NCBI GenBank assembly: GCA_001643675.2
Contig: LSRY02000003.1
Coordinates: 1,736,001-1,800,000 of the forward strand
From: Monocercomonoides exilis PA203
Taxonomy: Eukaryota > Protista > Preaxostyla
Direction: 5' to 3'
Length of the DNA: 64,000 nucleotides
The notes below the pieces were generated by a model, which worked only from the letters and a program-made list of their open reading frames with translations, was not told the origin of the DNA and ran no database searches. The stretch's first letter is position 1, and each line of letters starts with the position of its first letter. The translations under genes were made by a program, and so were the position numbers. Shown here piece after piece: positions 1 through 64,000 of the stretch.

Positions 1-495
1 ATTTTTTCATGAAATAAATGGAACGAAGCTTTATTTCGACTAAAGTTCTTTTTGAGAAAGATATTGTACACAAAGATTTTATCACCGCATATGCTTGTTA
101 AAGAAGGACCGATATTATTAATTCTCCTTTTAAACCTTTGATTCAAATTAAAAGAAAATTCAAATTCTATTTCTTTATGTTTTCAACAAAAATTCATGTT
201 CAATGACGAATATTTAAAACAATGATTATTCCATACAACAAGGATAGAAAATGATATCATTGTTTTTTCTATTACTGAAAAAAAGAAAAGAAATAATTTT
301 TTCTGCAATCGGATTTGCAGGAATTTAAACAGAAATGAAAAATGGTATGATAATAAAAAGAAAAATCTTCTTAATTTTTCCGAATTCTCAAATATTTTCT
401 CCGAAACATTTGAATATCCTCCGTCAGGTTTAATTTTCTCCGTTTTATGCTGAATAATACAGTTAATGGTTGTTGATCTATATACATTGAACTTA

Positions 496-1475
496 ATGAA
501 CTCTGACTGCTCTGCAAACAACGAATGCCCCACTCGTGCTATGATCCATAAATGCAATCTTGAATCTTACATTCATTATATTTACCGATCTCTTATCTGG
601 GAGAATTGGATCGGCTTTGGGATACTAGCTGTTATTGTGTTGATTGATTTCATGTTTGGGCAATATATTAATTCATCTTTATGATGCATTTTTTCAATTC
701 TTACACAATACTTGGAAATGCAAACGTTTATTTTCCTTTCAATTTTGTTTTTCTTAAATATAGCTTCATCCGCAAAACAAATTTGGCAACCCTTTCATAT
801 TTGTGCTTGCTGGCTCTTGAACTTTATTGGATTGATTACGTCATGAAGATGTTGAAACTTGTTGGCCCAGAAGGACAAGGAAAAGATGATGTGGAAGCTA
901 TTGACAAAATGCTTGAACCAGCCCAAAAAGTTAAATGCTTGGTTCAAAAATCATTGGAGAATGAATACGTCAAAAAGGTTATGAGCACCCCAATTTACGT
1001 TCCTTTGTGCATCTCTGCTATTGCTTTGGTTTTCGTTTTGTTTGCTGAAATCTTCTGTGGACCTTTCCTCTCCATTGTTGCAATTTTGTGCATCTTCACT
1101 ATTCCCGGAATTGTTCATAGAAATTATCACAAGATGGCAGCTGAACAATTCAAGACTCAAGTCTGGCCCAAAATCCAACCATTATATGAGGCCCACATCC
1201 AACCTCAAATTGAGAAAGTTTTCAAAAAGAAGGGAAGTGAATCTGCTTCGTCTTCAGCTGCATCAGAATCTCCAGCACCCGAAACAAAAGCACCAGAAAC
1301 ACAAACTCCACAACAGGAAGAAGCAGCTCCTGCACCAGCTCCAGAGAAGACTGAAGAGACAAAACCTGAAGAGACAAAACCTGAAGAGACAAAACCTGAA
1401 GAAACAGCAGCCCCAGCCGAGGCACCAAAGGAGGAAACTCCAGCTGCTGAAGAAGAGAAGCCAAAGGAAGAGTAA
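496..1475 (+). CDS. Reticulon-like ER-shaping membrane protein; join(496..653,764..1475)
   Basis: ATG at 496. A GTTTGG...TAG intron (654-763) joins the two ORFs in frame (DF-I-FIRKTN). Two long hydrophobic hairpins start after 'LIWENW' and end 'LCIFTIPGIVHRNYH', typical of the reticulon domain. Acidic Ala/Pro/Glu tail. Confidence 0.7.
1351..1406 (+). repeat. 15-bp coding tandem repeat (TKPEE)
   Basis: ctgaagagacaaaac x3 plus a partial copy. Confidence 0.9.
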
Positions 1476-2272
1476 ATAACAATACTTTTCAATTATTATG
1501 TTGTTCTCGCGTTTATACACAATTATTTGATGAAATTACGTATTTTGGATTTATTTATCATTATTTTACCCAAATTCTGTTCTTTCTGAGCATTCTTTTT
1601 GTAAGCATCTGATATTTCTCATTTTATTTATATTATGTGATCGCATTGTGCATTAAAAGGGATTCTTTCCTCTTGCTAGTTGAAATTTTCTTTTTAAGCT
1701 TCTGCTTTTTTGGATTGTTTTTGAAGCACATCGATTTTGTAACACCAATATTTATCAAGGTTTCTTTTTTTGCCATTTTTTGTTTTTGAAGAGGGAAAAA
1801 TCATAACAAAAATGAAAATGAAGATAAATACCACAAAAAAGTGATTGTCACTGAAACTTAATCAACTGCAAAATCTTCAAATTACAAATTAGGCATCATT
1901 CAAAATGATTCTCAACTTAAATACCAAAGTTTGATATTCTTAAAAACTCAATAAGAATATACAAGAATGAAAAGAGACATAACTGTGCAACAAAAACCAA
2001 AGCTTCAAAACAGGAAGAATTTGAATAAATCGAATTCTTCTTTTGAGTAGGAAAATAAAATAAATAATAAGAAAAATCAATTTTCTTAAAAAAGAATCAA
2101 AAAATTATCGAACGAAAAAACAAATTTCAAAATCATCTAGTGAAAATATTTGATTTCTAATAAAAATTTCTTCTTCATCCAATCATCCAAAGTGTAGTTT
2201 ATAAAAGCAATACCACTTTTATCTTCAACCTCCCTCCTCTATTCCCATACTCCCCTTTCTCTCTCTCACTCA

Positions 2273-2276
<4 letters not shown>

Positions 2277-2333
<57 letters not shown>
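2277..2333. repeat. (CT)n microsatellite directly after the SCAR stop codon
   Basis: Uninterrupted ct dinucleotide run. Confidence 0.95.
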
Positions 2334-2338
<5 letters not shown>

Positions 2339-4840
2339 CATCATCAAAGCTATCCGTGCTACTCGACACTGAGTCATCATCCCCGACAATCAGTGCCCGC
2401 ATCGTCTGCGCCTTCTCCAGCAGCGCCGACACGAGTGACTGCTTCTGCGGCGGGAGCTGTTTTTCTGCGATTTTCCGCTCCGAAGCAGGGCGCAGCTTCA
2501 CTCCGCGCTTGATTAACATCAGCGTCGCCAGCTGCGGGCTTAAGAGGCGGGCGGAAGAGAGAGGGTCTTTGGAGGAGGAAGAGAGGGAAGGATCGACTTT
2601 CTTCAGCTGCACACCTGCTTTGATCGATTCGGTGAGGCTGAGGCTGAAAAGAATAAAGAAATGAAGTGGATTAATTGAAGGCGGGGAGAAAAAATATAAA
2701 AGGAAATATATTGAGAATAGAAAATATTCAGAAAAACGAAAAGAAACAAAAAAAAAAAATATGAACAGATTTAGATGACAAATCAAGATTGAAAAAAAAA
2801 AAAATAAAACAAAATAAAATAAAAACAAACCCGATTCCAACAGCTCTCTGTACAGTCTTTGGTTTTGGTGCGACATTTGGAGCTTGAGGAACAGAAGATA
2901 AAGGAGGCGGAGGAGGGACAGTATTCAGCGGGGGAGGAGGAGGGATAGAAGAGAGAGGAGGCGCAGGAGGAATTGAAGGAAGCGGCGGGGCAGGCGGAAT
3001 GGACTGATTTGAGGCGGATGATTGAGAAAGAGGTGAAATGGAATCTGAAGAAGAAGAAGAAGAAGAAGAAGAGGAGGAGGAGGAGGAAGAAGAGGAGGAA
3101 GAAGGTGAAGAAGAAGAAGAAGAAGATGTTGATGACGTTTGTGGAAGTGGAGGTGATGATGTGAGTGAAGGTGGAAGAGGAGGTGCAACAGGAATTGAGG
3201 GAAATGGACTGACAGAAGGTGAATTTGAAGAAACATTTGAAGAAATCGCAGCGTTATGTGAGTTATTCGAATCTTCTGTGATTAAAAGCTGGTTATTCTG
3301 AGAAGAGGATTCAGAAGAAGAAGAAGAAGAAGGAACTTCCGAAACAGGAATAGCTGATAATTCTGCAGAGAGAGAAGAATTCAAAGGCTCTGGTTGTTGT
3401 TGCTGTTGTTGCCGCTGCTGTATATGAGCATCATTTCCAATAGAATTTGCTTCAGATGATTGACCTTCTCCACAAATGTCCTGTTGTTTGATATCATCAG
3501 CCTGCGAAACTTGAGAAGAAAGAGAGGATTCTGTCGTTTTCTGATCAGATTTTTGATCTGTTTCACGTTCTGTGCCTTTTTCAGAAGAGTCTGAAATTGG
3601 AGGAGAAGAAGATGAAACACTTTCATTAGTCCCGTTATCAGCTAACGAAGAATTGTTTGAAAGATCTCCATTTGTATCAGACGAGACAGGTATATTGCTT
3701 ATGCTGGAAATTTCGTTCTGTGTTGAATTTTGTTCAGAGTTGAGTGTTTGAATGGTTTGAAGCGAAGCATTTGGCATTTCTGGCTGTTGCGAATCCTCAG
3801 AGCGATTAACCGATGAACCGCGTGAAGGAGATTGCGTTGTATTGACTGACTGTGCAACTTGAAGTGGATTGCCTTGAAATGCGACATTCTGCTCAGATGA
3901 CACGTTGTTTGTGTTTTCTCTTCCGTTTGAATTGGATGAAATTGATGATTGATCTTTTTTGGTATTCTCGGATATGCTTATTGATGAAAGAGGCGGCTGC
4001 TTTTTAATAAGCGTTGGATCGAACGTGCGAATAGGCGAAGAAGGAATAGGTGCAGGAGAAGTTTGCGTGGCTTTCTTCTCTTTTGTTTTCGCAAGAACAC
4101 GGGGCTTTCTTTTATCCTTAGCTCGTTCCTTTTCTTGCTCTTCAACACCAGTTTGAAAGGATTCAAGCCAATGTGTCATGAAGTATCCAGGATTTGAGTA
4201 CTTTTCTGATAGATGAGGTAATGATTCCGGACGTTGATTTGAAGGAATTTCATCAAGAATTCGATCAATAACATGAAAATTTGGAGCAGGCTCAGCTGCT
4301 TCGTATAATGCCTGAATGCTTGGAGAGCGAGATTCAACTGTAAAAATATCGTCTGTGGACGATCCTACAAGAGAAAAAGGATTACCTATTAAATTACATT
4401 ATTGTGAAAATTGATTTTTGAGAAAACATCTAAAAGAAGCAAACATTCTTTAAAAGCAATTTCATCAAAGCCTATTCGATAAAAGACTTGTTGTATTGAT
4501 GGGATTTTTGCCTTTATTGCTTGAGTTCGTTCTGCAAGGTTTGTTATTGATTCAGAAAGATTTTTAACTTTTTCATCTATTGTACTCGAAAGATGATTCT
4601 AAAGTTTATCATTTGTCATAAATTAATTTAAAATGCAAATGCGATGAAATGTTATTAAACACAAACAAAAATTCCAGCAATCTGTTGAATAGCAAGCAAA
4701 ACATTACAATAATCAGTAATTTCAATAGCTTCTCCAATAGTTGAATCAATTTCCTGATCCTTCAACACAGTAGATTCAACTTTTTGAGAACCTGATAACG
4801 ATGGTCCAGAGGCCACCAGAAGATGAGATAATTGAGTCAT
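2334..4840 (-). CDS. SCAR: SCAR/WAVE-family actin nucleation-promoting factor; complement(join(2334..2643,2831..4385,4445..4598,4667..4840))
   Basis: Three GTTTG...AG introns give one frame. The WAVE homology domain motif 'IFTVESRSPSIQALYEAAEPAPNF...KYSNPGYFMTHW' is followed by a basic stretch, a Ser-rich linker, poly-Pro, WH2 motifs ('LTESIKAGVQLKKV', 'LIKRGVKLRP'), a central helix and an acidic tail. Confidence 0.85.
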
Positions 4841-5074
4841 GGATCAAAAATTAATACGAGTTATAGGAGGTATTTTCAATAAAAAATAATAAAATAAAAA
4901 TAAAAAAAATAGTTCAAAATATCACAAAAATATCATAAACAACTCAAAAATGAAAATCTCGTATATTTTATAAAGAACTCTTAATAACTATTTAAACACG
5001 CTAAATTTATAATTGGAGGTAACAATAGCAAATTAAGAATTATCAATACACTCGAAAAAAATAAAAATACAAAA

Positions 5075-8000
5075 TCAAGAAGAATGTTTGCAACAAGTTG
5101 TAAATTTAACATCACTGTACAAGTATTTAAAGGGGTTCTCAAATAAACAATCATCTTCGGATTCGGATGAGTCCTTTTCAGAGAGTGGATGATTGGTTTT
5201 CAAAGAATTAGAAGGAAAATATTTGTTGCTCTTTCTGTTATTTGGAACGGAAAATTCATTTTTCGCAAGAGAATTAGCTCTGCTTCTCAAAAACATCTTC
5301 TCCTTTTCTCCGCTTTCGACGTTTGTCACATCAACCTCCACATCGTCTGTATCGTCGCTGTCTGAACAGAAGCCTTCATTCTTCGTTTTGTCGCATCCCA
5401 ATTTGCTTTCCTTCTCTTCTCCTTTATTCTGCAACTGCACTGGATTCCCCTTTGACTGCCTTCCCTTTTTGCGTTTCTCCTTCCACTTGAACTTGATTTC
5501 GCGCGCCTCCCACACAAACCGCGACGGCGGGCGGAGGGACTCGTAGAGATGAGAGAGAGGAGAAGGGTCGGACAGGAACGAATGTCCCAGCAGTGGAAGC
5601 TTCATTGCTTCAGAAACAGCAGAGGGTACACTTTCGGGATAGCACGGAGTGAGGCTGAAGTGGGAGACGACGGGGTAGATGTGAGAAGGCTGAGAGGAAG
5701 AGGGGGAGCATATAGAGGAAGAGGAGGAAGAAGTGGAAGAAGCTGAGATTGTTGGAGAAGATGATGGTGTTGGTGAAGAAACAGGAAGTGAGGAGGAAGA
5801 AGAAGAAGAAGAAGAAGAGGAGGAGGAGGAGGAAGGAAAAGCAGGAGAAGAAAGAGAAATTGCATTTGAAATAGAGTTTGAGGAAGAAAGCTGAGAATCA
5901 TTTGTGTGTGTGGCAGATGAAGAATGCAAGTGAGAAGAAGGTTGTGATGTGGTGGAGGAATTCAAAGGAGAGGAAGGAGAGGAAGAAGAAGGAGAGGAAG
6001 AAGATGAAAGAGATATAACAGAGACGGATGTGAAAGTGTTTGCTTCAGAAGATGATTTAGAGGAAGGTGAAGATGAAGAACTGTTTGAAATGTTCAGAGA
6101 AGAGAAGGAAGAAATAGAAGAAGAAGAAGAAGAAAGAGAAGAAGAAGAAGATGATGATGAAGTGTGAAATGAAGAAGAAGTGAATGATGTTGCTGTACTT
6201 GCAGACGCAAATGTTGAGAAAGTGAATGGTGTTTCGATAATTTGCTGCTGAATCCTTCTTCGATTTTTGATTTCAGGCAGAAAATCTGAGCAAAGCGTGG
6301 TCAGAATCGTTACAGGCCTATTCTTCTCTTTTGTTGTTTTCTTCTTTTCTTTTGCTCCTCTTTCTTTCTGAGCCTTTCTAATGTCTTTGTCAAATCCATC
6401 TTCCTCTTCCTCTTCCTCCTCCTCCTCTTCTTCTTCATTTTTCTCATTATCGATGCATTTATCTGTCAGACACAACGATCCCTTTTTATCTTTATCACTC
6501 ACAAACTCATTTGCACTCCTCTTCTCATCCTTCTTCTCTCCCTTCCCTTCCTTCCCCTCCTTCTCCCCACCCACTCGAATCCCCTGGCTAGCCACATACG
6601 CTGCATAGTTCAGAAGGATGCTCTGTGGCTCAAACACATCCCTCGTCGCTGACACGCTGCTGCTTGCAAACACACCTGCATTGCCCAATCTGCTCTTCCC
6701 GAGAATCGCACGAGGGATCGGCACAGTTACAAGCGGTGGCAGCGAGAAGGAAGAAATAGAAGAAGAAGAAGAAGGAGAAGAAGGAGAGGAAGAAGACATG
6801 TTTGATAAAGAGGCACAGCTTGGGCTAGTCATATCGAAGGACTTCTGCGTGATTGAAGAGGAGTCTGTGGCAGGAGATGAAGGAGTGAGTGGCTTTGGAG
6901 GAGTTCCAACAAGAACAGAAGGGGCAGACAATTGCGTGTGTGGCAAGGGAGAAAAAGGAGGAGTAGCAAATGTTGAGGAGGCTGTGATGTTTTGAGTGTG
7001 CAGCTGGGCAGATGAGAGCGTGCTGCCGAAAGAGTAAAATGTTTGCTGCTGTTCATCATTTTCATCACCTCCTTCTTCTCTTCTCCTGTCCCTCCTCCTC
7101 CTTTCTGTTGCTTCCTGTGCAAGCCCTGTGTCGAAAGCGTCAATTTGCGATGTGCAAAACTCGTCTTTCTGTTTCGTCTTCGTCTTCGCCTTTGGCTCTT
7201 CCTGCTGTCTTCCTTTCCTCTCCTCTGCACTCAATTTGCTTCTGAAATCCACCTTCTTTGCCTCTTCCATTTGAACTTGAACTTCTCTCTCTTCGCTTCT
7301 TGGAGGTGTCATAAAGCGAGCTGATGAACGCAATGTGCCTTGAAGCTCCTTCCCTCTTCCACCGCCATTTCTCATTCGATGCCCATTCGCCTCATTCACG
7401 CTGTTCAGCACAGCCGGAGCGCGGAAGCCGTACGAAGTGCTGAAGCAGAGCGGAATGCGCCTCTGGGGAAGAGGAAAACAGTTCAAATGCACATTCAGCG
7501 AAGCTGCAGAATGCATTGATTGCGATGATGATGATGATGAGAATAAAGAAAAAGGAGGAGGATGGGAAGAAGAAGAAGAAGAAGATGAATTTGAAAAAGA
7601 GGAGGAAGAAGAATTAAATGGAGAAAGAGAAGAAGAAGAATTAGAAGAAGGTGAGGAAGAGGAACAGGACGATCTGTTTGAAGACAGAGGAATCTGCGGG
7701 ATCTGGACAGAGCCAGATATTCCATCTCTGTCCGCTGAAAGAGAAATGTCTGTCTTGTCTTGCCCAGCCAAAGAGCTGCCCATGCAATCAGAGCGAGGCT
7801 GTGCAGATGGTAAGGGAGGAGAGCATGCTGCATAAGGGAGTGGTAACTCAGCAGGAATTTGTGCTGGAAAGCGGGGATCGTTGGCTGTATGTGTTTCCTG
7901 CTGCTTCCCCAGCGACTCAATAAACCGCCTCTCTCGCTCTGCAATGGGGATTGCTGGCGCCTCTGATCCGATCGGTTGCAAAGAGGCTGATGACACAGCA

Positions 8001-8921
8001 CGCCGAGCACCTGCTAGGCTGAAGAAGCCAGAAAGAACACGCCCAACAAATGATTGAAGCCTGTGTTGATGAAGCGAAAAGAATGTTGTTTGCCAAGCAC
8101 CGAAGAAATACAGAAAATAGCAACAGAAATAACAAACGAGTTGACAAAAATATCAGTTAAAATAAAATGACAAAAATGCAAACCACTCCAAGTTTTCTCT
8201 ATCCACGGGGTAATTATCATAAGTCCCAAGAAATAGTTTGAAGCGTCCTTCCAATTCAGAACAAAACGAAGGAGCACATGCTTTCAAATTCATCTGGTCA
8301 CGACAGTACAAACAGCAAGTGCACACACAAACACAAAATATTAGTCAAAATAGAAGTCCTTAAAAACATTTTTATAAAAAAAAAATCTCATCACACATGC
8401 AATAACTCCAATTGATGGCTCAGAAAACGAATGTTGTAATCCGAATAGCTCTCCAAAAAATGATTCGTGAGTGTCATCGAAACAGATTCGCAGATTCCAA
8501 TAACTTGCATGAGCTGAGGAAGAAAGACAAGATAATCTGTAATTGGTTCGAATCAATCAGTTCATAATTAATTTCACAAACTTTCGATTTTGCCTCCTCC
8601 GGCAGATGACGACCCCCCTAAAACTGTGGGGAATATTCCATTAATCTTCCATGTTCGGAGTCCTTCTTCTCTGCTGCTAAAGCCCCCGCCATTTGTCACA
8701 AGCCAGATAATATCATCTGAAATATCTTTCTTCGTCAACTCAAGCTTCGGCTCCACTTTCAAGTTTTGCTTCACTCGCAGATAATGAAGCTTTAAGCTCA
8801 GAGGAAAAATCTCTTTGAAAGGCTGTCCCGAATTTATGCACCAATAAATCCCTGAATCCCTTTCCCGCTCATGGCTTCCTTCTTTCAAACGCTGATCAAA
8901 TTTTCTACGCGGTTTTGGCAT
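5075..8921 (-). CDS. Large Ser-rich, mostly low-complexity hypothetical protein; complement(join(5075..8060,8184..8293,8397..8536,8582..8921))
   Basis: Three GT-AG introns with compatible phases link the 8921 ATG ORF to the 973-aa ORF. No family recognised. Confidence 0.65.
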
Positions 8922-9508
8922 TGCGTATTATCTTCAAAATTCGTTAAAAGAATTTTTGATAAAAACATTGTTTTGCATTATATCCACCAAAAAGGGGAAA
9001 AAAGAAAAAAAACATCATATGAGACATCAACAACAAGAAAACAAATGTTTTCAGTTATAGGAATGGAAAACAAATAAAAGACTTACGTTTTCAGCAAACA
9101 ACGGTCAGTTCACAAAAGGGCTTGTCAAAAAAATCTTTGGATGCAAAAAAGAGTGAAAAATACATAAATAATGGTACTTCATATTTTTATTGGTGTTATC
9201 CTCTGACTGGTCATTTTTTAATTGAGATATCTATTTTTAACAAAGTGCAATGAAGTTATTTCAAAACATAAAACATTCAGAAACAAAAAGAAAAGAAAAT
9301 TTTTTTCTACACTCTTTTTTAATATATTTGAATTATAATAATTTACAGATTATAATTGTTAAAACAGAATTCCTTTTCTAACTTATCGTTTCAACAACCG
9401 TCATAAAAATGAACAAAGCTAGAAAAATCTAAAGACATTTCATTCAAACTGAGACCTGATTACAGTTAAAAAATTACTTTTGTTTTTGTAAAATCAAATT
9501 TCAGGTTC

Positions 9509-10718
9509 ACTTCAACCAACACCAATTCAATCCCCTCCTTCTCTCTTCACTCATCTCTCTCCATCCACTCATCCATCTTCAAACACACCCACAACCCCAT
9601 CGATGGTGCCATCCTCCCTTCCCTCAACAGCCCATCCACATCCATCTCTGCCTTCAACACCTCTTTCCTTCGCCAAACACGCTCTTCATCAAATGATCCT
9701 GTGAAATATATTGGATCTGAATCTCAACAAGAGAAATTAAAAAGATTGTCCTTTATTGAATTGAACAGCTATCTCTTTGAGTGGTGCGAATGGAATAATT
9801 CAAATGGAGGAAATGATTATGGAGGTGCTCTAAAAGTCAACTGCACGAATGCCAATCTCACAATCACTTCTTGTTCATTCAATAATTGTTCAACAAATGG
9901 ATCCAATGGTGGAGCGTTATACAGTTACTGTTTGCAAAATGAGAATATTGCAAAATCCAACTTTTCAAACTGTTCTGCTCCTCATGGAGGAGCAATTTGC
10001 ATTGATGGTCGGCAATCATCTTCCGTATATTCATTTTCTGATAACAGAGTGGAAAATTGTTCAATAACAGGAACCATTGGAACAGGATGGTATTTCTATA
10101 TTGAAAATTTTTCTTCAAACGGTCAATTCTTGTTCACCAAATGCAAGTGCTTCTCAAATTCTGGTGGTGATTCAACAGGTTCTCTCACATTCAATTGGCC
10201 TCCACAAAATAAACCAAGCCAGTTTTCAATCGTTGAGTGTCAGTTCATCAATAACAAATTGACAAGTTCATCAACTTCATGGGGAGGTGCTGCAATGTTT
10301 TTCAGAGACACATATTCCTGGATGAATGGAAATAAATTCATCACATTCTGCTTCTTCGATGGCAATACAGCAATAAATGGAAGGGGAAACGATGTGTTCT
10401 TTTACGGAAGTGATATCACCCAATCTCCATTCCAGCAATGCGGCTCAACAACCCTATCGAAAAGGGTGTATAATAATGGAACAGCTGAAAACGCTGAATA
10501 CAACAGTTGGCTTCCAATCATCAACCAGAACAAAATAGTTTCAAATGGTGGAAGTGATGCTGATGCCTGTGGCAAAGCACAGCAAAGCCCATGCGCCACA
10601 GTGGAGTATGCTCTCGGATGCATTGCTCCCTTCAGTGATGCCTCCCTCTCCCTTCTCGTCTCCTCTTTCACTCCCACAAACACTCTCACATTCTGCGCGG
10701 TCGATACAAAATTCACTG
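9509..10718 (+). pseudogene. Cassette 1: partial copy of the receptor N-terminal beta-helix domain
   Basis: Open frame 9470-10750 with no upstream ATG or signal peptide. Aligns to ~54820-56030 (HTHNPIDGA...FEWCEW...GGAL...FCFFDGNTA...AVDT). Confidence 0.85.
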
Positions 10719-13700
10719 TATGCGATATTATTTATCTAATTCTCATATAAATTTCTTCTAATCCTGATGGCTTTTCATTTCACTTTGCATTCATGAATTT
10801 TCATCTTCTTTTCAACAAGAGAACATATCATCACTTTTCTTTTGAGAAGTCTAACATCGGATCGCATTAAACATATTTCTTCGATATTTCCTCTTCGAAT
10901 TTCTCCTTTTCATCAAATGCAAATTCCATTTGTTGCTTTTAGGAATCATCTGCTTCCCTTTCTTCAATCATATTCGAAGGTTTTTCAATTATTAAATTTT
11001 ACTCAATTTTCTTATTTCAATGTGTTTGTATCCGATTCGCTCAACTATCTCTTTGAAATTTCTCTTCAAATAACACTTTTCTTCAAAATTGATTTTCCTC
11101 TTTATTTCATTTTCAACTATTTGTTGTGGTTTCGCTGCTGTGAAATCTACCGAATGCCATTTTTGGAACCCAGCCATTCCAAACAAAAATAGCCTCATTG
11201 TCCTTTCCTTTTCACTTCAGATGCTTCAGCCTCCTAATGAAAAAGTCAGAATCATTTTCTTGCTGATTGCTTGTCTTCTCATAAGCTTTTCTCTGCAAAA
11301 AATAGAATCGTTTCCGTTGACATATTATTTCAGCTGATATTCATTATTTGAATAAGTATTTCTTTGTATCTTTCCAAATCGCAACGATAGATGAGGTCTG
11401 GCACTGAATTCGATGGGAGTTGAACGAACTGAAAAAAATAGTATCATTTTTAATTCGTTCATCGAAGAAGGCGTTGAAGAAGAAAAGAAGGATCACGATT
11501 GTTGAAAGGAAGATAGATGCTGTGTGAATGTGCGAACGTATGAGGAAGAACGAGGTCAAAGAAGAAGAAGAAGAAATTGAAGTTAAAGAAGAAGAAGCAA
11601 ATTTTGAGCGAATAAGATTTTGTGTGTTTTTGGCCATGCGATTCATAACAGGCGTGCTTGTCGCTGAATAAACAGGTGAAGTGTGAGAAGGCGAATCTTG
11701 TGTTTGTAAATCAAGAAATGAGGAAGATGGTTGATTGAATGAAGGAGGATTATCAGAAGACGACGATGATGAAAAAGAAGGAAATGATGTGGAAGAAGAA
11801 GATGCAGTTGAGAAATGCGAAAACAGTCGAACAATATTTATGAAGAAGATAATGAGAACGCTTTGCGTGATGTTGTTGGTTGGACAAAACGTCTCGCTTG
11901 ATGCATTAACTTCACATTGGTTAGAAAAACTCAATCACAATATTTGTGACGAACAGATTGTGGAAATCAATCTTGCTGTATATTTCCAAAGGCAATTGAA
12001 TTTCATTTTGCGATTTCCTCTCCTTTCTCTTCAAAAATAGAAAATGTTGATTTTTCTCGATTTCCATTCCCTTCTTCCATTCAACCCCCAAAATCATCAG
12101 AAAATATCAATCCCCTCCTTTTCTTCACCTTTCCCTGTCTCTTCCAAAAAAACATTCTTCTCCTCTCATAAAAGTTACCCCCTTTTCATATGAACATTTC
12201 TCAATTTCCCTCTTCTTTCCAGCTTTTGCCCTCTTTTCCTTTTTTTCAAATTCCATTTCTCCAATCACCAATCAGTCCTCTTTCATCATCTCCAACCACT
12301 TCTCTACATATTTACTATATTATCTTCTCCAAATCTCCACCCACTCTTCCCCACCCCTTTGTCTCAGAATTTCTTTCATTCAAAAACACCTATTGAAATA
12401 TTAACATTCAAAAATATACTCAACTCTCACCCCCTGCTACAAATAATATTCTTCCATCTCTTCTCTGCCCCATATCCCTCATGTGCCTGGTGTTGATGAG
12501 ATAGACATCAAATATTTCTTTTGGTGATTGAGAATATTATTAAAGGAGATGATCATGCCAAAAACAGAAAAACACATCTGGACATCAATCGCACTGCGGG
12601 TTGGTTGAGAAGACCCCCCAGTGAGATACACGATGCATTTTGTGGAGATGCATTCCATGCCGCAACTTGACCATTCTGAGACTGAAATGAAGAGATTGAA
12701 TTTTTGGAATGATGATAGCTGTGGAAATGAGTGTATTTGACAAAATACAATCGATGCGCAGTTTGACATTTATTTATTTTTCTATATATGAATATTTATC
12801 TGTTGAATGTTTTTGTGTTGTTTTCAGGGCAGGAGGTGGAAATGAATGAAAATGAACGAAAGCGGGATATCTCATTGTGCAGGGTGGCTATGGAGTTGGG
12901 AGAGCGAATTCATATGGAAAGTTCCCAGGATGAAGGGATTGGGGAGGGAATTGGAGATGATATTTTCAGACGCAAAAACAGGACATTTTTCAATGATGAG
13001 AATGGAATTTGAGCACGATGCATAAATCTCACATTTTTCAGAAGGGAGGGAAATCGATGCATTTGATGGAGAAACAACTGATGGAAAGGATTATTTGCGA
13101 ATCAGATGATGAAACATTCGAAAAAGGAAGGAATAATGAAATTTTATTGAGGGGAAACAGGTGCCAATAGGATAACATAGAGTAATTGACTGAAAAATGT
13201 TTAGAAGGTTTGATATTGATATTTATTTTGAAGTGATTATTATTTTGTTTTAAGAATGCTGAAAGAATGAAGGATTAGATGGCTTTGAAGAAGAAAAGTG
13301 GGAAAGAAAAATAAAGAGAGAGATGAAATTCGATATTTCGAAGATGGCTTGCATTGTGCTTTGACAAATAATTATTTTTGAGGAAAGACGATTTTTTGTG
13401 AAATAAGGGGAAGTGAAAAAGGAAGAGATGGAATGAAAAAGAGATTGACGCGTGCTTTGTATTTTTTGTTGGAGAGAGAGAAAGAGATTGAGCTGAAAAT
13501 GAAAAAGGATTCAGAGGCTATTGTTTGCAAGAAGAAAAAGGAACATAAGAAGAGAATTTCAATGAATTTCTCCGTTGGTATTAATTGACACTCATCATCT
13601 CAATTTTCAACAATTAATCGTCTCATTCAATCCATTCATCATCATCATCTTCTTCTTCTTCTTCAGACACATCAACAACATTTCACACAGCATCTCCTTC

Positions 13701-14174
13701 TTTATCGTCATTCACTTCATCTGATTGGATTTCTTCGAATTCTGCGTTGAAATCAGAGAATAAGAGAGAAATGAAAAGGAAACAAGGAAATGTATTGATG
13801 AAGGAAAAAATAAGAAATAAAAATAAGAAAAAGAAAGAGAAAGAAATTCTTGAACTAGGGTTCATGCTTGATGGAAATGAGATTGAGAGGGTTGAAGAGA
13901 TTTTTGGATTAAAGAGAGAAGATGTTTCGAAGAGGAGATTCGAGTTGAATGTTGAATTTGGGAAGGAAAGTATTTGGATAAACGGAGGGTAATTTTGAGA
14001 AGCGATATAACAAACAAGGGTGAATGACAAGATTCAGGAAAAAAAACTATCAAATTTGAGAGAAAAGAAAGAATGCAAGGAGAGGAGAAAATAGAGAAAG
14101 GAAAAATAAGAGACGAAAGTTAGAAAGACATTTCATTGGAAGAATATGAAAAGAAAAAGCAAGAACCTGCCAAC

Positions 14175-15098
14175 ATACTCGGCGTTTTCAACTGTTCCTG
14201 CATTCCACACTCTTTCAGCTGGGGTTGTTGAGCCACAATTTTCAAACGGAGATTGAGTGATGGCATTACCATTGAAGAACACGTCGTTTCCTCTTCCATT
14301 TTTGGCAGTGTTTCCATCGAAGAAGCAGAATGTGATGAATCTAATTTCATTCATCCATGTGAAAGTTGCATCCAAATAGATGGCAGCACCTCCATAATAC
14401 GATGAACTTGTCAATTTGTTGTTTATGAATTGACACTCATTAACTAAAAATTGATTTGGCTTATTGGTTGGAGGATCATTGAATGTTAGAGAGCCAGCAG
14501 AATCACCACCAGAATTTGCGATACACCAACATTTGGAAAACAGGAATTGGCAAGTCGAAGTCATATTATTGAGCCAGAAATACCAACCAGTTCCACACCA
14601 ATCTGTTATTGAACAACTTTCCACTCTGTTTTCTGAGAATGTCCAAACAGAACTGGATTGCGGCCAGCCAATATAAGCAGCTCCTCCATGGGCAGCTGAG
14701 CAACTTGTGAAATTGGATTTTGCAATGTTGATATTCAGTAAATATACACAATATAATGCTCCACCGTATCCGTTACTTGAGCATTTGTTGAATGAACAGG
14801 AAGTGATTGTGAGATTGGCATTTGCACAATAAACATAAAGTGCACCGCCAGATGAAGATCCACCAGTTGAATCATTCCATTCGCACCACTCAAAGCGATA
14901 GCTATTCAAAGCAGTGAAGGACAATCTGCTTAATTTCTCTCTGTGAGTTTCATTTCCAATGTGTTCAACAGGAGCATTTGATGAAGAGCGTGTTTGGTGG
15001 AGGAAAGATGTGTTGAAGGCAGAAAGAGAAGTGGATGGGCTGTTGAGGTTGGGGAGGATGGCACCATCAATGGTGTTGTGAGTGTGGAGGAAGGTGGT
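14175..15098 (-). pseudogene. Cassette 2: partial copy of the receptor N-terminal domain
   Basis: Open frame 15098-14133, immediately preceded by TAA. Homology runs from TTFLHTHNTIDGA to GTVENAEY. Confidence 0.85.
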
Positions 15099-15840
15099 TT
15101 AATAGAAGTATTTCACTTGCAAGAAAAACACACAAAAATGAAAGAAGAAAACCAGAAAAAATGATTTCTCCGAAACTCTCTGTTTTTATTTGTTATCATT
15201 TGCCTTCACAATTTTCAACAATTAATTATCTCAATTGATTCACTTTTTCTTCTCCTTCTCCTTCTCCTTCTCCTTCAAACATATCAACAACATGTCACAC
15301 AATTTCTTCTTTGACTTCATCATTCACTTCCCAATTTTTAATTCTTCATCAATTGCTTCAGCTGCAGAGATGATAAGAGAAACGAAGAAGAAACGAAAAA
15401 ATTTTGCAGTTGAAGGAAAAACTTACAAATAAAATTTAGAGGAAGAAGAATGAGAGAAGAGGCGAAAAAGAAAGCAAATGAAGAGTCTATTTTGAAAGAG
15501 GATTCAGAAAGAAAATGGAATTGAAGGATTATGCAAATTTTTTGAATGAAAAGACGAAGATGGAAGGAGAGAAGATTCTGGTTGGAAGTTGAATTTGCGA
15601 AGAGAAGGAAACATCAACTTACAAAAAGAAATGTATTTGGATAGACAGAGGATAAATTTGAATAAAGAAATAACAAATAGGGGTAAATGACGAAATTCAG
15701 AAGAAATCAAAATATTTGAATAAACGACTAAAAGAAGGAATGAGAGAAGGGGAGATGATAGATAATGAAAAAAGAGATGGAAGCAGGAAAAGCATTTCAT
15801 TGGAGAATTTGGAACGAAAAGCTAGAATCGGTCATTTTTT

Positions 15841-16885
15841 CTCAGCGTTTTCAGCTTGTCCATTATTAAACACTCTTTCAGCTGGGGTTGTTGAGCCACA
15901 ATTTTCAAACGGAGATTGAGTGATGGAACTGCCACTGAAGAACACATCGTTTCCTCTGCCATTTGTGGCAGTGTTTCCATCGAAGAAACAGAATGTAATG
16001 AATTTAAACCCGCTCATCCAGGAATAAGCATTCCTAAAAAACATTGCAGCACCTCCCCATGAAGTTGATGAACTTGTCAATTTGTTGTTTATGAATTGGC
16101 AATCATTAACTAAAAATTGATTTGGTTTGTTTTGTGGAGGTGAATGAAATGTGAGAGAACCAGCAGAATCTCCACCAGAATTTGAGATGCACTTGCATTT
16201 GGAAAACAGGAATTGAGCACTTGTTGGTGTACTTCCCATGTTAAAATACCAACCAGTTCCACACCAATTTGTTATTGAACAATTTTCCACTCTATTTTCC
16301 GAGAATGTCCAAACAGAATTTGTTTGTGGATTGTATAAGTGTGCTGCACCTCCATGTGCAGCTGTGCAGCTTGTGAAATTAGATTTGGTGACATTTATAT
16401 TCAACAAATTTCCGCAGCACAACGCTCCAGCATGATCACCGGTTGAACAGTTATTGAATGAACAAGAAGTGATTGTGAGATTTGCGTTTGTGCAAACAAC
16501 ATAAAGTGCACCTCCATAGTTATTTCCACCAGTTGAATTATTCCATTCGCACCATTCGAAGAGATAGCTGTTCAATTCAGTAAAGGACAATCTACCAGGT
16601 TTCAATTTTTGAGTTTCGGATCCGTTATATTTTACAGGTTCATTTGGAGAAGATCGAGTTTGGTGGAGAAAAGAAGCATTGAAGGCAGAGAGAGAAGTGG
16701 ATGGGCAGTTGAGGGAAGGGAGAATTGCACCATCGATGGGGTTGTGGGTGTGTTTGAAGATGGATGAGTGGATGGAGAGAGATGAGTGAAGAGAGAAGGA
16801 GGGGATTGAATTGGTGTTGGTGTTGGGGGAAGTGGAAGTGGAAGAAGAGAAAGAGGTGGTTGAGATGAAAGGATTGAGTGAGTGG
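15841..16885 (-). pseudogene. Cassette 3: partial copy of the receptor N-terminal domain
   Basis: Stop-free frame from LNPFISTTS to GQAENAE. Contains a 138-nt block with only 2 mismatches to 55366-55503. Confidence 0.85.
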
Positions 16886-17571
16886 AGGGGAAGGAATTGA
16901 AGGATTTGATGAGGTTTGGAGAAGAGAAGAAAAGAAGAAAAAGAAATTGAAGAGAAGAACTGTTACATTAAAAAATCCAAAAAGAAAGGTGAATTTTGAA
17001 ATTGCTTAAAAGTTCAAAAATATCCAATCATTCTATCAAATATTATTGATTCTAAAACATATCAGTATCTGTATTTTCATCTATGAAATAACAAAAAAAT
17101 TGGAGAAAAATTTTTATCAATCAAACTCAATATTTTTTTTTTTTTTTTTTTTTGTGTATTCAAAACTTTTTAAAAAAAAAGTTATTTCTCTCTTTTTTTT
17201 CGAAATATACACCAAAAAAAAATACAAAGTCGAAAAACTTTCAAGTTAAGTCGAAAGCTCAAATTTTTCAAAATTTAAACAAGTTGACAAAAATCAATAA
17301 AAATCATAAAACATTTTTTTTATTTAAATATCAATGATACTGTTATTTCGACAATTTTTCATCTCTTTTCCTGCATATTTTTGTGCTTCCTTTTGTCCAA
17401 TTGCATATTAAAAAAACATGAGAGGAATTTTTACATATTTTTGTCTCATTTCAATTGAAAGCACACTTCTTCGCAGAAAATTCATTAAAGAAAATTTTTG
17501 ATTTTTTAACTTATTTAATGAAGGATTATGAATTCAACATTGGCTCTTTTTTTTGTGTGTTTTTTAATTTA

Positions 17572-18018
17572 TTTGGGTGATTATTTTTGAAATGGGATGA
17601 GATTTTTTGCTTTTTGAATTTTGCTCCATTCTGAATATTCGAACCTATTTCTCATTTTTTTAATATTTCTGTATTTTTTTGGAATGGAAATGATAGACTT
17701 GTAATGATATAGATGGAAAAAAAGTTTGGAACAAATCGATGTTTTTTATAACAAAAGCAAGAATTTTGTACCAAATCATATTATTTCATACATAATTTTC
17801 GGTTTTCAAAAATGATCTTGAATATTATCAAATGAACATTGAAAAGTGAAAAGGCTTATTGAATGCATTTTAATCTTTGATTCAGAAAAATCATTTGTTT
17901 TAAAAAACAATTATTATGCTTTTTCTCTTTTCAAATAAAATTTTTCTTTCAAAAACAAACAATCTTTGAAAAACAAACACCCCGAAAAAAGATATGATCT
18001 TAAAAATAATCACACATT
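17572..18018. mobile_element. MITE-like element, TIR family TATGGGTGATTATTTTTGAAATCATA
   Basis: tttgggtgattatttttgaaat ... atatgatcttaaaaataatcacacat. The right half is homologous to 34350-34531. Confidence 0.6.
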
Positions 18019-20320
18019 TATTTTATTTAATTTTTTTTTTTTTTTTATTTTTATTTTTATTTTTTTTTTTTTTTATAAAAAACCTATTTTTGAAAAAAAT
18101 GATTTCAAAAATTTAAAACGATTTTGTTTTCTGTTTTCCTTATTTGTCAAAAATTTTTTTGATAAGTTCGTAATGATTGATTTTCAAAAAGAAAAAAAAT
18201 TTCAAATTTCAATGAAATTTCTTCTTCCGCTCACCAAAATTTTCTGTCATGAAAACAAAATATTGACAATGATATTATTTCTATTTTTGTGAAGTTTCAT
18301 GAGAGAATACAGAAATTTGTTCGAAATATGAAATTTTTATTCTATTTGAAAATTAAACAAAATGAACTTTTCAAAAAATTTGAGACAAGTTCTATTCGGA
18401 CGTGCAAACTTTTTTATGTTCAAAGAATATTTATTTTCGATTTTAAATTAGTTTCATTTGCAAAAATTCAATAATCGTTCGTGAACTCATAAGAATGGAA
18501 GCTTTTTTTTTCTTTTCAAATTCTTTTTTGATTTCTCGAGAAAAGAAATATAGCAACAACAACAAACATGAAAGATCGGAAGAAGAATAAGAAGATTTCA
18601 CAAGTGTTGCATGCTGGATATAATTATGTTTGTTATTTTGATAATTTCAACATTTTAATTTCACATTTATTTCCTTTTTTTCAATTGTCTTCCTTTTCAT
18701 TCAGCGTTTAACATACAATATATATTTCAGTCATTGTGCTTGCAACAAATAGCTTTGATCTATGTAATGATTTTATTTTTGTTTTTTATTGATAATTCAT
18801 ATATTTATTTTTTTCCTGTGACATTCAATGACATAGTCAATGAACGATTGAAATTTCGGTAACAAAAAAATATCTGAATATTTGAAACAATTTCAAGGGG
18901 ATATCTTTTCTTATAACTGGAGTTAAAAGAAAAAAAAAATATGAAGAAAGAAAAAAGCAAGATTAAGGAAAAGATGAGAGAAGAAAATATAAAATGGAAG
19001 AAGTTAATGGTTAAATAGTTGAATTCATAAATAGCTGTAAACAGAATAGCTGCATAAAAAGACAATAATAGGAAAAAATTGAAAGGAACAAATGATAAAG
19101 AAAGAAGAAATTGAAGAAATGAACGATTGAATAAAAGCTATTGGGCTAAAAATAACCCCAAATGTTTTTTCCATTTTTTTTCTTTTCTTTGTCTGCCGCG
19201 TTTGCTTTGATTGAATTTGTTGTTGTTATTGATGTTCACCTTTTGGAGCTTGTTTTTCTGCTCCTCCTATCTGCTGCTGTATTGTTATTCCCTTTAACAG
19301 TGCAGAGAATGTGAATGCTTTTGGACAACATTCAGGAAAAGATGAAGAGGAAAGAGATATGTTGCTTTTCTTTAATGACGTGCACACTGAATGATGTTCC
19401 ACAATTTTTCAACCGAGAATTGCTCAAAATGCGCTTTCGAATGTCGATATCTAATCATCTTCGCTGAAGTGTCATATTTGTCAATATGAACAAGAACAGC
19501 TCAAACAAAACGTTGTTTTCAAGTGATTGTGAGTGGGCGACTGAAAAAGAAGAAAACGGAAAGAAGTATTTTTCAGGAGAGAAGTTGATAGACGTTGATA
19601 GAAATATGATGGAAATGAAATAACGAGGAATAGAAATTTATGGGATTTGACAAAGAGGAGAAAAATGATGATGAAATAATGAATACTATCAAAACCGGAT
19701 ATTGTTACGTCGAATAAAATCTCGTAAGTTTAAAAGTCACATTAAACCATGTACGGACATTTTTTGCTTGTTTTTCATTCATTTTCCATCACATATAATT
19801 ATAGGGCTGAATTTGTTTAATCATATGGGGGAAAATACTGATTTTCAAGCTTTTTTTGCACTTAGTACAAAAAAATTGCTTCACTTATAACATTGTTTCA
19901 CCCACTCAGATTTCAAAATAAATTTGATTTTCAAATGCTTAAATAGGCATTGCAGAAATAAAAATAAAAAGTTTTCCGATATTTCGTGTTTACAAAAAAA
20001 TGAACACATTTTTATTATGTTTTTTGATTAAAAAAAGTCAATGAAAAGTGCATAATTTTTCAATGAAAATGCCTGAAGTCAAATATTTTGTCCCATATTT
20101 TAAATAATAATGTAGCTGATCCTTTTTGAAATCATTTTTTCGTTCGAGATTTGATCAAAATTTCAATCTCAATGGGATTTTGGTAATATAAATTTTTTAA
20201 CAATATCAACACCATGAACAACATGTATTATCAGTTATAGTTCAATTTTTCAAAATACCTTTAAGAAAATTTTTCTGAACATAAAAAAAAAAAAACTTTC
20301 AAATCACATCATCATCTTTA

Positions 20321-20713
20321 TGTGGGTCATTATTTTTGAAAAGATGCAATCGTTTAATAACTGCATTTACCTGAATTGAATTAAATTTTGTCATTTTTTG
20401 AAGTGAATGAATCATATTTCTTCACAATGCACTTTTTCTCACATCAAATAGGTTTCAAAATTTGAATGTGCCATATGATAGTGTTTGATGGATTTGCTCC
20501 AAAAAATACAAAAAAAAAGAATAAATTTAATTAAAATCAATAATTTAACTTTTGCGATTTTTCAAAAAGAATGACCCATTTAAGCAAATTCATTTGTCCA
20601 AAACACAGATGTGATGAATTTTGCTAAGAATTCAAAATCACATTTTAATTATAATAGCCTTAAAAAAATGTTGAAACCGAAAAAAGAAATGATTTTGAAA
20701 ACCATCACACATA
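20321..20713. mobile_element. MITE-like element, same TIR family (degenerate)
   Basis: tgtgggtcattatttttgaa ... atgattttgaaaaccatcacacata. Confidence 0.55.
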
Positions 20714-22179
20714 TTGCATCGTACATGATATCACTAATTTCAAATTGATTTCAAATGAAAAAAGATCTATTTCTTATCTGAAACAAATATGTTCATATCA
20801 TTAAAAGTTTTATTTTCAATGTTCATCATCGAAATGATGAATTGGCAAATCCAATAATTCGAAAAACTATCTCAATCAAATAAAAATTTTTTAACAGTTG
20901 AAAATGATTTCATAAAATGAAAAGTTATGATTCATATGATGAAAATGGTCAATTCTTTCAAAGAAAATCACAAATAAAGCAAATCGACCAACATTTGAAA
21001 GAATATTATCAATCCATGTAATGTTGATAATTGCATGATGATAAATTTCCGAATAAGCTTTGAATCTTTTGAATCACAAAAGAAACCTTTGCTTGAAAGT
21101 CATTTCAGTTTTCTATAAATTTTTTTTCAAAAAAAATTGTTAAACGATCCAACATCAAATTTGAATAAAAGATCAGTGAATAATAATTTCCGCAGTATCC
21201 ATGTTAACATGTTTGCATCCCACAATAAATCTTTCTGAGTTATGAAAATTTAAACAAAAAGATGGATTCGAATCAGCAATGAGTGACACTTCACACACTG
21301 TCTCATTCTTTGCAAAGATTAATATTGAAATTGTATTAGCTAATAACTTCAAAAAATGCACAAATAACATTTCTTCACCAAAATCAAGAGATGTTGCTAA
21401 TTGTCAACATAAATTGATTTTCGATTCCACAAACATTCACGTTTTTTCATTAACATGTTTGAATAGATTAAGAATGAACATTTGGAGCTGCTTTTTCGAA
21501 TTTTTTTTTCATTATCTTTTAAAAATTATTTGTTCAAAATAAACAAATCGGATAAGATGAAAAGGAACGCCTGGGAGATATCAAACCATATAAAAATCCA
21601 GATAAAAATTTAGTGATTATTTTTATCCGACGCTTGATACCACGTCTTTTGCCTTTACAACATAGCAAAAGCCGAGCATGCACTTTATATCTTGCTTTAT
21701 GATCAAGTTCACATATGGGACAATTACAGAAATTGAATGTTAATGAATTGCGTAAAAGTCTGAATCGTCTGAAAATCATTTCAATTGAAAATTGAGGAAC
21801 GTTTATGATATTTTGTGAGTTTTGCTGCTTTGAACATGTTTTTCTTTCATTCAAAACAGTTCCATTTTTTTTTGTTCCTTGAAGATCAATTAAACAGCGT
21901 TGTGGAGAAATGCAGATTGTAGATCCGTGCAAATGATTGTTCTCGCTTTCAAACAACAAGAAATCTTTCATGTGTGTAATGTCAAAAAAGGGGCCACATT
22001 TTCAATTGTGAAAAAAGATATTCTTCAAAATATTTGTCGTTTACTGATATTTAAGATTGAGAATATTATGATTGAAAAGTTTTTGAAAAAATCAATTGGT
22101 TTGGCTTTTGTGACACTGCATGTGATTTGACATTCTTTCCAAATAAAGAAAAAAAACATTCACTTATTAAACATTCTCA

Positions 22180-23100
22180 CGAGAAATGAAATTTCAAAAC
22201 AAGTTAATAAGAATACAGAATTTTCTATTTCAAAGGTTCTTTCCGTGATGTTCTGTGAAATAATTCGCTTCACACTTTTTTTCCTTCAGAAAAGAAGATT
22301 TGCTTCACAATAGAAAGTGAAGCACAAAGCGATTCCGGTTATGAGGACTGGAATCACTGAAAAATTTGAAAGTCGAAGAGTTTTTGAAGAATGATCTTTT
22401 CAAAACCGATTGCAAACACTCTTTGACAAATCGAAAATTATTTAATTGGCATTCTGATAGAAAGTTGTAAGTTTTTTTTATTTACTAATCATTTTGTTTT
22501 TGAATTGAAATCACTGTGAAACGTTATATTTTTTTGGAATCATAATATTCTTGCTGAAACTGGTGAAATCTGATCGGCAATTTCCATTTTTCTTTGAAAT
22601 CAAACAGCAATAACACTTTATTCTCCTTCAAATCATGAACTGTTTCTTGTAAATTTTTTCGTTGCCATTCTTCTTATGTTTGGAATATTTTCAAAATTTA
22701 GAAATATTTCAAGTCCGATTTGCTTTTATTTGAAGAAAAAACAGATCTCAATTTTCTTTCCAAATGATTTTGTTTTTCACACATTTCACAAACATCTGTT
22801 TGCTTTTTTGTTCGATGAAATTATGTTGAATATTTGTGGAAATAAGTGAGTGATAATTTTTTATTTGATTCTTCCTGAAATTCCTTCCATAATCTTGATT
22901 TCGGCTTGAAAATAAGTCTTTTTTCATTTGGTGAAAAAATCCGAGTTGATTTTTGATTCTGTTTTGGTGGTATATGAATGCTGAAGTTTGAAGAGGATAT
23001 TGAAAGTGCTTCATCGTTGTTTACTCAGAACACAGCTCCTTCAATGCTTTTTGACAAACAGTTTTGTCGTTTTGATTTTCAGATGGTTGAACTTATGAAA
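22180..23100 (-). pseudogene. Decayed DDD transposase, Sola(2)-like
   Basis: Ordered motifs across stops and frameshifts: FHRTKKQTDVCEMCE; LLFDFKEKW...QEYY; FFSDSSPHNRN; NYFTEHHGKN. The superfamily assignment comes from motif recall. Confidence 0.6.
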
Positions 23101-23174
23101 GTTCTCCTCCATTTTGAATGCAATTTTTATCATGATTTGTGTTATCTTCTATGTAAAATGATAATAATGGTGCA

Positions 23175-23705
23175 TATGGGTGATTATTTTTGAAATCGTA
23201 ACTTTTTTCGGTGTGTGCATAATTATGAAAATTTTTTGAATTCGTAAATAAAATTTTTGTTGAAATGATTTTTTCATTCAATTGAATCAAAACGCATTGT
23301 TTGATATGAAAGAAACACAGAGATGATTTTTGTTGTGGTATTTCTTTTCTGTGTTCATTTGCATTTGGGGCAAAATTTTTCACTTCAGGCATTTTCATAG
23401 AAAAATTGTCCACTTTTCATTCGCTTTTTGTGATGAAAGAATGTGAAAAAAATGGATTTATATATTGAAATACATGTGAGGTTGCAAGACTTTTTGTGAT
23501 CACATCAATGATGTTTGTTTACAGTTATGTAAATCTTATTTATTTTGAGATCTGATAATGTTAAATATTGTTATAAGATAATCAACTTTTTTATTCTTAT
23601 TGCACAAAAAGCTTGAAAGACCGCATTTATCCCCATTTATTCAAAAAAGAAATTTTTAACTGAAGTTTTTCACGAAAAAATATGATTTCAAAAATTATTA
23701 CACAT
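23175..23705. mobile_element. MITE-like element, same TIR family
   Basis: tatgggtgattatttttgaaatcgtaacttttttcgg ... atatgatttcaaaaattattacacat. The first ~180 nt are identical to 35235-35415. Confidence 0.7.
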
Positions 23706-23740
23706 TTCCCTTTTGAAATAAATTTTCCTATGCTTGATTC

Positions 23741-24544
23741 CTACTTTGAGCATTGATTTTTGATGAAATTATTGTTGGAGATGGACCAGGATTCTTTATC
23801 AATGCAAGAATCTCTGTCAAATGAAATATAATGCCCATGGGATTGATCAGTTTGCCTGAATAATATTTGTCCAATAAAAAAATAACTTCTTTTTGTATGG
23901 AGATGAGCTGAAGATTTCGAGTTTGGAAATTCAATTGAAGAAGTTGCAAATGGTTTATGATGATATTTGACAAAAAAGAATAATTGTTTTGGTGGAATTG
24001 ATGGCTTCATGGATGAACATTCGTGTTCAATTGTAAATAATTGTGGATAAAAACGAATCTCAGTCCATTTTGTCGCTTCATTTTGTTTTCCGCAATTGCA
24101 ACACAAAACCATATTGCTTTTTGAAAGCTGTTCTTTAGATAAATATTTATTTAGCTCTCTTTCCACTGAATTTGAATTGATGATAATATTGTTGGAAGTG
24201 CTTTGTGCAATTGAAGAAAATCCACAAAATTTGCATTTTGTGTGGTTGGCAGTGGTAATATTAATATTATTCTTACGAAATGCATTGTCTTTGATGAGCC
24301 GTTTCATCAGAAAGTCATATGATTCTGAAATATTTTATTGTTTTTTTTCCGAAACCACAGAATGATTCCCTTTTGTCAATTAGGACTTGCTTCCATTCAT
24401 CCACATAATTTGAATTCCCCTGAATTTGAGATCAGACATTCGACAACATTTTTGAAAGATACGTTTTGCAATTTGGTTCTTTGACAATTGAAGGATTAAT
24501 AGAAATGATGGAAGAAAAGCTTTGCAATAACGATGATAAAGTCG
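23741..24544 (-). pseudogene. Ubiquitin-specific protease (C19)-like pseudogene, C-terminal half
   Basis: KKQ*NISESYDFL (QQD-box-like), CKFC and CCNC zinc ribbon, YPQLFTIE, YFFIGQILF...SHGHYISF (His box). Contains stops and a frameshift. Confidence 0.65.
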
Positions 24545-25466
24545 AGATATCACCTCCCTGAAAATGCAATTTCGAAAAATTGGATTTGCCAAACATTTCT
24601 TTATGTTTTGCTACTGTTTTTAAAATTAGTTGCAAATAGCGAATCTTCCACTTTGATAAAAAATATTTTTTTGAAGGAAAAATTTTATTATGGTAGTTGA
24701 TCAATCGTGTAATTTGTTCATTTTCATTTCTCATTAAATAGTAAAAAGTTTAATTCAAATACCTCGGTTTGCTTTTTACATTTTGTTTCTGTTTCATGAA
24801 ATATTGCGTGATTTCTTAAATTTTATTTAATTAACAAAAACAGTGACGTGATCTTCAAAATTAACAATTTGAAGCAACGCTATTGAAATGGAAATAAACA
24901 TAGTCAAATTCATATGAGATATGTTGTTATTATTATAATCTTTCTTTTATTTTATTAAATAATCTTGAATATTCGTTATATTTTATATAATAACTTGTGT
25001 TTCTTTAAACTTCTCTCAATATAACATAAAATTGAAATGGCAAAGCGTATGCGCAGTAAGTAGCAGCGAAAAGCAGTGCGAAGCTGGGGAAAGCTGGGGG
25101 AAGCAGTGCGAAGCTGGGGAAAGCTGGGGGAAGCAGTGCGAAGCTGGGGGAAGCTGAGATTTGTGTGTAAAATGATTTAAAATGTAATTATGACATTTTA
25201 ATTGATTATTTGTCAATATAAATGAAAATTGAGATAATCGAGATAAAAGAAGTGAGTAAAGAAAGGAGAAAAGAGAGAAAAGAGAAAAAAAGACAAGAAG
25301 ACAAAGAATGAATATATAGTTATTATTTGTTTTGCTTTTTTAATTTAATGTTTTTTGTTAATAAATAAAAAATAAATCATTGAACATCTCATATTTTTTA
25401 TTTAATTATTTAATTTGATATTTGCAAAAATTGTTAAAAATTTTACAAATGAATTGGATGGATTTC
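24543..25466. repeat. Left arm of a 924-bp inverted repeat
   Basis: Reverse complement of 26343-27266 (paired coordinates sum to 51809). Identical ORFs appear on opposite strands. Confidence 0.95.
25071..25156 (+). repeat. 10-bp-period G-rich tandem array (AAGCTGGGGR / AAGCAGTGCG; 30-bp higher-order unit)
   Basis: Read directly; mirrored at 26653-26738. Confidence 0.95.
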
Positions 25467-25513
25467 CATAAATTTTGCTTTTCTTTTTAAAAGCTGATCG
25501 ATTTATTTTTCTC

Positions 25514-26407
25514 ATGCAAAATCAAAGAGAATCGAGAACATATTTTAAGAAGTTATTTCGAATCTTTTCAACAGAAAAAGAAACAGTAAACTGGCTATTA
25601 GAGAATTAGATACTGGAAAAAAACAAATATTGCTGGAAATGCAAAAGAAATACGAAATTGTATGTTTTTGAAGATAATGCAACAAGATTTGTTTGTAGAC
25701 ACAAACAAATTAACATTAAGACCAACAATCACTTTAGCCAATTCAAAATGAGAATTAGTTGTGTTTGTCTGATGGCATTGTGTTTTTGGACGGGAATGTC
25801 TCAAAAACATTGTTCTTTTATTACTGGAAAATCTCCGATTACAGTTAGCAAAATGTTTGCAAATTTCAGACAGACAATTTCGCTCTACAAAAAGAAACAT
25901 AAGGAAAAAATTGGAGGAGAAAATGTTGAAGTTGAAATTGATGAAGTAGTTTTCCCAAAGAGAAAATACAATAGAGGAAGAGGGAAACGGCAAAATTGGA
26001 TATTGGGTGGAATAGAGAGGCCAAAGAAAAAAGGAGAAAAATCAAAGCTTTTTTTATTGCCAGTCTAAAAAAGAACTCGCGAAATTCTTCATTCATCAAT
26101 CGAGGAGCATGTTTCAAAAAAGACAAAGATATTCACAGATTGTTGGAAGGGTTATAACGGAATCAACGAAAAAGATTATCTTCACGAAACTGTTAACTAC
26201 AGTAAAAGATTTGTTGATCCAATAACTAAAGCTCACACACAACGAATTGAAAGTACGTGGAGCTTGTTAAGAAAATATCTTCCTCCTTATAAAGTCAGAA
26301 AAAAATACTTGGAAGAATATTTGGATTCATTCACATTTCAAAGAAATCCATCCAATTCATTTGTAAAATTTTTAACAATTTTTGCAAATATCAAATTAAA
26401 TAATTAA
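25514..26407 (+). pseudogene. Merlin/IS1595 (ISXO2-like) DDE transposase with two in-frame stops
   Basis: CWKC zinc knuckle; IGGENVEVEIDE; KRKYNRGR; WILGGIER; IFTDCWKGY; HETVNYSKRFVDP; HTQRIESTW. Single frame, with TAG at ~25607 and TAA at 26066. Confidence 0.9.
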
Positions 26408-27266
26408 ATAAAAAATATGAGATGTTCAATGATTTATTTTTTATTTATTAACAAAAAACATTAAATTAAAAAAGCAAAACAAATAATAACTATATATTCA
26501 TTCTTTGTCTTCTTGTCTTTTTTTCTCTTTTCTCTCTTTTCTCCTTTCTTTACTCACTTCTTTTATCTCGATTATCTCAATTTTCATTTATATTGACAAA
26601 TAATCAATTAAAATGTCATAATTACATTTTAAATCATTTTACACACAAATCTCAGCTTCCCCCAGCTTCGCACTGCTTCCCCCAGCTTTCCCCAGCTTCG
26701 CACTGCTTCCCCCAGCTTTCCCCAGCTTCGCACTGCTTTTCGCTGCTACTTACTGCGCATACGCTTTGCCATTTCAATTTTATGTTATATTGAGAGAAGT
26801 TTAAAGAAACACAAGTTATTATATAAAATATAACGAATATTCAAGATTATTTAATAAAATAAAAGAAAGATTATAATAATAACAACATATCTCATATGAA
26901 TTTGACTATGTTTATTTCCATTTCAATAGCGTTGCTTCAAATTGTTAATTTTGAAGATCACGTCACTGTTTTTGTTAATTAAATAAAATTTAAGAAATCA
27001 CGCAATATTTCATGAAACAGAAACAAAATGTAAAAAGCAAACCGAGGTATTTGAATTAAACTTTTTACTATTTAATGAGAAATGAAAATGAACAAATTAC
27101 ACGATTGATCAACTACCATAATAAAATTTTTCCTTCAAAAAAATATTTTTTATCAAAGTGGAAGATTCGCTATTTGCAACTAATTTTAAAAACAGTAGCA
27201 AAACATAAAGAAATGTTTGGCAAATCCAATTTTTCGAAATTGCATTTTCAGGGAGGTGATATCTCG
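26343..27266. repeat. Right arm of the 924-bp inverted repeat
   Basis: Reverse complement of the left arm. Includes the last ~21 transposase codons. Confidence 0.95.
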
Positions 27267-27720
27267 CCGTCAAATCTTTTGCATCTGGATTTTCCATGTG
27301 ACTTTCAACTGTTCTTTTCTTAATCGATGGTAAAATCATTTGGATTACAAAATTTCCAAAACAGGATTTATTGCTCATACTGATGTTTGAATGAAATTCA
27401 TTAGTTGGACATGCCTCTGATGTTGTATGTGAGCAAGTGTCTGAATTGTCAGTGGCTTTCATTAATGTTGTCAGACATGATTCATTGGCATCTTGTCTCT
27501 GATCAAATGAATCAATAAAGTGAGTGAGAAAATAAGAATGAATGACTGGTGAAGACCATTGGTCTTTTTCAGATCGAATTTGAAACGGAATGTTTCTGTA
27601 ATTTTCGCAATCGATATTTGCTTTCTCAAAAATCGAATTAGCAATTAATGTGGGAGAATATTAAGCTCTGTTTGTTAAGAATAATAGCCCTTGAAACACT
27701 CCCATGAAACACTTGAAATT
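27265..27720 (-). pseudogene. USP-like pseudogene, N-terminal part with Cys box
   Basis: SNKSCFGNFVIQMIL (Cys codon 27363-27361). Joins in frame to the part left of 24544 when the element and one CG are removed. Confidence 0.6.
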
Positions 27721-28918
27721 TTTTTCAAAAGATGTGTTTGATCTTTTCAAAATCCTGCTAAGTCGGGTTCAGCTTCACAATTAGTTGATATTTAGCGATT
27801 ATCAAAATGAGATTGAAAGTCGGATGCTTCATTCAGAAAAATTCTCTGATGCTTTTTTGATGACTCTTCTCCTGTTTGATTGAGTTATTCCTGTCATATA
27901 TCATGCGATGACGAGTAAATCAAATCATCCCAGGCAGTTTCATCCAAATATTGTTCTTCTTCTGAATGCTTTGATGATTTTTGACTGCAAATAATCGAAG
28001 AAGACATTTCCGTTTAATGATTTTATCATCCATGTGTTTGCTTTGTTTCACGCGTCTTCTTCAATTCCTTAAAAATTGAATTGTTTTCTCTTAAAAAAAC
28101 TGCGGAAAAATAATTCAAACCATGCTTGCTCATTGGAAGTGATGGTTTTTGCAGGGGTATTATTTGAGCTTATTTTTTTGAAGAGTCACGTGATTGTGTG
28201 AAAAACCCGCACATTGTTATTCACCCAATCTTCAAATATTTTTTTTCTTCTTTGATAACAATGCATTATTTAAATTTGACACTTATTGAGTAATTATTAG
28301 TGGATAAGGATGAATATTCACAACAATAAAATATTTCTTTGAAGAATGGATAAATCGTTCTCGTTGTTAATATTAATTTTTATTATATTGAATTTACTCT
28401 GTAATTATCTATTTATCAAATTCGAAAAGTTCAGAATCAATCTTGTGATAATTTTTCTATATAACTGAAGATCAGTTTTGAAGACCAGCTAAAAAAATTT
28501 TCAATTTTTTCAATTTGCATTCTTCAAAAGCTTGAAGAACAATAATCAATTACAAAAAAACCATCTATTGAAATTTGAAAAGATTGAAATTCTCTAAACA
28601 CTGACGATAAACAGAGGTATTGCATTGCTTTTTTTGAATGTTTTCACTCCTAATGACGTGATGCTCAAAGAAAAATACAAATGATAACAACTTAGTCTTT
28701 CAAAAAACGGAAACAAGAAGGAAACATGAAAAAATGTTTTTTATCTTTATTTTTTTTAATAAAATAAAACAAATAATTTTAATGTTTAATGAGAAATTAC
28801 AATATTATTATGGAAAACAATCAAAAATGTCTGCAAAAAATTAGGGAATAATACTTTTTATTATTTTACCAGACAAGTTATACTCAATCAAACTCAAATA
28901 CATATTAATGAAAAAGCA

Positions 28919-29164
28919 TATGGGTGATTCTTTTAGAAAAGTCGCAACTGTTTAATTTTCAAATATAACAAAATTTTCATATTTTGCTCAAATTTCTGTC
29001 ACCGCTCATGAATCTTCTCATGAATGTTTGAATTATCATAATCCTTAAATTGATTACATATTAGTGAAGTTTGGTTTGTGAAAACAAAATTTTGAGACAA
29101 ATATGAAATATTTGTTTTATTTGAAAATTATACAGTTGAGACTTTTCAAAAATTATTACCCATA
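28919..29164. mobile_element. MITE-like element, same TIR family
   Basis: tatgggtgattcttttagaaaagtc ... gacttttcaaaaattattacccata. Confidence 0.65.
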
Positions 29165-29400
29165 TGTCTAAATTTTTTAGTAAAGTTCCTTATGTTAAAT
29201 ATTCCAAGAAAAAAACTTTTTTTGATTAAATTTCTGTTTCCACTAACGAAACTTCTCCATAATAGTAGTTAAAACTTGATAATGCAATCATAGACATTGC
29301 TGTGAAATTTCGTGTGTGGAAACAGAAATTTGATCGAAACATGAAATTTTTATTTTTTTAAAATCAAACTGAAAGAACTTTTCAAAAAAATTTAGACATA
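29163..29400. mobile_element. MITE-like element, variant TIR (TATGTCTAAATTTTTT), abutting its neighbours at shared TA
   Basis: tatgtctaaattttttagtaaagttc ... gaacttttcaaaaaaatttagacata. Another left TIR starts at 29399. Confidence 0.6.
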
Positions 29401-31754
29401 TGGGAGATCATTTTTGAAATCATAACTATTTTCGGTGTACTGAATATTACTCCGTTCTATGGAATAAACAATAAGTTTTCTGATATAAGACTGAAAACTA
29501 ATAATTATTGTTCCAAAAGTTACTTCAAAAATAATTCTATTTCGAAAAAAAAATATTCAATTTCGTAATTAATATTTCGATTTCGGAAAAAAATAATTCA
29601 AAACGAAAATGAATATTTTTTTGATTTGTGGAATGATAACTTGTGTTTTGAGTTTTTAATTCTCATTATTTTAAAATCTTCAGTTCACTTTGTTTTTCAT
29701 AATTTCAAAAATGATGCATTTTCATTTAAAAAAAAATCATTCATTTTGAATTGATATTTCTTTTATTGAAGTTATTCAAAAAGAAAATGGATTCATTTTT
29801 ATTTTAAAAATTGATGAATTTGATATTTTCACCAAAGAAAAAAATTTTTTTGGATTGGTTAAAAAATTCTTGTTTTTTATTTTTCAATAAACGTGATTGA
29901 ACTTTAAATATTTTTATTTTGTTATTCAATAAAATGAATTTTTTGAAATTTCTATAATTTCAGTGATGATTTTCAAAAATGAAAAAAATTCAAAAAATTG
30001 ATAAGATTCATATTTCTATTTGAAAAAACAGTTATTTGAGTAATAATTTTTGATTGGTTAAAAAACAACTTGAATATTTCAGAAATCCATTCTCTAGATT
30101 AATAAAAATTATTCGGTTTAAAATGAATTCCGAAATTGAAGTATTCATTTTCGAAATCGAAATATAAATTACGAAATTGAATTATTTTTTTTCGAACATG
30201 AATTATTATTGGTGTAATGCCTGAGAAAAATACTAAAGAAAAAATATTTATGAAATTGCATGATTCCTTTTCAGCGAACATTCTTAACGTTCGAAACGAA
30301 ATTTTCAAATTATAAATTATATTTTGAATCGATACAAATTATTGAGCACATTTGAAATAGTTGCAACAGAATGTGCTTATGCTAAAAGTTCATTAGGTTT
30401 AGAGAATTAGGAAATTCAAGTAATTCATGTCAGATGTATTAAAACAATCAATTTCGAAGTCCAATGAATTTGATATTCCCATAAACAAATGATCACTTAT
30501 TTATTTTATTAAATGCATTCAACACCTTCACGTGCTTGTTTCATTTCACACCATTCAAAATGATCTTTTGGATATTGAAAATAGAAATCAATAAAATTGA
30601 AGACCTGAATCTGAAAGATCACCAGCTGTTGAAAGAAAAAGTTGAAAGTGAAGCTAAGAGAGTTATGCTTGGAAATGTGACAAACCAAAGGATTTGCGAT
30701 ATGAGAGAGGAAGGAGGCATTGTTGAGAACAAAAAGGAAAAGAAGCGATTCTTTGAAACAGGAGTGCTTAATATTCTAATGCTTTGGAAATCAAAAAGAA
30801 GATAAGAAAATGAAAGAGAGTGAGATATCACATCAAGAGTTGATAAAGGCTGGGTGTTCAAAATTTGAGTGAGGGGAGTTTCAATAGAGATAGGAGAATG
30901 TTGATCAGAGAGGTGAATAAAAAGATGGATGCATTTGTGGATTCATCATTCTCAAGGGTTTTCATGGCTATGAAAGTGAAATTTGAAGATGACAAAAATA
31001 TAAATTGTATGGTTAATAACAATTTTCTTTTATTTCGTTATCGCTCTGTTGTTATTTGTTTTCAATCCGTTTGCTTGGTATTTATCCATTTGCTTGTCTT
31101 TTTTGTAGAAAACAAACTCTTTAATAATGATTTTTATATTATTAATAATATTTCTTTTAATGAATTTAATCAGTATTTCCTTTTGAAATAATAATTTTCC
31201 AGTTATTTTTTTTCGATTAACTATTGATTAAGAATTTTTGTACTCAGCTGAAGAAATAATCACTATGAAATTTTTAATTATTTCAATAAGCATGTTCCAT
31301 TATATTTTAGAAGATAATTAAGTTCCTCCGTAGAAGCGAAGTCTGTTTTTTATTTTTACATTATCATCATCATTATCATTTCCTTTTCCTTTAATACTCT
31401 TCTTCAAAACAGTTTAATTATCTTATTCATTTGCTGATTCAAATTTATGAAATGAAAGAAAACCACTATCCTTTGTTAACACAGTTTCATCGATATCCTC
31501 CTCATTTTTCTTTTTCTTTGTCTCTTCAAATTGGATTCTTGATTGATTCATTTGATTTTCTGATAACAATATTGGGATTGAAACCACCGAATCTTTATCA
31601 GCTTTCGAATTTAATTCCTCAGAATAACATTCTGAAGAACCTGAATCGTATTTTTTCATATTTTTTTATACATCAAAATGCTAAGAATCAATATCACTTA
31701 TTGATGCATCAAAAATAACATTGCCTTTCCTTCGTTCCAAAATTAAAAATGGTT

Positions 31755-31786
<32 letters not shown>

Positions 31787-31949
31787 TTTTTTTTTTTTTT
31801 TTCTGTTTCAGGTGCAAATAACTCAGTTTTTGTTGTGTTTTTTCATCATTTTTTCAAGGTTTTTCATATTCTTCACATTTGTTAATCACAAAATATGATG
31901 TGATGCATTTCACTGAGATGCTCCATCTGTTGCTTTGAGCAGTCTTATT

Positions 31950-33300
31950 CATCGCATGAGGCAATTCTCGGATTGTTTTGTTTTTAACATTGTTAATGGT
32001 TGAAGTAATTATTCCCGCTTCAAATAATCCGTGTTTGATGGTTATTGGTGCTAATTCCATTCGTGTTTATTCGGATATAGACTCAACAAAAAAAAAAAAA
32101 AAATGAATTGGACTTGCATTTTTCTAATAGTTGGTTTGTATTTAATGTGTTTCAATTGTTTTTTCAATGCTGCAATTAGGCCAAAATCCATTGGTTGAAT
32201 GTTTGATTTGATTGAATGCTAAACGATTGCATCAACTTTAGCTGAAGAAAATATATTCAAAAGGAAGATATTATGCCTGGAAGCTTGTCCATCCAATATA
32301 AAAGGAGCAAATGGATAATTTTCTTTATTTTCTTTGCGAACAGTCATATTTCTTTGATCGAAATAAATTTCGCAACAGTTGTTCTTCTTTGTTGGAGCAA
32401 AAAACGATCTTCCAACAACTTTTTTTTATCAGCAATCATCTCCGTCTTTTGACGAACGACTTTTCTGAAATCATCAAAAACATCATGAATAAGGTGAAAT
32501 TCTGCTTTCAAAAATAAAAAAAATGTTTTTTTTATTGTAAATGATGAGGTTTCTTTGCCTTTAATGATTTTTAACGTTGGCTTGTCTTTTGAAGTATTTT
32601 TTTGCTTTATTGCATTGTTGCAATCATTTTCTGAATATTCATTTTTTGCTTTTGTGTTTCTGAATAATACAACAGCTGGCTGATCAGAATAATTATGTAA
32701 TCCATTCGTTTTTGATAAATCCCCAAGAGGATGATCTTCCGTTTTTGAACGATCATCATGCTTTGTTATTATGTCTTTATCCTTATTCGTCACCGCATTC
32801 TGAGATTTATTTTCTCAGTTTGTGGTTTGTATTACAAATATTTAATTTGTTTTTTGAATGTGCTTATCTCCTCAATGAATTGAAAACTTTTTGCTTTTCG
32901 AAATGAAAGGTTTTGATGACAGATGATAGTTCAATTTTTATATTTCGAGCTCATGTTTGAGAATAGAAGTTAAAACATAGTTGATCATTATTTCTTTGAA
33001 TATTTTCTCAATCATCAATCCATTTTGCGAAGAATGAAAAATGAATTCATAATCTTTCAACTGTTTTCTTTTTTCATTCTCACATTTAGGTGTAAGTCAA
33101 AGATGCAAAGGAAAGTGCTTTTTATTTGCTGCGACAATAAAAAGCATTGTTATATATCTGAGAATTGTTGATTCAAAGAGAGAAAGATGGGAACAATTGC
33201 GAGAAACTATATAATTTCATTTTTGTTTCTCATTCTATTGGTAACTTGTCTCATCAAGACGCATAATCAAAGACCGATGTTTTTTTTTGTCATCATCAAA
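31950..33300 (-). pseudogene. Decayed pogo/Fot1-like (DDE_1) transposase
   Basis: LIMRLDETSY (~33255); YITMLFIVAAN; FILDGQASRHN; IQPMDFGLIAALKK (34 residues between the 2nd and 3rd Asp); TIKHGLFEAGI. Confidence 0.75.
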
Positions 33301-33697
33301 TATCTCAATTTAGATTAAATTGACTGATTATTCTCTTTTATGGAACCTCAGACTCTTGAAACAATTAATCTAACAGGATTAACTGGTTTTAGTTGCTTAT
33401 ATCTTTAAACAAAATATATAATCCGTTTCAAACTTGGTGCTCCAACATAATCTTTTATTTACAAATCTCTTTGCAATCAGATATGAAATGGGACAGAATT
33501 CTTTCATTTTAGAAAAAATCATTGATTTGTTCAGAGCTTTTTCTGATTCAGATAATTGCAATTTTGACGTTCTCCAGCTAAATAAATTAAAGAAATACTC
33601 AAAAGAAGAGAAAAATCTCTGAAAGCTTTGTGTGGAATAAAATTCATAAAGAAAAAAACTTCATCCCAAATGGCCAAAAACAAGAATAAGGAAAAAA

Positions 33698-33960
33698 TAT
33701 GGGTGATTATTTTTAAAATCATAACTTTTTTTAATGAAATTATTTTTCTTAAATTTTTTGTCTTTGAGAAGAAATTTTGTATTCAAATTGAAAATTTTAA
33801 CAACTGTTGAATAAACAGATGCTTTTACTCAAATAATGATGAAAATGTCTTTCAAAGAACTATTCCAACTTTTCAATGAACTTTTGTTGAAATTCAAGAG
33901 AAATTTTCGAACAGTAAATTTTTGCCAGAAAATATATGATATCAAAAGAAATCACCCATA
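33698..33960. mobile_element. MITE-like element, same TIR family
   Basis: tatgggtgattatttttaaaatcata ... tatgatatcaaaagaaatcacccata. Confidence 0.7.
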
Positions 33961-34270
33961 TGTTAAAATAATTTTTTTATAAATTATCAAACCATCATAA
34001 GAATATCTGTATATGTCAGTTGCGTTTGAATATCGTACCAATTAACTATTGTTTCAACCAATTGCAATTCTTCATCTTTTGTCAAAATATGATTTTCCAA
34101 TCTTCTATGTATCTTGTCCTTTGTCTTTCATTTTTTCTGCTTTCAAAGCACTGAAGAGATTATTTCTGAATCCTTTATCGTAATCTTGGTTATTTTTTTT
34201 TCATTTTCATTTTTATTTTTTTTTTAGGTATTTTAATGTACTTTGTTACATAAAAAACTTTCAGATATCA

Positions 34271-34531
34271 TATGGGTGAATATAATTGAAATCATATTTT
34301 TTCATATAAAAATTTCGGTGCAAAAATATTTCTTGAGTATCAATAAAAAAATTGAAAAGTGAAAAAGCTTATTAAATACATTTTAATCTTTGATTCGGAA
34401 AACACATTTGTTTTTAAAAACAATTATCAAGTTTTTTTTATTTTTAAAAAAATTTTTCTTTCAAAAAACAATCAATTATTGAAAAATCAACACCCCGAAA
34501 AAAGATATGATTTCAAAAATAATCACCCATA
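34271..34531. mobile_element. MITE-like element, same TIR family
   Basis: tatgggtgaatataattgaaatcata ... tatgatttcaaaaataatcacccata. Confidence 0.7.
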
Positions 34532-35234
34532 TTATCAATTAAATAATTGAAGTTGAACGAATTTCACATTCTTGTTTCAAATTAATGTATGATGAAAAAT
34601 AAATCCCAAAAACTATTTTAAAAAAAATTTTTTAAATCATTTTTCTTTTATTTAATCATTATTTGAATCAAAAAATACAGGTGGCGCAAATCTTTTAAAA
34701 TAATCGGATATATTCACTCACCATTAAATGTCAAATATTAAAATTCAAGAAAATTGACCTCATTTGATCATATATTTCAATAAATCCATAAAATATCTCC
34801 ATTTTGCACCCATTCTTTCAAAAAATTGGATTGTTCATACTGATATGTAAAGTTATTGGGTTTGATTGATCAATAATTAAAAAAAGAATAAATGGAGTTA
34901 TATTTTATTAATTCAAACTTTTAACATATAAGACTTTTAATGATAAAAAATCCATGTTTAAAGATTCATGGTGCTCATGTTCAGTTTCATGAAGCATCAA
35001 TGATGAATTTTTCTTTTCCCTTTAATTTGCAGATTCGTGAACAGGTTTCGTTGAAATCAAAACATAAAGAATTGTGTCAGTTCACGAATGTCAAAAAATG
35101 AACCCATTTTTATCGAGTATTTTGATATTAAAAAGTCAATGAAAAATTAACAATTTTTCAATGAAAATGACAAAAGAAGAATATTTTTTCCCATTTATTT
35201 AACAACTTTTTGAAATGAAATGAGATTATTTCAA

Positions 35235-35463
35235 TATGGGTGATTATTTTTGAAATCGTAACTTTTTTCGGTGTGTGCATAATTATGAAAATTTTTTGAA
35301 TTCGTAAATAAAATTTTTGTTGAAATGATTTTTTCATTCAATTGAATCAAAACGCATTGTTTGATATGAAAGAAACACAGAGATGATTTTTGTTGTGGTA
35401 TTTCTTTTCTGTGTCCATTGACATTTATTCAAAAAAATTTTTTTTCGAAAATAATTACACATA
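35235..35463. mobile_element. MITE-like element, same TIR family
   Basis: Left ~180 nt identical to the 23175 copy; right end cgaaaataattacacata. Confidence 0.65.
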
Positions 35464-35999
35464 TTACAGGAATAAATAAATAAGAAAAAAAAAATAAAAT
35501 AAAATTAAACAAACAAAAAAAACTTTAAATGAAAATATTCCGAATTAATCATTATTAAAGATTTCATATTTTATATATTCTTTTTTTAGTTATTTTCCTG
35601 ATGAAAAAAATATTTGTTTGCAAAATTAAATTTCATATGCATTTTCATAAAACAATTCAGGCACTTTTGATTGTTTTTGTGAGAACAAATATTATCAACA
35701 AAAAATGTTCTTTTTTTTGTAATAAATTAAAGATAACAATAAAATAAGAATTATATCGATGGCACATATTTTCAGATGAATAAAAAAACAAGCTTATTTT
35801 TATATTTGAAAAAGCTCAACAGATCTGAAAGTTATTCAATTGTGTAATGAATAGACTTAAAAATAGCTCGAATGTCTTCAATTTTTCCCAACTTTTCTAT
35901 TTGTATATCATCTTCCATTTCAAAATCAAAACGAAATATTTGCATTTTTCGAAGTTTGAAACTTTGTGTTTCATTTTTTTTTCAATTTTCAGAAAATTG

Positions 36000-37964
36000 A
36001 ACATTCACCTAATTTTCTTTTTCTTTTCATATTGCTTCTTTTGAATAGTTAGAAAATATTGGAAAAAAATTTAACCTGGTATTTATTTTCGATTGTATTG
36101 CAGTTAAAGAGAGTATTGACTTGGTGGTTTGTTATTTTCTTTTAATTTCATATAAGAATGATTTATTTCTTTCTTCATTTTCTTCATATTGATCATTTTT
36201 TGTGAGAATTCTTCAAACAAGCATTCGTATATATCATCAACGCAATTTTCTTCTGCTTCCAAAAACTCGAAATCATCGCTTTCATCATCTTCTGTTTCCC
36301 CACAATCAATTTTTTCATTTATTTTTTCACTATTTTCAATATTTCTTTCATCCTATTGTTTATATAAGTTCCATTACATCCTGGAAATCGCTTTGACCTA
36401 GTAAAGCGAGAAAAAAATGATTAACACAATCTTTGAAAAACTAACAATTAATCAAACCTATTTCTTTTTCGGATGAAACTTTCTTTGGTGAATGTGGTTG
36501 ATCGTTGTAACTTGTTCTATAATTATTTTATGAAAAATTCAAAATAAAAAAAGAATGAAAGAAAATAGTTAAGAAAATGAAACACATTAGAAAATCTTTA
36601 ACATATGAATCCATGGTTTTCAGCAAAGGGTGAAAAATTGAAACGGTTGTTTGTTTAATTGTTGAGGAATCAATCAAGCAAGAATCGTTCGATTTATTGC
36701 AGCGATCCGAAAATATTGATGGAGTTGAAAAATTACATTTAAGAAATTGCTGCTTTTGTATTGATTTCATGTCGGTAGAAGTCAAAGCATAAGAAAGGAC
36801 AATGTTCTCCCATCGAGTTATAACAATAAAATAATTATGCAATAATATCAATGAGTTATTAAAAACGTTTCACCATTTATTTTCCTTGAGGGGTTCTTGC
36901 TGTAACAAAAATTTAATACTTTAAAAAACATAAAGAATTAAATGGAAAACTTGACTTGACTTGGTGCTGTCATTTTCGAAATTCATAGAAAGCAAATGAA
37001 AAGGGTGTAGAAAAATTTCCTCCTTGATAATGTCCACGAGGCCTATCATGCCTATTAAAGTTTCCTTTTGAATAATTTTATTTTTCGTTTTTATTAAAGA
37101 AGCTATTTCATTCAACGAATTTCATCTTTTTGAGACAAACGAAGGAGAGCGCTTCTTCAGAAGATTCATTCTCGACTAAGAATGGGCTTTTTGATAAACA
37201 TTCAAGATTTTCATTTGAGATCACAAAGAAATGGCACTTTGGTAAATAAATTTGTGATTACCAGATTTGTCAGGTGGTTGCTACAATAAACATGAAAAGG
37301 AATAAATGTCGGATGTTTCTTAACGAGTGTATTTGCATTGCTTTCTTGTGTTGATCAATTTTCAATAGCTCTTTTCTGAGATGACAATCCATCGGTGCAA
37401 AAACTCCTGATAACCGTATTGAACTTCGATAATTCGGAAATAACACTTTTGACAAGAAAATCATTTTCGCTTGAAGAAACGCATGGAGGAAATTTTTCCC
37501 AAGACAAATGTTTGATGTCCAATGATAATTTTGTGATTGTCACAACAGTAATTTTTCGATTTCCAACACATGCACCATCCAACATTAAACTCACTCCATT
37601 GTTCCTAATGATTGACTGTTTTTCCTTTTCGATTTTTGTTTTTTCTTTGAGCACCATGTGTGTAATTTTCTTGCGAGTCAAATATGGGAATATTGATGTT
37701 GATGAAAGCGAAGGGTTGCTTTGTCCAGCTTTGGTCAAAGAAAATATTAACGAATTCATTTCTTCAGATGATGATGAAAAAAAACAAAGAATTGCATAGG
37801 AGAATCAAGTAAATGAATTGCTTTTGTAATTCTGAAACACTAGTTGGACCATCTAACATTGAAAGATACATTGGATCTTTGCAAATTGATATGGGATCAT
37901 ATGCTTTTTTGTATCGAATAATAAATTTGTATTTCAAAAGTTCACATTTGAGATTAACAATCAT
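36000..37964 (-). pseudogene. Decayed hAT-superfamily transposase
   Basis: VSLMLDG; SFCTDGLSSQKRA; HVYCSNHLTNLV (CxxH); VITRW. Multiple stops and frameshifts; ends approximate. Confidence 0.75.
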
Positions 37965-38785
37965 TGAGTAACTTCTTCGACCTGATATTCCACAAGCATA
38001 TCCTAATTTTTCATTTGGTCATAGATAGTTGTTATAAAAATTATTTTTTTGTACACTGTTTTCATCAACAAGAGTGTAAGATATTCACAACGATTCTCCG
38101 ATAACTACAAAAGAAATTTCTGAAAGACATTCAATTAATTTTAAAAAATGATCAAATATTTTGATTGAAGAAAATCACAAAGATGTTCACATTACAAAAT
38201 TTTGATAAATAAGAACATATGATCCATATTTTGTTTCGCATTGTTGTTGTGATTACACGAATTTGTGGCCTGCTATTTCCAAAATCTTTTTCATTTTTTC
38301 TAAAAATATCTTTCTGATATAAAAGTTGGAAATCTACTTGTTGGAATAATAATGGTTATTGTTCATGCAATGTAATCATTTGTCTAACATTTTTTTAATT
38401 TATTTGGCAAAGTTTGAAATTATGTATCTTCTTTTATTTCGATCAATTTTCGTCTGAAGGTGATGTTGCGGAATCAGTGCTTTCATCAACATGTTCAAAT
38501 AATAATTGCTGTTTACTCGTTATGCGAAATATTCATATCAGAGAACTTCATTTCTATAAAAATTAATTTTTTTCTTTCAAAAGTGGGAAACAACATTTTT
38601 ATTTAAAGAAAATATAACATTGTAATGAAATATTGATAGAAATAATAAGGTTCTATCTTGTTAAGTGGATATCATAGTCATGTCAAACTATAATCAAGAA
38701 ATGTACGTCAGAAGTCAGAACATTAACCATGGTTCCAACAAGCACAATTTTTATTTACTATAAACATTATGACGATTTATTTAAA

Positions 38786-39053
38786 TGTGGGTAATTAATT
38801 ACAAAATCAAAAATTTTTTTGTGATGTTTTTTTTTCAAAGGTTGTTTGTCATTGAACAAAGATCTTGGATTTAAATGAAAAATTAATTCAAAACAATTTC
38901 AAAAACTGATTTTTGAGCTGAAATAAAATGAGGATATTAAGAATTAATAAATTCACTTGTCAGTGTTTTTTTGTTAGTATTCAACAAAAAACATAGGACC
39001 GTATTTTTTCTTTAAAAAAATATATATGATTTCAAAAAAAAAATCACACACAT
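38786..39053. mobile_element. MITE-like element, same TIR family (degenerate)
   Basis: tgtgggtaattaattacaaaatc ... tatgatttcaaaaaaaaaatcacacaca. Confidence 0.5.
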
Positions 39054-40119
39054 TTTGATCAAAACAACAAGTTTTCATGTAAAAAAAATCACTCAAAATG
39101 ATATTTTATGTGATAATTCATATTTCCCCCTGTGATTATAAAGAATGAAAAATAAATAAATGATTGGCGAAAAATGTTTGTGCACAGAAAAATGTGATTA
39201 TGAACGAAACAATTTTAATTTTATGCGACAATACAACATTTTGATAGAATTGGTCATTTTCAAACTTTTTTATTATAAATCATGATTGACTGGTTTTCCA
39301 TTATCATGAAAAATACTTTTTTTTTACAAACTTCGTATAAGTATTTAATTGTTACTACAACGAGCCCAAACAAACATTTATAGAACATTAATCAAAATTA
39401 TTATGAATGGTTGTGACAAATCATTCTTTTATTATCATTTTCATAAAAAAATTATTCACTTGTCATTGACTTTTTTAAGATCAAAAAACACAATAATAAA
39501 TGGTCCAATATTTAACATTCTTTAAATATGACTATATTTTATGTTTTGATTTCAAAGATTTTTGTTTTCAGATATGAAAATCGAAATAATTTCAAAATAT
39601 GATAATGCGAAATATTATTATGAGCGAAGCAATTTTTCCATTCCTAATGCAAAAAAAGCCTGAAAGTCCGTTCTTTCCCCAAAATCAGAAAAACTTTCTG
39701 TTCCAAATTAAATATAAAGAAATTCTGTTTTCTTTTTTTCATCATTTTTCACTTTTAATTCATTCAATAATATTTTTTTTTTGATCAAAAATAAATATTT
39801 TCGAATTTTCATTAAAAAAGTGACTGATTAGTTTTAAAAAAAGTTTCGAAAATAGACAAAACATATTAGAATGATATTATTCAAATAAGAATAATATTTT
39901 AAGCTCATATTCAGAGGCACTAGCTCCATCTCCTGCTCCGAAATCTTCATCAGATTCAACGTCGTTATCTTCATTTACAACATTCATCCATATCTGGAAT
40001 ATTCTCATTTTCATCAGTATTTTCTTCTTCTTCTTTTTCTTCTTCCATTTGAACAGGTTCATTTTCTATTTCAAAGCACAGATATTTAATGATTAAATGT
40101 TCGTTTTTTCAAATAATGA

Positions 40120-40720
40120 TTTCTTTAAAAAATAGAAAAATATAGTTATGCATAAATTTGATCTTTATTCCAAATCGAGGGAAAGTGCATCGCAAATGTT
40201 GCTATATCTCTTCTATTGAATTAGAATTCGCACTTGTTACAGGATATTAGAAATGTTTTTTTATAACACACAGTATGATGTTTATATCTAAGTGTTTCAA
40301 GTGAAGAATAAACACACCATTCATCAGAAATAATTCATGTTCCAACTTTTATGAATTTCTGGATAAGTGGTGTGATAGTTTTGTTTTTTCTGTTTGGAAC
40401 AACAACCACACACAGTTTTCCAGCTCCGCATTCATCTTATATTTCCAAACCTTCGAAAATTCACACTTGATTTCTCTTTCTTCCTCTAATGAACTTCAAT
40501 TTATACAAATTTTCTTTATCAATTTCAACTGTTAATTCATCAAATCCAAGAACTGGTTGTATATCGTTCAACATTTGAGATCAAGAGAGCAGAATCATAC
40601 TCCCACAGTATCCGACTGTGTCCTTATCAACAGAAAGAAGCAAAGAAGAAGTTTTGTTTTGAATCCCTGTATAGTTATATAAATTAATCAGAAGAGAAAT
40701 ACCCAATACAATCTTCATTT
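40120..40720 (-). pseudogene. Second, older Merlin/IS1595-like transposase remnant (not in the ORF track)
   Basis: LGFDELTVEIDK...KFIRGRK...IFEGLE...VVVPNRKNKTITPLIQKFIKVGT*IISDEWCVYSSL...YKHHTV...PVTSANSNSIE. Confidence 0.8.
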
Positions 40721-41085
40721 TGCAGAAAAATAAACCTGAAAGAATGCATTTTCTGTCTTATTCTATTTTATTTTTTTTTCTTTTTTTGTTTTTTCATTTT
40801 TGTTCAGAATTTTGGAAAGGAAAAATAAAGATAAATTTTTCATATTAAATACGTAGAAAATATCAGTGGATTCTGAACATCGGGAAAGTCATAGCAATAA
40901 TTCCTTTTTTCAACATTTCAGATATGATGTTTTCACCTTTCAAGAATTTATTCAGCTAAAAATTTGAACATCATCATGAAGATCCTGTTCACGTTCCACG
41001 AAAAAAACAAGAAAATAAAATATAACATATATCAATAAATATGTACTTTCATTATTATTTAAAATATGATCTTGGAATGAATGAA

Positions 41086-41346
41086 TATGGGTAATTATTT
41101 TTAAAATAATAAATTTTTTCGGAGTGTTGATTTTTCGAAGTTGCTTTTAACTGGGAAGAGATTTTGTTAAAAAATGCAAAAAACAATCAGAACTATTTTT
41201 AAAACAAAAGTTAAATCAGAATTAATAACGACAATGTCTTTAATTATTATTTTCTATTTTCAGTGTTCTTTAAGTGATATTCAAGGGAAATTTTTTGACC
41301 GAAATATCTGTAAGAAAAAATATGATTTCAAACATAATTTCCCATA
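41086..41346. mobile_element. MITE-like element, same TIR family
   Basis: tatgggtaattatttttaaaata ... tatgatttcaaacataatttcccata. Confidence 0.65.
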
Positions 41347-41524
41347 TAAAAATCAAAAATGAAGCAATAAAAAATGTTTTTGAGTTTATTTTTCATCCTC
41401 AAAAAAATCATTTCTGAGCACGAAGCTGATTATACAGATATATTTCATTTTCTCCTATATCATTCATTACATTTACAATATATATTTGATTTTCATTTTC
41501 TATTATTTTTCTCAAAACAATTCT

Positions 41525-44500
41525 TCATTCTTCTTTTTCTGCCTCTTTCTCTGCCTTCCTCCACTGCTCCTCGGGTGATGGCTCCATCGTCACCATCTCA
41601 AACGCTTTTGGATCCTTTCTGATGTTATCATTCACAATCTCTCTCAGATCTTTATTTTCATTCTTCGCCTTTCTCCATCGAACAATGAATATTATTGAAA
41701 CAATTAACAGTATTGCCACAATCACAACACATATAATCAATAACCAATAAGATTTTCCTTCTTTTCCTCCTTCAACCACTTTTTCATCTCCTGTCTTTGA
41801 TTCGGTTTTGTTCTTCAGAATCTGTGGAGAAGTCTCTGCCAATTATTTTCCAAACAGAATCATCACTGACACCTCTGTTTCATCTGAAGCCAATGAAATA
41901 TTTTCTGATGGAACTCTTCCAATCACTTCTGCTTCTGAAACAAAACTGTCTTCCTCAAACTGATATGTCTCAACCAACTCCACATCTCCTGTTTTGAATA
42001 TCAATCTGAATGACAAGTCACAAGGCACAAACAGCGATCCCTTGAATTTTATTCCTATATTGCTTCCATTTTCATTCACTGAAACATCTTCCAATTTTGG
42101 GATGAAGAAAGGAGATGAACTTTCTGCTTCTATCCCTCTCAAATAACATCCATCATTCTAAATCCAAAGAGAAGTATTCTTCTCTTGCCCATCTCACTCT
42201 TTCAAGCTGGATATGGTCAGTGAGGCAGAATCTGAGCAAATGATGTTTCTTCTCTCGATGGATATTTTTCAATGAATGGATTGTTGTTCTCAAACTCTCC
42301 TTTATCAATCGTCACATTGCTGGAAGATACTGACAATCCACCTGATGAAGCATTCGAAATAATCACATCCTTCATCATCAATGAAGAATTCGTCGAATGA
42401 ACAAGAGACCCATTCCATTTGCATATTTCTTCAAAAACGTTTTCGTTCTCCAACAAGTGGTCGTTGATCAACAATCCTTCAAACTCACACGTTTGCATCG
42501 AAACATCCTTTGCATTGCTTATCTCCATAATGCTTCCTTTGCTTGACAGAGAATAACAGTTTGAACAAGTGCAATAAGAAAGTGTCATTTGAGCAGAAGT
42601 TGAAGATGCTGAAAGAACAGAAGCTCCTTCTGAGTTCCTCGTACAGTTGTTGAATGAGCAGATTCCAATAGATATTGAACTCGAAGATGAATCATTAATC
42701 TGAATGATGCAACCTTTAGACAATTTCACTCCATCTGCAGATACTCCTATTAAAACAACACTTCCACAACTGCATATCTCAAATATATTTGCTGCCGATT
42801 CACTCTGTTCCAGTTTCACATTTGTAATATTTATCTCGTCTCCATTCAGCAAAAATGAAGGCTTCTTAAATGAAAGCATGGACATTGAGCAGTTGTCAAC
42901 ATGAAGAATTCCATTTTCTATCTTCAGCAAAGTTGAACTGAGAATAATAGATTCTATGTTATCTGATTGGCCAACCGAAGAAAAATCAACAATTGAAAGA
43001 GAAAGCTGTCCATTTGCTTCATGAATGATAGAACTTCCAGAATAAGAAAACGACTTGCCAAATGAAAACTTAACACGTTCGATCCGAACTTTCTCTGAAG
43101 TTGTGATAAGATTTCCCTCGTCTCCAACAATTGTTGAGTTCAGATACACAAAAGCAGTCGAGGGAGATTCAAGTGAGCGGATGATCACATCCTTTGCTTC
43201 ACATTCTCCGACAACAACTGTCTCCTTTGAAATCAGCAGCTGAGAATAAGATGATGGAATAATGTGCCGAACTCCTTCACTCAAAGACTCACAAGGCGCT
43301 TCAAACCCTCCACATTGCTTGCTGTCTCCATGTTTGTCTGCAACTGAAGAAACAAATATCGTCTCGCTCTGGTATTTCACGACTCTCAACAAAAGATCTT
43401 CTTCTTCAAACGAATCTGTCTCACATACCCATATCGCCAGCTCCTTCACAAATGGTGCACTGAAATCCAGCAAGAACTGCTCTTCAACAATTTGATTTTC
43501 GATTGAGTAACATCTCACATACACGTCTCTCCCTCTGAACGCAGAGTTGTCTCTGAATGTAATATTCGACAGAATAAAGTTCAGAGGCTGCTCAACTGTC
43601 GAGGTACATTCCAGAAACAGCCACCCGCCTCTTCCTGTGGCAGAGCAGAAGCACTCAGAAATCGTGCAAAATGAGCAGTCAAAGCTCCCTCTTTCATTCA
43701 ACACACAAAACATTCCTCCCCCCTTTCCACATTTCAACCCTCCACACTTCTTCATCGTTGTGTTTCGAATCACCATTTTCAATGGCTCATCATTCTCATT
43801 TCGAATGATCGAGATGTTTTCTGTCGTGTCTTGGGTGACTTCTTCAAACAAACTCCACTCAATAATAATGTTTTGTTCTCCTTCATTGCTCCCTCTCTTC
43901 TCTCCAGCTGATCCCTTTGATATCCTCAATCCACTTGCTCCCTCCAGCTCAATATTCTTCATCGTCAGATTTTTCGCATTCAACACTGTTGTTGGCAGCA
44001 CAGAAATAACATCCTGCGAAAAGCTCAACAATTGCATCGTCACCAATTCCAACACAACTGTACCTCCTTCTGCTTTGATCAGCCCATAATCTGTCAATTC
44101 TTCTCTCTCATCTCCTTTTTTGGTGTATGAGCAGTCTTTCACAGTCAACAATCTCTCGCTTGAGTCAACATGTGTCAAAACATTCACGCCACTTGTGAAG
44201 AAAGATGGAATCACAAAGCGAATCAGTTCGAATTTGGAAATGCCTTGAGTCTTCATTACTGCTTCCTCTGCTCCCTCAAGCGATGAGACACATTCCAACG
44301 AACACATGTCTATATTATTTGAGCTTATTGAAATACCACTGAGATCAACACTCTTTGGAAGAATTTTTTTTTCATTGATGCTGATATTCCTTTCGTTTCC
44401 TTCGGACAATTGATCCAAAGAATAATCGATTGATTTGCAAGGACAATTCGAAAACCCACAGGCACCCATATCTTTTCTTTCTCCTCAAACAAATACTTCT

Positions 44501-47500
44501 GAGCTGAGTGTTTGCCAGAAATTGACCAGTGGAATGGCATTTGATGTATCGCTTCCATCAAAGCCTCTCATGGAATTCAATGAAATACGATCCAGTTACA
44601 CAGTCACAAATGGAAGAGAGGTGCTTGTGATGCTCTTCATCAAGTTTGGCGATTCAACAAACAGGTCATTTCCAAATGTCGCAGCATTAGGTTTTTCAGA
44701 ATTGAAAACAGGAGATGATATCACAAATGAAGAATCATCATCAATCAGCTTCAGTGCCATTCCTCCTCCAAAGCCAGTCTTCTCTTCTTCAGCTGGTGTT
44801 ACACATCCAGTGAATGTGCATGAAGTGATATCCATTTGAATGCTCCCTTTCAAGTGGGCATTAATGGCCCCTCCTCTGCTTTCATCATCCAGCACAGAAC
44901 ATCCATCAAATGAACATTCTTCAATATTTATTTCTGCATTTGAATCTTCATCATCGCTGTTGTCAATGCTCACACACCCTCCGCTTCCAGCTGCCCTTTC
45001 GATTTTTGGAAAAGTGCAGTTAGTCATGTTCAACAACAGAGTGTTCATCAACTCATCCCTTGTTCCACTTCCAGACAACGAGATCAATGAATTTCTTCTC
45101 AAATCAATTGATGAAGTCGAGAATGAATCAATGTTCAAGATCCCTGACTCAACGGACAAGAACAGAAATGTCAATTCTGATGTTGGATTTTGAAGGGAAA
45201 AAGTACATTGAGATAAAGTCATTGATGATGAAGAAGATGAAATAAAAGTGGAGCGATGAGAAAGGGAAGAAGTAAGAAGAGAAAAAATGAGTTTTGATAA
45301 TTCTGTTTCAACACTTGCTGTTATCATCGCTGAATTGGATGTTTCACTTGAATCAGAGATTGTCCAGCCACTTTGATCATCATTTCCTCTGATTTCATGC
45401 TTCTGATCAGAAAAGGTTAATTCATCGCTCATCGCAACCATTCCATTCACAACAATTTTCTTTGTTTCTGTTTGTCTTGTGAGTGAGTGCTTCAAAGTCA
45501 AACATGGGAATTGGACAATTCCACAATGTGAGTGATCAGATGCCTCAGTATTACTCACATATATTTCTTCTGGGTTTAAGAGATAGATGCAAAGAGGAAT
45601 GGCCACACTCGTATTTCCATTGTCATATCCTCTCACCTTCTCAAGAGAATCCAATGAATCTGTCACACATGTGATGTTTTCTGATTTTGCTGTTTCTTCT
45701 AGATTGGGTGAAAAGATGAAGATATCATTCCCCCATTTGGCTGTGTTTGTGCTAAAGGAAGTAGAAATCTGGAAATCTGGGTTTTCATTCAATAATCGAA
45801 GAAAAATTCCTCCTCCAAGTCCATATGTTGCAGAGCAAAAGCACCCATCAAAAGATCCACCTTTCACTTTCACCTCATTTTCGTTTCCAACACACAACAT
45901 TATCGATCCTCCATTTTCTGAACTTGAACTTCCACAACCATCAAAAGTGCAAGAATCCAGATCGATGTTTGCCTTGTCGTTGGAAAACGACATCACTGCT
46001 GCTCCGTTGGTTGCTCTTTCTATTTCATTAAAAGTTGATTCTGAAAGCTTCAATGATATTTAATTTGTCGAAGAAAGCGAAAACAATGATGTTGCGGAAA
46101 TCGTCTTTGCACAGTTCACATATTCCATCTGCAACATCCCATTCTGGACATTTATCAGCTCTGTCGAAAAAGCTGTTTCTGCTGGTAGTTCACTTCCTGT
46201 TGATATGTTCAGACTGCTCACATACATCTCTTCTGCTCCACTTATCTCAAATATCCTCGAGACTCGATTATTTACACATGCAGAGTCGTGCACAAGGGCA
46301 AGATCATTGACAGTCAACGTTCCTGCCGAGACTGAAAAAAGAGACAAGCCAGATGCTTCCAATTCAGTCTGCACAGTGGTTGTTGAATTTCTTTGGCCAT
46401 AAATTGATAAACCATCTGCACCACAATCCACATTTTTTGTCACGATTATTGTTCCTGTGAGTATTTTGATATCCTTCACAAATTCTGGAATCAGTTGAGT
46501 CAAACAATGGCTGATGGTGCAACACGGATAAGATTCATTAATTCCACATACAAATGCATCCATTGCATGAGGTTGTGTTTGAACTGTAGAGACAAATCTG
46601 ATTCTTCCGCCTGCATTATTAAGCCATTCACTTTTATCAGTGATTGGTTCGTGATATGTGACAACTCTGTTTTTTGTTTGCCGGGTTGAATAGCAGCTGG
46701 GATCAATGTTGTTTTCTGAAGAGCCAGAAAGATAAATATCATGCCCTCCTGTTGTGCACGTATTATTGTGAAAAAAACAATAGAAAAGCAAAATTCCATT
46801 ATTATTTGTATTAATCTGTTGGCTAACTGCTCCTCCATACATTGAATAACAATGACAAAAGAGACAATTCGAAATAGCAACTTGATCAGTGCATTCAAAA
46901 TGTTCAATGGCACCACCTGTACCACTTGCTGCTTCATTAGATTGGCAATTGTCGAAAAATGAATTAATAATGCATTTCTTCTGCCTCTGAGTTTTCGTTG
47001 GACGCAGATCAATTGCTCCTCCGTCATTTCCTGAAGAACAGTTTTGAAAATAGCAATCTTCAACCATTGATTGAAAGTTGACATTCTCGATCATTATTCC
47101 TCCTCCACCACAATCAATAGCTTCATATGCTTCACATTGGACGAATGTTGTATGTTGAACAAGGCATTCAGCGATATTCAAAGCAAATATTCCTCCGCCA
47201 AACGTTGACGAAGCGTTGCATCTCAAAAAGGAAGAGTTCTCAACAGTCAGAATAGCATTTTCATTTTCATGCACATAAAGAGCACCTCCTTGGGGTGCCG
47301 TGCAGTCAACCCATTCGCACAATGAAAACGATTGGCCTTCTGTTGTGTCCATTCGTTCTTTTTTCTGAAAAGCATTCATTTCTCTCTTCCCAAAGTTTGT
47401 TGTTGTGTTTTTGCAGATAAACTCTTGTGAAGAATAGGATCCACTCGAGATCCCTCCTTCAAAGGCATTCACGCATGAATAAATGAGGCAGTTATCCATT

Positions 47501-47950
47501 GAACTTCGAAAGCATGAATGTTTCACATTATGATCGCTTTTCTTATCAGATTTCACAGACATGTTTCTGAAGGCACAGTTTGAAATCTCTTCACTTTGGC
47601 TCTTTCCTGATAACAGGAAATAGTCTAAAGATGAGACAGTCAGATCTACAACGATGGAATTTCTCAAAATAACAGAATTTGAATCATCAGATGAAAATAT
47701 GAGGCTGGAAGGGCAAAGATTCTTTTGGGGGATCAAAGTCAAATTCACAGTGTTGATTGACCCACTTTGCAAAAGAAAAGGAGATGCTGATTTTTTGTGA
47801 AAAATGAAGGAATCCATCATTAGAGTTTATGCATCTGTAATCAGCACACACGTTGAAGAAGAATGTTAAATTGCAGAATTGTTTTGAGAGACCTGTTTGA
47901 AGTTGAAATGGAAGAATATGAAGGATAAAATGAAGAAGAAGAAGAAGAAG
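41525..47950 (-). pseudogene. Frameshifted paralogue of the beta-helix/TM receptor, truncated after the TM segment
   Basis: Consecutive ORFs with GG(A/G)-CxF and CGxxxxPC repeats, 'ICKWNGSLV', a TM segment and 'KDPKAFEMVTME' (cf. KDQKSFEMVTMD). No kinase-like part. Confidence 0.85.
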
Positions 47951-47989
47951 ATATCTTAACAGTTGTTTTTTTGTTGTAATTTTTATTTA

Positions 47990-50900
47990 TTCAGCAACAT
48001 CAACAATGGGGCAACGAATCCGTGTTCTTCGATATTCTCTCTTCAGAACAGCTACGAAATCGAAGTTGTTGGGTGCACGTTCCAAACACTTGGCTCAGAA
48101 GGATGCAAAAAGGGAGGAGCGATGTCTTTTGAGCTGAAAGAGGCAGATGGACAGCTGAAGATGAGCAATGTTGGGGTGACGAACAGCGTCTGCAGCAGTT
48201 CTGAAGGATGTGGGGGAGGAATCTATTTGGCATGTGCAACAGACAACAATGACAAATGTTCATTTGCAGATAAAAGCATTGGAGGAGGCAAGGCACACCA
48301 GGGAAGAGATATGTATATTGTGGTGAATGATATGAGAAGGGGAGTGAATTCTGAGTTGTTTGTGTCTGTTCGACTTTCAAAGGAAAAGGAGGGTTTTTGT
48401 ATTTGAGCTTCTGCTATTCGATCTATCTGTTCTCTTTGTCTGACTTGGTGTTTTCTGAGAATGAAGCACTTAAAGGCAGAAATGTGTTCATATTGAGCTA
48501 GGATTTGAATTCTTCAGTTGTCATTGAAAGGTTGATGTTTGATTGGACTGAATGGAAGAATACAACAGCTTTCTTTGGGGCAGACAAATTGAACTTTACA
48601 GAAGGCATTTCTTTGGAAAAGTTGCTGTTTGATCACATAGACACTTCTGTTGTTGTGTCGTCGAGTGGAAGAGACATCCACGGGTGCGGATCAGAAACGG
48701 AGCCTTGTATGTCATTTTGGGAAGGAATGAGGCATTTCAGAGAAGGAATTCAGTTCAGAGAAATCAAAACCAACACAAGTGCTGCCATTTCAGACGAGTG
48801 GGACCTTTCAAACAGCTCAATAAGTTCAGTTGTTCCTTCTTCTCCTGGTTATTCTTCTTCCTCCTCTTCCTCTGATGAGCCTTCCTCAGATGAATGCACA
48901 ATCATTGTGGGAAAAGCTATTCAATCTCTTTCTGAGCCTTCTGAGGCTGCGCTCACAAACAAGCTTATACTCACATTCACATCCATCAACTTCTGCCTGC
49001 CTTCATTTTTCGAAACACCACAAAAGGAACTTCTTTTCACTGAGACAGGAACAGCCACGCTTAACAAATGCTCCTTTGCGATGCAGACAGCAGAAGAAGG
49101 CATTGCGTTTGTGCTTTTCCATGTTTCGTCTGGAACACTTTCGATTGAATAGTCTAAAATGGTCGAGCTCTCCTTTGCGACATCAGCCATCCGACTTGCC
49201 GCGCCGGCTGCACATTTTGTGGCGAGTGCGTTTTCTGTTGATGTTCTGAATTTTGCAGATGGATAGTTTATTTCTGTGGGCGATGCAGAAGAGAAGGGGG
49301 ATGAGGAATCAGTGTTATCAAAGAATGGCAAAGAAACGAAAGCGAGCAAAGATGCGAGCGAAATCAGACTGGAGAATCTTCAGTGGCATCTCATCCGTAG
49401 CGCAAATACGAAGGCGTTGACCATTGCCAATGAGAACTCGCTGTCTGTGATGGACTTCAGCGAGTTGGCCTTTGACAGAGAAAATGCGATCTTCGGGGTG
49501 GACTAAGAAAACGAGGAGCCGATTGATTTGGTGCCATTTATTGTGTTCTACAAGTCGGAGCGGATATTTGTGTCAGGAGAGAAGGGGAAGAACGAGAAGG
49601 ACTGTGGGCAAAGGGAAGACCCGTGTGAGACACTCAGCGAGGCTGTGCGGCATCTGAACGACGAGCCGTACAAGAACGTGCTGGTGGTGAAGAAGGAAGC
49701 TGTTTCAGCAGAGACAGCCATTTCATCAGCGACAGTGCAGACAGTCGGAGGCAGCCCAGCTGTTTTCGAGTTCAACTGCGAAATCGCTCAGACGGATGGA
49801 AGTGCGGATTGTGTTGTGTCTTCGTCAGGGGAATGTCAAATTATGGGGATGGACATCGTCTTTGGCCCCAGCTTCGCTTCGGCGCATCGCTCTGTCTTTG
49901 GCGTGAGGAGCGGAAATCTGACGATCAGCGACTGCGCAATCAAGTCAGAAGAGCTGGTGTAGTTGGCAAACACTTTTTTTTTTTTTGCGTTAAGAGTTAT
50001 TGTTTGTGTTTGAGCAATATTTCGTTCTCAGCCATCCGCTTGCAGGCATCGAGGCAGCAGCCATCAGCAGAAGCATTTGGAGCAAAGCAATTTGCTCAGT
50101 CTTCTTTTGCTTTGTCTTTGTTAGAGCAAGAAGCAGGGAATTCGTTCATTGAGGCCTGCTCAGGTGCTGCTGTGAAGTTGATTGATGTCTGCTTCAAAGA
50201 GCTATCTTTATTTGTCGTGTCGGGCGATGCCTCGCAGTCGGCTCATGTTATCAAGTGCGAGTTGTCTTCTCTGACAGTCTGTTGGCTGAGAATAGAAGAT
50301 TGCTCTGTTTCTTTCATAACACCTTCCGATTCTTCATCTTCATCATTATCTTCATCATCGTCCATTTCTTCTTCTTCTCATTCTCCCAATTCCTTTGAGT
50401 CATCTGCGAACTCTCTCATTTCTGTGTCTGGTGGCAGCTTGGCTGTGCTGGCAGACATTTGCATAGAGCATGTTTTAGAGTGCTGTGGTGTGCTCTCTGC
50501 AGAAAGCTGGTGCAAAATGAAAGTGAAGCAAATCAATGTCTCTTCGCTGTCTTCGCATTCATCTGTCTTTGCAGCAGAAATGTCATCATCAATTTTTATG
50601 AGAGAAGTGAAATTTAGAAAAGTGGTTGTGGAAAAAGGAAGCTAATTTGCCCTTCTGCCTTCTCCTCATCTTCGGAATTGTAAATCAGATAAATTTGAGT
50701 GTAATTCTAATTTTAACAAAGCGCACAATGAAGACATCGAAAAGTTATTTTTGTTGGTTTTATCAGAAATTAGTGATGTTCAGCTGAAGCATTCGGAAGG
50801 AGCAGCTGTGAAGGCAGCCAGTTGGAACAGCCGCATTCTGATTGACTCGTGTGTGTTCAGCAATATCAGCAGTCAGCGCGAAAGAGGAAGCTATTTGGAT

Positions 50901-51752
50901 TTGACTTCGTGCATTAATGTGACAATTGAAAATAGTTCATTTTTTGGCACTTTAAACGATAAAAATTACGATATACAGAATGTAAATGCAAAAGTCAACA
51001 AAAACAACGAAATCGGATGGCAAATAGATGGCATCTGCAAATGGAACAGCTCTTCAGTCAACTTTATAGAAAGTACAGTTTATGTGAACGAAACTTCATT
51101 TGAGAACTTCTCTCAAGGAGCCATTTCTCTGTCTAACTCGACTGTTACGATAGAAATGGGGATGTTTCAGAACAACAATCCATTTGTTTCCGGCTATCCT
51201 TCTCTTCGACGCAACATTTTGTGTTCAGATGGAAGCACGTTGAATGTGAAGAGTGTGAAAGGAGGAGATGGAATGAAGGATAACGCCTCATTTTGGATGT
51301 TGAGCGAAGGTTGCGCTCTCAAAGGAATTCTTTCTGAAGTGTCAACTCCTTTATTTATCTCCATTATTGAAGAAGTGAAGACAACGAAAGAGGAAAATGT
51401 GATGAAAATAATATGTTTGGGACATCTTTTGATGCGTTGCAATCTGTCGATGCAAATAATATTCAAAAGAGGAGATGAAAAAGAAGTTTTGAAGGAGTTT
51501 AGCAAAGAGGATTATATTAATGAAAATGAAATTTGTTACGATATTGACTTGACATTATATGAATGGGACGAAGAAGATGCAGAAATGTATGAGTTTGTTT
51601 TATTTGGAGATGAAACAGCGTCTTCAACAGAGAATTTTATTATGAAGAACAAAAGAAGTCCTCAAACAAAAGGAGATGAAGAAATAGATAAAAGAGTTAA
51701 AGGAGAAAAGAGCGTGCTGAAAGGAGAAACAGAAAAAGAAGATCAAAGATAA
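47990..51752 (+). pseudogene. Decayed internal fragment of another receptor paralogue
   Basis: Broken ORFs with CGSETEPC, CGQREDPC, ICKWNSSSV and YPSLRRNILCS matching the 54-63 kb protein. Confidence 0.8.
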
Positions 51753-53672
51753 ATTAAGGGAATAATGGAAGTTCCAAATATTGGACGGAAGTATAATGGT
51801 GATATAATACAAGAAGAATTAGAGAAAGAGCTTGAAGTGTTTGAATGGGAGAGAAAGCAAAAGAAAAGAAAGAAAAAGAAAAGGCAGATAGTGATTCGAA
51901 TATTGAAAATACAGTGTTGCCAGATATTGACTTGAATGATTAGATCATAAGGGAATTAAGTTGTGAAATTTTCTAAAAAGCAATGTTCAGCTGGAGGTAT
52001 TAGTGAAAATGAAGAAATATGGGAATAAAGATGCTTTTTGAGAATTTGTTATTTGGAGGGTTCGTTGTTAGGCTTAAAAAATGAATGTGCAAAAAGTTAA
52101 TGAAAAGGAAAAATATGTTGATTGGGCGATTAAGCAATGGAAAAAAGAAAAATTTAAAAAGAAATGTGTAATCCATTATTTGAAAATTAGAAACACAAAT
52201 GATGAATTGAGATTTTAGATTTTGTTGAATATGAAATGAAGTTGAGTTAAAGAAAAGTATATGATGTATTTTATGTGTTTTGATAATGATTTATTATTAT
52301 TTGTTTATTTTTAGCAGCATTGGAAGAGATTATTGTAATGGATGAATATTTTGTATATTTTGAAATATAAAGTTTTAAAGAGCGTGAATAGGTTGATATA
52401 AGAATGATGAATTAATGTAATATTAGTATATAAAGGAGGTTTGTTAATTTTTTTAAAATTTTTAAAGGAAAACGAAATAAATATATTGATGATGTATTTT
52501 TTATTGTTTTATTAAAATTTGTGTGCAGAAACAAAAGTGATGATATGAAGAAAGTTAAATAGGAATGAAACATGAAAAGTTAAAGAAAAAGAAATTTAAT
52601 GAATTTACATAAAGATTGGAATGAAGAGAAGAAGGTTGAATGATAATTGAATGGTTTGTATGGATGTATTTTTAAAATGTGGTCAGGTGAAGTTTATAAA
52701 ACTGGTTTAAAATATTTATAAAACAATATATTGAAATAAATTTAGGAAGATTGAAGAGAATATGATGAATGGAAGATGGAAAAGGAGATGAAGATATTAA
52801 GTTAAAAGATGAAGAAATTAAGATAATAATGGAAGGATGATGATATTAGAAGAAGAAGCGTATGGAAAGAAAAAGAGATTGAAGTGAAATGAGTAAGTGG
52901 GATGAGTTTTAAAGAAATCATGAATCCATAATAGAAACATGATAATAATAATATTTTGGGATGGATGATCATAATGAATTATTGAAAGAGAATTTGATAA
53001 GAATGAAAAGTGGAATGAATGTAATGATGAGAAGATGAGAAGTTTTGATAAGAAATGAAGATATTTATTTGAGAAAAAAGTGAATAGAGATGAGAGTGAA
53101 GAAGAGTTAGAATTGTTTAAAATTGAAGAAAAGGATGATTAAGTAGATAGGAAAATGAGGAAAAAAGAAGGTTTAAGAAAGTAAATGATGATTTGTAATT
53201 GATATGTTATGTTTTAAAGGAATTAATGTTGATTATGAAAAGAAAATGATGTATGGTAAAAGATGAAGTAGATGAATATTGAAAAGTTGATTTGGTTATT
53301 TGTATGAAAGGTATGAAATTTAATAGTGTTGTTATAGATTATTATGTTGTAAAAGAGAATGGGTTATATTGTTATTTGGTTAATATGGATAAAAGTGAAT
53401 ATTTATTAAAAGTTAGAATGTTTTTAATTTATATTCTAAAGAAATTTATGAATTTGATATATTTTAATGTTTATTTATGATTTATTGATAGTTATTATAA
53501 ATATTATAATTATAATAATTTTGAATTTAATTCAAGTTGGATAGTGTTTTGTTTTATTGAAAAGATCAAATATTATGATCTATATAATTTGTATTGAAAA
53601 AAATATTTTATTAATTTATGAAATGAGTTAAAATCAAGTTGTTTGTATTTAAGTATGGATCCAATTTCTCAT

Positions 53673-53701
53673 GGGGGGGGAACATTGGGGGGGGGAGGTG
53701 G
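53673..53701 (+). other. G8-aacatt-G9-a-GG-t-GG tract (potential G-quadruplex) ~270 bp upstream of the receptor ATG
   Basis: Read directly; isolated in very AT-rich DNA. Function inferred only. Confidence 0.5.
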
Positions 53702-53971
53702 TTAAAAAATTAACCTTCCAGTGTGACTCTTGTATGGGATTGGTTGGTTGCAAGGGGTGTAATTCCAGCAATTCTGTACTTGAGTGCACAAGAATTTTTA
53801 AGGGAAAAATTTGATTGATATGGAGAGTATAATAACGTAATAAAAAATAAAATATTAAGAAATAAATAAAAATGATAATATAAAATGGAAATTGATATGG
53901 GAATAGTGATTAGAACCATTAATGATAATGGTTATTTGCGAGGAGATATGAAATTTCACTGCAGTTTGAAA

Positions 53972-56900
53972 ATGATTAGGATCACAGTATTAGCTCAAAT
54001 ACTCGCTGCATTCCTCACCATAAATCTCGTTCATGGAGAGAACATCGCAAACAGCATCATCAGAGGCGCTCACACAGACAAGGTGGAACATGCATCGGGA
54101 AATCACATCTGTGGTGCTCAGACAAGCTTCGCCCTCATCAACACCTCCTTGTGTGTGACCCATCTCAACATCATCCCCCTCGCTGGTTGCCCACTCCTCA
54201 CTGCCCAACACCACTCAACTGCCTCCATCTCCTCCTCCACTTGCACCATCCACCCACTTTCCCTCACCAACAACAACTACTACCAACAATGCCCCCTCTT
54301 CCTCTCTGCCCATGCCTCCCTCGCCCTCACAAACTTCTCCCTCACCACCCACCAACCTGCCATCTTCTCCTTCCCCCTCTTCTCCACCCCAAACAATCTC
54401 CTCCCACATGCCCACTCCCCAATCCCTGCCTCCTTCTCCATCTCCCACTCCTCTTTCTCCTCCTTCATCTCCCTCATCCAGCCTTTCCTTTTTTTCTCCT
54501 TCTTCCCTCTCTTCCCCATCCCCTTCTCCATCTCCATCCCTTTCCCCTTCTCCTTCATCTTCCTCATCCTCATCCTCATCCTCTTCTTTTTTCTTCTCCT
54601 TCCCCTTCCCTTTCCCCTTCCATTTCCTCTTCCCCTTCCCCTCTCCATATCCATCACCAATCCCATCCCCACCTCCAAATCCACCTCAATCTCCATCTCT
54701 CAAACACCCTCTTCTCCAACATCTCATCTCCCCAATCCCCTCTATCACTTCCATCCCTTCCCTCCCACACTCACTCAATCCATTCACCTCAACCACCTCT
54801 TCCTCTTCTTCCACTTCCACCAACACCAACACCAATTCAATCCCCTCCTTCTCCCTTCACTCATCCTCTCCATCCACTCAACCATCTTCAAACACACCCA
54901 CAACCCCATCGATGGTGCCATTCTCCCCAACCTCAACAGCCCTCCACTTCTCTCTCTGCCTTCAACACTTCTTTTCTTCACCAAACACGATCTTCACCAA
55001 ATGCTGCTGTTGTACATGTTGGAACTGAATCTCAAAGAGCGAAACCTGGAAGACTGGATTCTTTTGATCTGAACAGCCACAAATTTGAATGGTGCGAATG
55101 GAAAGATACAACTGGTGGAGCTGTCCATGGAGGAGCGCTTTATGTTTATTGTGCAAATGCAAACCTCACAGTCACTTCTTGTTCGTTCAACAATTGTTCG
55201 GCAAAAGGACACAATGGTGGAGCATTAGATTGCAATAGTTTGTTAAAAATTGATATCACAAAATCCAATTTCACAAGTTGCTCGGCTGCTCATGGAGGAG
55301 CAGTCCATGCTACAAGTCCACGATCAAATTCTGTTTGGACATTCTCAGAAAACAGAGTGGAAAGTTGTTCAATAACAAATTGGTGTGGAACTGGTTGGTA
55401 TTTTAACATGGGAAGTACACCAACAAGCGCTCAATTCCTGTTTTCCAAATGCAAGTGCATCTCAAATTCTGGTGGTGATTCTGCTGGTTCTCTCACATTT
55501 CATTGGCCTCCACAAAATAAACCAAATCAATTTTTGGTTAATGATTGCCAATTCATAAATAATAAATTGACAAGTGCATCATCTTCACGCGGAGGAGCTG
55601 CGCTGTGTTGCACAAACACCTTCACTTGGATGAGTGGAGTAAAATTCATCACATTCTGTTTCTTCGATGGAAACACTGCCACAAATGGAAGAGGAAATGA
55701 CGTGTTCTTCAGTGGTAATGCCATCACCCAATCCCCATTTGAGAATTGTGGCTCAACAACTCCAACAAAAAGAGTGTTTAATAATGGAACAGCAGACAAT
55801 GAAACTTTCAATGGCTGGCTCCCCCTCATCGCCCAGAACAAAATCGTTGCCAGCAATGGAACTGATGCTGATGCCTGTGGCAGACCCCAACAGACCCCAT
55901 GCGCCACCATCGAGTATGCTCTCACTGGCTTCGTTTCCCTCCTCCACGACGCCTCCCTCACCCTCCTCAGTTCAACATTTGTTCCAACTCAAACACTCAC
56001 CTTCAGCGCGGTTGATACCATAATCACTGGAAATGGCACAACTGCCACCATCATCGCCTCCAGTGGCATTCCCCAACCACAAAACTCACATTCACACTCA
56101 TCACAATCAACATCATCATTTTCTTCATTTTCATCGTCATATTCATCATATTCATCTGCATCTTCTTCACCAGATCCATCTGCCTCGTCTGCCCTCTTCC
56201 AACAGACACAGGGCTCCCTCACAGTCTCTGCCCTTGCCATCGCCCACAACTCCTCAAATCAAATCACTCCCATCCTCTTCCACCTCTCCGGTAACTCCCC
56301 TTCCCTCAATCTCAACACAACCACCATCACCGGAACAACCTCCATAACAATAAAAACTCCCCTCTTCTTCCTCACTGCTGGCTCCCTCGCCCTCAACCAC
56401 ACAGCAATCACCAGTCTCACCCTCAGCAGCCAAAGCATCTTCCACCTCACCTCCCTCACAAATCCCCTCACCCTCAACTCCTCCAACATCACCCACATCA
56501 CCTCCACTGCCGCCCCCACCAGCTGTGTCCTCTCCTCTGCCACCTCCCCTGCCCTCTCCCTCTCCCTCGCCAACTGCACCATCACCAACATCAACTCAGC
56601 TCCGCAAAACCAACAGACTGCCACCAATGGCGGGTGCATCTCATTCGCCTCATCTTCCACTGCCAACTCCTTTTCAGTGAGTGACACAGCCTTCTCCACC
56701 TGCTCTGTGAGCGAGGATACAAGTTCTGGAGGAAGAGGCGGCGCTCTCATGATCGAGTACAACGATGATTCAGAAGTGTCATCCACAACCTTTTCCATCA
56801 CCAATATCGTGTTTTCAGCCAACAAGGCCAGCGTCGGAAGAGATGTGTATTTTGTGTGTGAATCCCTTGTCGCTTCTGTGAAAGAGCCCTTGTTCGCCTT

Positions 56901-59900
56901 CATGGGAAACATCACTCAGAAAGACAACTCGGCTGTTGGACATGACAGAACAGAAGCATTTTGCGATTGGGATGTCGATTTGTTCATATTCTTCGATGGA
57001 TTCTTTGATGATATAATTTATGTTGATGGAACATCTGGAATGGATAAGGAATATTGTGGGATAGAGAAGGCGCCATGTTACAACGTAAACTACGGAATCG
57101 GGCATTTGAAAAATACACAGAATACAAAAAAGGAGATTATTGTTATTTCGAATTCATTGATGGCGGGATGTGTGGATGTGGGGGGATTGTGTGTGAAAGC
57201 AAAAGAGGAGGAAATGATAAGAATCGAATGCCAAAGAGAAGTGAGTGGATCTGAAGAATGCATTCTTAAATCATCATCACTCACTGAAATGAAGTTCATT
57301 GGGATTATTATTCCATCGAGTTTTAGCAGAACAATCACATCGGTGATTGAATCAAACACTCAAAATGGCAAGTTGCACATGAATAACTGTGAGATGAGTG
57401 TGGCAGGAGGGAATGGAAGCACAATTACATTTTTCTTAATCAAATCGACAGGAATGATGGTTAAGCTGGAGTTTGTCACGATTTCAGATGTGAAATCAAC
57501 AGTCCCGTTATTTTCGTTTACTCTTTCATCATCAAATATGAACGATCAGGAATACAAGGTGAAACTTTTAAATTGTTCACTGCAAAGATTGGAGATTGAT
57601 AGCACAACAGCAGTTGATGAAAAGGCATCAGTGTTTGGAGAGAGTGTTGGAGTTGGTATGGTGATAAATGGAAGTACAATTGATGGGGCATTATCAGAGA
57701 AGAGCAAAGAAGGAGGAGCATTGAAGATAGCGTTGAACGCAGGAGGGTTTATGAATATTCAAGAGAGCTCATTTGTTGGATGTGTTTGTGAGAATGAAAA
57801 CGATGGAGGAAAAGGAGGAGGGATATATCTGGATTGCAGTTCAAATGAAGTCGGATTTCAACTTTCATCGATATCATTTTCTGGATGCTCAGCAACAGTT
57901 GGGAAGAACATGTTTGCGAAGAGTGGGAATCTGGTGAACAGTGTGAAGACAGAGCGTTTTGCATTTGATTACTCAGGATATTCTAATGATGGAAATGCAT
58001 TTGTTGGAGAAGATGGGATTTATGGAGAAATGGATCTTCGAGTATTTCTTGTTTCTTTGAAGTGGATAGAGGTGTCTGTGTCGACTGGTGGGCATGACAC
58101 GTTGGGATGCGGAATTGAAAAATTCCCATGCAAAACGATGAAAAGTGGAATTGACCATATTGACAGAAGTGGGACAGAAGGAAAGAGGAAAGTAACTGTG
58201 AAAGATGGAGGTACAATCGAAGATATTTATTCTTTCACAGATGAACTTGTGATTGATGGGTGTGTGAATAATGGAGATATCGATAAACGCATTCCTATTC
58301 ATTTTGAAGAGACAATCAAAGGGAATTCTGCATCAACTTCATCTGTTATTTCATCAACTCAGCCACTTAGCTTGTTATCTTTGAAGCTGCAGATTCCAAA
58401 TCAATTTGTACCAAGCAAGAATTCTTTGATCTTATCGAGTAGGATTCTCCAACTCGAAAACTGTTTATTTGAAATTCATTCAGCAGCAAATACTGTTCAA
58501 TATACATTGATATCCACAACCACTGGAAGTTGCACATTGAAGGGATGCAGTTTGGCAGATTGTTCGTTTATCATATCTCCATTGGTGATGGCTTCTTCTG
58601 TTTTGTTTGAAAACAACAGCTTTTCAAGTATTGCAAACACTGGAAGCGGCGAAGGAGGTGTTGCAAGAGTGATTTTGAAAGAGAATGAAGAATTTGTTAT
58701 CAAATCAACAAATGTATCATCTTGTTCGCTTTCATCAAGCAATGGAAAAGGAGGATTCTTGTATCTGAATTGCGAAAATTGTTTGAATGAAACACCATTC
58801 CTTTTGGAAGGTGTAACATTTGAGAACAACAATGCAACCATAGGAAAGAATATGTTCATTTTGGGAAAGGATTTCAACATTTCTGTCACAAACGATACTT
58901 TCAAATTTAATTACTTATCAATGAAAGATGATGACAATTTATTTGTTGGAAGCGACGATTTTCATCAAAAAAAGGATTTATTCATGTTTCTGATTCCATA
59001 CAGCTCATTTGAGATATTTATCTCATTCGAAGGATTTGATGTGGCGCGTTGTGGAAGTGAGGAAGAACCGTGCAAAACGATGTGGAAAGGGATGAAAAAT
59101 ATGGAAACAGGAGATGATACGAAAACAATTCAAATATCAGGATCAACAATTATTCAAGATTCATTCAGCATGTCCAATTATCAGATCAAAAAGGCTTCAT
59201 CAATGGGAGAAGAGAATGTGAAAGCAATATTGAATTTTGAAAAGGCAATTGGAAGTCAGCTGGAATATTTCATGGTGAATGAAATTCATCTTGAATTATC
59301 AAACATTCAACTTCAACTAAAATTAGGATTTGACAATTCGGCCAAAACCATTATTTCGAATATAAATGGAGATTTGGTGATAACTGGATGCTCATTCCAT
59401 TCAGAAGCAGGAATAAACAATGGATTTGATTGTGTGTTTGTGGATGCGATTGGAGGAAGTGTAGAAGTGAATGATTTGTCGATTGAATCATCCAATGTTG
59501 GAAATAGCATTTTTGCAATAAACAATGCTGGAGTTTCTTGCCATTTTGTGAATGTTCGAGTGAAATTGTTGAATGAAAGCGGAGGATGCCTTCTTCTGAT
59601 CAAAGGATCTGAATCAACAACAAAGATTAATGAAGGAGGTGAAGAAGGAACAAATATTGAGATTGAGAAATCATCATTTTCAGGAATAAAGAGAAGTGAC
59701 AATGGGCCAAGTATTTTGGAGTCGAAGAGTGAGAAAAAGATTTGTTTGGTTGTAAAGGAGAGCAACATCACAGAAGATAAGGCAGAAAATAGTGAAAAAG
59801 GAGGGGCGATATTCTTCACATTGGGATCGTCTGGATCAATGAATATGATTGACTCCAAAATCACAAATTGCAATTGCAGTATTAGTTCGGGGAAAGGAGG

Positions 59901-62900
59901 AGGGGTGTATCTAGTAACAAAGGAAAGAGGAGATTTGAATTTTTCATTTGTGGGAATGAAATTCAGTGACAACGGTGCAAGTGTTGGAAAAGATATTTTC
60001 ATTGAATGTTATAACATCACATCTCAGATCAATGAAACCCAATTTCGGTTTGATCTTCGAGAAAATCATTATTCACGAATAAATGCGATATATGGAATTG
60101 ATGAATGCCAGTATACAGTTAACACAGATCTTATTAGATTTGTGACGATTCATCAGAGTGACACAATTGTTGTGAGTGGTACGAATGGTTCTAATGATAG
60201 ACAATGTGGAACAAACGATCTTCCTTGTGATTCAATTAATCATGGACTAATGCATCTGACTTCGGAATATGTGAGTCTGTTGTATGTTGACACCAACAGT
60301 GTGATTGGTGAAGAGATAAATTTGGAAGAAATGAGTTTGAGTTCAAAGAGCAGAGAAATGTGTGAAGTTGAAGTGGAAACAGATATTAGAGAAACAAGAG
60401 GGGCATTGATGGCAACAACTGGAACAGTTTCATTGTTGAGAGTGAACTTTGTGTTTGATCCAAATTTCATCTCTTCGCATGAATCATTAATATCACCGGA
60501 GGGAGGGATTCTTGAAATCATGAATTGTTCTTTTTCGTCAAAACTATCGAATGAAGATGGAAATATTGTGAATGCAAATATTCCATTTAACATTATTAAA
60601 ATGGATAAAGGAGAATTACAACTTGATGGATGTGCAATATCAAATCTCATTCTTCATGAATCTGCATTGTATCTTTCATCTCCACTTCCATCAGTTATTT
60701 ATTTGTTTGAGGTATCAAATATAACGGTTGAAACATCTTTGATAGATATTAATGAATGCGGACAATTAACAATTAAGGATTTCAATACAGAAAATATAAC
60801 AGCTGAAGGAAATGAAGAATCACTGATATCTTGCTTGTCAATGAAAAAGACAATGCAATTAGCAAATTGCACAATAGGTGAAGTCAGTTCAAAGACCAAA
60901 AAAGGGAAATTGATGAAATTGGAGAATTGTTTGGATGTGAAAATGGATAGTTGCATTTTTGATGGAAGTTTAAAGGAAAGAAATGAGAAGCAGTTGAATA
61001 TTGAAGAAGAGATGTGCAGATGGGATGGATCTCTTGTGGATGTTGTGAAGAGTTCCATGGTGATGAAAGTTTCAACAATCACAAATTCACCAGAAGGTGG
61101 AATAACAATGAGAGGAGGAAATGTGATTATTGAGAAAGGAGAATTCATTGACAACAATCCATCGATTGAAACGTATCCTTCATTGAGAAGGAATGTTATT
61201 TGTTCAGATTCAGGAACATTGAATGTGATGAGTTTGAAAGGAGGAGATGGAGTTTTGCCAAACACATCACTTTGGATGTTGAATGAGGGATGCGGTTTTG
61301 AAGGGATTGTCTCTGAGAGGGATTCATCGTTCTTCATTCCAGTTCTGGAGAGTGTAGAAACAAAAGAAGAGGCAAGTCGAATGAAATTGACATTCAAAGG
61401 GATGCTTCTTGTTCCATGCAATCTGTCATTCTCACTTGTGAAGAGGAAAGGTGAAGAGAAAGAAATCGAAAAATATGATTTTGATTCAAATGGGTTTTTA
61501 TCAGAGAAAGAAGCTGAAGGAAGCGTTGCGAAAGATCTAATCAGCGGATGTGGAAATGAAATAGAAGTGAGTGTGCATATTTTATTCGGAGTTAATGATT
61601 ATCCTTCATCAACAAATCCATTTATTCTGAAGAATTCTAGCGTAACTCCACCAAAAGATGATGATAAAAAAACTGAAGGAGGAAATAAGAATAACAATGG
61701 AAACATTTCAACTTGGCCAATTATCGTTATTATCATCTTTGCTTTGTTATTCTTGATCGTTTTAATCGTGTCCATCATTGTAACCCTCAGATGGAGAAAA
61801 TCAAAGAGAAGAACTGAAGAATTGGAAGAGATAGTCAATGATACTGTGAAAAAAGATCAAAAATCTTTTGAAATGGTAACTATGGATATGTCTCCAGATG
61901 ATCAATGGAAAAGTTCTGGTAGAGATTCAGACAGATTCAACAAAACAAAACAAAAAATGAGAATATCTCCGAAAAAAATGGAACATTCTGAATCTTCGGA
62001 ATATCTTTTAGCTGAAAGTGGATCAACTGAATATATTCTGGGTCATGATTCTGACAAAATACCAAATTGGGCTTTAGAGAAAGTGGAAGAAGATGAGGAT
62101 GATGAAGAACAAGAAATCAAAAAAAGATCTCCTTCTCCTTCAAAATCTTCAATTTCTTCTTCTGACACAGACTCATCCTTTGTACGCATGGAGGATATGT
62201 GTCCAACTACTTCATCAATGTCAAATCTGGTAGATGCAATGGCTTGCTCTTCTCCTCATGAAAAGTTAATTGTTGACTTGAGAGATTCGTTGTTCATGCT
62301 GCTTCACGGAAGAAATGAGAAAAAGGAGATGGCAATTGGAACATTACAGGAGAGAGAAATCACTGGATCTCAAGTATTGTTCTGGGTTGCAAATGGTGCA
62401 CTTCATTCATTTGAAGAACATGAAATGCCTCTTCCTTCCTTACCAAATTTGAGTCCACACATTGTTCTTTTCTCAGAGCACATGGTTATTTGCATTGCAC
62501 TCCATTCAGACTGTTCATCGGACTCAGACACTTCATCCGTTTCCTCATCTACTATCGCAACATCTTCTTCTGAATGCTCAACTGCTAATGAAGTTAAAAA
62601 ATCTTCACAACCTCCTTCATCAGCTTTTGAGGATGAAGATGATGATTTGAAAGAATGCCTCAGATGGAAAGCACCTGAGCTGATGATCAACAAGAAAATG
62701 GGAGCAACAAAGAAATCTGTAGTGTTTTCTATTGGAATGATGCTGTGGGAATTTTTGAGTTTACAAATTCCATTTAGTGAATATGAGTCTGAGACAGCAG
62801 GACAAAAATTGGTTAATGGAGAAAGACCAGACCTTAACAAAATCGCTGAATCCTCTTTATGCGAATTGTGTGGATGTTGTTTAAGTAGTGTTCCATCTGC

Positions 62901-63054
62901 ACGACCTGCAATCGTAACTGTGAAACGTGAACTTATTAAAAAGTTCCCACCTGGTGCTGCTATCATCACAGCTTCAGATGCCACAATGTATGAATACCTA
63001 AGTGAAGAAGAAGAAGATAAAGCGAGTTACGCTTTGGAAGAAAGTTTAGTGTGA
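53972..63054 (+). CDS. ~3000-aa type I membrane receptor: signal peptide, Cys-rich beta-helix (Pmp/pectin-lyase-like) ectodomain, TM, TKL-derived pseudokinase; apparent frameshifts at 54490-54945
   Basis: Signal-like MIRITVLAQILAAFLTINLVHG. GGA(L/I)...FxxN and CGxxxxPC repeats. TM at ~61714-61790. LRWKAPE...KSVVFSIGMMLWE...IPF...GERP...RP. The frame is open from ~54945 to the TGA. Confidence 0.85.
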
Positions 63055-64000
63055 TATTAATAACTGCTTTGCTGAAAAGCTTCATCTTCTAAATGAAAAC
63101 CTCGTTAGAGAAATAATTTTCAAACAAAATATGTAAAAAATGAATAAACAGTTAAAAATTTGTATTTTATTCAATTAATTGTATAAAATGATACAAATAT
63201 AAAAGCGAAAATTTTTTTAATAAATCAAAATTAAATTTTTGTTCAATTTTTCAATTCATATGAACTTTTAATTTTGTCACGCTTTTACGAGCGTGACTTT
63301 TTAATACTTTTTATTTTTTGAGCTTCTTTTACGAGAACAGCAACTAGTTATAATTTTCAATCGCACTTTTATTTTTTGCTATCACAAAACGAAAATATTT
63401 TTTCTTTAATTGTTTTATAAATTATTCGTATTTTTAAAATAAATGGATGAAAAAGGTTTTGTTAAAGTAATTACAAAATATCACATTTTATTTTGTCGCA
63501 AAACTTTAACAAAAAACAGCAACAATTTTAAAAATTGAAATATTTTTCATTATGTTTTCGTTTTACAAATAATAAATAACTATTTAGGCCTCTGCGACAC
63601 ACATTTTTTGAGAACAATTTGTCGGTCGAAAAATTTTTCTATTGTCGAAAATATTAAAATGATTGTTTCTTCCCAAACTTTGCTTTTCGTGAATATATCT
63701 AACTCACAACAACAAAAACAATAAGTTCAGGCAGATCTTTTTTTATTTATATTTATATTTTTATATTTTTATTACCATAATAATAATATATTATGTATTT
63801 TGAAAACAAATAAGAAATTAATGAAAACACCGTAGAAGATAGATGAAAGGAGTTAAATAGATTGTTGTTTTTATTAAATACAATGATTTGTAATGGATGT
63901 TTTTTGAGATATCTTTGCTGCTGATGAGGATTTGATCAATGGAGATAATTTTAACATTGTTTTTTTAAATGCTCGAAGAAAAATTACTCATGAATAAAAA

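What the first reader, a model, noticed from the sequence alone, without database searches (positions are those of the whole stretch)
9509..16885. Candidate cassette-based diversification system: three silent, stop-free variable-domain cassettes for a beta-helix receptor pseudokinase
Seen: three fragments copy the same ~300-400-codon N-terminal domain of the 54-63 kb receptor. All begin in the same conserved C-rich anchor (...HTHN(P/T)IDGAILP(S/N)LN.PSTS.SAFN.SFL.QTRSS) and lack a start codon, signal peptide and TM segment. None contains a stop or frameshift, while neighbouring paralogues and transposases are riddled with them. Inference: they are donor templates copied into an expressed receptor. 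Established analogues are trypanosome VSG mosaics, Borrelia vls cassettes, Neisseria pilS and lamprey VLR cassettes. I know of no such system described for metamonad receptors.
Basis: partly seen in the sequence, partly recalled or inferred. Interest (0 to 1): 0.88.

Follow-up and report, generated by a model that had tools for sequence, protein, structure and literature searches.

The report
Readable receptor-tip gene fragments swapping patches
The gut protist Monocercomonoides exilis keeps three cut-down but still readable copies of the outer domain of a giant receptor-like gene here. They trade short DNA patches with other family members, including the nearby near-complete gene, so they look like a slow evolutionary store of receptor variants, with no evidence of a programmed switching system.

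Summary
Three stop-free fragments (9470-10747 +, 14136-15098 -, 15835-16962 -) copy the beta-helix head domain of the receptor-like gene at 53970-63051 of Monocercomonoides exilis. None has a start codon, signal peptide or membrane segment.

- **Anchor:** it is ordinary coding sequence. In five intact paralogues one exon runs from signal peptide through a C-rich linker and the anchor into the head domain.
- **Shared boundaries:** they come from duplication of already truncated units. f2 and f3 are tandem copies, and a second cluster of four fragments lies elsewhere on contig LSRY02000003.1.
- **Open frames are not neutral:** flanks of older duplicates carry 11-12 indels and K about 0.41, while the coding parts carry 0-2 in-frame gaps. 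dN/dS is 0.19-0.31, and about 5 stops per fragment would be expected by chance.
- **Mosaic copies:** the receptor and f3 share a 235-nt tract at 96% identity, against 74-79% beside it. Its direction is unresolved.
- **No single expression site:** at least 45 full-length paralogues exist, and the local receptor is frame-broken in its linker as assembled.
- **RNA data:** inconclusive.

The best reading is a gene-conversion network with truncated members, an evolutionary reservoir; programmed cassette switching is unsupported. The scan found the same kind of array in six other windows of this genome. It is not described in the two genome papers I read.

The parts
9470..10747 (+). Fragment f1: open frame of 426 codons with linker remnant, anchor and the whole head domain ('long' 3' class). 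Homology to the receptor runs 9515-10718.
   Evidence: The AlphaFold2 model of 9581-10717 shows beta-helix coils at residues 56-320, mean pLDDT 72.5.
10718..11481 (+). Non-coding 3' flank of the f1 unit, shared with units LA and LC of locus L001. K is about 0.38-0.41, with many indels.
11766..14175 (-). Non-coding 3' flank of the f2 unit. It is 87% identical to the flank of unit LB in L001 (95-98% over the first 300 nt). It has no similarity to receptor gene bodies and holds a C/T-rich linker-like relic at 12010-12420 (+).
14136..15098 (-). Fragment f2: open frame of 321 codons with anchor and head domain ('short' 3' class). A stop lies just upstream of the anchor.
15099..15200 (-). T-rich 5' junction flank of f2, shared with L001 units LB and LC. 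There is no ATG in f2.
15206..15841 (-). Non-coding 3' flank of f3, homologous to the f2 flank 13598-14175 (tandem duplication, K 0.41, 11 gap events).
15835..16962 (-). Fragment f3: open frame of 376 codons with linker remnant, anchor and head domain ('short' 3' class). Homology to the receptor runs 15848-16902.
16088..16322 (-). f3 side of the tract shared with the receptor (226 of 235 nt identical).
53970..54159 (+). Start codon, signal peptide (MIRITVLAQILAAFLTINLVHG) and leader of the receptor. This is the frame of ORF 53879-55069, not the frame of the main ORF.
   Evidence: Homologous leaders occur in P0166 and L003-L006.
54160..54939 (+). C-rich linker (51% C, 2.6% G) plus anchor. There are five frame changes relative to intact paralogues (54489 +1, 54592 +7, 54764 +2, 54865 -1, 54943 -1), and the net result is out of frame.
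54940..56030 (+). Head (beta-helix) domain of the receptor, the part copied in the fragments.
55325..55559 (+). Receptor side of the tract shared with f3: 96.2% identity, against 74.1% before and 78.8% after (Fisher p 7e-14).
56031..63051 (+). Rest of the receptor frame: repeated ectodomain modules, a membrane segment at about 61714-61788, and a kinase-like C-lobe at about 62635-62934.

Best explanation
The three pieces are truncated paralogous copies of the outermost beta-helix ('head') domain of the giant receptor-kinase-like family of Monocercomonoides exilis. They have no promoter context and no start codon.

Shown:
- Truncated units (head domain plus unrelated flank) were multiplied by tandem and segmental duplication. 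This explains the shared boundaries.
- The head-domain parts are mosaics that share short tracts, about 40-235 nt, with other fragments and with full-length genes.
- Their reading frames are kept open although their flanks decay.

Inferred:
- Homology-dependent ectopic gene conversion runs among all copies of the head domain, complete or not.
- Tracts copied in from selected full-length genes overwrite damage faster than it builds up.
- Fragments that would pass stops to working genes are weakly selected against.
- The fragments therefore act as a standing, evolutionary-time store of head-domain variants that now and then donate patches to complete receptors. They are not a programmed, single-expression-site cassette switch.
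For: - **Duplicated truncated units.** f2 and f3 are tandem copies that include about 600 bp of flank. L001 on LSRY02000003.1 holds four more fragments with the same junctions and flanks.
- **Recombination inside the domain.** All four combinations of 5' junction type (C-rich or T-rich) and 3' class (short or long) occur.
- **Non-neutral frames.**
  - Flank K is 0.41 with 11-12 gap events, against coding K 0.17-0.26 with 0-2 in-frame gaps.
  - dN/dS is 0.19-0.31, including 0.28 for f2-f3, which diverged after truncation.
  - The neutral simulation gives P(intact) below 0.001.
  - All seven fragments are stop-free in the domain.
- **Conversion.**
  - The permutation test for runs of identity gives 8 of 78 pairs at p about 3e-4, five of them fragment against full-length.
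  - The receptor-f3 tract is 226/235 identical, against 283/382 and 197/250 beside it.
  - For f2-LB the coding part (K 0.27) is more diverged than its flank (K 0.15, locally 95-98% identity).
  - Head-domain distances are star-like at 68-83% and do not track flank distances.
- **Anchor and linker are coding.** This holds in five intact single-exon paralogues.
Against: - Direction of transfer is not shown for any tract.
- Only 13 of probably hundreds of copies were sampled, so nearest donors are mostly unknown.
- The run test assumes exchangeable polymorphic sites, so tracts in conserved stretches (for example columns 496-575) may be overcalled.
- Private substitutions in fragments look more constrained (19 S: 20 N) than in complete genes (22 S: 61 N). 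Passive refreshing does not obviously predict this. It could mean direct selection on the fragments.
- Expression of the fragments could not be excluded. RNA contigs were short, mostly 95-99% matches from paralogues, with a few exact pieces.
Confidence: 0.6

Rival explanations
1. A dedicated cassette archive. The fragments are maintained by selection as donors, and segmental conversion into expressed receptors occurs at high frequency or in a regulated way, like VSG mosaics or vls, pilS and msp2 cassettes.
For: - The copies are start-less but strictly open.
- They are clustered in arrays with inverted arrangement.
- Tracts are shared with the near-complete receptor and with the intact gene MONOS_9677.
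- Fragment-private changes have a low N:S ratio.
Against: - There is no single expression locus. At least 45 full-length paralogues, where checked each with its own signal peptide, lie on many contigs.
- The adjacent receptor is frame-broken in its linker as assembled.
- Boundaries are inherited junctions, not designed repeats. The 3' ends of other annotated fragments are scattered.
- Most tracts are old (84-93% identity).
- No somatic data exist.
Confidence: 0.2
2. Sink only. The fragments are dead by-products that merely receive conversion tracts from working genes and never contribute back. Their open frames are a passive side effect.
For: - For f2-LB the coding part is more diverged than its flank, so tracts were copied in.
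- No start codons are present.
Against: - Conversion needs only homology, so one-way flow would need a special cause.
- The receptor is closest to fragments (f3 96%, LD 85%) in the shared tract, while the best sampled full-length gene is 73%.
- Fragment-to-fragment tracts are common. Without selection these would spread damage, yet none of seven copies has a stop.
Confidence: 0.1
3. They are real short genes or exons that encode secreted head-domain-only proteins.
For: - dN/dS is 0.19-0.31.
- Related units elsewhere have an in-frame ATG plus a hydrophobic leader. These are LC in L001 and the annotated MONOS_11907.
- MONOS_18537 is annotated on unit LA.
Against: - None of the three window fragments has an in-frame ATG or signal peptide, and f2 has a stop at the leader.
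- The upstream flanks differ between units, and the annotated N-terminus of MONOS_18537 is interrupted by stops in its paralogue LD.
- Downstream flanks carry indels like non-coding DNA.
- No GT-AG joints appear in the RNA contigs.
Confidence: 0.07
4. Neutral pseudogene debris that is simply young.
For: Truncated copies are common in large, fast-evolving families. The M. exilis papers note that unclassified repeats overlap the tyrosine-kinase genes (PMC8767320).
Against: Units that share a truncation have flanks diverged to K 0.41 with 11-12 indels, yet their coding parts have no stop or frameshift.
Confidence: 0.03

Closest known systems
Trypanosoma brucei VSG archive and mosaic VSG formation (from general knowledge; not tested here)
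   Same: A large genomic store of incomplete gene copies. Short segmental conversion builds mosaics, and the copies lie in arrays.
   Different: VSG uses telomeric expression sites with one active gene, and most archive copies carry stops or frameshifts. Here every sampled fragment is open, no expression site is evident, and the family is a receptor-kinase-like one in a commensal. No switching has been observed.
Bacterial silent cassettes: Borrelia vlsE/vls, Neisseria pilE/pilS, Anaplasma msp2 (from general knowledge)
   Same: Promoter-less, start-less, open cassettes that cover the variable domain and begin in conserved sequence.
   Different: Those systems have one expression locus, one-way transfer and measured high switching rates. 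Here there are at least 45 complete genes, direction is unknown, and the boundaries are inherited truncation junctions.
Birth-and-death multigene families with ectopic conversion and truncated members, such as plant receptor-like kinase and NLR clusters and Babesia ves1 fragments (from general knowledge)
   Same: Tandem and segmental duplication, truncated paralogues, patchwork exchange concentrated in the ligand-facing domain, and evolution over generations with no somatic component.
   Different: Truncated members of such families usually decay. Here seven of seven sampled fragments keep the frame although their flanks have decayed.
Expanded tyrosine-kinase-like family of M. exilis (Karnkowska et al. 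2019, PMC6759080; Treitli et al. 2021, PMC8767320)
   Same: This is the same gene family. It is reported as the largest in the genome (332 predicted kinases) and as overlapping unclassified repeats.
   Different: In term searches of these two papers I found no mention of start-less head-domain fragments, of their open frames or of patch exchange.

Membership tests
Silent-cassette segmental gene-conversion systems (vls, pilS, msp2, VSG type) | Donor copies lack promoter, start codon and export signal but keep the variable domain open | tested here: met
   No in-frame ATG or signal peptide upstream. Frames are open, beyond the neutral expectation. Promoter absence was not tested.
Silent-cassette segmental gene-conversion systems (vls, pilS, msp2, VSG type) | One or a few dedicated expression sites that receive the cassettes | tested here: not met
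   At least 45 full-length paralogues lie on many contigs. Five that were checked have their own signal peptide in frame. The local receptor is frame-broken in its linker. Expression itself was not measured.
Silent-cassette segmental gene-conversion systems (vls, pilS, msp2, VSG type) | Tracts of donor sequence found in the complete gene | tested here: met
   The receptor-f3 tract is 226/235 identical, against 74-79% beside it. LB and LA share tracts with MONOS_9677. Direction is unknown.
Silent-cassette segmental gene-conversion systems (vls, pilS, msp2, VSG type) | One-way, frequent transfer within clonal lineages | not testable with these tools
   Needs time-course long-read data. Only one assembly and four small RNA contig sets were at hand.
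Silent-cassette segmental gene-conversion systems (vls, pilS, msp2, VSG type) | Uniform cassette boundaries set by conserved repeats | tested here: inconclusive
   There are three 5' limits within 130 nt and two 3' classes, each inherited by unit duplication. The 3' ends of annotated short models are scattered over residues 511-1052, with a cluster at 683-702.
Right-handed beta-helix ectodomain | Stacked three-strand coils | tested here: met
   The AlphaFold2 model has repeated strand triplets at residues 56-320, with pLDDT mostly above 80 there. All weak Foldseek matches are beta-helix or solenoid proteins, but none reaches E 0.001. Pfam Beta_helix hits a neighbouring family gene in L001.
Protein kinase (active) | Complete catalytic domain with N-lobe and catalytic loop | tested here: not met
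   Pfam PK_Tyr_Ser-Thr and Pkinase match only profile positions 160-258, the C-lobe, in the receptor and in two paralogues. This fits 'pseudokinase' but rests on profile coverage only.
Neutral pseudogene fragments | Stops, frameshifts and dN/dS near 1 at the rate of the flanking DNA | tested here: not met
Ordinary spliced exons | GT-AG introns on both sides and partner exons | tested here: not met
   Intact paralogues are single-exon across signal peptide, linker and head domain. No GT-AG joint appears in the RNA contigs. Flanks are not conserved as coding.

The most novel reading that the evidence does not exclude
The fragment arrays are a selected germline archive. M. exilis keeps hundreds of open, start-less head-domain copies because segmental conversion from them diversifies the ligand-binding tips of its giant receptor-like proteins. 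That would be a receptor-family counterpart of the VSG and vls archives, in a harmless gut commensal.
Probability: 0.2. Interest if true: 0.8.

Novelty: new variant of a known kind. Interest (0 to 1): 0.55.

Why it matters
Archives of partial genes that feed variation into working genes are known mainly from pathogens that evade immunity. Here the same raw material is present: open fragments without starts, arranged in arrays, with patch exchange that includes complete genes. It sits in the largest gene family of a commensal oxymonad, on receptor-like proteins instead of coat antigens.

If the fragments do donate, this is a route to fast evolution of sensing or adhesion surfaces. It would be testable with existing cultures and long reads.

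There is also a practical point for annotation. Models of this family are often 5'-truncated or are built on fragments, so family counts and domain inventories for M. exilis need care.

Tried and rejected
- **Anchor as the 3' end of an intron (polypyrimidine tract plus CAG).** Rejected. MONOS_9677 is one 7977-nt exon, and four more paralogues read through in one frame. The anchor is conserved at the protein level in distant members.
- **Fragments carried by a transposon (Pack or Helitron type).** I found no terminal inverted repeats other than the fragments themselves and no Pfam domain in flank ORFs.
- **Flanks as a decayed remainder of the gene.** No colinear blastn or tblastx similarity to six gene bodies.
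- **C-rich linker as a frame-switching (phase-variable) tract.** Not supported. Five of five other full-length genes are in frame, and only the window's receptor is shifted.
- **Structured RNA in the region.** No Rfam match.
- **RNA evidence.** Only four small runs, held as contigs, were offered. Pieces are 78-180 nt and mostly 95-99% alike, which suggests paralogues. No conclusion on silence was possible. Only 9400-15400 could be laid, so f3 was not covered.
- **Direction of the receptor-f3 tract.** Neither partner has a stable close relative outside the tract, and LD also matches the receptor there.
- **Foldseek against PDB.** Only weak beta-helix matches.
Full report
**Identity and observation.** Earlier notes of this scan and the protein hits place the window in Monocercomonoides exilis. 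Stop-to-stop frames of 426, 321 and 376 codons lie at 9470-10747 (+), 14136-15098 (-) and 15835-16962 (-). I call them f1, f2 and f3. They match residues about 298-683, 300-612 and 298-607 of the 3024-codon frame at 53980-63051, at 73-84% nucleotide identity. None has an in-frame ATG, signal peptide or membrane segment within 500 nt upstream, and f2 has a stop just before the anchor.

**What the anchor is.** I first suspected an intron end, but it is coding sequence.
- MONOS_9677 (P0166) is a single 7977-nt exon. It runs from a signal peptide through a leader, a Ser/Pro-rich linker encoded by the C-rich tract and the anchor into the head domain.
- Four more full-length genes (L003-L006) read through the same path without a stop. 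Their annotated models start at internal methionines about 1-1.5 kb too far downstream.
- The anchor motif AIDG.I...N...SL..FN.SF is kept in members only 37-40% identical.
- RNA contigs that overlap 9515 continue upstream into linker-like sequence, so expressed paralogues carry linker and anchor on one transcript.

**The local receptor.** Its start codon and signal peptide (53970, MIRITVLAQILAAFLTINLVHG) are in the frame of ORF 53879-55069, not in the main frame. Relative to intact paralogues the linker changes frame five times (54489 +1, 54592 +7, 54764 +2, 54865 -1, 54943 -1), and the net result is out of frame. The tract is 51% C and 2.6% G. Such sequence contains almost no stop codons in any frame, which hides the shifts. 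As assembled, the 'expressed receptor' cannot join its signal peptide to its head domain. The assembly is Nanopore-based with Illumina polishing, and residual frameshift errors are acknowledged (PMC8767320), so this needs read-level checking. Its kinase match covers only the C-lobe, which fits 'pseudokinase'.

**Family context.**
- At least 45 models of 1810-2659 residues carry the head domain, and at least 20 short models are fragments. All are from M. exilis and lie on many contigs.
- The kinase family is published as the largest in the genome (332 members, PMC6759080). It is noted to overlap unclassified repeats (PMC8767320). Term searches of those two papers turned up no description of start-less fragments.
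- The head domain models as a beta-helix: strand triplets at residues 56-320, mean pLDDT 72.5, with the anchor disordered. Foldseek gives only weak matches, all of them beta-helix or solenoid proteins.

**Why the boundaries are shared.**
- f2 and f3 are tandem duplicates that include about 600 bp of unrelated 3' flank (13598-15097 against 15206-16763).
- Locus L001 (LSRY02000003.1:1963900-1985339) holds four more fragments, LA to LD, in a mirror arrangement with the same junctions and flanks:
  - f1 with 0.76 kb of flank matches LA and LC;
  - f2 with 2.4 kb of flank matches LB;
  - f3 matches LD.
- f2, LB and LC share a T-rich 5' junction.
- The boundaries are therefore inherited from duplicated truncated units, not cut independently.
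- All four combinations of 5' type and 3' class occur: f3/LD, f1/LA, f2/LB and LC. This requires recombination inside the domain.
- The 3' ends of other annotated fragments scatter over receptor residues 511-1052, with a cluster at 683-702.
- The flanks show no residual similarity to receptor gene bodies, no inverted terminal repeats and no Pfam domains.

**Are the open frames more than chance?** Yes.
- Pairs that share a truncation have flanks at K 0.41 with 11-12 gap events. Their coding parts are at K 0.17-0.26 with 0-2 gaps, all in frame.
- With the flank rates, a simulation expects about 5 stops per fragment plus several frameshifts, and P(intact) is below 0.001. All seven fragments are open across the domain.
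- Pairwise dN/dS is 0.19-0.31. This includes 0.28 for f2-f3, which diverged after their shared truncation.

**Exchange.**
- Sliding windows show that each copy changes its nearest relative every 50-250 nt.
- A permutation test on runs of identity at polymorphic sites gives 8 of 78 pairs at p about 3e-4 (Bonferroni limit 6.4e-4). Five of these are fragment against full-length, among them LB with the intact gene MONOS_9677.
- The clearest case is receptor 55325-55559 against f3 16322-16088. It is 226/235 identical, against 283/382 before and 197/250 after (Fisher p 7e-14). Six of the eight differing codons are synonymous.
- For f2-LB the coding part (K 0.27) is more diverged than the flank (K 0.15, locally 95-98% identity). 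Patches were therefore copied into at least one of these fragments after the unit was duplicated.
- Head-domain identities are star-like at 68-83% and do not follow flank distances. This is what a shared pool mixed by conversion would give.
- Caveat: the run test treats polymorphic sites as exchangeable, so tracts in conserved stretches (columns 496-575) may be overcalled. The receptor-f3 tract stands out against all other pairs there (next best 80-82% in columns 405-495).

**Direction and function.**
- I could not polarise any tract. In the shared tract the receptor is closest to fragments (f3 96%, LD 85%), and the best sampled full-length gene is 73%. Sampling is 13 of probably hundreds of copies.
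- Private substitutions are 19 synonymous to 20 non-synonymous in fragments, against 22 to 61 in complete genes (Fisher p 0.023). Fragments are therefore not less constrained than working genes. Unsampled donors or direct selection could both explain this.
- RNA data were four small runs held as contigs. Pieces were short and mostly 95-99% alike, with a few exact pieces and no GT-AG joints. Only 9400-15400 could be laid, so f3 was not covered. Silence is neither shown nor refuted.

**Verdict.** The fragments are truncated members of a gene-conversion network of head domains. They are multiplied in arrays and kept open by exchange with, and possibly selection through, complete genes. They are a plausible evolutionary reservoir. 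The defining features of a cassette switch are either not met or untestable here: a dedicated expression site, one-way transfer and somatic frequency.

**Earlier scan findings.** The scan found the same kind of array in six other windows of this genome: s1-471064, s1-463737, s1-463787, s1-463842, s1-463746 and s1-471027. My tests agree with their common core. They disagree with the two notes that saw no link to full-length genes.

**Process notes.** One reference that ran through a stop (LC) was re-sent with coordinates that end before the stop.

Noticed in passing
window 53970-54943: The receptor's signal-peptide frame and its main frame differ. There are five frame changes across the C-rich linker relative to intact paralogues, hidden because C/T-rich sequence has no stops. 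This is either a 5'-degenerate gene or polishing errors in a low-complexity repeat.
   Followed up: partly
L003:3534-5001 (also L004-L006): Full-length family genes are annotated about 1-1.5 kb too short at the 5' end. The frame is continuous from a signal peptide at L003:3534, but the model starts at 5001. A probably spurious 179-residue antisense gene (3749-4341) sits on the G-rich complement of the linker.
   Followed up: partly
window 51760-53660: A 1.9-kb stretch upstream of the receptor has only 2.6% C on the + strand (A 42%, T 34%, G 21%). It is followed by the linker with 51% C and 2.6% G, an extreme strand asymmetry of unknown cause.
   Followed up: no
L001:18072-19290 (-), unit LC: This fragment has an in-frame ATG and a hydrophobic leader (MVFFFYFCVFF...) directly before the anchor, and a stop at the 3' junction. 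The annotated MONOS_11907 is similar. Some units may be short secreted-protein genes. f2 lacks the ATG, and in LB the ATG is out of frame.
   Followed up: partly
window 41558-47826 (-) and 48355-51704 (+): Two members of a more distant subfamily, about 24-47% identical to the receptor. The first has 3 in-frame stops in 1869 codons (two perhaps inside a 114-nt intron at 44485-44598) and a frame change near 42253.
   Followed up: partly
window 12010-12420 (+): A C/T-rich, linker-like relic (32% C, 4% G) lies inside the f2 flank in the opposite orientation to f2. It attracts high RNA-contig depth, probably from linkers of expressed paralogues.
   Followed up: no
codon alignment of 13 head domains (window, L001-L006): Private substitutions are 19 S : 20 N in fragments but 22 S : 61 N in intact genes (p 0.023). 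Fragments look more constrained than complete genes.
   Followed up: partly

Follow-up and report, generated by a model that had tools for sequence, protein, structure and literature searches.

Short exact tracts shared with many paralogs point to segmental gene conversion in a giant receptor-like gene family of Monocercomonoides exilis

The 64-kb window of the genome of the gut protist M. exilis PA203 (the whole stretch of DNA analyzed here, to which all positions refer) belongs to an assembly of 101 contigs and 82.3 Mb in total and carries a giant receptor-like gene on the forward strand (53969..63054; hereafter, the focal gene), as well as three truncated copies of its N-terminal domain. 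We identified the focal gene from its start, domain, transmembrane segment, Pfam match and relatives as a near-full-length member of a giant receptor/tyrosine-kinase-like family. Its start at 53969 resembles a signal peptide and leads into a CT-rich low-complexity linker, after which come the variable N-terminal all-beta domain and long extracellular repeats; a transmembrane segment and an apparently degenerate kinase C-lobe complete the gene. The match to PF07714 (E=4.5e-10) covers profile positions 160-258 only, hence the suggestion that the kinase may be degenerate. All of the protein relatives found were M. exilis MONOS_ proteins, and most of the long ones (n=48) carry PF07714. With its transmembrane segment, C-terminal kinase domain and PTK/TKL relatives, the predicted protein has the features of the tyrosine-kinase-like receptors, which form the largest gene family of M. 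exilis (PMC6759080).

The region used for all of the recombination tests is the variable N-terminal domain of the focal gene (54890..55800, forward strand), which we aligned to 64 further unique copies from the family. The AF2 model has a core with pLDDT values of 80-95, in which triplets of short strands recur every 25-32 residues. A Pfam search with the domain returned no match and a Foldseek search against the PDB returned nothing at E<=0.001; the top match (E=0.013, TM 0.31) and the other weak ones were mostly to beta-helix proteins. Within the domain, one base that is present in all of the other aligned copies is missing from the focal gene (54941..54942, forward strand). The resulting frame break at 54941 separates the frame of the signal peptide (ORF 53885-55072) from the main ORF (54151-63054), which spans 8.9 kb (2967 codons) and is unbroken over more than 10 of the tract junctions described below. 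The break may be a pseudogenising deletion or, alternatively, an indel left uncorrected in the assembly; multicopy regions are under-polished, according to the genome paper (PMC8767320).

The three truncated copies of the domain (cassettes 1-3) lie on the same chromosome, 38-45 kb from the focal gene. Cassette 1 (9515..10718, forward strand) is truncated at both ends and has a frame open from ~9470 to 10750. Cassettes 2 (14192..15099) and 3 (15848..16902) are on the reverse strand, in tandem with a period of 1666 nt, and both have open frames. Despite the absence of a start codon and a signal peptide and the loss of the 3' end, all three cassettes have kept their frames open. Considered as spliced genes, they had no family homology downstream, no signal-peptide exon upstream and no Pfam match in the neighboring ORFs. 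The apparently non-coding sequence 3' of cassette 1 (10719..12300, forward strand; C1-type architecture) occupies the same place after the domain at 15 or more of the other sampled loci, and the sequence 3' of cassette 2 (12722..14191, reverse strand; C2-type) follows a domain cut at ~55800 (focal-gene position) in at least 10 others. A version of the latter (71% identical) also lies 3' of cassette 3. Altogether, truncated architectures like those of the cassettes were present at 25 or more of the sampled loci. In each architecture, 75-80% of the copies have kept the domain frame open, and dN/dS is 0.18-0.30 even when cassettes are compared with each other.

An initial annotation of this DNA had proposed that the focal gene and the cassettes form a patchwork, with a block at 55366-55503 (forward strand) nearly identical to cassette 3 and flanks that differ strongly. 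Both observations hold. The block matches cassette 3 (16281-16144, reverse strand) at 136 of 138 nucleotides, and the two mismatches (55428 and 55476) are synonymous and in third codon positions. Identity between the two sequences is 93-98% over 55339-55548 and 60-80% on either side. Between the focal gene and cassette 3, synonymous divergence (dS) falls from 0.69 and 0.73 in the two flanks to 0.07 within the block (Fisher p=2.5e-5), a tenfold drop that protein constraint alone does not explain. Further, a GENECONV-style permutation test with the four sequences identified the fragment containing the block (55317-55557) as globally significant, with all sites (p<=2e-4) and with third positions (0.0016). 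The exact partners in the block are elsewhere: the focal gene is identical (157/157 nt) to L043, a partial copy 1.55 Mb away (C25:~237 kb), and cassette 3 is identical (111/111 nt) to a different locus, L011.

The other proposed links had mixed outcomes. Cassettes 1 and 3 indeed share an identical block, the LTSSSTSWGGAAMFF block, as an exact run of 50 nt (10253-10302 = 16086-16037), and they also have a 5' stretch in common, with 87% identity over 380 nt. An exact 57-nt run between cassettes 2 and 3 (14263-14207 = 15926-15870) had escaped the earlier reading. The peptides GGALYVYCANANL and GNAITQSPFENC, which had been taken to link the focal gene to cassette 2, are common to both sequences but fail as evidence of exchange, because their dS values (0.60 and 0.67) are those of the background for this pair (0.63) and, thus, reflect constraint and provide no evidence of conversion. 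The longest exact runs had global permutation p values of 0.001 (gene and cassette 3), 0.003 (cassettes 2 and 3), 0.009 (cassettes 1 and 3) and 0.010 (gene and cassette 2). The run of the last pair (49 nt) lies where 14 members of the family are at least 97% identical, and is attributed to conservation. The permutation tests detected no significant tract in common between the focal gene and cassettes 1 or 2. With four sequences, PHI was significant for all sites (p=0.02) but not for third positions alone (p=0.2); the quartet-informative sites split 35/24/12 and clustered weakly (p=0.09).

The four sequences are part of a much larger set. The genome contains at least 500 candidate copies of the N-terminal domain (345-623 first-look candidates per query), and the best relative of each of the four is just 82-88% identical. 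We sampled 65 of these copies for the family alignment, which left the best relatives of cassette 2 and most copies outside. Exact matches of 60 nt or longer to other sampled loci cover 83% of the focal gene between 53900 and 57530, a tiling that, like the apparent enrichment of partners on the same contig (odds ratio 3.9), is inflated because the sampled loci were chosen for their resemblance to the four focal sequences. The tiles, all given on the forward strand, include exact tracts of 150-201 nt at places where family identity is ~75-79%, and begin with an exact 201-nt tract (54970..55170; family median identity, 78%) shared with L002 and L003 (C25:1553042 and its inverted twin). A 69-nt tract with L014 and L024 (55165..55233; family median, 74%) leads to 150 nt identical to L023 (55229..55378; C25:2001426), 104 nt of which are also identical to L030 (C48), and then to the 157-nt tract with L043 (55379..55535), which spans most of the block described above. 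The 199 nt that follow (55529..55727) are identical to L014, and 191 nt of them to L018. Because L014 and L018 are identical to each other up to 55760, the 3' boundary of this tract belongs to the focal gene; its nesting inside a longer L014-L018 tract hints that the focal gene may have been the recipient. Farther downstream are two abutting exact tracts (55798..56117), with L009 (55798-55925) and L011 (55921-56117), and a 767-nt tract with L009 (56764..57530) that reaches the end of the compared stretch, even though L009 is just 81% identical in the domain. On a larger scale, identity is 95.5% to L002 in the 5' region of the focal gene and 96% to L009 in the region downstream. All of the long tracts of the focal gene have their partners at loci between 160 kb and 1.5 Mb distant, or on different contigs. 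Queries spanning the junctions found no other locus above 91% identity (55120-55280) or 96% (55470-55590); hence, the combination of tracts in the focal gene is unique.

Exact tracts also connect the cassettes to other loci. Cassette 1 shares 216 nt with L065 (9730-9945) and 119 nt with L071 (10334-10452), and cassette 3 shares 115 nt with L018 (16538-16424) and 111 nt with L011 (16282-16172). For cassette 2, the longest exact tracts with other sampled copies were just 50-67 nt. The tracts cross architectures, both from the cassettes (cassette 1 with L065 and L071, cassette 3 with L011) and from the focal gene (with L002, L014, L018 and L023). In the preferred reading, truncated copies such as the cassettes trade tracts with full-length genes, which makes them members of one pool.

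Recombination was also strongly supported by the statistics of the family alignment. PHI with the 65 copies was highly significant for all sites (z=-8.6) and for third codon positions (z=-4.2), with p<0.001 in both cases. Exact tracts of 100-224 nt were found in pairs of copies that are 75-88% identical overall, at places where the family median identity is 71-82%; in a column-shuffle null, the longest exact tract never exceeded 65 nt. Most tracts are internal patches, with divergent sequence resuming on both sides within 50-220 nt. No mismatches were present in 20 of the 27 long tracts, which fits a very high ratio of conversion to mutation but would fit an assembly artefact too. The codon-position test of mismatches inside strict tracts had 8 sites only; a looser tract definition, too inclusive to delimit true tracts, placed 55% of them in third positions versus a background of 48%. 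Tracts of at least 70 nt have a median length of ~95 nt, and the longest reach 224 nt within the domain and, downstream of it, 767 nt. These lengths overlap the size of a beta-solenoid rung, as the initial annotation had suggested, but the tract ends are scattered and show no periodicity (46 unique ends), which leaves the proposed rung scale with a match in size only.

Segment trees supported the earlier contention that no single tree fits, as supported sister groups switch from one segment to the next. The focal gene groups with L002 in segment S1 (the two rows are identical there; with L026, 90/92), with L023, L002 and L030 in S2 (97/85), and with L014 and L018 in S4 (100/96). In S1, cassette 1 groups with L065 (100/99) and cassette 3 with L038 (99/96). 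AU topology tests rejected the grouping of the focal gene with L014 and of cassette 1 with cassette 3 in segment S3 (p=0.021 and 0.025, respectively), though these tests are underpowered (segments of 135-200 columns), the clades were picked after seeing the data and several other AU tests were non-significant.

Several processes could leave such patterns. Protein constraint, or convergence on beta-solenoid rungs, would account for shared blocks without recombination and agrees with the background dS of GGALYVYCANANL and GNAITQSPFENC and with the 49-nt run of the focal gene and cassette 2 in a stretch conserved in 14 copies. It is contradicted, however, by the synonymous-site results (the tenfold drop in dS between the focal gene and cassette 3 and the third-position PHI) and by exact tracts of 150-216 nt that include all synonymous sites where the family median is 71-79%, and its probability is practically negligible. 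Chimeras produced by reciprocal or unequal crossing-over and segmental duplication, instead of short non-reciprocal conversion, would match the switch of large-scale partners from L002 to L009 and the 767-nt exact tract, and active duplication is evident from identical gene pairs in inverted orientation and from the tandem cassettes. Yet the tracts are mostly internal, with divergence again on both sides, and would each need two exchanges, at many loci and on different contigs and orientations; we consider crossing-over decidedly unlikely. Very unlikely, too, is a dedicated system, comparable to loci of directed antigenic variation, in which the three silent cassettes (9.5-17 kb) serve as the donor archive for one expressed gene (54-63 kb). 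Their missing starts and signal peptides, cut 3' ends and open frames would suit such a role, as would their location 38-45 kb away on the same chromosome and the significant fragment that cassette 3 has in common with the focal gene. But cassettes 1 and 2 have no such tract, and in the cassette 3 block it is L043 that equals the focal gene exactly and L011 that equals cassette 3. The long tracts of the focal gene lead to distant loci or other contigs, the same truncated architectures recur at 25 or more sampled loci, tracts connect all architectures and the putative expressed gene carries a frame break. Hundreds of full-length members also leave no single expression site. A closed system, with three cassettes that feed one gene, is not supported, given the 500 or more candidate copies and the exact partners at other loci, and we found no evidence for a programmed cassette system of the vlsE, pilS, VSG or ves kind, neither as a single expression site nor as privileged silent donors.

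An origin in the assembly was also considered, in which a blended long-read consensus would be snapped piecewise to the best-mapping short reads of paralogs during Pilon polishing, generating exact tiles of roughly read length. The assembly underwent ten Pilon rounds and its authors issued their own caveat about multicopy regions (PMC8767320). The mostly exact tiles of 100-220 nt and the isolated one-base indel in the focal gene, shared by no other copy, are also as expected from such an artefact. Against it, the background identity of the tiles (~72-79%) is too low for reads from paralogs to map, the 2967-codon ORF is intact over all of the junctions, and some tracts are slightly aged, such as the one between the focal gene and cassette 3 with its two synonymous differences. 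Moreover, pair-specific exact tracts of 90-172 aa, for which the next-best relative is 73-94% identical, occur in proteins that are identical in the EukProt/GiardiaDB (454-era) and NCBI (ONT-era) sets. Of the sampled loci, those that map to stored proteins are L040, L017, L064 and L046, none of which covers a key tract of the window. We regard an artefact as unlikely. Nonetheless, the loci of this family are those most exposed to polishing errors, and read-level validation is needed before the tracts are put to evolutionary use.

The best explanation, as the initial annotation had it, is segmental short-tract gene conversion, on the basis of the synonymous sites and the third-position PHI (z=-4.2). 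Tracts of pair-specific near-identity with divergent flanks, identical at synonymous sites as well and accompanied by conflicting segment trees, are present at many loci and on several contigs. From these sequence patterns, we propose, with a probability of roughly 0.75, that ectopic (interlocus) gene conversion is ongoing over the whole family, truncated copies included. The four sequences would then be a small sample of one very large pool of paralogs, the receptor/tyrosine-kinase-like family of M. exilis, in which short stretches may be repeatedly copied from locus to locus as homologous-recombination repair uses a paralog as template. Repeated copying would make each copy a mosaic, in which tracts of ~50-770 nt identical to one paralog would adjoin tracts of another against a background of ~75-80% identity. 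M. exilis has homologous-recombination repair and lacks non-homologous end joining (PMC6759080); without end joining, this cell must repair breaks by copying. We infer the enzymatic route, the direction of transfer, the evolutionary (non-programmed) time scale and any benefit for receptor diversification. A faster version, in which the abutting exact tiles would be products of break-driven diversification in growing cells and not evolutionary relics, and the truncated but readable copies of the domain would supply the receptor family with donor sequence, is conceivable though improbable; by analogy, it could be functionally akin to mosaic VSG or ves1 in a non-parasitic metamonad with homologous recombination only.

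If the tracts are real, trees of this family at the scale of whole genes are meaningless and truncated copies are not dismissible as inert pseudogenes. The family is not only the largest in M. exilis but also a large share of the "unclassified repeats" of its genome. The M. exilis genome-analysis paper that we searched for the term gene conversion had zero occurrences of it. Interlocus gene conversion is known from other multigene families, among them MHC, immunoglobulin V genes with pseudogene donors and the palindromes of the Y chromosome. Its general marks are pair-specific tracts of identity, conflicting segment trees and pseudogenes that serve as sequence reservoirs. M. exilis does not differ from these cases in principle; the organism and the family are new and, though the proposed process is ordinary gene conversion, its density here is unusually high.

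Real tracts would also provide a non-parasitic comparison for the mosaic surface-antigen families of trypanosomes, Babesia and Plasmodium. In Babesia bovis, short tracts from many ves1 members, truncated ones included, are patched into a surface-protein gene to form mosaics, as proposed for M. exilis, but conversion is into a defined transcribed locus that changes in clonal lines over weeks (PMC7485966). In contrast, M. exilis is regarded as a commensal, its tracts run between all kinds of copies and they are seen in the present state of one genome. The mosaic VSG genes of Trypanosoma brucei are likewise tiled by exact segments from several donors, with the participation of pseudogenes and in a process ascribed to DNA-break repair (PMC3708902; PMC13233330). 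VSG mosaics are, however, built in a telomeric expression site during infection, whereas those of M. exilis occupy internal loci of chromosomes and are fixed in the reference genome. The var genes of Plasmodium falciparum also form in-frame chimeras in a large surface-receptor family, by mitotic recombination between paralogs on the same or different chromosomes (PMC4270465; PMC6532940). Exchange among the ~60 var genes mainly takes the form of single crossovers or of long tracts at blocks of shared identity, whereas the M. exilis family has hundreds of copies and a large number of short internal patches.

We identified in the window three partial copies (cassettes) of the region 54748-56029 of the gene, a giant receptor/tyrosine-kinase-like member at 53969..63054 (+) with a variable N-terminal domain. 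By blastn, cassette 1 (9515-10718, plus strand) is 76% identical to the gene, cassette 2 (15099-14192, minus strand) 79% and cassette 3 (16902-15848, minus strand) 84%. The initial annotation had read the patchwork of matches among these four sequences as segmental gene conversion, citing among other matches a block shared by the gene (55366-55503) and cassette 3 (16281-16144). The two sequences are indeed identical at 136 of 138 nt and both differences are synonymous. The 138-nt core has a synonymous divergence (Nei-Gojobori) of 0.07, against 0.18 for the wider 55339-55548 and 0.69 and 0.73 for the flanks (Fisher p=2.5e-5). Thus, the synonymous-site comparison proposed in the annotation ran contrary to constraint alone, and we ruled out protein conservation as the cause of the block.

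A GENECONV-like permutation of the four sequences returned 55317-55557 of the gene-cassette 3 pair as the sole globally significant fragment (p<=2e-4; 0.0016 at third positions). The longest exact runs of the gene-cassette 3, cassette 2-cassette 3, cassette 1-cassette 3 and gene-cassette 2 pairs gave global permutation p values of 0.001-0.01. PHI on the four sequences alone gave 0.02 for all sites and 0.2 for third positions, and their quartet sites split 35/24/12. The block reported between cassettes 1 and 3 is real (an exact 50-nt run, 10253-10302 = 16086-16037), and cassettes 2 and 3 share an exact run of 57 nt that had been overlooked. Two peptides proposed to link the gene to cassette 2 reflect conservation rather than exchange, with synonymous divergences of 0.60 and 0.67 against a pair background of 0.63. 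Nor is cassette 3 a privileged donor for the gene, because each has an exact partner elsewhere among the sampled genomic copies of the domain: L043, a partial copy 1.55 Mb away, for the gene (157/157 nt, 55379-55535) and L011 for cassette 3 (111/111 nt). Close versions of the block are carried by several copies (the gene, cassette 3, L008, L011, L019, L061 and L043).

Exact tracts extend well beyond this block. Within the gene they lie at 54970-55170 (201 nt, L002), 55165-55233 (69 nt, L014/L024), 55229-55378 (150 nt, L023), 55529-55727 (199 nt with L014, 191 nt with L018), 55798-55925 (128 nt, L009), 55921-56117 (197 nt, L011) and 56764-57530 (767 nt, L009). Exact matches of at least 60 nt to other sampled loci cover 83% of 53900-57530; family median identity within the domain tracts is 74-79%, and a column-shuffle null never gave exact runs above 65 nt. 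Cassette 1 has exact tracts in common with L065 (216 nt) and L071 (119 nt), cassette 3 with L018 (115 nt) and L011 (111 nt), and unrelated pairs show the same behavior (L014-L018, 224 nt; L004-L020, 206 nt; L010-L016, 188 nt). Tracts of at least 80 nt occurred in 2.7% of same-contig pairs and 0.7% of others (Fisher p=4e-4), in a sample biased toward the window's contig (C25) and with pairs that are not independent. Tract ends are spread along the domain with no rung periodicity.

Recombination was also evident in an alignment of 65 unique copies over 54890-55800 of the gene (PHI z=-8.6 for all sites and -4.2 for third positions, both p<0.001). The best relative of each focal sequence is only 82-88% identical, the gene being that of cassette 3 (83-84%). 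In sliding nearest-neighbor profiles and mismatch plots, zero-difference blocks give way abruptly to stretches with 3-7 differences per 10 nt. Segment trees changed partners accordingly: over 54970-55170 the gene grouped with L002, cassette 1 with L065 (100/99) and cassette 3 with L038 (99/96), but the gene moved to L023/L002/L030 over 55229-55364 (97/85) and to L014/L018 over 55529-55727 (100/96); AU tests on such short segments were partly informative only. The best matches elsewhere in the genome were <=91% for a junction query at 55120-55280 and <=96% for 55470-55590, and the gene's combination of tracts is therefore unique in the genome. Several copies are 97% identical across 55320-55440, making the junction there ambiguous. 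Together, the synonymous-site drop, family-wide PHI, exact tracts and changing tree partners favor segmental gene conversion as the best explanation.

Could polishing of the assembly have produced the tracts? The genome containing the window (C25:1736001-1800000) has 82,301,135 bases in 101 contigs; the published PA203 Nanopore assembly (101 contigs, ~82.3 Mb, N50 1,379,369) was built with Canu, Nanopolish and ten Pilon rounds (PMC8767320). Such repeated Pilon polishing of multicopy loci would fit an artefact of this kind, and so would the finding that most tracts are perfectly exact (20/27). We consider it improbable, however, because reads from paralogs would not map at a background identity as low as 72-79%, no junction interrupts the 8.9-kb ORF and the gene-cassette 3 block retains two synonymous differences. 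Furthermore, protein pairs with an overall identity of ~70% have exact stretches of 90-172 aa in common that are specific to the pair; the cross-check set comprised 41 family proteins with identical sequence in NCBI (ONT-era) and EukProt, whose GiardiaDB-style records we took to be 454-era annotation.

All three cassettes lack the signal-peptide region and the gene sequence downstream of the domain, and their reading frames stay open. Such architectures are not peculiar to the window: at least 15 other sampled loci carry the sequence 3' of cassette 1 in the same place after the domain, at least 10 have a domain truncated where cassette 2 is and followed by the downstream sequence of that cassette, and full-length continuation was seen in at least 22. 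Within each architecture, 75-80% of copies keep an open domain frame, and dN/dS is 0.18-0.30 in every pair, cassette-cassette pairs included. Short architectures with a signal-peptide region and N-terminal domain, and then an end, were found at L016, L018, L041, L042 (cut near 55800 and followed by cassette 2-like sequence) and L064. Some are annotated as genes (L064 is P0049, MONOS_18537, 479 aa), and rather than being dead fragments, these short architectures may code for secreted proteins made up of the domain only.

Protein searches recovered only M. exilis MONOS_ proteins as relatives, identifying a eukaryotic multigene family and rejecting a bacterial cassette locus. The gene is a member of the tyrosine-kinase-like family, the largest in M. 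exilis (332 tyrosine kinases are predicted, of which 320 belong to the TKL group; PMC6759080). First-look searches gave 345-623 domain candidates genome-wide, depending on the query. Two distant members (22-45% aa identity to the gene) lie head to head at 41558-47820 (-) and 48095-51752 (+). At the end of the main ORF (54151-63054, plus strand, 2967 codons) lie a transmembrane segment and a partial match to the kinase profile PF07714 (positions 160-258 only). This match, within 61120-63051 (+), covers only the C-lobe, no obvious catalytic-loop motifs were seen upstream of it, and the tail may be a pseudokinase. The ATG at 53969, which is signal-peptide-like and in frame with ORF 53885-55072, is the probable start of the gene. 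A base missing at 54941, present in every other aligned copy (~60), separates this frame from the main ORF; the gap may be genuine or a long-read indel left uncorrected. Most annotated family proteins (P0003-P0048) begin at internal methionines (domain residues ~100-230), and the true 5' ends of the family are probably absent from the published models.

The patches are internal, with divergent sequence resuming on both sides, which points to non-reciprocal copying of short tracts more than to crossovers. The gene also changes partner on a larger scale, its 5' region resembling L002 (95.5%) and its downstream region L009 (96%). M. exilis reportedly lacks non-homologous end joining and has a fairly complete homologous-recombination set (PMC6759080), making repair of breaks from paralogous templates a reasonable route. 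The signal peptide and CT-rich low-complexity linker (53948-54747) are 93-96% identical to several paralogs whose variable domains are only ~84% identical to the gene's; this much better conserved flank could supply recombination homology. Many family copies form sequence-identical inverted pairs a few kb apart (C25:1547343-1548608/1553042-1554307; C25:1584126/1587819, also duplicated on C98:3924; C25:1630408/1634811; C25:2049900/2064600). In its AF2 model the domain is all-beta and strand triplets recur every 25-32 residues; Foldseek similarities, though weak, were mostly to parallel beta-helix proteins, the likely fold. Elsewhere in the window, at 24543-27266, a 935-nt inverted repeat (99% complementary) surrounds an 854-nt core, with 10-nt tandem repeats in each arm at 25053-25162 and 26645-26764; the whole resembles a transposon bounded by long terminal inverted repeats. 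Long ORFs of 483 and 973 aa at 2728-7996 (-) and 3000-7700 had no Pfam match; GAA/GAG-type (minus-strand TTC/CTC) repeats predominate in that stretch.

A programmed cassette system is unlikely, its defining features being absent where tested. The term "gene conversion" does not occur in the M. exilis genome-analysis paper (PMC6759080). Overall, the pattern matches ectopic gene conversion in surface-protein families and comes closest to the segmental gene conversion of ves1, mosaic VSGs and mitotic recombination among var genes. The process is a known one, and M. exilis provides a real, dense instance of it in an organism and family that are both new.
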